The notes beneath the pieces were generated by a model. That model worked only from the letters and a program-made list of their open reading frames with translations. It was not told the DNA's origin and made no database searches. A program made the translations under genes and the position numbers. This document shows, piece by piece, positions 1-64,000 of a DNA stretch of 64,000 nt. This DNA comes from Rhizaria sp. SCN 62-66 (Eukaryota): contig MEDY01000009.1 in assembly GCA_001724265.1 (NCBI GenBank), positions 124,001 to 188,000 of the forward strand, given 5' to 3'. Within the stretch, counting starts at the first letter, position 1, and every line of letters begins with the position of its first letter.

Positions 1-2779
1 CCCCAGAGCCGTCGTCACCATCGTGTTCGTCAACGCGTCCACAGTCAGCGGTCTCTCCGTCGTCGCCGTCGTAGGCGCGGTTGCATTCTCCGGCGCACAG
101 CAGGCGTTCGCACTCGGACTCGGAGTCGGCGGCGAGCGCGTCTTCGGCGTCGCACTGCCCGTTGTCGCAGCTGTCGTCCATCTCGAGCACACGGCCGGTC
201 GCCGCAGCGGCGTCCAGGTTCAGCGCTTGCACAACAGGCGAGTGCATGTCCGAGTCCGGGGACACTTCGCCGCTGCGCCGCCGCGCCGCCGCCGCGGCCA
301 CGGCCGAGGCAGCGGGTGCAGGCGCCAGAGCGGGGTTTTGCCATCGGCGCGCGGTGACGCCGCTCGTGAAGCTCTGTGAGCTCTTGCTGTTGTTCGCGGC
401 GGTAAACGCAGAGGCCGGAGCAGGGCTCGCACGCGCGGCGTGCGTGACCGTGTGGCGCGCACCGCGGGCGCTCATGCTGCCACTCGCAGAGCTGATCTGT
501 TGGACAGCGCCGATGGGCGACGCGCGCGCGGGCAGCGTGAAGGATGCCGACGCCGACGACGCACCGAGGGAGGGGCCGCGCGCAGAGCTGGGAGCGGACG
601 CCGTCGACGCGAGCACGTGCGCTTGGTTCGCACTGAATAGCGGGGGCACGGGGCCGTACTGCGGCCGCTGCTGGCGCAGGCGGGCCGCGGCGTTGGCCGC
701 GGCTGAGAGGAAGGTAGTGTCGTAAAAGGCCTCGTCGCCCTCGCTTAGGTCCGCGTCACCGTCAGCAGTACCGCCATCTTCACCGTCGTCGCCGTTGATA
801 ACGCTGTCGTCAAGGAGATACGCGGGGAGATGCATACTAATCGGAGCGCCATATCTAACGCCCTGCCCCGGGTGCTGTTGTTGTTGCTGCTGCTGCGCGC
901 CGCCGGGAAAAGCAAGCTGCGCCTGGCGCGACGGCGAGCGCACGAGTGCGGCCACGGCGTGCGCCTGCAGCGCCTGCGCCTGGGCCTGCTCGGCGTGGCG
1001 CTGCGCGGACCGGAACGCGCGGTACTCACGCTCTTGCGCTTGCTGCTGCTGCTGTTGTTGGAGCGCGAGTGCGTGCGCGTGAGCAGGCGATGTCGTGTGC
1101 GCAGCGGCGGGCTGGCTCGTGCGCGAGGGTGCGCGGGATGGCACATGCTGGCCGCGGAAAGACTGCAAGCCGGCGGCAATAAAGCTGTCGTGACTCGGCA
1201 TCGCCCACTGTCCGCGGCCGCGGCCGGCGCGCTCGTATTGAAGCTGCGCATGTGCTTGCGCTTGTGCCGCTGCATATGCATCAGCCTGCGCCTGCGCGTG
1301 CGCCATCGTTTGTGCGTGCGCAAGTGCCTGGGCGTGCAGTTGCTGCGTCTGCGCTGCGGATGCAGCGTAGCGTAGCCACAGCGCGTCCCCGTCCCCGTCA
1401 TCGTCGTTGTTGTTGTCACCGCAACCGTCGGCAGTGACAACGTTGTTGTTGTATGCCATATGATCATCGTAATTATCGAAATCGGTCACGTTGCGAGGAT
1501 ACACCACACCAGGATTCGCATACGCGTTGCCGCGATCCCCAACGTCGGTCAAGGACACGTATTTGGGCCCTCCATGCGTCTCAGGATACTCATCAACGTA
1601 CTCGTGTGCATCGCCATCAACACCGTGCGCGTAAACTAGTCCTTCCGCGTCACTTTCGGCCTCAGCATCATCCACATCAGCAGGCGCCAAGGCATCCGCG
1701 TCAGCAGCCACAGCGTCAAACGCAACACCAAAGCCATGATTGACGTCAGAGTCATCAGCCACACCAGCATCCTCAGGGGCAGCATCGGCGTTATTGGCGA
1801 GGAGAAGCTCCCAGTCGCCGGTACACAGCTCCTCGCGCGCGGCAGGGCTGTACAGCACGGCGTCCGCCACCGCAGCCAGCGTCATCGCCTCACCCGCCGA
1901 GGCGACAGAGCGCGCACCTGCGGCGACCGGCGCGGCGAGCGGCAGCAGCGCAGCGGGGGCGTGCACGCGCGCGTCAATTCCGAGCGCGGCCGTGAGCGCG
2001 ACCGCGAGGGCGTCAGCGTAGGCCTCGGCGAGCGCGGCGCCGGCGGCGGAGCGCGGGGGCGGAAGCTGCGCGGGCGGCGGCAGCGGCGGCAGCGCCACGG
2101 CCAGCCCGTTGACCGTGACTACGGGCGGCAGCGGCGCGGGGGCCGGCAGCGAGGGAGTGGACGAGGCCAAAGACGGCGACGCGGCGCCTAGGGGGAACGG
2201 CACGGCGTACGGGTGGCGCGGGCCAAGGCTATGACGAATGTGGGGGTGGCCCGCGCTCGCGCCCGCGCCCAACCCGCTGAGTCTGCCCGACCGAGCGGAC
2301 CCGTGGCTGCTGTTGTAACCGAAGCCGTGACCGTGGCTGTGGCCAGAACGGCGCGCCGAGCCGGGCGCTGAGCCGGGGGCGAAGGCAGAAGGTCCTCGCG
2401 GAGTCGAGAAAGTGGCGCCGGACGCGGCGTGCGCGGGCGAGAAGCTCACAGGTAGGCGCACAAGCGCGGCCAGCGACGCGGGGCCCGGGAGCGCGCGGGA
2501 CGGCGAGTCGAACGCAGGAGGCGCCCGTGGGGGCGGTGCGTGCTGCGACGGCGCGTAGGAAGCCTGGGAGCGGAGCGACATAGGCAGGCCAGACGGCGCG
2601 TTGCGGGGACGTGATGGTGAGCCTGTGAAAGACTGCATCGAGCTCTTGCTGGTCGAGGGCAATGTGGCGCGGGCGGGCAGCTGGAAGGAGCGGCTCGAGC
2701 CCGGCTCGTTCTGGTACTCTGACCTCGCGGTAGCAAGCAGGGCTGCGGTGCGTGGGTCAAGACTACTGTCAAAGCTCAT
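1..2779 (-). CDS. Hypothetical low-complexity protein (Ala/Ser/Pro/Gln-rich with acidic tracts); 3' end lies outside the window (>926 aa)
   Basis: Manual translation from ATG at 2779 (MSFDSSLDPRTAALLATARSEYQNEP...) stays open to base 2 (...DEHDGDDGSG). No ORF-track entry lies in this frame, consistent with no stop inside the window. GC-rich sequence ends abruptly at the ATG. No domain recognised. Confidence 0.85.
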   Translation of the reverse strand, partial: MSFDSSLDPRTAALLATARSEYQNEPGSSRSFQLPARATLPSTSKSSMQSFTGSPSRPRNAPSGLPMSLRSQASYAPSQHAPPPRAPPAFDSPSRALPGPASLAALVRLPVSFSPAHAASGATFSTPRGPSAFAPGSAPGSARRSGHSHGHGFGYNSSHGSARSGRLSGLGAGASAGHPHIRHSLGPRHPYAVPFPLGAASPSLASSTPSLPAPAPLPPVVTVNGLAVALPPLPPPAQLPPPRSAAGAALAEAYADALAVALTAALGIDARVHAPAALLPLAAPVAAGARSVASAGEAMTLAAVADAVLYSPAAREELCTGDWELLLANNADAAPEDAGVADDSDVNHGFGVAFDAVAADADALAPADVDDAEAESDAEGLVYAHGVDGDAHEYVDEYPETHGGPKYVSLTDVGDRGNAYANPGVVYPRNVTDFDNYDDHMAYNNNVVTADGCGDNNNDDDGDGDALWLRYAASAAQTQQLHAQALAHAQTMAHAQAQADAYAAAQAQAHAQLQYERAGRGRGQWAMPSHDSFIAAGLQSFRGQHVPSRAPSRTSQPAAAHTTSPAHAHALALQQQQQQQAQEREYRAFRSAQRHAEQAQAQALQAHAVAALVRSPSRQAQLAFPGGAQQQQQQQHPGQGVRYGAPISMHLPAYLLDDSVINGDDGEDGGTADGDADLSEGDEAFYDTTFLSAAANAAARLRQQRPQYGPVPPLFSANQAHVLASTASAPSSARGPSLGASSASASFTLPARASPIGAVQQISSASGSMSARGARHTVTHAARASPAPASAFTAANNSKSSQSFTSGVTARRWQNPALAPAPAASAVAAAAARRRSGEVSPDSDMHSPVVQALNLDAAAATGRVLEMDDSCDNGQCDAEDALAADSESECERLLCAGECNRAYDGDDGETADCGRVDEHDGDDGSG

Positions 2780-4134
2780 GTGCTTTAATTAAGTAGCTTC
2801 TCAGCGTATCTGTTGTGCTATTGGCCAAGTACTGTTGACGGGAGATGGTCAAAATGAAAAGTCAGTTAATACTATTGGAGAAGGGGGCAATGTTGACGAA
2901 TCTCGTTAATTTCTACACGCATTTTGCGTTATTAAGATATGCCATTTAAATTGAAGAATAAATACAGCAAAAAATACATAAATTTCGTTATTATGTTTCA
3001 TGAGTTCGTTCATGTCTCGATGTGAGCACGTTTCTCGGATGTCGTCGGAGCCCGCCAAGCAAGATGAGCGTTTTGAGTTGTGGTGGCTCGGTGAAATCAG
3101 CTATTGTTGTGGATATGCAAACGAGACAAACATATTCAGTAACGCCCGCTAAATATGTGATTTGTCATGTACTAGTATTAACTAAGATGCACATTTCTTG
3201 GGAGTAACCGGCATATATGCATATATATTTGCTATTTGATGTCACCAACACCGCTCGGGTAACAAAGTATCCTTACAGGTACTGAGGATAAAAGGCCATT
3301 CTCGAGGATTCTGAGTAAAAGCATACTGGGAACGTTAAAAAAGTGATATTCACAATACAACCGGTCATCCTCACACTCACTGGAATCACATGAAGCTATG
3401 ACTGCGTTAGAACATATCATACATCTTGGGATTCTAACAGGTCGCGTCACCAATACTCGTTGAGATTGTCATTCGTGTTCATGTTGCCGGTGGGATTCGC
3501 ACATAATGCAGCATTCTCTATTGATACATTTACTAGTATCCTCCTTGAAACAGACCAAAAGCTTCTGCTCAACTACAACGTCATCAATCGTGATTGACAC
3601 ACCATGTCAAGGAGTTGACTTAAAGATGCAACAAATGTTAACATTATTTTGGTAGTTTCAGATATGAACACACAATACAAAGCCCATAAATTCTATCATA
3701 ACGGGAAACATACACTTTTCAAGTTAGCACGTCAAAAGGCAAGCCGCATGACACAGTCACCAGCGAACGGGTGGAATGCTCTGGGCGAGCTCAATGCCAA
3801 CTTGAAACAAAATGAAGGGATGAGTTTCACGCGAGATAACCACATTCTGCCGCTTTACTCTTTTTTGTTGAGCGCAACACAACTTATGCTTTTGTTTATT
3901 AATGATGATATCTTCTCAACGTTAGGTCTGCGTCTGCTAGCTCAGATTTTAGTGCTATGAAGGGCTGTGGAAGCAACTGGCGCGCACTTTGAACATCACT
4001 TCAATTTCTCACTTAATACGAAAGCTATCAAGTAAACTAAAGTGAAATCCAAAAGGATACGACAAAAATGTATCTTGAAATATTAATAACTTATCGTTCC
4101 AACTATATTTCGCTTTGATATCTTCTAAAGTGTG

Positions 4135-5277
4135 ATGTCAGATCGAACTGACATCAAGTACGACAAGAGGGACACGAGCCCGTCTTCGGACGCTCGTCGC
4201 TCCTCAATGAAGCAACAACCACCGGGAAACGCGCGCCCTTCCGCGCTAAGCGCTAAGCCCGCGCCGGCCCGCTCGTCTGGCGGCGTCGATGACACGCTTT
4301 TCCGTCCCTCCGGCACGAGTCACGACGCGGCTGAGAACGAGGGCTCTGCCTCGCCGCTGCGCTCCGTGCTCACCGGTGACGCCGAAGCGCCCGAGGCCGA
4401 CGAGAGCCTGCACCCCGCCGCGCTGCACGCCGGCGACCGCACGACGAGCGGCAGCATTATTGACGCGATGAAGCGCACGCGCGACCAGGTCCTCGGCATC
4501 GGCGAGTTCGGCGATGCCACGCGGGACGAGGCCGACAGCAGCGCCGCCGAGCGCCCGGGCGCAGGCAGGGACGCCAGCGAGGAGCTCGCGCGCGCTGCGG
4601 ACCGCGGCGCCACCGCGATCGTGGACTCGGCAAGCGGGATCTCCGACGCCGCGGCGCGCACTGGCGAGAAGCTCGCCGACTCCGCGCACAGGGCCGCCGA
4701 CTCCGCCGCGCGCGCGATCGACAAGGGGAAGGACGCCGTGCGCGACACGGCGAGTGACGCCACCCGCGCCGTCAAGAGCGGCATTGACCGCGCGGGCCGC
4801 GCCGCAGGCGCAGCGGCCGAGGACGCGGGACGCGCTGTTGGCCGCGCCGCAGACGCTGCTGCCGGCGCAATCAGCGACGCAGAGCGGAGGCGCATTGAGG
4901 AAGAACGCCTCCGCAAGCTCCGTCTGCAGCAGCAACAGCAGCAGCAGCAGCAGCTTAAAGCTGCGGAAGACGCCGCGGCCGCTAAGGCAAAGCCCACCGC
5001 GCTGAGCGGCAGCGAGAAGCACACCCCCGCGCCCGAGTCCGCGTTCACCAACGGCGACCGCAACCGCCAGGCGTTCTCCCGGTCCGCCGCGGCGCACACG
5101 CCCGCCGGCCCCACTGCGAGCATCAGCTCCAGCTCTGCGCCCAGCGCCCCCGCCGCTGCTACTGCGGCGCGGCCATACCAGCAGCAGGCCGCCGCGATGC
5201 CGCAACAGCAACAACAGCCACCACCGGCGCAGCAGCCGCAACAGGCGGCACAGCGTCAGCAAGCCACCGGCCCGCCC

Positions 5278-5308
<31 letters not shown>

Positions 5309-8300
5309 GTGCGATTTCGCAGCATCCGCAGACCGCGCAGCAGCAGCACTTTGCCCAAGATCACCAGCAGCAATCTCCGCCTCGGTTCCAGCAGCAGCAG
5401 CGCCCGCAGCAGCAACAGCAGCAGCAAAATCAGCGGGGCCGTGCGCTGTCCCCGCCCAGTCTTGACGCCGACTACGAGCGCAGCGCCGACGAGGAAGACG
5501 GTGCGCCCGACGCCCGCCGCGGCTTTGCGCCGCCGCGCTCCCCCGCGCGGCGCGCGTTTGACGCCGTGGGCCACGCCGCACAGCAGGCGGCGCGTGGCGC
5601 GCAGGCCGTGGCGCGCGACGCCGAGGCCGCGGCGCGCAGCGCGGTGCGCTCGACGCAGCGCTTCGGGCGCGAGGTCGCGTCGGGAATCCGCGAGGCGCTG
5701 CCCTCGAGGGAAGAGGCGCGCCGCACGCTGGGTATGTTCCCCTTTGTCGGCGAGAGCGCCGAGGAGGTTGAGGGCTACAACCCGCTCATGCACTCGCTCA
5801 TCGACAAGTACGACGTACGTATCACAAAACAATCGTGTCGGTGGATAAAAACTTGGTTTAGGCAGAGGCGTCATTAAAACTTTTACACATTCTAAGTCAA
5901 ATGAGTTTGTCTTAGAAACCGTTTACTTATGTTCCTTTTGAATTGTATTAATTTATTTTCACTTTTTAGCTGATCGACACAAATGTGTGTTACTCTGAGC
6001 TTGACGGCTCCGGCCAGCTTGGTGCCCGCATTTCCGACGCCGCCTCTACGTTGCTCAGCGCGCTGCCGTTCTCATCCCTGGTTTTCACACCGCCAGTCCG
6101 CCGCGCGGGCCTGTTCAACTTCGGCTCCGGCGGCAGCGACGACCAGCTCTACGGGCGCTTCGACCCCGCTGCGGACTACGGCACGCGCGGGCCGGATCCG
6201 CTGGGCGCCGTCACGCGCGGCCTCGGCAACGTGCTGACCACGGTCGGCAACGTCGTCACCGCGCCGCTGACGCCCATCGCGGCCGGCGCGCGCGCCATCT
6301 TCCGCGGCGTCGGCGACGCCAGCAACGCCGTGGCCGAGACTGTGGGCGACTTCGTCGGGCTAACGCCGGCGCGCAACGTGCGCGTCGAGAGCTCGATTGA
6401 CCCGCGCACGGGCTTTGACAGCGGCAGGCTGGCCGACGGCTCGCCGGCGCCATACACGTACGCGTTTAACAACAACTCCGGCTTTGCAACGCCGATCCCC
6501 GACATCAACACTGCGTACAGCAACGGGTTTGGCAACGGAGACCGCAACTACAATACCTTTAACAACGACGCAAACGCGTACATCTACAGTAACTCACCGC
6601 GGAACGTGAACACCACGCTGTACAGCAACACCTACAGTAGCCCTCTGATGTCGCCCACCTCGGCGTCTGAGGGGCTCGCGCGCGAGGTCCGCCGCGACAT
6701 GAACATCGCCGGCAACGCGATGCGCGACGCCGCGGGCGCGGTGGCCGACACCGTGCGCGAAGGCGCGCGCGAGGTCAAGAACGCGACTGCTGAGACCGCG
6801 GCGAACATCGCCGACACTATCGGCGGACGCGGCACGTTTGACGCCATCAGCGACGCTGCGCGTGAAGTCAAGGACAACGTGGCCGACGCCGCGCGCAGGG
6901 CCGGGAGCGCGACTGAGCGCGCGATCGACTCGATTACAACGCAGCGCACGGTGGCGGCGCCGTTCATCAACGGCATCCCCAGCGCAAGCAACGCCGTGAA
7001 GATCGAGACCGGCCCGACAAACGTGAGCGTCGCCAACGCGGTGCCGGGGGGAATGCACTCGCATTCGTACACGGTGCACTCGCCGCGCTTCCTGACCGTG
7101 ACCGAAACTGGCAGCGGACCAGTGGCGGTGACGCGCACCACAGCGGGGACGGTCTCGCCCACCGGCGCCGTGCCGGCCGCGAGCGAGATCATGGCCGCGG
7201 GCGGCTCGCTGCAGAACGAGCTGCGCCGCCAGATCGCGTCGCCGCCCACGGTCACGGTCAAGATCAGCGACAACTGCTCGACTCTGTCGGCCGTGTCGGA
7301 CCTGCAGTATGCGCACGCCGAGGCCACCACGCGCGCCAAGCTTGAGCTCGACGCCGCCAACGCTGCCGCCGGCCGCGCAGACGCGGACCGCCGCGCGCGC
7401 GCCTCAGCGCAGGCACAGGCCGAGGTGCTGGCCCGCGAGCACTCGGCAGCGCAAGCGCGCGCCGCGGCCGAAGTCGAGCGGCGCGTGCAGGCCGAGATTG
7501 CAATTAAGACGGCCGCGGCGGCCAAGGCCGAGGCCGAGCGGCTGGCGGCTACGCAGGCGGCGCGACGACTGGAGATCTCGCGCGAGTCCGAGACGCTGCG
7601 GCGCGCGCGCGACGCGAGTCTGCAGGAGCTCAACGGCCACCGCAGCGCGGCTGACGGCGCCACGCGCGAGGCAGCGCGGCTGCGCGACGCACACTCGGCC
7701 GCAGTGTCGGCCGCCGACACGCACGCGCGCCAGCGCGAGGCGCTGATGGCCGACATGCAGCGCGCTCTGCAACAGCGCGAGGCCGCCGAGGCCGCTGCCA
7801 AGGCCGCCGCGGATCGCGCCGCCGCTGACGCCGCGCAGCTAGCCCGGCTTGCCGAGGAGAAGCAGGGCGCGCTGGCAGGGCTGGCGCAGCGCGTGGAGGA
7901 GCACGAGCTGCGCACGGCCAAGATGCAGGCCGAGATCGAGTCGCTGGGTAAGCTGGAACGCGAGGCGCGCGCCGTGGCGGCCCGGCACGCGGGGCTCATC
8001 GCTGAGCAGCAGCGCGTACGCGACGCAAGCATGCAGGGCGAGGCGGCGGCGCGGCAGGAGGAGCGCGGCAAGGGCTCGCGGCTGGCGCAGCTGCTGGCAA
8101 TCTTGTCGAGCAAGAGCACGTCCGAGAACATCGCGCGTCAGGAGGCCGACGCGCACCGCAAGGCGTACAACGACGCGATGGAGGCGAGCGCGGCCAACGC
8201 GGAGCGGCTCCGCGCGGCGGCCCCGCTGGACACGTCGGTAACTGTGATGCGCGACGTCGGCGGGCTGCCCACTGTGACCGTGTATGAGAACGAGCCGGTG

Positions 8301-10580
8301 CAGGTGCGCGTGTCCAAGACCACGACAACGACCACGCGTACCGAGACGGACAGCGACGTGCGGACGATGCGCGAGCCGCTGGCGACGGGCACTACGCTGA
8401 CCAACGGCGCAGCCATTGTGCAGCCCGCGCAGACCCGTGTTGAGGTGCTCAATAGCTCGCCCACCGGGGAGACGGTGCGCACAACGACCACCGAGTCCGC
8501 GGTCGCCGCGGTGCCCGCGCCCGCACAGATGCAGACGCACATCTACGATGTGCGCGGTCTGGACGCCACCGGAATCCCCCGCGGCGGTATGATGCCCGAG
8601 ACCATGGCGCAGCAGCAGCAGCGCTACTTTGTCCAGCAACAGATGCAGCCGCCCGCGATGCGCACCACCACCACCACCACTACAAGTCGTGGCCGCGATA
8701 GCAGCGCCAGTGGTAGCGGCGGCGGCTGGTTCTCGTGGCTCTTCGGCAGCGGCGGCTCAAGCAACACTGCGGCCTCACGCACCGACGACGTGCTGTTCCC
8801 GGCTGGCACAATCCCCGACATCAACCTCACTCTGCCCGACGGCACGCCCGCCATGACCTCTCGCGAGATTGAGGCGTTCCGCCTCTCGGGCGCGCGCGAC
8901 CTTACTGCCTGGCTCGCGGACCATCGCCGCGCCAATGCCGCGCGCATTGCGGCCGTGGACGCCGAGCTAGAGCACCGCATGGGCATGACGCCGGCGCACA
9001 ACGCGGGCGCGCCTTTCCACGGCTACACCAACGCACAGGGCCTGCCAATCGCGCTGGGCGGCATGCCGCGCGGCGCCAGCGCGGGCGGGTTTAACGTCGA
9101 GTCGCGCAACTTTACCACCGCGCGCAACTGGAGCGAGGCCGGCCAGATGAGCGCAATCGAGCGCACGCGCCACTCGGCGTGCCTTAACCATGACCACCAC
9201 GGCACCAGCGCGCGCCTGCGTGGTGCAGGCCACGACCTCCGTCATGACGGCTCTGCAGACAGAGGCGACATTAACCTGGCCGACAAGTCGGGCTTCCCCT
9301 TCGGCGCCGAGAATAACTACTACGACGCAACTATCCTGCGCAACGCAAACATTGAGGCTCGCCGCCACGCCGCCGGCGACCGCTTCTCAGACGCCGGCAG
9401 CGGTGTGAACCGTGCACTGGCCGACGCCGCAGCGGAGAACGAGGCTCTGCTCGGCCGCACGCTGACTCCTGGCAGCCTTGGCGGTGCCGTCGGCACTAAC
9501 GCGGTCTCGCAGCGCTCGAGCTTTGCGCAGAACTTCGCGTCTACCAACGCGCGCGCGCCCCATCTCGTCCCCGCAACGACGTCGACGTACCGCATGGAGG
9601 GCGTTACGCTGCCGAGCGGGCGCTTCATTGGCCAGGAGCGCGAGTCGTTTGACAACGGCGCCATGGCGACGCACCGGCACGTGATCGACACGCAGGCCGG
9701 GCGCCCACTGACACCCGCGGACCGCACTGCGCTCTACGTGCCTGCGCAGGACCCGCAAGCCGCGGCTGTGCTCCGCGACGCGCGCATGAACGCGCGCGAG
9801 CGGCCCGCCGAGGACGGCCGCTCGTTCCGCGAGCGCGTCGTCGACGCTGCCCAGTCGGTTAAGTCGGCCGTGACGGGCGAGGGCGCAACGCTGCGGCCCG
9901 ACTTCGACTCAGTGAGCTCGTTCGGCGTGGGGCCGAACATGTGGGTATACCGCCCGCTGCACACGTACCTGCCCGGCAGCGGCGACGTGGTAATGCTGCC
10001 CAACGGCAACGCGCGCTACCGCGACGGCACGGTGCTGCGACGGGACGGCGCGCTTATCCGCGCCGATGGCGTCATGGTCAACGTCGACGGCAGCGTGCTG
10101 CGCAACCGCGACGGCGTCGTCATTACCACGGCTAACTTTGACACCGACGGCCGCGGCAAGCTCAGCGAGAGCCGCGAAAAGCATCCGAACTTCCTGCTGC
10201 CGTCCTTCTTCTGGATGGACGACGAGAAGTCTGTGGAATACCTGGACGACTTCGCCAACGGGAACATCGCGGAGAAGGAGCGCAACGAGCGTCTTCAGCG
10301 CGGATTGCCGGCCCCACGGTACCGCACAGCAGCGGTGACCGGCCCCATGTCTGCACTTATGTCGTTCCTCCGCAACCGCAGTACTGCTACCAGCAGCGGC
10401 GCAAGCGGCGGTAGTGCTAGCGGCGCTGTGCGCGTCCCGACGGTGCGCGCAGCGACCAGCGCAACGTCGAGCAGCGATACTGATGGCAGCGACGCCCCGC
10501 GCACGTTGCTTGGCGCCACCACGTCTGGTTCAGATGGCGAGAGCTCTGGCGGCCGCACCAGCGGTAGCGATAGTGAATAA
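4135..10580 (+). CDS. ~2096-aa hypothetical protein, 2 exons (4135-5814, 5970-10580): LEA/perilipin-like amphipathic repeats, polyQ, central Ala/Glu/Arg coiled coil, C-terminal xDG hairpin repeats
   Basis: ORFs 4132-5877 and 5985-10580 join in frame across an AT-rich GTACGT...TTTTTAG intron (phase 0), giving ...LIDKYD|LIDTNVCYSELDG... First ATG is at 4135 and the TAA stop ends at 10580. Confidence 0.85.
5179..5430 (+). repeat. Clusters of CAG/CAA repeats encoding polyglutamine tracts
   Basis: Several (CAG/CAA)n runs, e.g. 5281-5307; the translation reads QQQQQQQQQ, QQQQQQQ. Confidence 0.85.
5815..5969 (+). other. Spliceosomal intron, 155 nt, phase 0
   Basis: GTACGT donor, AT-rich body with in-frame stop, pyrimidine tract TTTTCACTTTTTAG; removal fuses two long ORFs in frame. 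Confidence 0.85.
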
Positions 10581-11373
10581 GATACTGTTGAGAGAGACCC
10601 AGTGCGGCAGAGATTCTGTGTGTAACTTTGCGGAGCAGCGTAGTGGAGGGAACGTAACAAGTGTGGCGAGTACGCTGTTGATATCAGTGCGTATGATAGA
10701 GGAATGGTTTTGTTGACATATTGAGCTGAACACTGTTTGACAGCAGCTGAGCTGCAGCTGGGTATCTTGTTTGCCATCAAAAGTAAAACGTTGATAAACA
10801 AGTCCGAGTCAGTTTGCAATCTTTGATTAAATTTACATTGATGATGGAATACATGTTTCCTTATCCAAAGAGTTTATTCGTATGTTCTATATATTTTTCG
10901 GCTCGAGACTGTGAGCACCATATCGTTTTAACTCCGGTCAATGTCGACCAACATGTATTTGTGAAGACTGAAGCTTGAAGAAACGAAATGACAATATGAA
11001 TGTATGATCTATCCGTGGCTTACAGCTAAATAACGTAAAATCTGTTTATTCAAGTTGTATACACACAAATCAGAGTATTATCATCATTCTTAGATAATTG
11101 TTCAAGTCGTTTCAAACCAACGTTTGTGGTTGGACCAAGCGTTGAAACGTGCCACGAAGACAAGCTTGATCTGCAGGTCATGTCTCAGTTTCATCTCACT
11201 TGTTTCAAGTTAAGTCAACGCATTTGTTTACTGTTACAAAACTGCGCATACCAAACATATTGCTCACTAATTCCTCCTTTTGTTATTTGATTCAGCGCTA
11301 AGCCCTGCAGCGGCTGTGTCTTACTCCTCCTCCAAGTCACTTGAGCTGCGAGCAGCCAAAGCCTTGCTGACTA

Positions 11374-13665
11374 ATGGCATCATCAAACCCGCACCCACTT
11401 CGGCAAGTAAGTACTGTTCAGTCACCAAGTATCTCTCGCCCTCCCACCCCTGCGTTGTCATCGCGTCACCAGTCTTTCCTACCGCCCACTTGCAGTCCGA
11501 CTTCGCTGGCGTTTGACGCGTTTCTCTTGTCATCAGCAGCGATCACCCCCATCCGTGCTCAAGCGCCACTTTCTACGCGCGCGCTGCAGGCACAGACTCC
11601 GCGTCACTTTCCTTCGCATAAAGGCAAGGAGAGACCTTCTTGCGTCACCTCGCTCACTTCAACTGTCTCAAGTGCTGGTGCGACTCAGAACATCGGCCCC
11701 GGGCACCGTCGCCAACGCTCTCTGCCTGCACACCTACTGCAGGCCCCCGACATCCGCAATGTCTCTACAGAGCCTGTTGCCCCCACTCTACTCTTGCAGC
11801 GCCGTTTACACGTGCAGAGTGTCACGCGGCACGTTCATGTCAGTCTTGACGCCGACACTGCCCACTTAAACAACGTCATGGGTTACGAGCATCGCGATCG
11901 TTGGGGACAACCGCGCCAGCACACTGCTGCAAATCACCCTAGCAACACCTGCGATGAACATACCCTTGCTATCCTGGCGCAGCTTCCGCCACTGCAACTG
12001 CGCTCTCTGCGTTCGTGCCCAGTCGCAACTTCGAGTGCCATCGCGGCTGCAACTGCGTTACCGTCGCCCAGCCTTGGCGTAAGTCCAGCAGAGTGCGCCG
12101 GCGAGCGCGGAACACGTGCTGGTCCTGCAAGAGAGTGGCTACGCAGATTTCGCGATGCTATGAGCGCGCTGCCTCCACTGCCTGAGATTCCCACAAATAC
12201 ACCAGTCAGCGCTGGAGCAGCTGAGCATGATCTCGACTGCAAGCTGACGCAACATAATACGCACAAAATTTCGGCGCTCGGCATTACTCCCGTCTCAATT
12301 CTAACATCAAAGGCTGACAGCGAGATAACCCCTTCGCACTGGTGCACGAACTTTGCTGCCAAGAACGCAGCGTATTGCTCCAGTGATGTCCGCAGTAATT
12401 GCGAGTCGGAGACAACAATGACAACAACAGTTGGCACGCGTGCCCCGCCGCCTACACCCGCTGGCTCAGCATCTGCATGCAATGATGTGCTCGACAAGGC
12501 TATTCCGTGGACATGTGTTGACCCTCTAGATACATTCTTTGTCAAGAAGTCCTCGATAACCAAGCCATACGTCGATGATCATAGCGATGGTCTCAGTGGA
12601 CTCAGCGATAGTTGTTACAGCGCTTCAAACAAATCATCACGGACGTTGCATGCAAAGAGTTACCACATCCGCAGTCTGCGCCCAACAACAACACCTGCAC
12701 CGTCTCCCGCGGGTAGCGCGGGTCAGTTGGAGACTGATTTTGAGCACAGTACTCGGGCTGTTGGAGATGCGTGGGTTGATCACACTTTCAGAACACTCGA
12801 CTTTCAAAAGGTCACTCTTTACAACGATATTTGTTACAGTGACTGCTGTGGCGATGAGTCAAGCGTTTACGGCACGGATAGTGACTTTGAGTACACGCCG
12901 CGAGATGTACTCAAGAGTTGCAAGGTGACCAGGACTCCCACATTTTTCCAGCCGCAACGTTCATCTAACACTGCTGCTGGTGATATGTCTTTGCCGGCTC
13001 GCCAGCTATCTACGGTACTTTCTGGCGACATTGCCGACACTGAGCATGGTGCGTTTGACCGTCATGGAAATTCACGTGTCTGCAATTGTCTCACTGAAAA
13101 CATCGCGTTCCGCTCGTTGCAGCGTCGACCCGAACGCGACTGCATCCGCGGTGAGCGTCGAAGCGAGGACTGCGGGCACAACCAGAGCGTGCGTGGCGAC
13201 TGCACATTTCCAGGATGTGACGGCACAAACCGCGATCATTCACGTGACTGTGTTGGCAACTGCGTGCGCGGTGACTGTAAGCCCACTATTGTCACGCATC
13301 GCACGTGTGGCTGCCACATTCCGGTGAAGTCGGCAACTGCAAGCGCGCAGCCACGTAGCGCGCACACACGCAGCACTGTTTCTGCTGCGTCACCAAATGT
13401 CTTCACTCTTACCGCCCCAGTTATGAGCGCTGAGCCTCGCAGATCACTACATGACATCACTGTGCCTCTTGTGCGACCCCCAGGACTACCTGCTGGTGGT
13501 GGACTGCCGCCATCGTCAGCATCACTTGCAGCCAGTGCAAGCGGAGGAAGCGTCGGCCAGCCGCGCCGCCGATCAGTGACAGCAAGTACAGATGCTGGTT
13601 TTGGGCCTGATGTCACGCCGTCAGAGGCGATCTCGAAGGTTTTTAGCCGCAAAGGTCATGATTAA
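11374..13665 (+). CDS. Hypothetical Ser/Thr-rich protein (up to 763 aa) with a Cys-rich segment; true start uncertain
   Basis: 763-codon stop-free ORF flanked by AT-rich DNA, TAA ending at 13665. Its GC/codon bias is weaker than in neighbouring genes. A GTAAGT at 11407 and a later ATG at 11878 leave the 5' structure uncertain. Confidence 0.65.
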   Translation: MASSNPHPLRQVSTVQSPSISRPPTPALSSRHQSFLPPTCSPTSLAFDAFLLSSAAITPIRAQAPLSTRALQAQTPRHFPSHKGKERPSCVTSLTSTVSSAGATQNIGPGHRRQRSLPAHLLQAPDIRNVSTEPVAPTLLLQRRLHVQSVTRHVHVSLDADTAHLNNVMGYEHRDRWGQPRQHTAANHPSNTCDEHTLAILAQLPPLQLRSLRSCPVATSSAIAAATALPSPSLGVSPAECAGERGTRAGPAREWLRRFRDAMSALPPLPEIPTNTPVSAGAAEHDLDCKLTQHNTHKISALGITPVSILTSKADSEITPSHWCTNFAAKNAAYCSSDVRSNCESETTMTTTVGTRAPPPTPAGSASACNDVLDKAIPWTCVDPLDTFFVKKSSITKPYVDDHSDGLSGLSDSCYSASNKSSRTLHAKSYHIRSLRPTTTPAPSPAGSAGQLETDFEHSTRAVGDAWVDHTFRTLDFQKVTLYNDICYSDCCGDESSVYGTDSDFEYTPRDVLKSCKVTRTPTFFQPQRSSNTAAGDMSLPARQLSTVLSGDIADTEHGAFDRHGNSRVCNCLTENIAFRSLQRRPERDCIRGERRSEDCGHNQSVRGDCTFPGCDGTNRDHSRDCVGNCVRGDCKPTIVTHRTCGCHIPVKSATASAQPRSAHTRSTVSAASPNVFTLTAPVMSAEPRRSLHDITVPLVRPPGLPAGGGLPPSSASLAASASGGSVGQPRRRSVTASTDAGFGPDVTPSEAISKVFSRKGHD

Positions 13666-13866
13666 GAGCAGTAAGTTTTGTTCAATGGCTGATGTTGTTT
13701 AAGGGAGAGAAAACATGCTGTATATCTTAAAATATTTTTTAAAAGTCTAAAGCAATGACTGTATAAAAGCTAAAAAAAGTTATGATGGGAAAATATGTAA
13801 TGTCGTTGAGATTCACTCAGCTCACGTATTCAGGCAATACATTAACACTGCTCAACAACTTTGGGT

Positions 13867-16800
13867 TTACTTGTTCTGCTCGCTCAGTTGAGTAGAGCTA
13901 TTGTTTGCATCGCTATCATCGTCGGTCATCGCACGTGCATTTGCAGCAGGAGCAGCGGGCAGGGTGAGCGGACGGAGAGGCGCGAGTGCAGCAGGCGCAC
14001 GCGGTGCCATCGGCATTAGCGGGGCAAGAGGCGCGAGTGATGAGCCGATGAAAGCACCAGAGGTTGTCAGCGAAGCACCGCTGCTTGCGAATATGTTCAT
14101 CGGTCCAACGGTTGACAGTGCATGGAGCACGCTACCCTCTGAGGACGACGTCGGTAAAATAATGGGCGGGCGCGTGGGCGTCGTACTAGACGCCGCTGCG
14201 GCAGCCTTGGCCCTAACAACATCATCGTAGGCAGAGTTCATGAGTCCGCTGACGGACGTCACCGCAGGCACGGGCAGTGCTGGTGTAGGCAGAGTGGCCG
14301 CAGCTGGCCTGCGCGCCGGGGTCGGCGCGGTCTGGCCAGCAGCGCCGACAGCAGCGGCCGCAGCCTTGGCCGCAGCAAGGACATCAGCAGCAGTAGTCAG
14401 TGTAGCTGTATAGGAACTCCGGACTGTGGCGAACCGGCCTGCACCCGTCGGACCCGAGGCTGCATCGGCCGAGTTTGCGCTTGTTGCCGCAGCGAGACGC
14501 GTTGGGCTGGAGCCAAAGCTTGCAGCGGCAAGAGCAGCGGCAGCCACGTCAGCTACGGTTGCGACAACTGGAGTGGGAGTCGATAAACCTGACGCAATCG
14601 CGGCGGCGGCAGCAGCGGCTGCAGCGGCGACTCCATCGATCGCCGCCTTCTTGGATGACTTGCCTGGCGCCACATTCCCAAAGGGAGTGTTCGCAACGGC
14701 AGCGGCGACCGCCGCAGCAGCAACGTCAGCTGCCATCGAGGTGTCCATCACACCGTATGTTGTGACAGCACCGGTGTCCAAGAAACTGTCACTCATTGCG
14801 CTTGCATTGTCGGCGGCCGCAGTCTTCTTGCCAGTCTTCGCTGTCTTGGCTGCCTTCCCCGGAACAACAGTGACACCACCATCACCCATTGCCTGCGCGC
14901 GCAACGCGAGCTCCGCCTTGGATGGCCGACCACGGCCACGCTTGACTGGTTGAAGTATGCCGTCGGGGCCCATCACCTGGGGCCTGCCCGGCGCCGCAGC
15001 CGCCGCAGTAGAAGCAGCTGTGGCGACAGGGGAGATTGATTGCTTCGCCTTTGTCTTCTTAGACGTTGTGGCCATCAGTAGAGCCACTGCAGCAGCGGCA
15101 GCTTCGGCGGCAGCAGCTTGCGCTGCGGCTGAGACAACCTTGCCGCGGTTGACCAGCGAGACATCGACCGCAGTGTCCTTGCGGACATAACCGCGTGACT
15201 TTGTGGTAGCAACGACATCGCTATCACTTTCGGTGTCACTGGTTTGACGGCCAGCGACGGCACGTTGCTTGCCCGAAGATTCAGTGCCGCGAGCCTTCTT
15301 GCCCTGCGGCTTCACAGCCACGATTGCTTTCTTATTAGCAACTCTCTTGGGAGTGTCGTCGTCAGTCTCGGTTTCGCTTTCTGTCTCAGACGAACTGATG
15401 ATGTCAACGTCGTACTTGCGAGCAGGCGTACCACGGTTGCGCGCGCTAGCGCGTCCACGTGACGTCGCACTGCTCCGATCGCTGTCGCTACCAGAGTAGT
15501 CAGGCTCGCTCTCGCCGCCACTCTCGTCGCTGTCGCCGTCACTACTCAGCTCACTCTCATCTTCCTCCTCTTCATCATCGTCGTCGTCGTCACCACGATG
15601 AGAGGAGGTGTGACGCTTCTTGCCGCCAGCCTTCTTTACTGACTTTGACTGTGACTTGGTCTTGGTCTTGGCCTTGGGGTTTGTCACAGCAGCGAGCTGA
15701 CTCGCCTGCTTCACTGCCTTGTTTGCGGCCTCAGAGACAATCTTCTGCAGTCGCCCGCGCGCCTTTTCTTGTTCATCTGCAGCCTTTTCGAGCGAACGAA
15801 GCTCACTCAGCACAAGTGCTTCTTCCGATGCGCCTTCGCCAACGCCTGTGAACACGCGCTTCTTCGGAGCACGCTTGACCTTCTTCGCCCCACTGTCACT
15901 CTCGCTTGAGTCGTCACATTCTTCCTGCTGCATGCGCCGCAACGCGGCCCTCTTCTCGTCGATCATCTTGTTCTTCTCGTCAATCTTAGCTTGGACCTCT
16001 GCAAACTCTCGGCGTAGTTCGCGCTCCTTTGCCTCAGCGGCCGCTGCCCAGATGTCTGCGAATTTGCCTTGCCGTTGGCGCTCTGCATCAGCGCGGGAGA
16101 GCTTCACGGCCTCCGCGCCAAGACCTACACCGTATTTGACAACAGATTGGCGTGAGCCCGAAAACTGCTGGACTCGATGACCGTCGTAGCTGTAAGTCTT
16201 GAGCCGAGCCAGCTCCTCGTCGCTGAGCCCGGCTCGCACAATTGCACGTGTTGAGCCAGTTGAAGCGGTGCCACCACTTGATGGAGTTTTGACATGCATC
16301 CGCCCAGCCAGGACACGGTTAACAATACTACGCGAGCCGCGGTTATGTGTGAAGCGACTGCGATTTGCCGAGCTAGATGTCCACGAAGCCTCAGCGGCAA
16401 TCCCACTAGCTTCCATGTCTTTCCAGTCAGTGGCGCCAGTACCAAACGTTCGCGACGTCAGGTGCGGCAAGATGTAGCCGCCGCTTAGACCTGCAAGAAG
16501 AGGCGCAAGCGCAACACCGCCCACCACAGATCCACATGCGCCAAGTGATGCTAAAACAGCCGCACAGGCTGCGGGAGACACACTGGGGCGGGTCAAGCCG
16601 CAGTTCCGACCCATAAACACGCTGACCGGCGCTTGCGTCGCAGTATGCGACCACGCGAGCGGCATCCCACCTGTTGTGACGGCGAGCAAGGGTGTGGCTG
16701 TGGGCGATGCGGGCAACAAGAAGAAGCGCGCGAGCCGCAGTGAATCGGCGTGGCCAGACACAGAAGCAGGCTGTTGTGACGATACCGTGACAGTGAGGGC

Positions 16801-19800
16801 GGCGAACTGCGTGCATGTCATGTGCGGGGCCACGGACGAGAGCATCAGCGGCGCAGGCAGAGGCGTGCGAGTCGAATAACGACCCCCGTCTTCGCTGACT
16901 TGAGTAGGGGCAAGCGCTGTCAGAAGCGAGTGCACGGCGGCGTCACACCAATCTGCGCTTGTCGCAAGTTTTGAACGCGGCGGACGCATTGCAGCAGGTT
17001 TTGCGATGCTCTCCGGCGTCGAGACAGCACGTTCAGCATCGCTGTTCGCAAGCCAATGGGTGGCCATTTGCGCAGCATGAGTGCCGTGTACCATGCTAAC
17101 GCGCGCAACAGTTCCGGGCGACAAGTGCAGACGCACTGCAAGCGCTCTGGGCACTGCTGCGTCACTTGCAGCCGTCGCATTGGCAGCTGCAGCGTCACCC
17201 ATCAGCGCCACTGTGACCGCGTTGACAGCGGCAGTCGCTGAAGGTGGCGGTACAAGCGCGAGCAGCGACATGATGCTGCGGGATCCATGGCACTCGCGTG
17301 GGTTCGCAAACATCGGCAACAAAGACACAACTGCTGCAATAGTAGCTGCGTACGAAGCTGTGACAGGTCGGTTACGTCCGTATGTCCGCTTATGGCTCAT
17401 CGATAGCGGCAGCGGTTCAGGCCCCGTAATAGGTGAGACGTATTTTTTGTTTTCGCTGTTGCGAGGTGCATTCGCAGATGAAGATGCCGAGGCTGACGCC
17501 ATCCTTGCCTTGGCCGCTGCGAGCAGCACAGGGCGGGGCCAGTACACTGCGGGGGGAGGGCGCAATGAAGGCATGAAGGTGACCTGTCCCATAAACCTGC
17601 ACAGGAACAACGTAAAAGACAGCGCGAAATGCGGCGTGAGCAGCGCAGACATATCAAACAGCGGGGGCATCAACGCGGCAAACGGGTGCATCAGCCGCGC
17701 CGTTTGTGCTGCCTGATACGATGGTGAGTGCAACAACGGTGATTGAGACGGTGTAAAGAGATACCGACCCTCGATCCGTCCTCCGCGCACAGTAGCACTC
17801 GGGAGGTTAACCGCAGCGGCGGTTTCCGCAAGGCCGGCGAGCGCAATACCCTCGTCAGCCATCGAAGCGACATCAATGCAATAGCGTCCGCTCTGCACAG
17901 AGTCGTTGATGAAATAAAGCAGTACCCTCACAATGTCATCACTGTGTGCAGCTGACGCGGCGGCAGATACGCGGCCACCTGCAGCCTTGTTTTCGTCGCT
18001 CAGAAATTCACCGATGTTTATGTCCGACTGTTTCGTCATACGGTGAGGAGCACGAACAGTCTTAGAGGAACCCACCGACGCATACACGGACGGTGCAGTG
18101 GGTGCGTACACAGAAGCGACAGCAGGTGCAAGTCCAAAGACGTAGCACGGGTCGACAGAAATGCCGCTGAGAACAGCCGACATAGCGTCCTTTGAAAAAC
18201 TGTCAGGCACACCAGCAGCCATCAGTTTCGCTGACACATGCTGGCTCGCAATCCGCCATACTGTAGTGTTGACTTCGAGCGCACGGCGTGACATGTAGTT
18301 GGCTGCCTCGCGCGTCGGCGGCGGCAAACTGGTCCGGGGATCAGCGTAGTCACGCTCAAATTGGGTCACGACGTCCAAATGATCGAAGTTGCCATACGTG
18401 TAGTGGAGCGTTGTTTTAACGTCACTGGGAGTATGTGCCTGGCAGGCGCGGTCCAACGCAATCAGCTGCGAGTGCTGACGAGCGAGCGGGAGAATCGAAC
18501 GGCGCGGTGAGGGCACTGGTTGCCGCGCTTGAGATTCACGCGCGTCAGCCTGACTGTTAAGCAAAATATCAGCATCTTCGCGATTCATTGCACACAACCA
18601 CTCCAGGTATCCAGCAACTGCAAACGAGCCGGGAAGTGGCTGACGCATGCTGTTGATGGCCAGCGACTCAAACGACGCGGTCACCATCGCATGCGGCAGG
18701 ACGTGGGCCGGCAGCGGTGTCATAAATGCAACAGCGGAGATCTCTGTCATGCCAGCATAGCCGCCATGATAGAGCCGACGCAGACGGCGCGCGGTGCGGC
18801 CAGCGGCAAAACGAAGGGGCGCGCGATCGAATGCTGCACTCGCTAACGTCGCAGATGCTAAATGCATCTCCAGCGGTAAGCCGTTCGGTGATTGAACAGG
18901 AAGGACTGTGCGCGGCGCAATCGCTCCATTCGCACCAGAGGTAGTTGAGCCCGTAGAGGGCATATCCGAACTACTCGTACGTGAAACGTCAAGGAGAGTC
19001 TTGTCGAACTTGGGAATTTGACTGACGCAACCTTGAACACGATTACGCACGCGCAGTGCAGCAGAGGTTAATGCAGTGGCAGCTGCGCCGTTGCTGTACG
19101 CGTCAATTTCATCGTCATCCGTGGACGACTCTTCAAGGGTTGACCGATACACATTATCACGGACCTTCTTTGCCGTCAGATCGGCAGAGACTTGCTGGAA
19201 GTTTCGTCCCTGGATTACATCCGCCTTATTGGAGCTGAGGCAGCGCGAAAACGGGTAATCCTGTGGCGCCTTCTTCAATTGATCAGGGAAATGTGAGGAA
19301 CGGGGGAAAAAAGGACCCTTAAGTGCGTATTCATTCTCACGCTCAATAGTCGCGCTGATGTCTTTCTCCTCCTCTTTCATGCTTGCTGAACGCGCTGCAG
19401 CAGCAGTTGCGGAAGCTGCAGACGCAGCAGTTGCAGCAGCAGTGACAACGTTCCAGAATTGCGTGCGGTGCGGCGCGAGAGACATATCACATCGAAGCTC
19501 GTCCTCACCGTGAAGACCCGCAGCAGCGTGTGAGCGCACGATGTTGAGATGCTCGTGCATCGGGCTAAAGCGGCTATTGCTCAACGGCAGTCCGATGGAA
19601 GCTGGTGTTGTAAGACCAGCGGCCTCAGCGAGCGTTGGCGTTCCAACGCTGAGCCAGCGAGCAGGACGCACAAACACGCGCGACGGCGGCACAGCAGCAA
19701 TGTCCGAGATGGCAATCTGACGATGATTTTCGTACAGGTTTGCTTGTACACTCTTGGTGCGTCCTGTGCGATCCACAATGACGGTGGTGTACGTGGCGGT

Positions 19801-22800
19801 GCGCGGACGAGAATGGGTCCCATTTGCAGACGATTCGTCGCCGTCGGAAGCGTCGTCTACGGCAGCGGTACCATCATAATTGTCAGCATTCACGCGCGTT
19901 GACGAAGAACGACTCGTAGAGGTACGCTGCCGAGTATTAACAGTTGAGTTCGTCATGCCAGGCAGCGGCCCAACAGAACCCATGGTCAACAGTGACGCCA
20001 ACTCTTCCCACCGGACCAGATGCAGTGCTGGAGCTACGGCAGCCGCATTGGCCATTGTGAACATCGGCAGCGCCATCGGCGCGTGGGCACACAAAGCGGA
20101 GTCAACGACAGCGAGGTGCTCTGCAGCTACACCAGCAGCAGCACGCGCAAAGGTTGCCGCATTCCGGGCGCTCACAGCAGCCGACTGCACTGCAGCGTCG
20201 TTGGGGAAGAGAAGCGTCGCGTTGGCAGCCTTCTCAGCAGCGGCTTCAGCAGCAGCAGAGAGCCCGCTCGCGGCGACCGCGGCCTGGTTGGTCCAGGGCG
20301 TGTATGCGGCAAGCTCACCAGGATAAGTCGCATGGAGGACCTTGGCGGCGCGTGTAGGCAGCTCAGTAGTGACTGTATTGATGCCATCATCGTCCATGAC
20401 AAACACCTCCAGCGCGCCGAGACGAACAAGTTCACCGATAGCTGCGCTGAGTTCGCTCAGTACGCCGTCGCCAAGTGCAGCAGCACCGGTCCAATCGCGC
20501 GCACCGGCAAGACCAGACGCGGGACGCACTGCGCCAGAGAAGAGCATCGGGACAGTCTGTCGGTCCAGAGGCAGACCCTTGCTCCGGTTCTTGCCCGCAA
20601 CGTTGCGTGAGTGCGGCTCACCGCCGAAGTCGTCATCAATTCCACCCTCAACACTACCGAGTTCACCAGTAAAAGACGATGCCTCGGATGTCAGGCCGTA
20701 CCTCAATGTGTCGCTTGTAGCGTCCTTGCCTTGCATGATGTCGCTTGCGTAGGCGTTGTACAGCACGTAGTCGCGCAGCACGTTGACTCCCAGCCCGCTC
20801 GCCCAAGGGCGCGGCGCGAGCGCAGGGCCTGTCGGTACGCCAGTCTCTAAGCCAGACTTCAAGGATACGGAGTCGTTGCCGAGAGGATACGAGAAAATTT
20901 CCTTGGCAGCATCAGTTGCATTTGCGGGCATGGACGCCGTACTCTGTGACAACGCACGTGACTTTAGCAGGCCCTGCATGCGCCACGTCTCCATCGCCGA
21001 AGTGCCAGTGGGACCCAGCGCAGTCAGCGCAAGATCAGCAATCGCGCTCCGCAGTGGCGGTGGGAGCGCGCGCAAAGGCACGTGGTACAGCATGTGCATT
21101 GGCACAGGAACAAGAGGCGGCGGGCGCACGCTGGCGTTCTTGTGCGGCGCACTCCGGACATTGTCCGAAGCAACAGTGGTGGGGATTAGACGACACTGCG
21201 GTGCCTGCGTTATCGTCGCAAGCGCACCGTACGTGGCGAGTTGACTGAGTGGCATCTCTGCAAGCACGTACGCAAGCGGGATCGGTGTCGCGCCCCACAC
21301 GCGTTCCGGAGCGCCGGGGGGTGCGGCGTCGCGCTGAAGCGCGGCGATCTTGCCCGCGAGTTCAGCGATATGCTCGAGCAACGCGACGGCCTTTTGCCCA
21401 GTGGTAACGTCAACCATCGCCGTTGTCGCAGGGGCCGGCGCCATCATGACTCCCAACGAGAATGGATGCGAGTTGCATGACTGAGCCTTGCGCGGCGCTC
21501 CAATACCGCCCATAATGCTCTCAAAGTCAGAGTTCGAGCTGATCGGCACTGTTGCAAACGCGAACGCAGGCGGGCCGCCAGCTGCTGATGGCGGCAGCGG
21601 CGGTGCCGGAAGGGCGAGTGTCTTGATAGGATCGACCGCAGTCATGGCCGCCAGGTGAGACTGCTGCGTGACGGTCGGCTGCAGCATGCTCGGAGAGCGG
21701 TGAGGCACCGGCAGCGCCATCGGTACGCCACCCCAGCGCGGGTCCACAGGGTCGGGCGGGAACACAACGGGAGACCGACGGCACAGGTGACCGGACACTG
21801 CCTTATTGAAGCTGTACAATGCCTGTGAAGCCGCCACGGGTAGCAGACGCAGCGGCGCCCAGTCGATGCGATAGCCATCGCGCAGCTTGGGCGCAAACAC
21901 GGCGGCCAAGCCCTCCTTGGGGGCAGCGGCAGTGAGCTGCGTTGCCGCCGGCGCGGGGACCCATGCGGAGATCGGAAGCGTGCGCGAAGGGGCGACTTGC
22001 CGGACAATCGGAGCGAGCGCGCGGGTGACGCCGGCACGTGGCGCAAGGACGCTGGCAGTAGGCGCGGAGGTCGCCATTGGGTCGACACGGCTGTCAAGAG
22101 CAACAAGACGTTTGGCTGTCCCAGGCGCAGGAGCAGGACGCGGGAATACCATAGCTGTGTCGAAAATACGCGGATAAAGCAAGGTTGCGACGTAGTTCGG
22201 TGATGGGGACTCAATTGCAGGATCCATTGGTTGCAGAAGAGTGCTTTCTGTGGCATAGCCAACACGTTTAGGCGCACGGATGTAACGTGCAGCGATGGCA
22301 ACATCAGCAGCACGTGAAAGAGAAAACGAACTGCCGATCGCGGCGGGATCAAAGGAAGGCAAACCGACTGGAGCAGAAGCAGGGGTAGGAGCAACGAAAA
22401 GAGACAGACCTGGGCCGGCGCTCTCGCTCTTGGCTGACTTTTCCGCAGCATCGGCCGCAGTCGACGCAAAAGCGACCGCAACTGCTGCGACAAACGCGGA
22501 GATTGTGCGCCGCCATGGGGCATCGTAAGAGAGAGCCGCCGTGTGTGCGACAGCAGCAGCGTTGTCAACGTTAGCGTCTGTGCGTGCGAGGAGAAGCTGT
22601 ACAAGTGCTGCAGAGGCTGCGTCAGCAGCGGCTGTGTGCGACACAGTCGATGTACTGTTGTGCATCACCGAGATCGTAAGTGCATCGCCGTCAGCCTCGT
22701 AGTCTTCGCGGAACTGGAAGCGCTCAAACATCTCATTGATCAAGTCGGCGGTTTTGCCAACGTCGACTTCAGGCGCAGCAGGAACAACACCCGTGTCAGA

Positions 22801-25800
22801 GCTGTTGGCAGTGGTGGCAAGAAGACCTTCCATATTAGAAGCGGCGCTTAGAGACGAGCCAGCGCTTGCATCACTTGCAATGGGTTCCGGTTTGACACGA
22901 AGAATATCGTCAAAGCTACTGTTATTGCTAGGAGCGGAGACAGCAGCGGCGGCTGCAGCAGCGGCAACAGCTGCAATAGCAATGCTTGCAGCTGACGTGG
23001 ATCCAAAAATGCTGTCTAGGAATGCGTCATCAGCATTATTGTTTTCACCACTCATGACAGCGTTAACATCTTCATAATAGTCGTCTCCTCCTTCGTCTTC
23101 AGAAACACTTTCAGTGTCGACAGTATCATCCGAGCTCACCTCAGTCGATGTGGACGACTCATCAGACTCAGACCCGTGCTTTGTCTTTTTCTTCTTCTTG
23201 CCTGTCTCTGAAAGAACAAAACGACGACCTGGTTTGGGCCGAATATCTTCTGCGGATGGCTGATGGCTGTCAATCAAGTTCCTCGCGAGCTGCGGATGCG
23301 ACGCCGACACCTGAGACACGTGCTTCGCCAGCACTAACTGCACACGCCGCACCCACGCCTCAGCCAAATCTGCCTCTGCGCTGTGGGCACGCGCGTCTTT
23401 GGAAGCGTCACCAAGGAGTCCGGCGCTGCCGCAGTCGGCCGGCACTGTTGGAACAGGAACGGCGGACTTAAACACTTCAGAGCCAGAGAGCTTCTGGGCC
23501 AGAGACGCCACGCGTGCGCAGTGCACCGCAGCAGCAGAAACGGCAGCACCAAGAACTGCAGGGTCTGCGCTTGCATCGATGCTTGTGACAGCCGCAAGCG
23601 CCTTAGCAACGGCTTCTGTGAGAGGACCGGAAGAGAGGCCCATGTGGGCTTCGCGAACCGGAAGTAACTTAGCCAGCCTCAACATTGCGGTGATAGACGG
23701 GAACAGTCCTGTCTTGGGCGACGCAAAGCTGCTGAGACTCATAGAGGAGCCTTGAGCGAGCGCCATCAGCCACGCCAGCGGCGTCGCGCCGGCGGACGGT
23801 GGGGCGAGCAGGACGGCCTCGAGCGCAGACTCCGCGGTAGTGCGGGCGTACAGAGGCTGCGTGGGCCAGACACTGACGCCTGGACCCGCAGCAGAAGGCG
23901 GAGCCGTTGGTACGCCTTCGTTCAAGTCCTGCACTAACGCGACAGAAGGTTTCGTTGTGAAAACAGAGTCTATGCTTGCAGCGTCTCCGATCAGATCGCT
24001 CACAACCAAGTTTTTCACCTCAGCAACCTTCGTAGCAACTTCTGTAGCAATGTCCTGTGCAGCAATAAGAACACGGTTTGCTACGGCAGACCCGACACCA
24101 AGTCCGATGACCTCAGTGCGTCCAACCGAACCAAATGGGGTCAGAAGTGGAGCGACAACTGGCGTGTATGCAAACGAGCTCGCGATACCGGCAAGAGTGA
24201 TGAACCCTTCTGGTAATGCAAATGGCGCAGCGGGTAACGGCGGGGGCACGCCAGATGATACACCAGCCCACAGTTGCTCTGCGGCCACGCCCGTTCCGTG
24301 GTGAAAGGCAGTGGCGTTGCTAGAAGACACGACCTCGAGGGGAGGTGGCATGTCGTCACCATCGTCCATTCTGCTTGTGCGTTGTGCTGGCAGAGTGTCT
24401 TTTGCGACGATCGCGCCGACGTAGGTCGGCATAGCTGCGGACAGGAGGGCTGCCTCGGGATGTGCGTCAGTGCTATCATGATGCGAGAGCGCAAGCAGCG
24501 CGCGCTGACAATGGTTCAACGTGCCATCATGTGCGGCATTGGCAGTAGCCGTGGCTGCGTAGACTGAGGCAGCGACACTAACAAGCACGAGGGACCCCGA
24601 AGGTCTAACGTTCGCAGCAGCACTATCATACAGCGGAACGTGGTAGTCACCCAGTGGGCGAGCTCCGGCCGCAAAGCGGGCAGCCGGTGGCATCGTAAAT
24701 GCCTCGCGCCACGTGCGGAGAAGAAGAGGAAGATCCGTCGCGATATCGACAAGACTGCTCTTAATGGCAGCGTCAACCTTCTTGTAGTGCAGCTTCATCG
24801 AAAGCTGGGTCAACGCACCCAGTCGCATGTCGGCCACTGCACGTGCGCCGACTGCGGAGTGTGGGTCCACGACTTCTGAGGCGGCGAGAGCAGAAATGCC
24901 CTCAGCAGCCAGAGCGGCTGCCTGACGGTGCTGGATAAAGCTTGAGTTGGCATCAACAAGGTTAACACGCTCAGGCTCGCTCATTGCCGTTGCATACATA
25001 AACATATGAGAAGGCAGCGAACCCTGCGTGATCGAGCGGTACTTATGCGACAGTGTATCGCGGTTCCAGCTCTCTGCCGCAGGAACAGCGCCCAAAGACG
25101 GACGAGTCACAGGCAAACCAGCTGCGGCGAGTGCACGCCGAGCGCGGGCAGCACGGATGTCCGGTACTGTTCGGGATGCGTTGACAGAGCCAAGCCGCGT
25201 CAGCGAAGGGAAGGGTGATGCGAAAAAGAAGAGATCCCGTCCCCCAACCCCGTCCGTGTCGATTTCGCCATCGATGCCAATATCAGCCTCTGAGAGTGGG
25301 ATCATTGCGCCTGCAACAACGGCCTCTGCAGCAGCTACGGTCGGCAAATGCGTGATAGCCAGTTGGTTCGGTTCAGCAAAAGAGTCCGCAAAGGGACTTG
25401 TGACGTCGTTGCGGTTACGGAGTGAGAAGAAAGTGGCAAGTTCATCTGCCCGCTGGGACACAGTGGCGTTGGAAAAATGCGGCATAAGCTCGGCAGATGG
25501 CACTACTGTTAGCGCAGAGTTCGGAAGCAGCGCGAGTGGGTAGAGCGGATGCGCGGGTGAGACAACAGACATCGCCTTTCCGTGTGCAGCCATGCCAAAA
25601 TCGCTCGAGCCTGCATTGGTCGCCAGCAAAGTCGCAGCTGCCTCATCCCGCACGGCTTGAACCAAAGGAAGCGGGTTGAGAAGCGCAAGCGCGCGCGTCG
25701 AAATCTGGGGAAGCAGCCAGACCCGACGAGGCAGCTTGTCGGTCCGGTGCTTCGTCGTCACATTCGAGGCAACGATGGAGCGCTTGCTGAGGAAGTCCCG

Positions 25801-28800
25801 CGCACGTCGACGCTGAGAAATCAACGAGTCTGGCATGCAAATGGCTGCCTGGACTGGACGGGGCAGCCAACGAGGAGGCACAGTAACGCCCTGGCGCTTC
25901 CACAGTTTTCGCGAGATCTGCAACGAATCATGAATGAAGGCGGAAGTCGTCTTCTTGGACATGTCCACAGATGTTTGAGACATGTGCGATGCCTTGACAG
26001 CAATCGCATTAGGTGTGACCTTTACTGTGGGCGTCGGCATCAACATATGCCAGCGATTACGGCTCGTCTCCGTACCAATGCGCGACGTCAGCGCGACGAA
26101 CGGCAGAATCCGATGTGAACCTGCAGTGACAGCGCTTGCGTTTGTGGCATTCGGGGACGAAGCAAGTGCGTAAGCACCAAAACGTGTCGTTATGGCGGCA
26201 GAGGTTGTCGCGCGGGCTGTCGCGACATGTGCGGGCATCACTGGTGGCAGCATTCCAGTTGCATATCCACGCGGAACAAGCGCCGTCAATAAGTGTTGAC
26301 CGGTAGAGAGCAAGACCGGGACGGCAGCGGGGTTGAGCGTCGCGATGGCACGGTAAGCAGGCACGGCATAGCCCTGCCAATGCTGCCACTCGTCCCACCA
26401 CGCGCCCATGTCTCGGCGGCCGGCCGCGGTGCGCGAACCCGGAGCAGTTGGCTCGGGGCCATAGCCCGTTGGCCCGGCGGCGGCGTCGGCGTGTGTGGCG
26501 CTCCCCGTAACAGGACAGACAGCGCCCCAGCGCGGCGCGGCGGCGGCGGCCTCGGTGGCGCGGGCACGAAACGCCTCTGCAGACCAGTCCCAAACACCGC
26601 AGCCCCAACCGATGGGCGCCAAGGGCGGACCTGAGGGAGCAGTGAGGAAGTTGTGCTCGCCACTTGTAAGTGGCGGACCAGGAATTGTGTAGTAAGGCGC
26701 AAGTACCGGGTCTGTCCACAGCGATGTATCTCGGATGCGCGGCGAGCATGAGCTGCGTTCAGCCCACAAGACCGGATCAATAGTTCGGTGTTGTGTGATG
26801 GCAGGAAAGATTGTGCCAGGAAGGTCGACTGTAACAGTTTGGCGATTCTTGCGAACCCTCGTCGAACGCGATTTGACCTCGATAACGCGGCCACCTTTCG
26901 TACGAGGATTCTCTGTGCCGCTATCATCACTATTGTAGTCATCAATGTCACTACCAGATGCGACTTCGTCATTGTCCGAGTCCGTGTCGACCACCGCCGT
27001 GTCGGTGTTGGCGCGGGTGACAGTCAGCTCCTCAAGCTCGAACACGCGGCGCGTGCGGCCAGCCAGATGCATCAACTCACCAGGGGACGCAGTGAAACCC
27101 ATTGGCGCAAGCAACGCAAACTGTGCAACATCGTGCTCAGCGTAGGATAAGAACGTACTATCAATACCGGTAAGTAAGGGTGGAATCGAAGATGCAACAG
27201 GCGCACGTGAAAGCAAATTACGCACGTTCACAGGCGTGGCCTCCGGCAGCAACGGCTGTGAAAGCATCCAACGTGCCACGTCCGCACTGCGTACAATAAC
27301 GTCGTTCGAAAGCAACTCAATGTCAGCATCGTCCAAAGGCATTGGCGAAGAGGCACCTGGAAGCATCTGCGCGCGGCGCATAGTCTTGACGTCATCATGC
27401 ATGCCAAGAACCTGTTTAGGAGCGAATGCTGTGCTAACTATCATTAGACGTCCTTGAGCAGCCTTAGAGTCTCCGTTCGCGCCACTAGCGCTGCCGCCAA
27501 CAACAAGCGCGGAGGACATGCTTTCCGGTGTGTCGACAGTCTTCGAATTGGCACGACCCTTCTTTTTGATCCCAGCTAGCTTTGCAAGAACCAAGGACTT
27601 ATCAACAGAACTAGACTTCGGCCCAGAAAGTACGCTGGCCTCTTCAGCAGAGTGAAAGTCCTCATTTGAATCAATAATGTAGGGTGTCTTGATGTCGTAG
27701 ACCAGTTTACGATGAGTGACCGAGACATCAGAACCGTAAAAACAGCGCAATAGCAAACGACGTTGCATCGCACCAGCAGAAGCGTAAGCTGCCTGAACCG
27801 CAGCGGGCATATCGCCAAAAACCGAAGTACGGGCAAAGGAGATCGGTGACGGTAGAGAGACGCGCTGTGGAAGAGCGCCAGGTTGCACCCAAATACTATG
27901 TTGAGTAGATGTGCTATCTGACCACATATCAGAAGAGAATGACTCGCCTGAAGCGAGGCGAATCGTCATGCGGACACCAGACTTCGGGCCACTCATCGGT
28001 TGTGAGAGCGCATATGTCGGCGACAGCAAGACCGTCGCGACGCGCGCCCCTTCAGCAACGCAACGATCACAAGGAGCCACGGCAGAGACAACTTCTCCAA
28101 GGTGGCGACGCAAACGTTCGTTGAGAACATAGTATCGATCTAGTCCCAGATACAAGTGACTGGCATGAGCAGTCTTGTGACCGCGCGATAGGCCTAAACT
28201 CGTACACTCTGTTGTGAAGGCACGAGAAACAGTGGCGTTTTGACATGTGCAGTTGCGCAGCTGCGGAACAAGGCCGGACCCTGACGCAGACGCGAAACCG
28301 GATAGCAAAGTAGGGGACATGGCAGACGAGGAAAGAAGAGACGCGTTGGTAGTGAACTTCCCTGAAACGACACTGGGGCGAGTCGTACGATATGTTGCGC
28401 CGGAGAGAAGCAGTGGCATCGACATAATTTGAGGCCACGCAGAGCTCTCCTCACTGCTGATGACGCCTGCTGAGCTTGTGGCACTTCCCAGTGACTGGGC
28501 CCTTTCATTATTGAAGGCCGCGCGTTGAGCGGCAAGTGCAGCAGAGAGCTTGATGATCAAAGTCTGCAGATGCGGGTATGTAACTGTCATCCATGCGACG
28601 GATGAAACGAGCTGAGCAGCAAGAGGTACAAGAACGTGACGTGTGACGACCACGTCGTTGAGCTTCACCACATCCGCAACAATCTTATTTGAGGTAGTGA
28701 CCCACTTTGAATAGGTCAGATAATGCGCATCAGTCGCGATTGTCGGCGGCGCCCAGGCAGCGTCGTCGCCAGCAGTGAGCGCAGACACGCGCAAAGCACG

Positions 28801-31800
28801 CGACATGAGTGCCTCACTGAACGAGGGTGTCGTATCAACTGCGTCAGGGGCCGGTAGATCAAGCAGCGCATTAGTCACATCGCTTAACAGGGCTACCAGG
28901 GCAGCCGCTGAAGTTGTCGAAGGCTTGGGATCCGCATTAAGCAGCGAAGGGTCGATCACATCTGAGGTGTCGTTTTGTTCCCCATCATTCATCACGCTTG
29001 CACCAGACATGCCCATAACTGCAGCGGCAGCAGCAGCCGCCGCCGCAGCAGCGATCTGAGCGACCGTGGTGTTCATGCACTTCTTGTCCACTGTTTCATC
29101 ACCCGTACGCACAGCTGCCTTGGTTTTCGTGGACTTCCAGTCAACAGGGCGATTGCCGCCAATGTCGCCGAGCTGTGCAATAAGTTCTTGCGCCGCGCGG
29201 GCCTCTTCCGCCGGCGACGAGCGCTGCGCAGCATGAGACATACCTGTGCGGCTGCCGGTGCGGAGCGACGAGAGCAACACAGGAGTCCACTTGCGAAACC
29301 CAATCCTCGAGTATTTAAACCCTAGCTGCTGCTCCATAAACTCTGGATTGATGTTACCGCCAAGCATGCGAGCGTAGAGCAACTTGGTGCGTGGGTCGCC
29401 GATAGTAATAGGGCTGGTGCGCGACTGGTCGGGGATGTCGAATGGATCTTCAAACCAATACTCTTGCATACCGACGTCGCTTGGGCCGGTACCGTTAGGC
29501 TGAATCATGAAATGAGAGCCGCGGAACTGGGTTGCAGGCATTTCGACAAAGAGTTGCGGTAGGTTCACTTCATGAGTGCGAGTTACAGCAGTGAATGATG
29601 ATGTGGCAGAAATAGCACGGATTTTGTTCGACTCAACACCGACAAGAGGCACTGGGTTCAACCCAAACACGTCAGCGGCAGCAAGCTTAGTCGTCCGGAC
29701 CTGTGCATTCTCCTTAGAATGCAGCGGTAATGCGCCGTACCAAGTCTGACGTAAGTGCTTGGCGCGGCCAATGCCCGTACTCCGCTCCCAGTAGTCAATG
29801 GCTAGCGCCCTACGGGAGTGCGTGCGCATGAATTTGGACAGCCAACGCCACGGCGACCAAGTACAGAAGCGCATCAACTCATTGAGATGCAGAGAGCTCA
29901 GCGCAGCCCCCCGCAAGCACGCACCGTGGTGTACACACTGTCCAGCTCGCGCACAGCCAGCTGCGGCGGAGATCGGGACCGCAGAAGCCTCAGGTGCATG
30001 AGGACGTACGGCTGCGGTGGTCGCGCTCGGTGTCAGTGCAATCATAATTGCATGTGAGGTGTTGGATGACGTCGGAGAGTAATACGTGCCGACAGGCGGC
30101 TGCATCCACGCTGCACGGCTTGCGATGTGGGACGCACGCAAAAACGCAGTTTCTACAGCACGGGACTGAGCAGGGGCGAATGTGATTAAACCAGTTGCCG
30201 CAGAGCTAGTCATCGGAACAATGCCGACGGCTGGTAACAGAGATGTAGCTGCGCCAACAGACTCGAGAGACGAGGCCACACTTTGTGACGCAACCTTTGC
30301 GAAAACAATAATACCCGCGCGTGCATTTTGCAACGCAGCGCGCACCGCAGTCCACGCAGAAGCCCGAAGATTGCGCGGCAGCACGCCAAACATGTCCGAA
30401 GCGCTGAGAGCTGGGTACGCAAATACGCCAGGGCCGTATGACGGTGTATACACAGGGTGGCCGTGGGCACCAGTGCGCAGAGGAGTTGTGACGTGGGCCT
30501 CTGCAATCGTTGGAGCAGCGATCAGTGCAGGTGCGATGGCACCCGCGATTGTAGCAGCGATACTGTCAGAGGTGTCAGTAGTCGCGATTTCAGAATACTC
30601 CATAGCCGCAGCATCGGCGGCCTCAGCGGTGGCGCGTGCAAGAACTGTGTACACGCAAACGGACACAGAGACGCCACCGGTCGCAGCTAACGCAGCAGCA
30701 GCAGCAGCGATGCGGGCGGGGGCGATGGCGTTTTGGAGCTTCTGGAGTGCGCCGGGGGGGAGTACGAGCGCCGCGGAGAGCAGTATCATGCTCGCCACAC
30801 GGACTGCAGCTGAACCAGCAACCGCAGCAGTGGTCTGCGAGGCGGTGGCGGCAAGTGCAGCAGGAGATTCCCAACCAAGAACGACGGAAGGCGTGACATT
30901 GAATGCGAACGCAGGCAACAGCGGGACAGCAACAAGAGGCGTGGGGGGCAACTCTGGTTTGGGGGGTTGGTACTTAAACTTCCTGGCGAATGTCTCGTCA
31001 TCGTTTTCACGCACGAATTCAGCCATAGCAAGCACGTTCGCGTGCGCGACCGCAGCAACTGCGGCGTCGCTAGCTGGCACATATGTGGTGTCGGTCACGA
31101 CTGATTGTGGCAGCAGCATATGTGCGTACGCGTGTGGGGGCAGGTGCGCCGGTTGCACAGCCCATGGTACCACTGACTGCGCCCAACTTGTCTGCGACCG
31201 TAATCCATGCGAAGGGAGAGAGGGCAGCGACTCGCTTTGCACAATAAGCGAAGGCAAGGGCAGCAAGCCAATAATACTGTCAAGTGCAGTCATATCATCA
31301 GCGAGCAGACTGCGCTGAGTCACAATGGCCTTCGCAAGAGAAGCAAGACACTGAGCACCAAACGCTGGCTGTGAGATATTATCGGTCATAGCGCGGTCAC
31401 GAACAGTGATGTGCATTTTGATCGCACTCAACGTGGCATCTGGTTGCAGCGGCGCCGGACGCACCCAGACCGTGCCGACGGTCGACTCAGCCGCAGACTT
31501 GGACGCATAAGCAGGTCCACGGCGCGTGAGGCGACGGCGCCAGAGAGTGTGCGTGTTGGCGACATCGTATGTGATCCCCGACTGTACACCGCGGTGTGCC
31601 GCGACACCCGCAGAGCTCCCGTGCGTCACAATGGTGACCGTGAGCGTAGGCTCTGCGCACTCGCTCGCGCAGTGCACGTCGTGTTTGCTGCAGTCCCAAG
31701 GCGCGTCATCGACGTCCTCCAGATTGTCGTCGTTGTCGCCATCAGCGTGCCACTGACGCGACGCCATCCATAGCTCGCTCATCGCGCCGCCGACCGCGGT

Positions 31801-34800
31801 GACGGATGCAGCACCAGTGGGCGCAGCGCCAACGCGGCCCTTGACCCAGAGCATCGCGGTGGGAGCAGGGATGGTTGTCTTCGAAGCAGTCGCCGTGGCT
31901 TCAATCAGAGCCGTGACGGAGGCGTGCTGAGAAGCACCGCGACCCCTGGAAGTTGTTGCCGCAGCAAACGTGGAGATCGACTCTGAAGACATGGGGGCGG
32001 TGCATGCAGCGTAGTGGTGCGAAGATAACGCGCCAGCAAAAGACTTGTCAGTGAAAACGTTTGTCCGGATGAGAGAAAGAGCAAGCGGGTTGATGTCCGG
32101 CGTGTTTTCACCGGAGATAGTCGCGCTCACCTGCGCAATCATCAGCTCGGGGCTCACCTCAGACGACCCCAGAGGAACGCCAGCTGTCGCAGCAGCGACG
32201 GGCGCCGTTAAAGGCAGCAACAGCACGCCAAGGCCGCGGCAGAGAGCGGGTGGCAGTGCGCGCAGCGTGAAGATGAGCTTCATCAGCGTGTCAGACGGCA
32301 CGCGTGCGAGCGCGCTGCGCAGCATCCGCGGTGACCGCCAGACCGCTGGCGGTAACGACACCGGCGACAGCGCTGCGTACGCACCGGCGGACTGCAAGTG
32401 CTCCTCGACGTCCAGAGCGAGCGAAATTGCAGCCGCAGACATAGGCACAGGGGCGCCAAGAGCACCGGCAACGGCGGGACTCAAAACGGGGTCAATATCA
32501 AAGCCCGCAGACGTGGCCGCGGCCGATTTGTCTATTGCGTCGCGGCGCGCGATGACCGAGATCGCGGCGCGCGCGAGCGCGTCAATCTGGGGCCCGCCGC
32601 GAGGTAGAGTCACGGAGAGCACGCGGGGCCCGTGGCGGAAGCGCGCGCCACTGGCGTGGACCGTTGTCGAGCAAAGCAACTGAAGGCGCGATGACTGTGC
32701 AGTGCCCGAGGCCGCGGGCGCAAGCATGTACGTCGGCACAGTCGAGTAATAGAGCGGCGAAGGAGTCAGTGTAAAAGCAACGCCAACGGGAGCATTCGCA
32801 GACAGAGCGTACGTCGCATCAATCGTGGTGACGCCAACCGTCGGATTCTCAGCCGCGCCGGTATCAGCGGCACCACTGCGCCAGTGCGCATCGATTGTGA
32901 CTTGCAATGCGACAGAGGTAGGGTTGGTGAAGGGGAGCGTCTGCGACAGCGGCAGTGCGGTCTGGCCAGCAAATGAGGCGTCGTTGGCATCGTACAGGGC
33001 GGCCGCGGGGACGGCGGCCGCAAGCGACGATGCACCAGTGGAGAGCATCGCCAAGACCACGGGGGTCGGGAGGGAAACAGCTGCAGCCGCCGTGGCCGAA
33101 TGTGAGATCAGCGGGTCTATCGAGCCCTCTGCGCACAGCCTCGTATGAACGGAGAGCCGTGCAGTGAACGACGGCGCGTCAAGCCACGCAAGCAGACCGG
33201 CCGTGTTGACGGACATCGGCACGTCCGTAGCAGGCGCTGACCTGTAGCTCCGCGAGGCGTCGCGGGCTACTCCGAGCAGGGTCTGGGTCATCGCGTTGCC
33301 AGTCGACGAATTAGGATCAGTCACAATACGCGCTGCCAACGTGCCATGGAGAGTGCCACGTGCATACGTGTCCATGAGCCCGAGCTCGGTCGGCGGCGGC
33401 AGCAGCGCGGTCGGCAGACGCGGCATCAGAAGAGGCGCCATCGACGCGCCGTACTGATGCGTCTTGCCAGCAACGGCCTCGTTGTCGACAGCGGGCAGCG
33501 AACGGGCAAACACTGGATCGTACAGAGGGTGGTATCCGACGTAATCGCGCACGAACGCAAGCGCAGGGTCCGCGTATGTGGAGTCTCTACTGTTACGGGG
33601 CGTGTTTCTACGCAGCGACGTCACAAGCGCGCGAGACACAGCGCGTGCGGTCGCCACTGCAGTCAGCGGGAGCTTCGAGCTCGCTGTCACGCGCCGCGCC
33701 TTGCGCCCTGCAGCAGCCGCAGTCGCAGCGACGAGAGGACGAGCGAGGGCCGGGAGGACGGAGACCCACGGCGCGGAGGGCTCGGTCGGCATCGTAAACA
33801 CGGCCGTGCGCACGACGCGCTGGCGCCCGTGGCAAGGCGGCACCGCGGCCCACCAGCCTGCGCGCGTGTTAACGTCCGCAGACGTAGCAGTGGCACTGAG
33901 CGCGGTGGCTGCGGCAGCGGCAGCAGTCTTGCCGCTGGCCGCGAGACCACTGCTCCACTGCACAGCGTTGTAAGCATCGACAGTTCCAGTGTAGTTCAGC
34001 GGGGGCATCGCATGCGCCGTCTCCCAGTAATGCGGCAGACGGACGCTGCCCGCAACGGCAGCACCGGCGAGCCCGTCGACGAGCGCGCACGACACGAAGT
34101 CGCGGTTCTTGGTGCCGTGCATGACGGTGGTGACCCACGACGTAGGCGGCGCAAGATACACGGACGGCAGCAGCAGCGACGACGCCGTTGGTGCGAGGCT
34201 TTCGACAGCAATCAGGGCGTCCGAGGCCGCGGATGAGTTGCCGTTCGCGGCGAGCGTGGCGGCGCGCGGCACGGTGACGATGGGCTGCAGGCCGTAGCTC
34301 TGGAAACCGCTGCGAGGCTGCTCCGTGGGGTGCGGCGCAAAGCGCACCAGCGCAGCAGCGCGCATAGCTGCGGCGTCCTGGCCGACGCCGCCGCCGATGC
34401 CCACGCTTTTGACCGCAGCGTCATTGCGCGCATTCAGCCACAGTGCAGAGCCGGGCCCGGCGTGCTCGCGACTGCGCGTGAGCTTGACCGCCAGCGCAGT
34501 CTCGTCAAGGTGGATCAGCATGCGCGACACCTGCGCAGCGTCCAGCGATCCCGACACGAGCGCGGACACGGCGCGCGCGGTGGAGCGCTCCGAGGCCGTG
34601 CCGCGCCAGTGCGCGAGCAGCGACATGACGGCCTGGCGTGAGGCGGGGAACGGGCCGCCCTGCAGCGCCATCGACGACGTCACGCCCAAGAACACAATCC
34701 GCGCCGCTGCCGCCGCGGATACCAGCAGCGTCGCGGGGGTGAGCTCGCAGAACACAGTCACGATCGCGACCCCAGTGGCGCTGCTGGTCGTCGTCGTGGA

Positions 34801-37129
34801 GCTCGCGTCGGCACTTGCGCCGTCGTCGTCGCCAGCGGCTTCGCCACGGGTCGCGGCCGGCGCCTTTGTGAACAGGGGCTTCGGAACCCGGTTCTTCTTT
34901 TGAGGACTAGTGATGTTGGCATCGTCGTCGTCATCATCATCGCTGGCACCGCCATCAGCTTCAGAAGCAGAACCGTCACCGCCAGAACTGTCGTAGTCAG
35001 ACTCGTCTTCGCTGGGCTCCGCGTTCTTGCCCTTGGTCTTCTTCACAGGCTTCTTTGCAGGAGGCTTCTTCGCGGGTGTGCTCGCCACAGACAACAACTT
35101 ATCAGCCGGCTTCGCGGCGCCGGCCTGCTTTCTCGCGCGAGAGGCCTCAATTGCAGCCGCAGCGTCGTCGGCGTACTGCTCAGCGATCGCACGCCACAGA
35201 GCGCATTGGGCCTCCTGGTCCTCGCTCTCACTGCCGCGTGCGGACGACGTAAGTGAGAGCGCGATGGCTGCCGCAGTGAGCGCGACCGCGGGCGCAGGCG
35301 GGGCCGCGAACGCGCCACCGGTGGCCTTGGCCGCTCGGTAAGCATCGGTGATTGTAGCGGCCGTGAAGAACGCAGTATTGGCCATCGCGAGCGCCTGCGG
35401 TGCGGACTCGCAGTTGCCGTTGTAGTTGACGGCGCCCGGTAGCACGGCCCACGTGGGCTGAGTGGCCGCAGCCGATGCCGGCAGGTGGAAGGGATAGGGC
35501 GGCACCGCAGACCCGTCGCCGGCACCGGCCGAATCGTCCAGCTGTGCGGGTGCGCTCAGCGCGAGACACTCCGACTGGCCGGTCGCGAACGCGGCCGCAG
35601 CCGCGGCGGCGGGTGGCGCCAGCGCGGCGGGGCCCGCCGAGAGGCGGCCGACCGCGTCCGAGACCGAGTCGGCCAGCGCGGCGAGCGCGGCGTCGGGCGA
35701 CGCAGACAGGAAGGCGACCGCGGCACGCGCGCTGGCCGCGATGGACCCGGCGGCGGCCGCGGCGGCGGCGCGGGCGGCAAACTGGCCGTCCCTGGCGAGT
35801 CGGTTCGAGAAGCAGTTGACACCTGGCAGCGCCGCGGCGGGGAACGCGGCGGCCGCGGCGAGCGCCTTGGTGTCGGTGTGATCATCGCCAGCAGCTAAGC
35901 GCGGCAAAGGCAGCGCGGTGAGGTGCGCGGGCAGCGGGGTGGGCGGGACCCAGTGCGCAATCAGGTCGAGGTGCAGCGGGACGGGCGCGGTCAGCGCGTT
36001 GACCGACGCCACGGCGCGCACAGTCTCAGAGCCATCGGCCACGTCATGCTTGGCGTCTGTCTCAGCGAGCAGGTGTTGCGCCCAAGCGAACGAGATAGAC
36101 AACTCGCCGTTGCCCGTAGTGCTGTTGGACCGATGAGTCGTGGATGCGGCGGAGACGGCCGACTGGCCGCCGCGCAAACGCGTGGGCAGCGCGGTTGCGG
36201 GCGGCGCCAAGACGTCCCAGCGCGGACCAACGGTCACCGTCGCTCTGCTCGCCTCGCCCGCGGCCGCGGCGGCCGTTGCGTCCGAGCCAGCGACCGAGAC
36301 GCTGACGGCGCCGGGCGCCTGCGCCGAGGCCGCGACCGCGTCGGCGATGGCGTCCGCGACGGTCGACATCGCGTCGGGCTCGCCGTAGGGCGACACCACG
36401 GCGGCGGCCACGTCGACCGGGGCGCGGTACTGGAACCAGTACGCGCTTACCGTCTTGGAGCCACAGTTGCCAGCAATCGCACTATTCGCGCTGGCCATGG
36501 CACTGGCACTGGCACGCGCGCTGGCGCAACTTGAACTCGTGCAATTCGCAGGCACGAGAGCGTGGGTATCAGCATCGTCGCCGAACAAGCCAAGCTCAGC
36601 GCCGTTATCGCTGTCCGCCAGCGCGAACGCGCGCTGCACCGCGTCCGGCAGTGCGAGGCGCGGAGCCGTCACGAGCACGCCGCCGAGCGCGGTTGCCGCT
36701 GCGTGAAGTGCCGCCAGCCGCGCGCGCGCCCGCCCCAGCGCACTGTCGCTGCTGCTGCCGCCGCTGCTGCCGCCGCTGCTGCCGGCGTCTCCGTCAGTGC
36801 GGGCGTCTCCGTCGGTGCGGGCGCCGTCCTTGCGCGTGGCGGCGAGCAAGACTGCGAGCGAGGGCAACGGCAGGATGGCGTTGAGCGGCGCGTGGAGCTG
36901 CGTCGCGGGTACGGCGGCGGCGGCGGCGGCGACGGCGCGGGCGAGCGTGGCGCGAGTGGCGGGCGTGAAGGCCGCGGCTGGGGCCGGGTTCAGCGCCAGC
37001 GCGAATAGCAGCGCCGACGGGGCCCGCGCGGAGCGCGCAAGGGCAACCGTGGGTAGGGCTGCGCGGACGCGAACGGAGCCGAGCGCGCCGTTGGGGTTGA
37101 GGTGGTGGCTGCGCTGGACGCTCTCGTCG

Positions 37130-37166
<37 letters not shown>

Positions 37167-37623
37167 TCGAGTCTGACTCGTGGTTACGCTCGGGATCAGC
37201 CTCGCCCGCGGGCGCGAACACACGCGCGTGGCTGATGGAGTCATCCGTCATCGGTTGTGCGTCGTCGGAGCCTTCGGTGGCACTGGCTGCAGTCAAACTG
37301 GACTCGCTCTCGCAAACGAGGGCGCCGGCTGGGATGACCGTGGGCAGCGCCGGCTCGGGACCGAAAAAGAACTCCGGTTCGGGCACGTCGTAGCTGTACT
37401 CGGCGTACTCGTCAGCGTAGGCGTCGGCATGCGCGGCGCCGCGGACGCCCATGGCGGTGAGCGCGGCGCAGAGGCCCTCGGAGGGCAGCGAGGCCAGCGT
37501 GCCCTGCAGGCTGCTGTGGAGACGGCTGGCGGCCACAGTGAACCCGCGGGCGAGGGACATGCCAGCGGGGCCCTCCAACAGGCTCTCGATGCACACGTCA
37601 TGTGCAAGGAGATCGAGACTCAT
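13867..37623 (-). CDS. Giant single-exon 7918-aa nuclear-type protein; putative TFIIIC B-block-binding subunit (GTF3C1/Tfc3-like) with C-terminal AT-hook
   Basis: 23.8-kb stop-free ORF (coding status very likely). The N-terminus LLAHDVCIESLLEGPAGMSL resembles the GTF3C1 start. ELTPATLLVSAAAAARIVFLGVTS...SLDAAQVSRMLIHLDETALAVKL...LVRF (~34330-34750) resembles the B-block winged-helix domain. It also has an AT-hook KRGRGRPSK, Lys-rich NLS-like runs and acidic tracts. The identity is by-eye and only moderately certain. Confidence 0.6.
14917..14943 (-). other. AT-hook motif (KRGRGRPSK) in the giant protein
   Basis: Matches the R-G-R-P core flanked by K/R typical of AT-hooks. Confidence 0.8.
37124..37165 (-). 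repeat. (GAC/GAT)n trinucleotide run encoding poly-Asp
   Basis: tcgtcgtcgtcatcgtcgtcg... on the + strand; DDDDDDDDDDDDD in the translation. Confidence 0.85.
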
Positions 37624-38276
37624 TGTCAGCGGAGTTCGCGCGCAAGAGAAGCGAGCGTCGAGGCGTCAAGCCAAATCTCAGAGTTAAGTCGGGGAAGGTA
37701 CCTTTTCAAATGCGTATGTGGCGGGAAAGCTACAGAAAAGTAAAATAAGCGGCACGACTCTACTGGTATGAGTAATGGTTGGAAATTTATCGACCCATGT
37801 GCGGTCTAAGATCGTTCAAGAGGTTCGGGTGGCCTGCGTCTACCAGTCAGATCTGCGAAGCACGCAACCCAAACGCGTAGACATCAAATGTTAATATCTA
37901 GACATCGAATTAAAAGAAATACTTCTCCAATTAGAAATATATACTGAGCACCCAAAAACAAGCCAGATAACGATCAAACACGGGCACCCGTAGCATAACT
38001 GTCGAAGCGCCTGACCGCAAAGCTGTGCCGAGTCCACCTGCAGCCGCCACCCGTTGTTGGTCAGCAACTCTTCGCTACCAGCATTTGAAGTTAAAATATC
38101 ACACAAATCGTCAGAGTGTAGGCCAGCTCCAAAGTATAATAGCACAACATATGTGATTTGTTTAAATACGTGGTTTATTAACTTATTGTATCAAATAGCA
38201 ATTGACTAAACTTCACCTGGCCATCGACCTCACTGCACCGTAAGCTTAATGTGTTTACAAACAGGCCGCTAGCACT

Positions 38277-41200
38277 TCAAGTCGCGGCCGCAACGGGGGT
38301 CTCAGCAACAGCGTCATCGTCATCGCCACCCGCGTCGTCGATCTCGCCCTCGGCCTCCTCCTCCTCCTCCTCCTCAGTCTTGGCGCCGCGACGAGTGCTG
38401 CTCACCTTGCTCTTGTCGCTGCCGAAGCGCAGCACCTTGGTCTTGGCGGCCTGATCCTGCTGCCGCTTGCCGCGGAACGACACCTTGCCCAGCCGCTTGC
38501 TCACATCGGCGGGCGCAAACGCCTGTCCCATCGCCACCACGGCCTCCCAGTCGTCTTTGATCATCCCCATCTCGTCCTCCAGCTCGGCGCCCAAGTCGCT
38601 CTGCGCGGCGGCGAGCGCCTTCTTGTCGCCGCCCTCCTCGGCGCGCCGCAGCTTGGCCGCCGCGATGGCGCGCACGGCCGGCAGGTGGTACAGCGCAAGC
38701 GAGCGCTGCGACGCGGGCGCCTCGGCCGACATGAGCGCCTTGATCTGGCCCAACAGGCGGTAGTTCTTGCCCGTGGTGGAGAGCTTGCTCAGATACGACG
38801 GGAAGAAGATGCGCCCGTTGAGCCCGCCGCAGGTGAGGTACGCGGGCAGCACGGTCGACACAACGCCGTGCGCGGGCATCAGCGAGAAGTTCTGCTCGGA
38901 CATGAGCGCCTCTGAGATGATGTCGCCGTCACTAATGGCGTCCGCCGCGGCCGCGTAGTACTCGAGCGCCGCCGTCTCGTTGCTGCCGCGGTTGCGCTGC
39001 ACCACAGCGGGGTCAAGCACGGGCGTCGCGTTGAGGTAGTTGTCCTGCACCATGAGCGGCAGGATGTCGTTGGCGATGAAATAGCGGTTGATGCGCTCGC
39101 TGACCCAGTCCGCGCCTTCGGGCCGCCGGAAGAGGCTCGGCGCAACGTCGAACGGACCCGACTCGAAGTCCTTCTGGTTCGCCAGGGACATGCGCTTCGC
39201 ATCGTCAAATGTCACAGTCGAGCCGCCGCTGTTGCCGTCGCGGTCGGCCATTGTGGTGGACCACATCTGCAGAGACGTAATCGCCTGTAGATATAAACAA
39301 AAAACAGTAAATAGTAGAATCATTGATAACGATTTCAAGATAAGATAAAAATTGAAATACTATACATCAAGCAAGAAAACGAATACAAAAGCACACGTCA
39401 ATAACACACTCAAATTGCCGAGATACATCTTTGTTATTACGACATGTAGCGTACCTGGCGGATGTCTGCGTGGACATTCTCGATGAGCTTGCCCATGGCG
39501 GGCACGTCGATGGCCAGTTTCTCCTGCTTCGCGATGGCCATGAGGCGCGGCGTGAGCTGCTGCACCGTGGGGCGGCGCCACGTGAGGTTCAGGCAGTGGT
39601 TCTTGAGCGCGCGGATCTTCGTGCTGCCGGCGTCGTTGCAGATGCAGATGATGGGAACCTTGCTCTCGTGGATGCACTTAATGAGCTGCGCGATGCCGCC
39701 GCGGTCGCCCGCGCCCACGCCGTCGACCTCGTCCATCACGATCACGTTCGGCACTGGCGCGCGCGTCGTGGCCTCAGGCTTGCGGCCCATCATGTTGAGC
39801 GCGTTGGCGGCCGCCGAGTTACCGCTGACCGCGGCCGCCGCGGTCGCCGCGTCCGCTGGCGAGCCGGAATAGGAGATGAAGAACTCGCTCAGCCCGCGGT
39901 TGCCGATGATGGTGCCGATCTCCTCCTCGATGCTCGCCTTGTTGCGCACGTCGGAGGCGTTGAACTCGATCACGCCGTAGCCCGCGGCGACCGCGCACAG
40001 CGCCGCGGCCGTCGACTTGCCGATGCCAGGCGGGCCCGCCAGCAAGATCGCCTTCTTGGGCGCGTCCTTGTTGGCGCCGCGCTTGCCCGCGCCCGCCGAC
40101 GCCGCGCCCGCGCCGCGGTGGTTCTTGTTCCAGTCCTTGAGGAAGTTGATGATCTCGGTCGCGTTGCCCGTATTGCCGACCATGTCGGCCACCACGCGCG
40201 GCTTGTACACGTCCACCCACAAGGCCGTCGGCTCCGCGGCGGCGCGCGCGGCCGCGATCGACTGCGCCAGCGGGTCCAGCTTCGCGCTCGCCCCCGCGGC
40301 GGCGGGCGTCGCGGCAGTCGCGGCGGGGGTCGCCTTCTTCTTGTACAGGGAGCCGGCGGACGGCGCGGCGCTCGGCGCGGCGGCAGGCGCAGCGGGTGTC
40401 GACGGAGTCGGGGTAGCCGCCGCACCAGCAGCAGCAGGCGCGGCCGCAGCAGCGGCAGCGGGGGTAGCGGGGGCAGCGGAGACAGCGGCTGCGGGGGCGG
40501 CAGCGTCAGCGATGGAGGCGCCGCTAGCGTCGTTGAGCCCCGGCGAGCGGCTCTTGATGATCTCAAAGAGCCCGTCCTCGTCGATCACCGTGACGCCCTT
40601 GGCCTCGGCGGCGGCCTTCTTGCTGGCGCCGGCGTCAAGCCCCATGACCAGGTAGTCTGTCTTGCCCGACACCGAGCCCGTGATCTTGCCGCCAAGCGAC
40701 TTCACTAAATCCTCGGCGTCCTCGCGCTCCAGCGAGTCGAGGATGCCCGTGATCACAATCGTCAGCGGGTGAGGGTTCCCGCGCCCCGCACCCACCTTGG
40801 CGCGCGTCGCGGCGCCGCCGCCGCCGTAGGCCAGGCAGTTGGGCGCGCCGCGCGGGGTCGCCTTCGAGCCCTTATTGGCGGGGGCCGCGCGCGGCGCCCC
40901 TGTGATCCAGCGCGGCACCACGCGCGCCGGTTTCGCGCCGTCAGCTCCCGCAGTGCCGACTTTGCTGCCGACGACGGGGGCGTCGGGTGATGCCGCGACC
41001 CTGGCGGGCGACGGCGCCGGGGCCTTGCCAGGCGACGACACAGACGAAGGGGCCGCGGGGGGGGCGACCGCGGCGGCGGGGGCGGCGGGCTTCTTGACGG
41101 GTGTGGCAATAGCGACGTCGGCGCCACCGGCCTCGTCGTCGTCGTCGTCCGCGAGGTGGCGAGACTTCTTGGCCGCGGGCGCCTTGGCTGGGGCGGACTT

Positions 41201-41680
41201 CGCGGGGGCCTTCTTGGCGGCTCCCTTAACAGCCTTGTTCTTGCCCTTCTTGCTACTGGCGGAGTCGTCGTCGGACGCGCTGAAGTCGCTGTCGCTGCTA
41301 CTGCTGCTGTCGCTGCTGCTACTGCTGCTGCTGCTGCTGCTGCTGCTGTCCGAGAGAGAGTAAGCGTCATCGTCGTCGTCGCCACCCTTCTTCTTCTTAG
41401 GCGTCGCCTTCTTGGCGGGGGCTTTCTTCGCGGGGGACTTGGGCTTTGCGGGGGACGCAGCCTTCTCGGCGGCCTTCGCTGCAGGCTTGGAGGGAGACTT
41501 CTGGGTGAGGTCCACAGTGGCAGCGGCAGCGGCGGCAGGCTTCGCGGGGGACGCAGGGGTGGCAGCGGCCGGCTTGGGGGCGTCGAGGGTAGCGTTCGTC
41601 GAGGTGGCAGCAGGAGCGGCAGTGGATGTGGGAGTGGGCGCCTTGGCGGCTCCCGCAGCAAAAAACTTGCGGATGTCCAT
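38277..41680 (-). CDS. RFC1: Replication factor C subunit 1 (large clamp-loader subunit), 2 exons (41680-39455, 39284-38277), ~1077 aa
   Basis: N-terminal MDIRKFF; BRCT (IVITGILDSLEREDAEDLVKSLGGKITGSVSGKTDYLVMG); LWVDVYKP; Walker A GPPGIGKS; EFNASDVR; Walker B IVMDEVDG; ICICND; spliced DIRQ|AITSLQMW; C-terminal RFC1 domain (LPLMVQDNYL, AADAISDGD, FPSYLSKLS). Confidence 0.96.
39285..39454 (-). other. Spliceosomal intron in RFC1, 170 nt, phase 0
   Basis: CAG|GTACGC donor, AT-rich body, TTTTTGTTTATATCTACAG acceptor; restores the conserved DIRQxxxxLxxW motif. Confidence 0.92.
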
Positions 41681-42088
41681 CTCAGAGACGGAGACGCACG
41701 TTTCCTCGCGTAATGTGGTGCTTGAGCGAGGTCGGTGCGCTGTAAAAGTTTGAAGAAGATATCAAAGGGGAATTTCGTTAGATTATACAGTGATATTCTA
41801 CGTATAGTGGCACCACGCAGTGATACCTCGTACTATTCATAAATAACTGGCATCAACAGTGAATCTATGACGTGAACTTGTCTGCAAGAGACGACGTCAA
41901 GCGCGCCAAACTCTAGCCACGACCGTGTCTTGCTTCGGCTGCTTCCAAAGTCCAACTGTGATGAAATGTATCTCGACTCTGCATCGTCTGTCACGCGAGG
42001 CAGCTCTATGACGGTCTGCTCTCACGTTAAAGTTTTCTTTTTTCTTTTTCTTTCTCTCCTGCTCCTCGGCTGCTGTCCCGCTCAAGGC
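41681..42088. promoter_or_regulatory. Compact divergent (probably bidirectional) promoter region between RFC1 and PTH2
   Basis: Only 408 nt separate the two head-to-head ATGs; AT-rich core. Inferred from gene layout, no specific element identified. Confidence 0.5.
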
Positions 42089-43075
42089 ATGTCCGACAAC
42101 CCCACGCCTCCTCAAAAGAACGAGGTTGCGGCCGCCCCCGTCCCGGAGGCCACCGCCGCGACCGCGACCGCGTCTGTCGACGCGCCCGCCGCGCCGGCCG
42201 CGAACCTGGACAGCCAGCGCGCTCCGCGCGGCGCGGGCAAGAAGGCCGCGAAGGCGCCCAAGACCGCTGCCGAGATCGACCTCGACTTCCGCAAGGAGCT
42301 CATCAGCGGCGTCGCCACGGTCCTCGAGGGCGACTTCTGTCCGCAGAAGATGGTGCTCGTCGTCCGCACGGATCTGCCGATGAGCACGGGGAAGAAGCTT
42401 GCGCAGGCGAGCCACGCGGCCGTGGGCGCCGTCACGCGCGCGATGGGCCTCGACAGCGACGACGAAGGCGACGACAGCGTCTACGGCACGGGGGCCCGCG
42501 GCGAGGGAGAGTGTAGCGACGACGACTTCCCCGAGCGCCTCATGGAGAGCGACGGGGACGAGGACGAGGACGAAGACAGTGCAAGCAAGGGCGAGGGCGA
42601 GGGCAAGTGCAAGGCCGACGACAGCAACAATAAGGACGCCGCAGCCGCTGCCTCTGCTGGAACTGGCGCCGCTGATGCGACGTGCCCTGCCGCCGCCGCT
42701 GCTGCCGGCCCCGGTGCCAAGCCCGCTGCGACTGGGGACGCGAAGCCCGAGGCCGAGACCAAGCCCGCGGAGCCCCCGCTGAGCGCGGCCGACGCGGCGC
42801 TGCGCGACTCGCTGGCGGGGCGGCTGACGGCAGAGGACCGCAAGATGTTCGTGGACCACTGGCGGCGCACGGGCGCGAAAAAGATCGCCGTCAAGGGTCA
42901 GTGGGCCGACGTGCTCAAGGCGGCGAAGCAGGCGAAGAAGTGGGGCGTGACCTACTACCTGGTCTACGACGCGGGCCACACGCAGCTCGACCCCGGAACC
43001 GCGACCGTGCTCGCCGTGGGGCCCGCGCCCGAGAAGATCGTCAACCTGCTCACGGGGCACCTGGGGCTCTTCTGA
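42089..43075 (+). CDS. PTH2: Peptidyl-tRNA hydrolase type 2 (PTH2 family), 328 aa, with a long acidic/Ala-rich internal insertion
   Basis: KMVLVVRTDLPMSTGKKLAQASHAAVG, WRRTGAKKIAVK and VYDAGHTQLDPGTATVLAVGPAP...LTGHLGLF are hallmark PTH2 motifs. ATG at 42089 marks the start of GC-rich sequence. Confidence 0.93.
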   Translation: MSDNPTPPQKNEVAAAPVPEATAATATASVDAPAAPAANLDSQRAPRGAGKKAAKAPKTAAEIDLDFRKELISGVATVLEGDFCPQKMVLVVRTDLPMSTGKKLAQASHAAVGAVTRAMGLDSDDEGDDSVYGTGARGEGECSDDDFPERLMESDGDEDEDEDSASKGEGEGKCKADDSNNKDAAAAASAGTGAADATCPAAAAAAGPGAKPAATGDAKPEAETKPAEPPLSAADAALRDSLAGRLTAEDRKMFVDHWRRTGAKKIAVKGQWADVLKAAKQAKKWGVTYYLVYDAGHTQLDPGTATVLAVGPAPEKIVNLLTGHLGLF

Positions 43076-43647
43076 GGGCGGGGCGGCCGCCGCCGGGCGA
43101 GCGAGCGAGCGGGCTGTCGTGGAAAGACGTCAGAGTCAGCACGCGTTATTATTGGTGGATAGAACGAACTTTATAGAATCGATACATAGTCATTTCTTCA
43201 CGAAACCGATTTCTTCTAAGTGTTCAATGAAGCATAGGATACGTTTGCAAGCAACTGAAAAGATCTTGTGGTGTATATCTTGGTGCTGCGGAACGGAACC
43301 TGCAGCGCGTCGCCAAACCTCGTCTCAATCCGCAAGATCCGACCAGTTCATCAAAAGACTATGTACTCGATGCAAACGATTTGCCTCGTAGTATAATTAA
43401 GTGATTTAGTGTACCTCCGTATATTTGATATTGTCCTTTTGTAACACCCCCTTCTGACGTTCATATCGCGTAGGTATTACTGATACATTTTACGATGATG
43501 AGGTTGATGTGTGCGAGCATATCACTGCATCCTCTGCGCCTACACCTCTGTGATTCGCAACAAACAGCGGCCATCAAACCATCACTCACGCGTGTATACT
43601 GCTTCTCTTTTTTTTTTTGCAATCTCGCTGTACAGCTTGGGTCAACG

Positions 43648-46600
43648 ATGTGCAACCACACTGCCGACACCCAGACGTCCTCGGTGGGCAAGACTGCTCG
43701 CGCCCCGTTCGAGCGCCTGCCCACGACGGTGGTGCCGACCAACTACTCGTTGCACCTTATGCCCGACCTGGGCCACTTCCTCGTCGATGGCGTCGTTGAT
43801 ATTGCGCTCTCTGTTCGCGCGCCCGACGTCACGGTGCTCAAGCTCAACGCCGCCGAGCTGGCCGTGCACTCGGCCGTGCTGCGCGTGTCCTCCGCCGCGG
43901 GCGTCGTCGCCGCCGTCTCGATCGAGACCAACGAGGAGACCCAGCTGCTCACGCTCACCTTCCCCTCGGCGCTGCCGCTGACCACGGGTCCCGACGCGCC
44001 CAAGGTGACGCTGTCGATCGCCTACACGGGCTACATCAACGACAAGCTCTGTGGTCTGTACCGCTCCTCCTACACCGCCGCGGACGGCTCGCAGCAGGTC
44101 ATGGCATGCTCGCAGTTCGAGGCCGTTGACGCGCGCCGCTGCCTGCCCTGCTGGGATGAGCCCGCCGTCAAGGCCACGTTTGACGTCACGATCACGGCCC
44201 CCAAGCATCTCACCCCTGTGTCCAACATGCCCGTCGTCGAGTCTGTGCCCTTCGCGTTCGCCGCTGACAAGGACGCTGCTGCCGCCGCCGTGGCCGCGGG
44301 CGCCGACGTGTGGGAGACCAACGCGAGCTCTCCCGCCACCACGGCCTTCTTCGCAGCCCGCTTCCCCGGCGTCGCCATCGACTACTCCCCTAAGCAGAGC
44401 GCTAAGAAGGACGGCAGCGAGCCCGTCATCCGCACCGCGCGCTGCGACAACCCCGCGCTGCTGTCCGCCGTTGTCGCCGGCGACGCCGCCGCCGCGGCTA
44501 CCGCGCGCGGCTTTAACGGCAGCGTGGCTGCCAACAGCGAGCTGGTCACGTCTCGCTTCTCGCGCTCCCCAATCATGTCGACGTACCTGCTCACCTTTGT
44601 GCTCGGCGAGTTCGACGTGCTCGAGCGCGAGGTTGCCTCTGCCGCGGTCGAGGCCGACCCCGAGGAGCCCGGCACCACGCACTTCTCGGCGTCGACCGTC
44701 ATGGTCCGCGTTCTCACCATGCCCGGCACCGGACCCCAGGTACGCTCACGATCTTTTCATCTTTTCATGCCATATCATCATGTCATATCTTCAATGTTAT
44801 CGAAAGCTCACTAAATCTGAGTTGGGTGTGTTTATTCGTGCTGTAACGTGTGTTTACTTAATCTCTGTTCTCACGTGTGTTTCTATGTTTTTGTGCGTTA
44901 TTTCAGGGCGAGTACGCGCTGGACATCGCGGCCAAGTCGCTCACGCTGTTCGAGAAGTGGTTCGGCATCCCCTTCCCGCTGCCCAAGATCGACTGCGTGG
45001 CAATCCCCGACTTCCTTGCCGGCGCCATGGAGGGCTTTGGCTGCATTACGTTCCGCGAGACGCTGGTGCTGCTTGACCCCGCGCAGTCGAGCCGCGAGAC
45101 GATGCAGGAGATCGCGCTCACCGTCTCGCACGAGGTCTCGCACCAGTGGTACGTCAACTAACGCCATTTAGCAAAGTTAAATAATGTGAAATAAGCTCAA
45201 TCTTGATATTTTTGTCCTGCCCATGTATATATGTTGTCTTATTTGTATTTACTGATGTATTCACAATGTATCACTCTTTTTTGTTTCTGTTCAGGTTCGG
45301 CAACCTGGTGACGATGGAGTGGTGGAGCCACCTGTGGCTCAACGAGGCCTTCGCGACGTGGGCCAACTACTTCGCCACGGACGCGCTAGAACCCTCGTTC
45401 GAGATCTGGACGCAGTTCCTGCACTCGGACCTGGCGGACGCGCTCTCACTTGACGGACTGGCCTCGTCGCACCCGATCGAGGTCGCCGTGCAGCACCCCG
45501 AGGACATCGACGAGGTATTCGACGCCATCTCGTACTCCAAGGGCTGCGCCGTCATCCGCATGCTCATCCAGTTCCTCGGCGAGGAGCGCTTCCGCAAGGG
45601 CCTGTGCGCGTATCTGCGCAGCAACCTCTACAGCAACGCCAAGAGCGACGACCTGTGGCGCCACCTGGAGGCGGCCTCGGGCGAGCCCGTTGAGCAGCTC
45701 ATGGAGGGCTGGACCAAGCGCGTCGGCTACCCGCTGCTTACGGTCACCGGCACGGGCGCCGACCTCACCGCGAAGCAGACGCGCTTTCTGTCGGACGGGT
45801 CCACCTGCGCCGCCAGCGCCGACACGCTGTGGATTGTGCCCGCGCTCGTCACCGACGTCGCCAGCGGTGCCGAGGCCAAGGCGCTGCTGCGCCAGACCGT
45901 CAGCGCGGTCCCTGTGCCCGCGGGCGCCGCCGCGGAGCCGCTGGTGCTGTTGAACCTTGACCGCGCGGGTTGCTTCCGCGTCAACTACCCCGCGGCGACG
46001 TGGGACCGCATCATCGCCGCGCTCCGCGCCGGCGCGCCCGCGCTCAAGGACAACGTTGCCGCGCGTCTCACGCTTGCGTCCGACGGCTTTGCGCTCGCGC
46101 GCGCGGGCCTGCTGGAGCCCAAGATCTACCTGTCGCTGCTGCTGGCGCTGATGGAGACCGAGGACAGCTACCACGTGTGGTCCGAGCTGAGCTCCAACGT
46201 CGGCAGCCTGCTCGCGGCGCTGCGCCCGCACCCTGCTGCGGCGTCCGCGCTCAAGGCTGCGCTGCGCACGCGCGTCGCTGCCTTCACCAAGCGCACGGCC
46301 TGGGCCGCTGAGGCCGACTCGCTCTGGGGCACGGCGGACGCTGCCGCAGACGGCAGCGACAGCGCGGAGGACGAGGAGGGCGCGCACCTGGTTTCGCTCT
46401 TCCGCCAAGCGCTCGTGTCGGTGATCGAGGACCTCGAGCTGCCATCGGCGGCGGCCGAGGCGACGGCGCGCGTGGCGGCCTTCTTCGCGGGCAAGGGTCA
46501 CGTCGACGCCGACGCTAGCGCGGGCAAGCTGCTCAACCCCGACGTGCGCGGCGCCGCGTTCCGTCTTTCCGCGTCCTCTGGCGGCACTGCGGCGCGCGAG

Positions 46601-47113
46601 GCGTTGTACGCCGCCTTCACCGAGTGCCCGCTGGCCGAAGAGAAGGACCGCCTCGCGGGCGCCTTCGCTGCCGTCCGCAGCGACGCCGACGCCGACGCTG
46701 TGCTTAACACGCTCCTGGCGGGCTTCTCTTCGGCCGCGGGCGCGATCGCCAAGGGCGAGCTGACCGCGCTCAAGCCGGGCGAGCCGCTCGTGCGCTCGCA
46801 GGACGTCGCCTTCGTGCTGCGCCAGTTCGCCGGCAACGCCGCGCAGCTGCCGCGCGCCTGGGCCTTCGTCAAGAAGCACTGGGACTCGGTCATCTACCCC
46901 GAATACAATGGCTCCTCGGCGCTGCGCCACGCCATTGCGCTGGCCAACGGCTTCGCGAGCGACGAGATGGCGCGCGACGTCGAGGCCTTTTTCGCGGCGC
47001 ACCCGCACCGCGGCGCGGAGAAGTTCGTCGAGCAGTGCGCCGAGCGCATCCGCACCAACGCTAAGTTCGGCGACGCGCTCGCCGCCAGCGGTGCGTGCGA
47101 GCTGCTCGAGTAA
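43648..47113 (+). CDS. NPEPPS: M1-family zinc aminopeptidase, puromycin-sensitive aminopeptidase-like, 3 exons (43648-44739, 44907-45148, 45295-47113), ~1050 aa
   Basis: RLPTTVVPTNYSLHL, GLYRSSY, SQFEAVDARRCLPCWDEPAVKATF, SNMP, MSTYL, AGAMEG, spliced [24 protein letters not shown] (HExxH-x18-E), FDAISYSKG and an ERAP1_C-like helical tail. No signal peptide or TM segment, so cytosolic PSA-type; exact orthology not tested. Confidence 0.93.
44740..44906 (+). other. Spliceosomal intron 1 of aminopeptidase, 167 nt, phase 0
   Basis: CAG|GTACGC donor and TTATTTCAG acceptor; gives PGTGPQ|GEYALDIA. Confidence 0.92.
45149..45294 (+). other. Spliceosomal intron 2 of aminopeptidase, 146 nt, phase 2
   Basis: TG|GTACGT donor and TTTCTGTTCAG|G acceptor; restores HQW-FGNLVT. 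Confidence 0.95.
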
Positions 47114-47177
47114 AGAGACAGAAGAGGGCGGGAAGCTATTGGGAATGAAGAACTTGTGACAATTTTAGTGAAGTGCA

Positions 47178-47183
47178 AATAAA
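47178..47183 (+). terminator. Possible polyadenylation signal AATAAA
   Basis: AATAAA about 65 nt after the aminopeptidase stop. Not seen consistently after the other genes, so weak. Confidence 0.25.
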
Positions 47184-47693
47184 GTTGTACTGATGGAAGC
47201 ACGACCATACAAAACTAGACAAATCCATGTGTATACTTCGTGCTCAAGGGTCATTTGATCTCAGCAGCACAAAATATAATGTATGATGTGCATGATGTTT
47301 CATAACTGTGTATTTCATCTGACTAAAAATTGTTGACGTATTCTTATCCAATACTGGCTTGTTTTTCTTGTATCTCCATGAGATTCCGTGATTTAGCAGA
47401 ATACAAGAGAGATTTCTAAGTAGTTTCAAAAAAAGTTCAATATTATATCTAACAATGTGGTTTAATAAGATTAACATTCATTTTAGTTCGTAACTGTGAT
47501 TATATCACAGTCAAAGGTACCAAACAGGCGTTTGAGTGTATTATTTAACGTTCACATTAAGTGTACTGAGCAGCGCATGACAATAGCGTACAGAAACAGG
47601 AGAGTAATACGCACACGCTCACAGTGAGAAAGTGGCTGGAAAGGGAGACAGATCAGTCAAGTTAGTTGCAGCGTTGCTTGAGCTTCGCTTCGC

Positions 47694-49274
47694 TTACTCG
47701 TCAAGCTCGGCGCAGTGCGCTGTGGCGACGCGGAGCTCCTGCGTGGAGAGCTCACGGTCGGTGTGGCTCGCAGCGACGCGCACGGACTCGATGAGCGACA
47801 GCGCGGGCGTGTAGCTGATGTCCGTCTCGAGCAGGATGCCGCTGTCGATGGGCTTGAGCACAGTGTTGGCGAAGCCGAAGCCGGGCGGCGAGAGGATCGG
47901 GATGCCGTCCGCGAAGATCGCGTTGAACGCGGGCAGGATGACGTCATTGATGGTCTGCTGCAGCAGCGCGTTGAAGAGCGCCAGGTCGACGTCGCCGACG
48001 GAGGACTTCTCGACCGTGAAGGCGGGCTTGACACCCGACAGCACGATGAAGATGGTCGGCGGCTCCGGAGGGGCGGTGGTGACGGTGACGCTGCCGCCGG
48101 CCTTGAGGTCGACGATGATGTCGAACACGTGCGTGTCCTCCTCGGGGGTCTTGCCCGCGACGAAGGCGCTGAGGCGCGTGAGCGAGTCCCACGCAATGCC
48201 GTTGGCAGCAGTGATGGCAACGTTGGACTCGCGGACGCCGCGGAAGCGGTACGTCATCTGCGCGTTGGGGTACTTGAGCGGGAGCCCGGGGACGATGAGC
48301 GCGTACCCGTTGGTGTTAAAGCCGAGCGGGAAAAGCTTGGGGTGCTCGGCCTCGGTGTAGTAGCGCGCGCCGATGCCCGACGCGTAGTGCACGTGCAGCG
48401 CAGAATTGACCACGAATGACGACACGACGAACGACAGCATGCGCGTCGAGGGTGTGTACGGGACCGTGGGACGCGGGGTGGCGCCGTCGGACTTGTTGGT
48501 GGCGACGGGGTAGACCTCGCCGTTGAGCGGGGCGACAATGAGCCCGTTGTTAAAGACCATGTTGGAGGTGAGTGAGTAGTCGATGGTCCCCCACTTGCCG
48601 AAGCGGCCGCGGAAGGTCATCTGGTTGATGATCTTGTCCGAGGCGTTGTTGACGGCGTTGACGATGCCGTTCTTAACAAAGTCGACGATGAGGTTGCGGA
48701 TCTTGCTCTTGAAGAGCTTGATGACGAGGTTGTAGAGCCAGGAGAAGAGCGAACCGTGGGTCTTGATCTTGACCTCGTTGATCTCGACCGTCAGGCCCGA
48801 GAGCTTAACGACGGGCTTGAGGCCCGTGGGCGTCTGGATGGTCGAGACGGTGAAGGCGCCACCGATGTCGCCCGCGTGGAGGTTGGCCTCGAGCCAGCCG
48901 CTGCCACGGGGAATCCACGGGATCTTCTTTTTCTTGTACTTCCAGTCGAGCGTGGTCTTGATGACCGTGTCACGGATGTCGACGCGCAGCACGCCGTTGG
49001 TGGCCACGTCGATCGACCGGATATCGAGCTGCTTCAGCTTGAAGTTGGACAGCTTGTAGTAAAAGCCAGACTCCTTGCCCTCGACGGTGGGCACGACGAT
49101 CTTCTTCATCTCGTCCAGGATCGGGGGGTAGACCTGGTTGACGATGCTCTGCACGGCGTCGCGCGAGACGGAGCCGTACGCGCCAGGCTCCAGCGCGCTC
49201 GCCGGGCCGACGAACGACATAGCGAACATGGCGGCCACAGCAGCAAGAGCTACAAGAGCCCGCTTCATGACCAT
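47694..49274 (-). CDS. Secreted LBP/BPI/CETP-family (TULIP) lipid/LPS-binding protein, 526 aa
   Basis: Signal peptide MKRALVALAAVAAMFAMSFVGPASA|LEPG; basic hairpin DWKYKKKKIPWIPRGSG; HGSLFSWLYNLVIKLFKSKIR; IDYSLT; RMLSFVVSSFVVNSA; VPGLPLKYPN; ILPAFNAIFADGIPI. Two-domain length typical of BPI/LBP. Confidence 0.9.
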   Translation of the reverse strand: MVMKRALVALAAVAAMFAMSFVGPASALEPGAYGSVSRDAVQSIVNQVYPPILDEMKKIVVPTVEGKESGFYYKLSNFKLKQLDIRSIDVATNGVLRVDIRDTVIKTTLDWKYKKKKIPWIPRGSGWLEANLHAGDIGGAFTVSTIQTPTGLKPVVKLSGLTVEINEVKIKTHGSLFSWLYNLVIKLFKSKIRNLIVDFVKNGIVNAVNNASDKIINQMTFRGRFGKWGTIDYSLTSNMVFNNGLIVAPLNGEVYPVATNKSDGATPRPTVPYTPSTRMLSFVVSSFVVNSALHVHYASGIGARYYTEAEHPKLFPLGFNTNGYALIVPGLPLKYPNAQMTYRFRGVRESNVAITAANGIAWDSLTRLSAFVAGKTPEEDTHVFDIIVDLKAGGSVTVTTAPPEPPTIFIVLSGVKPAFTVEKSSVGDVDLALFNALLQQTINDVILPAFNAIFADGIPILSPPGFGFANTVLKPIDSGILLETDISYTPALSLIESVRVAASHTDRELSTQELRVATAHCAELDE

Positions 49275-50206
49275 CTGTGGTGTGGTGTTAGTGGGGGACA
49301 GACAGGTTGAGAGGAGGAGGGTGTGGTGTAGGCACACGTTACATGACCGGAGTGTGAGAGGAAGGCTGAGATGGAAACCATCACAAGGAGATTTTGCGAT
49401 GAAGCCAAATGAGGTAAATGTGTAGCATGCAATACTTTTGGATTTGGACATAAAACGTGTAAAAACACGTTGTAGATGACATAAATGCGACTCGACGAAG
49501 GGAGGGCGACGTCGTCGTCATTCCCAGGGTCGAGAACTGAAATGCCGTCTACGAGCACACCACCATCACCGTTGCATGCATAATTAAACAAAAATGCTCG
49601 ACTTGCATCTAGTCAGCCCCATGACAAACTATTATTACTCCACTGGGCTGAAGCCTTTGAGCTGGGCAATGCTGCATGTCTCCTTTGAGGAGTGTGCCCT
49701 CAATCTACGATCTCTCCCGGCCGAATTTTACCGAACAGCCAGTCGCCCGCCCGCCCGCGGTCGAGCAGTACGATAACCGCTGAAGGATTCAAACGTCGCG
49801 AGGATTTTTGATGTTTATCTCTTATCAATTAGAACTTAGATTGAAATATATGATGAATCACGAGGGAATCTATGCCTGGGCCTGTTAACTTTTCCTTTGA
49901 CGATGGTGCGGGGTCTAGCCATATGTCCAGTTTTTGATGGCCTCGGTGGCATGAGATGCGCTTCTGCAGTTCACTTCGGCTCTGCCCAGCAGCCAACACA
50001 CCTGCATGCAACTCTGATGACGCGCATATCAACTTTTTCTTTAAGCTGTTCTTGCTAACCACACTACATTCTATACTACTTGCGTTCTTGCTGACTTGCA
50101 TCAGGTACTTTCCTCTCCTCTGACAAGCTCGCGCCCGCTATCGCACGCGCCTCCCCCTGTCTCCTTACCCCGTTCTTGCCTCCGCTCCCGCGGCGCAGCT
50201 TCCCGG

Positions 50207-53200
50207 ATGCCTCCGCGCCGCGCCGCTGCCCCCGAGGCCGCCCCGCGCGCCCCCGCGGCGTCGCTGCTGCAGCAACAACAGCAGCACGCCGGCTCCGCGT
50301 CGCTCGCCATCGCGGCTGCCAACCCGGCCGCCGCCTTCAGCCTCTACCACGCCGCACGTCACGGCTACAACCACCAGGCCGCTGCGGCCGCCGCCGCGGC
50401 CGCCGGCGCGCTCGCGGGGCCCGGCGCGCCCTCCGCCGCGCCCGCGTCGGGCCCCCTGCTCGTGTCGGCGTCGCGCATCGCCACCACCACGGGCCCTACC
50501 TCGCGCTCCGCCGCCTCCGCCGCCTCCGCTGCCGCCGCTCCCGCTGCTGCTGCTTCGGACGGCGCTGGCGCCGCGCCCGCGGGCCCCGCGGCGACGAACC
50601 CGCTGCTGTTCGCGCCGGCGTCGTCGGTGCAGGCGGCCGAAGACATGCCCGTGCGCCGCGGGCCCGCCCCCGCGGCAACCGCGGCCACGACGCTGGCGCG
50701 CCACTCGGCCGCGTCGGCCGCCGCCGTCGCCGTCTCCACGACCACGGCCACCGACTCACCTTACGCGCCCATCAGCCCCAGCGCCGGCGCCGGCGCCGGC
50801 TCTAGCACGAGCGCGGGCCTGAGTGGGAGCAGACAGCCCACCGCCCACGCCGCCGTTGCGCTGCCCACCACGGCCGTCGCTGCACCTGTACCAGCAGCGG
50901 CGGCCTCTGCGTCCGCGGCGGTGTCTGGGGCTGGGTGGCGACACAGCGCGCCCTCGCGCACCGCTACTGCCTCCGCCTCGGCGATCAACAATAACAACAA
51001 CAATAGCACGGCCAACGCGGCGGCGGCCGCTGCCGGTGTTACCGCGGGCGGCCCCTACATCCTTGCCGCGCCGTCGTCGACGCTGGCGCCTGCGTCGGCC
51101 GGGCTGGCGCTACGCGTGCCCGCACGCAGGCTCCTCGCCGGCGCCGCTCTCAATAGCGGCGCCGGCGCGCAGACGGGCACTATCGCCACTGGCAGCGCCG
51201 CCGCCGCCGCGGCTGCCGCCGCGGCCGCTGCCGCCGCCGTGGCCGCGGCCGTGGCCGCCGCAACCGGTGGCAGCGGCAGCAGCAGCGCCGCCCCCGCGTT
51301 TCTCACGATCTCCCGCCCTCACGCCGCCAACCACGGCAGCAGCAGCACGACGCTGTCGCACTCGAGCTCGGGCTCTCACACAGGATCTAATCCTAGTGCG
51401 ATGAGCGCGAGCTCTAGCGCGGTGGCGGCGGTGGCGGGCCCTCACGGCGTCGCGTCGCCGGGCCGCCGCGTGCGCCTCTCGACCGGCCCCGGCTCGAGCG
51501 CCAGCTCGATCCCCTCGGGCGCCACCGCGGGCGCCGGGCTGACTGTGAGCGGGCATCGCAGCTCCGGCCTCGGCAGCGGCGCGGTGCCCGGCGAGCTCCC
51601 CGCACTCTACAGCGGCGGCAGCAGCAGCAGCAGCGGCGCCGTCGCAGGCAGCGGTTCGACGCGTTGGGTGCGGCGCGTGGCCAACGTCGCCGCGGCCGCG
51701 CACGGCACCCACCTCCAGAGCGACAGTCAAACCAGCAGCAGCAGCAGTGGCAGTGGCCGCGCCGGCATTGCGGCCGGCGCGGCGACGACGACGCCCGCGG
51801 CCGGCGGCGCAATGGCCTACGTCAGCGCCGCCGCCACCGCCGCTGCCGCTGGCTCTGGTGCTGGCGCTGGCTCTGCCGCAGCGTCGACGTCAGACGCGGC
51901 TGCGGCGGCCCACGAAGGCCTGCTGCCGCCGCTGGCGTCGCGGTCGACGTCGCGGTCGGCGTCGCGCGCGGATGACCACGCCGCTGCTGCCTCCGACGTC
52001 GACGAGAACAACAACATCAACAACGATGACGGAGATCACTCCGTTGCTGAGGAGGCCGACAGCAGTCCTTACGCCAGTGCCGAGGCCGAGTCCGAGTCCA
52101 AGACCGAGACAGACTCCACCGAGGCCGCCGCGAGCCCTGAGGTAACCGACAGTGTTGACGCCGCCCCTAGCGCCGACGCCGCCGCTAGCCCTGAGATTCG
52201 CGGGCCTGAGCCCGAGGACGAGCCCAAGGTTTCGGCTGCGACCACCACTGAGGTGGACTACGACGAGACCAGCGGGGCCAAGGCTGCGGCTGAGCCTGAG
52301 GCTGAGTCTATGGCCAGTCCGGTCGCCGACACTGACGCTGATGCGGCCTCCAATTCCCCCGTCGCTGACGCAGACAACAACGCCGACGCTAATGACGCCG
52401 AGACCGAGGCCAAGAGCAACGTCGTGCCCGCTGCCGCCTCCTCAGCGACTCCATCCACTGCGGCTGCGACGGGGCCGTCTGCCGCGGCCGTGGCGGCGTT
52501 GGGCGCGGCGTTGCGCGCCGAGCTGGCCGCCGAGAAGGCCCGCCTCGCGCGCGTCTCGGACGCGGGTTTCGGCGCCGCACTGCCCGCCTCGGTCTCCGCC
52601 GCGGTGCTGCCGACCGCCGGCGCCGCTCAGAACCAGCAGACACTGCAGTCGCAGCCGGCGCAGGCGCAGGCGCAGGCGAGCACGCCGCAGAGCTCGCTGC
52701 GGCCGCGGCTGCAGCCTGCTCACGGGCACGGGCACGGACAGGGGGGCGCGCTGTCGGTCTCTGCGCACCCGCAGTCGCAGCCAGCGTCGCAGCCGCCGTC
52801 TGAGGCGCCCACCCCGCATTCCGCTGACTCACACGCACATTTGCAGCAACAACAACAGCTCGGCGGCAGCCAGGCGAGCTCGACGCACTCGACGCACTCG
52901 CACGCGGCGTTCGTGCCGCCGCCGCTGCCGGAGCCGCAGTCCAGCAAGAGTACCGACGGCGTGCCTCAGAACGCAGCGGGTAAGCGCGACTCTGTGAGCG
53001 AGCTGCGCGTGCTCACCGAGGAGGGCGACGACCGCCCTTCCCCGCTCGTGCGCGCCGCCGCCGCGGGCACGGGCGCCACGTCGACCACCTCAAGCTCTGC
53101 TGCCGCGAGCGCGGCGGGCGTGACTGGGGGCCGGCCGCTCACGTCGTCGTCCGCTGCGTCCTCCGCCGGGTCCACCGCGGCCGGCCCCACCACCCCAGGC

Positions 53201-53631
53201 CCCGCGTCGACGGCGGGCGCGGGCGCGGCGATGGGCGGCGACGAGACGCCCGTGTTGTCGCCCGCGCTGCGCCGGTCGGCGACGGTGCTGCCGCACATGA
53301 CGGCCTACCCGCCGACGCCGCGCGTGGGCCCCAATCAGCCCAATCAGCCCACTCAGCCCAATCAGCCCGCCGCTGCCGGTGTGGGCGCGAAGCCCCAACA
53401 GCACCCGCAAACGGCCGCGGGCACGCGCCCCCCGCTGCCCCCTTCGCAGCAGCAACAACAACAGCACCAGGGCATGGGTCTGTCGGTCCAGGGCCTCGGC
53501 ACCGGCAGTGCAAACAGTGCGAGTGGTGGCAACACGATGATCAGCGTTAGTGCTGGCCGCCAGCGCAGCTCGAGCTCGTTCGGCCCGTCCGCGACCCTCG
53601 CCTCTGGCCCCGCTGCGACTGCGGCTGCCCC

Positions 53632-53667
<36 letters not shown>

Positions 53668-56600
53668 AGCGGCGGCGTCGCCAGCGCTCGCGGCCAAGTC
53701 CCCGCAGTTGCACCTGCGCGGCTCTGCGCAGCCTCCGTCTTCGTCGTCATCGTCTTCGGTCGCAGCGTCTGCGACCGCAGCGAGCGCAGGCGCGGGCTCC
53801 GGCGCGCAGCCGCAGTCCCCGGGCAAGCGCGCGAGCACCCTCGGCGTCGCCGGGAACCGCGCCAGCAACACCTTCACTGGCGGCGTGGGCGCTGGCGTCG
53901 CGGCCGCCGCCGCCGCCGCGATCGGTGCACGCGGCACCGGGCCCAGCGAGTCGCCGCGGCTCGACGGGCTCAAGCGGCGCTCGTCGCTGGACCTCACCGA
54001 GGCGGCCGACATGGCCGAGCTGGAGGCCGCTCTGCACGCACCCGGCCGCGGAAGCAGCGGCAACAGCGGCGACGGCGGCGACGGCAGCGCGGAGGACATG
54101 GATCCCGACACCGAGGCCGCCAACGCGGCGCGCGCGGTGCCCCTGCCGCATCTCTCATGGCCTTCGGCGCTGCACGCGCTCGCCGCGGCGCCCCACGCCT
54201 CCGCGGCCACCGCCGCCGCCGCCGCCGCCGCGCCTGGCGCCGCGCGCCACAGCAACAGCACGCTGCGCGCGGGCGGCGACTGGTTCCTGCTCGCGGCCGC
54301 CGCCTCCGCGGGCGCCGCGCCGCCGCGCACGCACTCGCTGGCGGCGCAGCTGCTGCCCGAGCAGCTGGAGCTGGCCTTCACGCCGCTGACGGTGTCGGCG
54401 CGCGACCTGCCGACGGGCTGCGACGACGGCGACGACGTGGCCGCGCTGGCGCAGGCCGTGCGTGCAGCCATCGTCTCCGCGGTGCACATCGCGGCGCACG
54501 CGGCCGACGCCGACGCCGCGCCCGCGCCCGCGATCCCGGCCTTCGCGCTCGTCAGCGGTGTCGGCCACGGCGCGGGCAGCGCGGGCAACGCGTCAGTGCC
54601 ACGCAGCGCCCGCGGCAGCGCGCGGCCGAGCGCGGCGGACCAGTCGTTCGACTACCCGTCGTACACGGTCAACCGCTACGCAGAGCCCTCGCAGCCCGCC
54701 GCCGCGGCCGCTGCGCTGGCGAGCGACCCGTTTGCGGCGCTCACGGCCGCGGCGCGCGCGCGGTGGGCGTGGCAGCGGCTGCCGGCGCCCGCGCGCGCGC
54801 TGGTGCCCGTGCCGGCCAAGGCGGAGCGCGACCTCGACAACGCCGTGATGCCGCTGCGCGCGCGCCTGCTGTGCCACGCCGCCGCCGTACGCGCCTCCGC
54901 CGCCGCGTCCGCCGCCGCTGGCTCCGACTCGGACTCTGACAGCGAACACGCGCAGCAGCAGCAACAGCAACAACAGCAGCTGAACCGCCGCGGGTCTGCG
55001 GCCGGCAAGAACTCGCTCGCGCTGCCGGCCCCTTCGCCGTCGCCGCAGCCCTTCGGCCACGGACGCTCGGGCAACGCCGGCACCGTCGAGTTCCCGGCAG
55101 ACTTTTTCGGCCCCGCGCCGAGCCCGCTGGACGTGTACTCGCTGCTGGCGGACGGCGACTCGGCGCTGGGCCCTTCGGCGACGCCCGCCGCCGTGGCCGC
55201 CGCGGCCTCAGCGTCGGCGCAGGGCCAGGCGCGCGGCTCGCGCTGGCAATACCCCACGCTAGCCGCGCACCGCAAGGCGTGGGAGCGGCCGCTGGGCGCC
55301 GAGACGCTACCGCTGGATCCGGTCTCGCAGTCGCGTGCGCTGTGGGCGCTGGCCGCCGAGGGCATGGTCGCGGCCGAGCGCGACGGGCTACCCGGGCTCG
55401 TCGGGCGCCTCGTCTGGGGGCTGCGCGGGCGCTTCCGCGGGCTGACGGAGATGACCTGGGCTGATGTGCGCCAGCACTTCGCACCGCAGCCGCACCCGCC
55501 GCCGCAGGCGCCCGCGCAGGGCCAGGGCCAGGGCCAGCAGGTCGGTGCGGACGGCGCGGCCAAGGTGCGCAAGACTGTCAGCATCGTCGAGGGCGACCGC
55601 GACCGTGGCGATCAGCAGAATCAAGAGCAACAGCAGCAACAGGGCGGGCGCGAGCGTCCGGCGTCGGCTGCCGACGACGCTGCGAACGGCTCCGACGGCG
55701 CGGGACAGACTCGTGGCCGCAGCCGCAGCGACGCGCCGCCCCCGGCCCCCAACGGTTCTGCCACCGCCTCCGGCCCGGCTGCGGGCCCCGGCGCGCGCCG
55801 CGGCAGCCTCTCGCGCCCGCGCTCCGGCGGTGACGCCGCGTTCCGTGGCCCCGCCTCCGCGGCCGGCCCCGACGGCAAGACCGCGGCCGCGCACACCGCC
55901 GCGGGCCCCCACGGCGGCGGCGGCGAGCGCAAGCGGTCCTCGAGCGCGCTGGGCATGCGCGGCGGCAGCGCGGGCCGCCACGGACCCAGCGCGGCGAGCG
56001 TGGCCGCCAACGCGCGCGCGCACACTGCGCAGGACTTCGTGTCGGCTCTCTTCGCGCTGCCGCCGCCCGCTGCCGCGGCCACGGGCGTCGCGAGCAAGCA
56101 CATGTCGGTCGCGGCGACCGAGTTCCTCCCGCTGCGCCCGCTCCCCGCAAGCACGGCGGTCGTGACTGCTGCCGAGGTCAACGCCAGCGGCGACAGCGAC
56201 GCGGCGAGCGCGGCCGCGGGCGAGAGCGCCGGCGACTTCTACGTCGGCGGCGCCCCCAGTGGCCTTTTCCCCGGCCTCGTCTCGGCGCCGTCGCTGCTGG
56301 CGTCGTCGCGCGCGCTGCGCTACACGGCGACGCAGGTGCCTGCCTTGCTGGCCAACGCGGCGTTCCAGGCCGCCAACACGGCCAGCAGCGCGTCCTTCGG
56401 GCAGGGGCCCGCGCTCCCGGGCTCCGCGGCCGGCGCGGGCGGCGCGACGCCCCTGGTGTCGTCCTCGGACGCTCCCGGCGGGCTCAGTCTGCCCTCGGCG
56501 CCCGTCTTCGGCGCCGCCGCCTCCGCCGCCGCGGGCTCTATCCTCTTCCTCAGCGCCGGATACGACGCGCGCTCGCTGCCCGCGGGCGCCGCGCGCGTCG

Positions 56601-59600
56601 AGACCTCGCCGTTGCCGGCGCTGGGACCCTTCCCTCTCACCGCGCCTGCCTCGGGCACAGCGGGGGCAGGGGGCCACGCCACGGCCGCGCTGACCGCGGC
56701 GCCTGTGCCCGGCACGCCCGCGCTGGGCCCGCAGTCCTCGGCGGCCTCCTCGGGCGCCGCCACCCCGCAGGTGTCGGCGGCGGCGGCGCCGGGCGCGGGC
56801 GGCTGGTCCCCCGCGGCCGTCGCGCTCGCAGCCGCCGTGCTCTTCGGCGGCAGCGAGATGCCCAGCGGCGACCTATACCTGTCCTCCGGCACCACCACGC
56901 TCGCGGTCCGCGAGAACACCGTCCTGTTGCTGCTGCGCCGCGCTTCGCTCGCCGCCGCGCACGCGCTCATGCGCGCATCGTCGTCCTCGTCCTCGTCATC
57001 CTCGACGCACTCTTCTCACGCAGCGCAGGCGCAGCAGCACGCGGGCTCGCTGTCCCTGGTCCGCGGCCCGCTCGCCGCCGTCGCCGCGCTGCTGCACCCG
57101 ACCGCGGCGCGCGCGTCGCGCTCGTTCCTGACGCTGGCCTCCGCGCCCGCGGCCGCGCTCTCGGCCGCGCTGGCGCCGCTGGCCGCCGGCGCGGGCGCCC
57201 CCGCGCTCACGGCCGCGTCCGCGCTGCAGTGCGCGCTCACCATCGCCGCCGTTCCGCGCCCGCTGCGCTCCGCCCCCGCCGCGTCGGGTCGTCCTGACTC
57301 GCGGGGTCATCCGGCCAATGGCTCCCAGATCAAGGCCGGCGGCAACAGCGGGCACACGGCGCGCTTCCTCGCTGCCGGCACGCGCGCCGCGCAGATCGCC
57401 GCCGCGATCGCCGACTCGGCGCGGCTCTGCGACGCGCCCACGCCGCTGCTGGCTTCGCTGCCGGCGCTCGCGCTGGCCGGAGCGGCGTTGCCCACGAGCG
57501 CGAGTCTGTCGGCGGCGGGCGTCGCACCCGTGGACCTGTCGCAGGCGCTGCTGCTGGCGCACGGCCACCGCGAAGGTGAGGCGCGCGATGCCGCGCTGCT
57601 CACCGCGCACGACCTCTTCTCGCGCGCCGCCGCGGCGGCCGCCAAGGCCATCGTCAAGGAGCTGCACGTGTCGCCTGCGGCCAAGGCCGTCAAGCGCGCG
57701 CCGGCGCCGCTGCTGGGCCAGTCGGCGCGCTACTACACTGCGCACGGGCTCTTCCTACGCCGCGCTGCCGACGTCCTGCTGGAGAAGGCGCCCCCGCTTC
57801 ACCACTATGGCGGGCCTGAGGCCGACGACGCCGCCGCGGCGCGCGCGCTGGGCGCCGAGCTCTCCGCCGTGTCCCGTGTGTACGCGCTCGCGCACGCATC
57901 ACGCGCGCCCGTGGCCGTGCCGCCCGTGGTGCTGGTCGACTTCGCGGGCCACCGCATCCTCGCGCAGCCCGCGGTGGGGCCCGAGCGCTCCTTCGCGGCG
58001 CCCGCGGCGCACGACCCGCGCGCGGCGGCCGACGCGGCGACGGCGGCGCTGCTGGGCCAGCCGGCCGCCCTCAACCTTGTCTCTGGCTCGGCCGACAACG
58101 GCGACACGGTGATGAACAATGACGTCATCTTCGCGCAGCTCGCGGCGTCGCTAGCCGCGGCGCTGCACTTGGCCCCGCACGCTGTGGGCGCGCCCGCCGG
58201 GTCCGCAGGGTGCCGAGTGCTGGCGCTGCCCGGCGACGCCAAGGGTTACGCGCTCGAGGGCCCTGTCGCGGGCGGGCTTGCCGATGACGGCTCCGAGCCC
58301 ACCGCCACGCACGGCTCGCTTGCCGCTGTCTCCGCGCAACAGCAACAACAGCAACTGCAACAGCAGCAGGGCGCGCTGGTTCCCGCGAGCCGGCGCGCGC
58401 CGGCGGGCGAGGCCATGGCGGCCGCGGTGAGCGCCAACGGCGGGCAGCGGCTCGCGGGCACGGTGCGCGTGATGACGCCGACGCAGGCGGCGCGCATCTT
58501 CATGACGTGGCTCTCGCAGCGCTCGCTGCCGCCGACGGCGACGCACGTGCTGCTGTCGCTCACCCGCCTCATGCCGCCCGAGTCGCCGCTCTTCACCAAG
58601 CACCTACCGGCGAACCCCCAGTCGGTGTTCCACCGGCACCTGCGACCCGAGCTGCTGCTGCACCTGCGCCGCGCGCGCCTGCTGCCGCCGCTGTCCTCGG
58701 ACGCGCTCACGGCCTGGGGCACGCACTCGCACCCCGCGCTGAACCGCACCGCGCACCGCGCCGCGCGCGTGCTTATCGAGTCGCGCGTCGGCGAGCTGGC
58801 GCGCCACCTGGACGCGCTGCACCGCCGCTCGCTGCCCTGCATGCCGCGCCTCGCTGAAGACCTGCTGCGCGCGCGGCCCACGGTCGCGCCGCCGCTCGTC
58901 GCGCGATGGCTCATCGAGAGCGTCGTCATGGGGTTGCCGCGCGCCGTGCGCCGCGCGGGCCGCCGGCTCTACGAGCACGTTTTCCGCCCCGTGCTCTCCG
59001 CCCCGGTCAACCCCGCCGCCGCCGCGGCCGCCGCAGCCGCCGCGGGGACCACGGGCCGCAACGCTGCCGCCGCCGCGGCCGCCGCCGCCGCTGCCGCCGC
59101 GGTGTCCGCGCCAGGCGCCGTTCAGTGGCACGTGCTGGGCGACCTGCTGGACTTCTCGTCGGACGAGGCCGCGGCGGGCGGCTGCACGGGCCAGACGCCG
59201 GACCAGCGCGAGGCCGCGATCGAGGTGCAGCTGGGCTTCTGGGCGCGCGTGTACCGCCACCACGGGCTTGAGCTGCCCGCATACACACAGGCTTGGCGCC
59301 GGCCCTGGCTGCGCTACGCCAACGTCGAGCGCGTCGCGCACTCGTTCGGCGTCTCGCTGCGCCACTTGCAGCTCGTGCGCGCCGCCGCGGCCGAGCCCGC
59401 TGTCAAGACGCGCCTCCTCTTCGAGATGACGCTGCGTACGTGGAAGACGGTCTGGCGCGCGCGCATGCGCGACGCGCTGCGCAACGCGCACGCCGACCTG
59501 CGCTCGCGTGCCAAGGACTCTGCGCAGGCGGCGCGCGCGCACGGCGTGCCGGTGGCGAAGCCGCTGACACCGCAACAGGAGCAGCAACGCGCCGAAGCCG

Positions 59601-62600
59601 TGCTGCGCGAGCAGGGCATGCTGGTGACGGCGGCGCTGCTGAACCAGGCCCTGCTGGCCTTCTCGCCGCGACCCGGCCCCACGGCCTCGGTCGGGGGCAT
59701 CGGGCTCGCGCCCGTCGGCGCCCCCGTCGGCGCCGCCACGCCCGCGCTCACCGCGATGCCCATGCTCTCGGTGCCCACCAGCAGCACCTCGGCCTCGGGC
59801 GGCGCTGCGGGCTCCTCGTCCGGCGCGGCCACGCCTTCCGCCTCCGCTGCCGCTGCCTCCGCTGCTGCCGGCGGTGCTCTGGCGCTCTCGGGTGGCTCTT
59901 CCGCGCTCCCGCTCTCCGGCGGCGCCGCGGCCGCGGGCGGCGCGCTAGTGCCCTCTGCTCTCGGCCAGTCCGCGTCGGCCTCGCAGGCGCGCGGCGCGTC
60001 GCTGGCCGCCACCGCGGAGTCCGGCGCCGCCGCCAACGCCGCCGCCGCCGCGGTCGGGCAGACCGGTGATGGCACCTCCGCCGCCGCCGCAGCCGTCGTC
60101 TCCGGCGCCGCGTCGACCCCCGCGCTCGCCGCCGCCTGCGCCGCCGCCACGGGCGCGCTCTCCCGCGCGCTCGTCGCCGCTAACAGCAGCGGCAGCGGCA
60201 GCACGAGCTCCGGCAGCTGCGCGTTGCCCAATGGCGCCGTGAGCGAGCAGGCCGCGCTGGCGCAGCTCGCCGCCGCAGGCTCCGTCCCCGTTGCCGGCTC
60301 ATCCGCGGAGACCGCCTTCATGTTCTTGCTGCCGGGCGTCGCCCCCGCGCCCGAGCCCGCGCCGGCACCGGCCTCCGCGGCCGCCGCGGCCGCCGCGCTG
60401 TCGGCCGCGCTGCCGCGACTGCGCGTAACGCCGCTGCCCGACTACATGGATCTGCGCCACCAGTGGCGCGATTCGACGGCCTTCTACCGCGACCACTTCC
60501 CGCGCGAGCTTGAGGCCAAGTACGGCGCCGTGCCCGTGCCCGGCGGCGCGGAGGCGCTGCCGTCTCTGCTGCTGGCTTTCGCGCCGCGCCTGCTCACGCA
60601 GCTGCTGGCCGCCACGGGCGCGTCGCTGCTGCAGTACAAGCAGGCCCGCGTGACGCAGTCGCTCGCCGGCGTGGGCGCTGCCAGCTCGCGCGCCGCGGCC
60701 GGCCCGCTGCGCCGCCGCCTGCTGCGGCAGATGACCGCCTCGGCCGCTGCGGGGCTCACTGCGCTGTCCGCCGACGATGCCGGAGCCGGGGACCGCGCGC
60801 GCGCCCGCCGCGGCTCGCTCAAGGGCGCGGCGGGCAAGGACTCCGCCGCCGCCGCCGCCGCCGCCAAGAAGGGCAAGGCTGCCGCCGCCGCCGCTGCCGC
60901 CGCAGCTGCTGTGGCCGCCGCAGCGAAGGACGGCGACGGCGACGACGACGGCGACGACGAAGCCGCCGACGCAGCCGACGGCGGCGACAACGGTGGCAGC
61001 GGCGGCGTGAACGACGACTCCGACGACGAGGCCGCCGAGGACATCAAGTGCCTCGAGGCGCAGCTCTCGGTGGCACCCGACGACGTGGGGCTCCGCGTCG
61101 AACTGCGCCGCCTGCGGCAGCACCGCCAGGCGCGCCGCGAGGCCAAGGCCGCCGCGGCCGCCGCCGCCGCCGAGGCCGCCGCGGCCGCTGCTGCCGCCGC
61201 TGAGGCCGCTGCCGCCGCCGCCGCTGCCGCTGTCGCTGCTGCCGCCGCCGCTGCTGCCAACCCAGATGCCTCCGCAGGCGGCAGCGACGCTGGCTCACCC
61301 AACGTGTCCCCCACGGCCGCTGCCGCTGCTGAGGCCGCTGCCGCCGCAGTTGCTGCCGCCGCTACCGCCGAGGCCGCCGCTGCCGCCGCCGCCGTAACTG
61401 GCAGCGCTGCTGGCGGCGCCAACACCGCGGGCTCCAACGCGCGCCGCCGTGGCCGCCGCGCCGGCGCATCCACGGCGGCGTCTGCGGCGCAGGAGCGCGA
61501 CGCCGCGTTCATGTCAGCGGCGGCCTTCTCGGTCTGGGTCGCGCCCGCGGACGTGGAGGCGCTGCGCGCGCGCGTCAAGCACGTGGCGACGGTGGACCTG
61601 CTGCGCGCCAAGATGGCGCTACACCTCGCGTGCCGCGCCGGCGAGCCCGCGCTCGCGGACGCCGCGCGCGGCCACCAGTTCGAGGTCCTGCCGCGCGCCG
61701 TCGCCGCGCTGGTCGAGCGCAACGCCGCCGCCGTGGCCGCGGGCGTCGACCCAACGGTCGCCATTGCGCTCGAGGAGGCCAACGCGGCGGCCGCGGCCGC
61801 TGCGGCCGAGGCGGCGGCGACCGAGGCTGCCGCTGTGGCTGCCAACGCCGCTGCGGCCGCTGCGAGTGCCGCCGCGGCTGCTGGCAAGAAGCCCTCTAAC
61901 CTCAAGGGTGGCAAGGGCGCAGCTGCTGCTGCCGGGAAGGGTACTGGCGCTCCTAACGCCGCTGCTGCTGCTGCCGCCGCCGCTGCCGCTGCGAGTGCTG
62001 CCTCGGCAGCCGCCGCCGCCGCCGCCGCTGCTGCTGCGAACGCAAACGGCAAGCGCGGTTCGCTCGTGCCCGCGCTGCACCTCGCCTCGGCCTCCGCCGA
62101 CGCCGCCGCCTCCGAGGCCGCGGAACCCGGCGCCGCACTGGCCGCGGGCGCGGCCGCGACGCGCGCGCTACTGCTGTCACTTGAGTCGTCGGTGGTGCAC
62201 GCGATGCTGCGGTCGCGCGCGCTGCGGCGCGACTGCGTGGCGGCGTGGACGCAGCGCGTGCTCGACTCGCTCGCGCTCACCGCGCAGCTGCTCGGCGACG
62301 ACCCCAACGACGGGGACGTGCGCGCGCTGCGCGACCTCGCCGCGGGCGCGCTCGCCACGCTCCGGGAGGCGCTCTACACGCTGCCCAAGCACCGCGCGCT
62401 GCCCGACGCCGCCGCGGACCTGGCAGGTTACCGCGCCGCCGTTGTCGCGCTCGGCCCCGCCACCGCCGGCGATGGCGACGCGCACAACACCGGCAGCGGC
62501 TACGGCGCCGGCGCTGCCGCAGCTGCTGCGGCCGACGGCGACGCTGCTGTCATGAATGACAGCTCGCTGCCGCTGCTGCACTGGCCCGCGCCCGCGGCGC

Positions 62601-64000
62601 CCGCGATGCCGCGGCTGCGCGCGCTGCTGCGCGACCTCGTCGCATACCTCGACACGCAGGCGCCCGCGCTGGCCGGCGCCGGTGAGGCCGCGCTGGCGCG
62701 CGCGCTGGCCGCCGCGGCCCCGTCGCGCCAAGCGCAGGCGCGCGTGCTGTCGCTCTTCCACCTGCACCGCTACGCGCACGGCGGCGCGGTGCCGCTCGCG
62801 GCCGCGGTCGCCGCGGGCGACGCCAGCAGCGCCGCCGGCTTGAGCGCGGCCGACGAGGCCGAGGGTGAGGGCGTGGTCGTGGCCGACTGGCTTGTCGCTA
62901 GCATGCCCTACCACCTCCGCCTCTGCCTCGCGGCGCCGCCGATCGCGGACCGCCTGCTCGGCCTGCTGCTCGCGCAGGTCACCGCTCCCCCCGTCCCCGC
63001 CGCCGCCGCCGCCGCTGCCACTCCCGCCGCTGCGATTGGCGCGGACGGCAGCGGCAGCGGCAAGTCTGGCGCCGCGGTCTCGTGCTCGCACTGCCGCCGC
63101 GCGCCGCTGGCGGCGTCGCCGTGGCGTTGGCAGCGCCCCGACGCCGCCGCCGTCGCCGACCTCGCGCTCGACGCGCGCCTCGCGCAGGACCCGCTGTGGG
63201 GCGCAGCTGGCGCCGCCGCGGCCGCTGCCGCCGTTAACGGCTACGCGGTGTCGCCCGAGGCGCTCGCGGCGGCCGCCGACCGCGACGAGGATGGCGGCGA
63301 CGGCGACGACGTCTTCGCCGGACTTGACGCGACGACTGCGCTCGACGACTCGGTCGACGGCGGCGCGTTGCCCAGTGCGCGGTCGACGGGGATCCTATCC
63401 CCGGGCCGCTCGCGCTCGCGCGCTGGCGCCGCTGGCGGTTCGCCCGTACAGCTGGCCGCCAACGCGGCGCGCGCGACCGACGCCCGTGTCGGCGAGACCG
63501 TCGCCCGCGTGCTGCGCCAGCGCCGCGCCGCCAAGACCGCCGCGCTGAGCGCTGCCAACACTGGCAATAACAAGCACGGTGCAAGCGGTGCCGCGGCTGC
63601 TGCTGCTGCTGCCGCTGAGGCCGAGGCCGCCGCCGCCGAGGCCGCGGTGAGCGACATCGCGGCGACGGCGCGCGTGTTCGGCGTGCCGACGCCCGCGGCG
63701 GCGCTGGTGCAGTCGCTGCGGCACCCGTTCCTGGCCGTGCGCGTGCTTGTCGACCTCTTCGGCGCCGACCCCAACACGCGCGCCTCGGTGCCGCTCTGCG
63801 AGGCCGCCGATAACACGGAGGACGACGGCACCGCCGCCGCCGATGACGCCGAGGTCTCTGCCGACGAGCACGCTGTCGACGCCGCGGCTGCCGGCACTGT
63901 CGTCTCTGCCGACGGCTCCGCTGCCGCTGCTGGCGCTGACTCTGGCGCTGGTGACAAGGCGTACTCGCTGTGCGACGAATGCCACCGCCGCCGCCGCGGC
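50207..64000 (+). CDS. Giant Clu-domain protein (>4598 aa, 3' end outside window): long disordered N-terminus, Clu domain ~57600-58800, CLU-central-like region ~59330-61620, split ZZ-like zinc finger near the window edge
   Basis: The frame from ATG 50207 (MPPRRAAAPEAAPRAP...) is open to 64000 and no ORF-track entry lies in this frame. Clu motifs: FSRAAAAAAKAIVKE, GLFLRRAAD, YGGPEADDAAAARALGAEL, LVDFAGHRILAQ, SGSADNGDTV, LHLAPHAVG, LPGDAKGY, LTRLMPPE, LRPELL, PLSSDAL. Central motifs: HSFGVSLRHL, EMTLRTWK, RVKH. Confidence 0.85.
53329..53370 (+). repeat. 9-nt tandem repeat (CCCAATCAG-like x4) encoding PNQ-PNQ-PTQ-PNQ
   Basis: cccaatcag cccaatcag cccactcag cccaatcag read directly. Confidence 0.8.
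53633..53668 (+). repeat. (GCT)n microsatellite encoding poly-Ala
   Basis: Perfect run of about 11 GCT units. Confidence 0.9.

Follow-up and report, generated by a model that had tools for sequence, protein, structure and literature searches.

A 7,918-residue single-exon open reading frame from an unplaced protist probably encodes a greatly inflated TFIIIC B-box-binding subunit

The minus strand of the window, the whole 64-kb stretch of DNA analyzed here, carries an open reading frame (ORF) that translates into 7,918 residues followed by one stop codon, within a stop-to-stop extent of 13867-37665. The other five frames contain 147 to 317 stops over the same span, and a stop-free run of 7,918 codons would arise by chance at the same base composition with a probability of about 1e-98. 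Translation thus bears out the 23.8-kb stop-free ORF pointed out in an earlier note on this DNA, and the peptides quoted there were located at their given places. The protein is 18.5% alanine, mostly of ordinary complexity, and has no transmembrane segment and no internal repeats. Tandem duplication as the origin of its length was ruled out by a self-comparison that gave no off-diagonal match.

Neighboring genes encode RFC1, PTH2, an M1 aminopeptidase, an LBP/BPI protein, and a CLU-domain ORF of more than 4,600 codons; no tRNA gene is present in the 64-kb window. The neighboring RFC1 is 66% and 51% identical to two metagenome proteins and at most 48% identical to the remaining matches listed, except for one at 49%. 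In a FastTree phylogeny of 44 rows (43 of the 120 RFC1 matches plus the RFC1 of the window), it groups with the RFC1 proteins P0002, P0003, and P0013 with a support of 97, and no named close relative appears in that tree. The host is an unplaced single-celled eukaryote (protist). The features of the ORF are collected in Table 1.

Table 1. Features assigned to the giant ORF, in window coordinates (WH, winged helix; eWH, the WH domain so named in TFIIIC220)
Feature	Position	Strand	Basis or remark
Single-exon ORF, 7,918 aa	13867..37623	-	Probable TFIIIC B-box-binding subunit (GTF3C1/Tfc3/tau138)
N-terminal WH1 block, residues 2-21	37561..37620	-	Gapless match to fungal Tfc3 first exon
Stretch of ~850 residues, Ala-rich and acidic, putative insertion within WH1	34735..37308	-	Distance from N terminus to WH2, composition
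Candidate end of WH1 and WH2/B-block, residues 964-1097	34333..34734	-	By eye; segment of the earlier note
Stretch of ~1,300 residues from WH2 candidate to WH3 recognition helix	30412..34332	-	Putative; may hold the first helix of WH3
Candidate WH3 recognition helix (W2424)	30289..30411	-	By eye against Fig. S8 of PMC11811891
Candidate WH4 with R2593-x3-K2597 and wing R2620	29734..29910	-	By-eye counterparts of named yeast and human residues
Candidate eWH, residues 2806-2900, with D2846-K-K2848 at 29080-29088	28924..29208	-	Motif and helix-1 block
Stretch of ~5,000 residues after the eWH	13870..28923	-	Putative tauB-tauA linker and C-terminal tauA part
Helix-G-strand segment of the earlier note, residues 5720-5765	20329..20466	-	Candidate; generic winged-helix look
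Last winged-helix candidate of the earlier note, residues 6890-7035	16519..16956	-	Pfam and profile searches without match
Coiled-coil-like stretch, basic and acidic tracts, AT-hook-like motif (7561-7571)	14911..16056	-	AT_hook row, basic runs

The earlier note had read the ORF as TFIIIC and looked to Pfam and profile matches for its identification, an expectation that our searches did not bear out. No TFIIIC family was found among the Pfam matches of 15 long pieces, 144 tiles of 80 residues, and 40 targeted pieces, in searches whose HMMER filters discard matches above an E value of about 0.1; B-block_TFIIIC (PF04182) and eWH_GTF3C1 were not matched by the ORF, whereas fungal controls did match them. 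Because this Pfam comparison was made and gave no match, we do not count the ORF as a confirmed member of the GTF3C1 family. Weak Pfam rows under the cut-off were treated as chance (DUF4692, E = 6e-5; Beta-prop_RIG_2nd, 5e-4; HTH_24, 0.23; HTH_91, 0.14), and the only fitting row was AT_hook (E = 0.0068; 16.6 bits, cut-off 17.4). PDB searches with pieces of the ORF returned no TFIIIC chain, and a word search with residues 950-1300 against proteins of 30 to 4,353 residues found no relative among 8,000 scored. The sole phmmer match of residues 955-1105 in 1.84 billion proteins, P0001, was ruled out as a tandem-repeat artifact. The ESM Atlas gave no usable match for residues 1-105, and its phospholipase D clusters, at 0.81 to 0.86, were at chance level. 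Viral and prokaryote contig collections yielded neither a relative of the ORF nor a nonfungal GTF3C1 seed, and no relative that could confirm residue conservation was found in the collections searched. Single-sequence AlphaFold models of ORF segments had pLDDT values of 37 and 46 and were unusable, as was the low-pLDDT query with which Foldseek returned 0 matches; a complex prediction of residues 1-105 with residues 955-1100 gave no answer (score 0.00), which speaks neither for nor against the assignment.

For comparison, metagenome contigs were scanned with a short fungal motif, which yielded 25 Tfc3 loci (L001 to L025). All six of the loci tested match Pfam B-block_TFIIIC, and the fungal alignment matches yeast tau138 with an E value of 2e-16. 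Fungal HMM and hhalign profiles covering WH1 to WH4, the eWH, and the C terminus do not pick the ORF candidates. Little weight attaches to these negatives, because human GTF3C1, an undoubted ortholog whose structures have been solved, is missing from the matches of these profiles too. In the PDB, the fungal eWH profile had yeast and human absent among the 60 of 83 rows listed; run with and without the ORF row, the search had tau138 absent among the 60 of 83 rows listed and among 52 of 52, and is uninformative. The family is known to escape sequence searches: the B-box-binding subunits of yeast and human share 18.7% identity (PMC11724288), and trypanosomatid Tau138 was identified by pull-down, with HHpred probabilities of 30% and 79% (PMC10781861).

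Two tests anchored at family positions gave positive results. The first concerns the N terminus, for which we used a matrix of 20 columns built from 15 distinct, independently fetched fungal Tfc3 first exons. Residue 2 of the ORF ranks third to fifth of 7,899 positions, depending on the background, so that the N-terminal GTF3C1 resemblance claimed in the earlier note passes an independent positional test. Its score is reached by 2 to 5 of 642 control N termini, 30 to 68 of 20,000 internal 27-mers, and 111 to 251 of 20,000 shuffles, which gives modest support to a WH1 block at the very N terminus (p of about 0.002 to 0.013, with a score far below that of fungal members).

The second test concerns the eWH. 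Among the DNA-contacting blocks aligned for about 120 eukaryotes in Fig. S8 of PMC11811891, conservation is highest in the eWH block with D-[RK]-[KR]-[TS]. D-[RK]-[KR] occurs once in the whole ORF protein, at residue 2846, where D2846-K-K2848 would correspond to D591 and K593 of yeast and to K657 of human, and the ORF carries C where that figure has T, S, or V. The fungal eWH helix-1 block ranks second of 7,901 at residue 2806, exactly 40 residues upstream of D-K-K, a spacing of 39 in fungal locus L011 and about 40 in human. The helix-1 score is matched by 0.3% of other anchors and, among 109 D-[RK]-[KR] motifs taken from other proteins, by 2 (both one sequence), and the block keeps a rank of 1 to 4 when each fungal group is left out in turn. 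The segment also aligns in end-to-end register with six fungal eWHs in MAFFT. An 11-Ala run after the start of the recognition helix interrupts the eWH helix of the ORF, and the eWH wing block gives 0.11 to 0.19 in the fungal block test. We conclude that a D-[RK]-[KR] motif with helix 1 about 40 residues upstream is present, with modest support and no match to the Pfam eWH profile.

Upstream of the eWH, candidates for the remaining parts of a DNA-reading head were placed by eye. The R2593-x3-K2597 pair of the candidate WH4 lies in an amphipathic helix 250 residues before the eWH motif and is followed 27 residues later by R2620; these residues would correspond to R366, K370, and K400 of yeast and to R401 and R422 of human. 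Base contacts are made in yeast by R366, K370, and K400 of WH4 and by D591 and K593 of the eWH (PMC11724288), and the human base-contact residues are R401, R422, and K657 (PMC11811891). R2620 and K2848 are 228 residues apart, versus 235 for the human pair, and by eye the WH3, WH4, and eWH candidates follow each other at near-normal spacing between residues 2405 and 2900. The upstream WH4 G block scored 0.50 to 0.69 in the fungal block test. The WH4-eWH segment, the best-supported part of the ORF, had been overlooked in the earlier note.

The WH2 and WH3 candidates fared less well. The WH3 candidate, a plant-like helix starting at W2424, ranks 77th of 7,897 with the fungal block (0.17 to 0.60) and has no PDB match. 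The B-block segment proposed in the earlier note is not significant against fungal blocks (0.056 to 0.76 for the WH1/WH2 blocks, from a fungal profile that also misses human GTF3C1) and has no Pfam, PDB, or atlas match. This WH2 candidate keeps the spacing of the recognition-helix D, hydrophobic residue, and K, and the G-x-x-Q-x-x-L block is absent in register. Its position would place WH2 at about residue 995, versus 175 in human GTF3C1, and the distance between the WH2 and WH3 recognition helices (D1028 to W2424) at 1,396 residues, versus 85 in human.

Overall, six of the blocks (eWH wing, WH4 G, WH3 helix, and three of WH1/WH2) are not significant, with values of 0.056 to 0.76. The eight block tests combined give a p of 0.0003 to 0.016, to be read with search windows set after the candidates had been seen and a G-G resemblance noticed by eye before the test. 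Both blocks that pass do so with low scores, 4.9 to 5.9 bits versus 29 to 54 for fungal members and 7.1 versus 15.6 to 25.6. A chain of published motifs found its best WH4-eWH combination at residues 2592, 2623, 2798, and 2845, in the same region as our candidates; equally high scores arise in 102 of 400 and 104 of 400 shuffles, and adding WH3 shifts the best chain elsewhere under both backgrounds. The blocks of this chain were summarized by hand. Since fungal positive controls mostly landed on the wrong places, the test lacks power and neither helps nor harms the assignment much.

Much of the protein, about 5,000 residues versus 1,395 in human, lies after the eWH. The fungal C-terminal profiles (WH5 to WH8 and DUF6581, built from only four or five fungal rows) have no significant match in the ORF. 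The winged-helix-like segments that the earlier note had seen near 20400 and at 16520-16960 found no significant Pfam or profile match. With one of the backgrounds, residues 5720-5765 came out as the best place for the fungal WH3 helix block, and they gave the top hhalign match, nonsignificant at an E value of 0.65, with no match in Pfam or the PDB. The two segments, at residues 5720 and 6890, passed none of the tests applied to them but may represent winged helices of the C-terminal part. Further on, the AT-hook-like motif and the charged tracts would be in keeping with a nuclear, DNA-associated protein.

On this evidence, we favor, with a probability of roughly 0.7, the reading that the ORF encodes a greatly inflated B-box-binding subunit of TFIIIC (GTF3C1/Tfc3/tau138), about 3.75-fold the size of its human counterpart, an assignment read from sequence. 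The N-terminal and eWH blocks were computed to lie in family positions; WH2, WH3, and WH4 were placed by eye only. The family guessed in the earlier note finds modest support in its N-terminal block and in the eWH with D-x-K at residues 2806-2900, and none in Pfam and profile searches or in the B-block segment. The main alternative holds that this giant is a nuclear or scaffold protein peculiar to its lineage, without relation to TFIIIC, and that the motif matches are chance events in 7,918 residues inspected with this family in mind. We regard it as unlikely. It accounts for the negative searches of Pfam, the PDB, the atlas, and the protein collections and for the nonsignificant motif chain; by estimate, about two to three D-[RK]-[KR] motifs are expected from composition alone; and further huge Ala-rich proteins, among them the CLU-domain ORF, are encoded by this genome. 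Against it, two independent anchored tests pass, one at the N terminus and one at the spacing that the family shows from D-K-K, which occurs only once, and orthologs beyond doubt are missed by these profiles as well (human GTF3C1, and yeast and human in the eWH search among the rows listed).

If the ORF is indeed a B-box-binding subunit, the structures known from human and yeast suggest how it would work. WH1, WH2, and WH4 would dock on the TFIIIC90/TFIIIC110 scaffold, and WH4 (R2593, K2597, and R2620) and the eWH (D2846 and K2848) would read the B-box of tRNA genes. WH3 and the eWH would close over the B-box, and the linker would lead to C-terminal winged helices that join tauA, as suggested by the human structure (PMC11811891). 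Inflation would have occurred through nonrepetitive Ala-rich sequence, presumably looped out, adding about 850 residues within WH1, about 1,300 between WH2 and WH3, and most of the length after the eWH, and leaving the WH3-WH4-eWH reading head at near-normal spacing. We lean slightly towards the ORF being the only, working TFIIIC220 of this organism, a factor of about 800 kDa encoded by one 23.8-kb exon, whose tauB core would assemble despite its inserts. By the same narrow preference, about 850 residues would divide WH1, and more than 1,000 would separate WH2 from WH3 (5 in human); a tauB-tauA tether several times as long as the human 550-residue linker would seem just as marginally favored.

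A GTF3C1-derived but nonworking protein, either a diverged paralog or a fusion whose GTF3C1-like N-terminal third runs into sequence of other origin, the normal gene lying elsewhere, appears improbable. The poor conservation of the WH2 candidate, the Ala run that breaks the eWH helix, and the lack of a C-terminal tauA-binding domain detectable by fungal profiles would suit such a protein. So would the nine variant letters found within the ORF in run X2 (six residue-changing, three silent, and no stop), although these derive from low-depth contigs and say little; moreover, the frame is intact across 23.8 kb, the base-reading residues appear kept, and the yeast gene is described as single copy and essential (PMC514540).

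The giant single-exon gene itself is real, and RNA-labeled contigs span it only piecewise. Introns of neighboring genes are GT-AG, AT-rich, stop-carrying, and 148 to 170 nt long. A scan of GC content and splice sites found no stretch resembling them inside the ORF, where the minimum GC per 100 nt is 0.41 versus 0.29 to 0.37 for three GT-AG introns of neighboring genes. A single site near residue 4829 (GC 0.44) weakly resembles an intron; it allows four lengths, none a multiple of 3, and the frame there is open. Contigs of three runs were compared over 18300-38299, which takes in all of the ORF but its last 4.4 kb, and none of the 15 joints listed, out of 24, is of the intron type. In RNA-labeled run X1, 29 of 30 bins have depth, in short pieces; because these include the bin upstream of the ORF start, DNA may contribute to this run. 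Next to none of the ORF is represented in run X3, which, like X1, is labeled activated sludge metagenome. A much shorter product, from which in-frame introns or processing would remove the inserts, is very improbable: GC3 is 0.83-0.85 over the first 750 codons and drops to 0.5-0.6 beyond them (0.87 to 0.92 in the neighbors) and coverage is piecewise, but the ORF holds no stretch like the introns of this organism, and RNA-labeled contigs lie inside the putative inserts without joints, even if that library may include DNA.

Human TFIIIC220/GTF3C1 has 2,109 residues, arranged as WH1 (1-163), WH2 (175-247), WH3 (253-337), WH4 (367-437), eWH (612-714), a linker of about 550 residues, and WH5 to WH8 (PMC11811891). 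The candidate modules of the ORF stand in the same order; the ORF differs in its 3.75-fold length and in having no sequence-search match to TFIIIC. Yeast tau138/Tfc3 has 1,160 residues, and the long frames of the Pezizomycotina loci have 2,060 to 2,218. The ORF shares with fungal Tfc3 the N-terminal and eWH helix-1 blocks, and its R-x3-K and D-x-K match R366/K370 and D591/K593 of yeast (PMC11724288). In contrast, it lacks the fungal WH2 motif and does not match B-block_TFIIIC, eWH_GTF3C1, DUF7599, DUF7646, or DUF6581, all of which match the fungal proteins. The trypanosomatid Tau138 (155 kDa in T. brucei and 207 kDa in L. major) is likewise a protist subunit barely visible to profiles, with the eWH as its best-kept trace; unlike the ORF product, estimated at about 800 kDa and read from sequence alone, it was copurified and is of ordinary size (PMC10781861).

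The B-block-binding subunits described in PMC3945056 range from 1,160 to 2,353 residues, a range that the ORF, if rightly assigned, would far exceed. A weak search found no GTF3C1-like protein of 3,883 to 5,000 residues among 1,972 candidates, and no report of a giant GTF3C1 was found in the literature searched, as far as those sources extend. Such a protein would tell apart the joints of the tauB head that accept insertions of a thousand residues or so from those that do not (WH3-WH4-eWH remaining compact), and would provide a natural extreme for the fly-casting model of the linker. It would also warn that basal factors taken to be missing from protists may hide in giant orphan ORFs, invisible to current searches, which could explain some lineages in which tau138 is seemingly absent.

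Because the genome inflates other proteins too, the size of the ORF may be drift rather than adaptation. In the same window, the PTH2 domain lies in two stretches and the CLU-domain ORF is huge and Ala-rich, which points to insertions being tolerated throughout the genome rather than to a special adaptation.

GC3 within the giant open frame, probably encoding an inflated TFIIIC B-box-binding subunit (a probability of about 0.7), declines along its length from 0.85 to about 0.5 to 0.6, whereas in the short genes that neighbour it GC3 remains at 0.87 to 0.92. The region of the second giant frame is GC-rich over its whole extent within the window (GC, 0.73 to 0.79). The alanine content of this frame is extremely high, and Pfam places a single CLU domain in it, at frame residues 2511 to 2735 (E = 4e-17).

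Features of the window discussed here
Feature	Position	Strand	Remarks
Two orphan frames, side by side	4129-10580	+	Open frames; 582 and 1,536 codons
Giant ORF	13867-37623	-	
RFC1	38277-41680	-	1,077 aa; one GT-AG intron of 170 nt
PTH2 peptidyl-tRNA hydrolase	42089-43075	+	328 codons; Pfam domain
M1 aminopeptidase, puromycin-sensitive type	43648-47113	+	Interrupted by at least two AT-rich introns
LBP/BPI/CETP-family protein	47694-49274	-	Start resembles a signal peptide
CLU-domain giant frame	50045-64000	+	>4,600 codons; extends past window end

RFC1 lies immediately upstream of the giant ORF and shares its strand. Since alanine makes up 21% of both this protein and its nearest relative, the metagenome protein P0002, and about 10% of two further proteins compared with it (P0003 and P0004), alanine enrichment looks specific to one sub-lineage, for which metagenomes are the sole source.

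The only phmmer match of giant-ORF residues 955 to 1105, a 2,221-aa library protein (P0001), consists of about 30 tandem copies of a 56-residue unit and is probably a mistranslated tandem repeat. Its phmmer and Pfam matches, summed over the copies of this unit, were rejected as false.

LEA-like repeats of Ala, Asp and Arg occur in the orphan frames, together with poly-Gln and a long stretch that resembles a coiled coil; neither frame had a Pfam match above the cutoff. In PTH2, an acidic, alanine-rich insert breaks the domain match into two stretches. The LBP/BPI/CETP-family protein is a possible candidate for binding bacterial lipid in a bacterivore.
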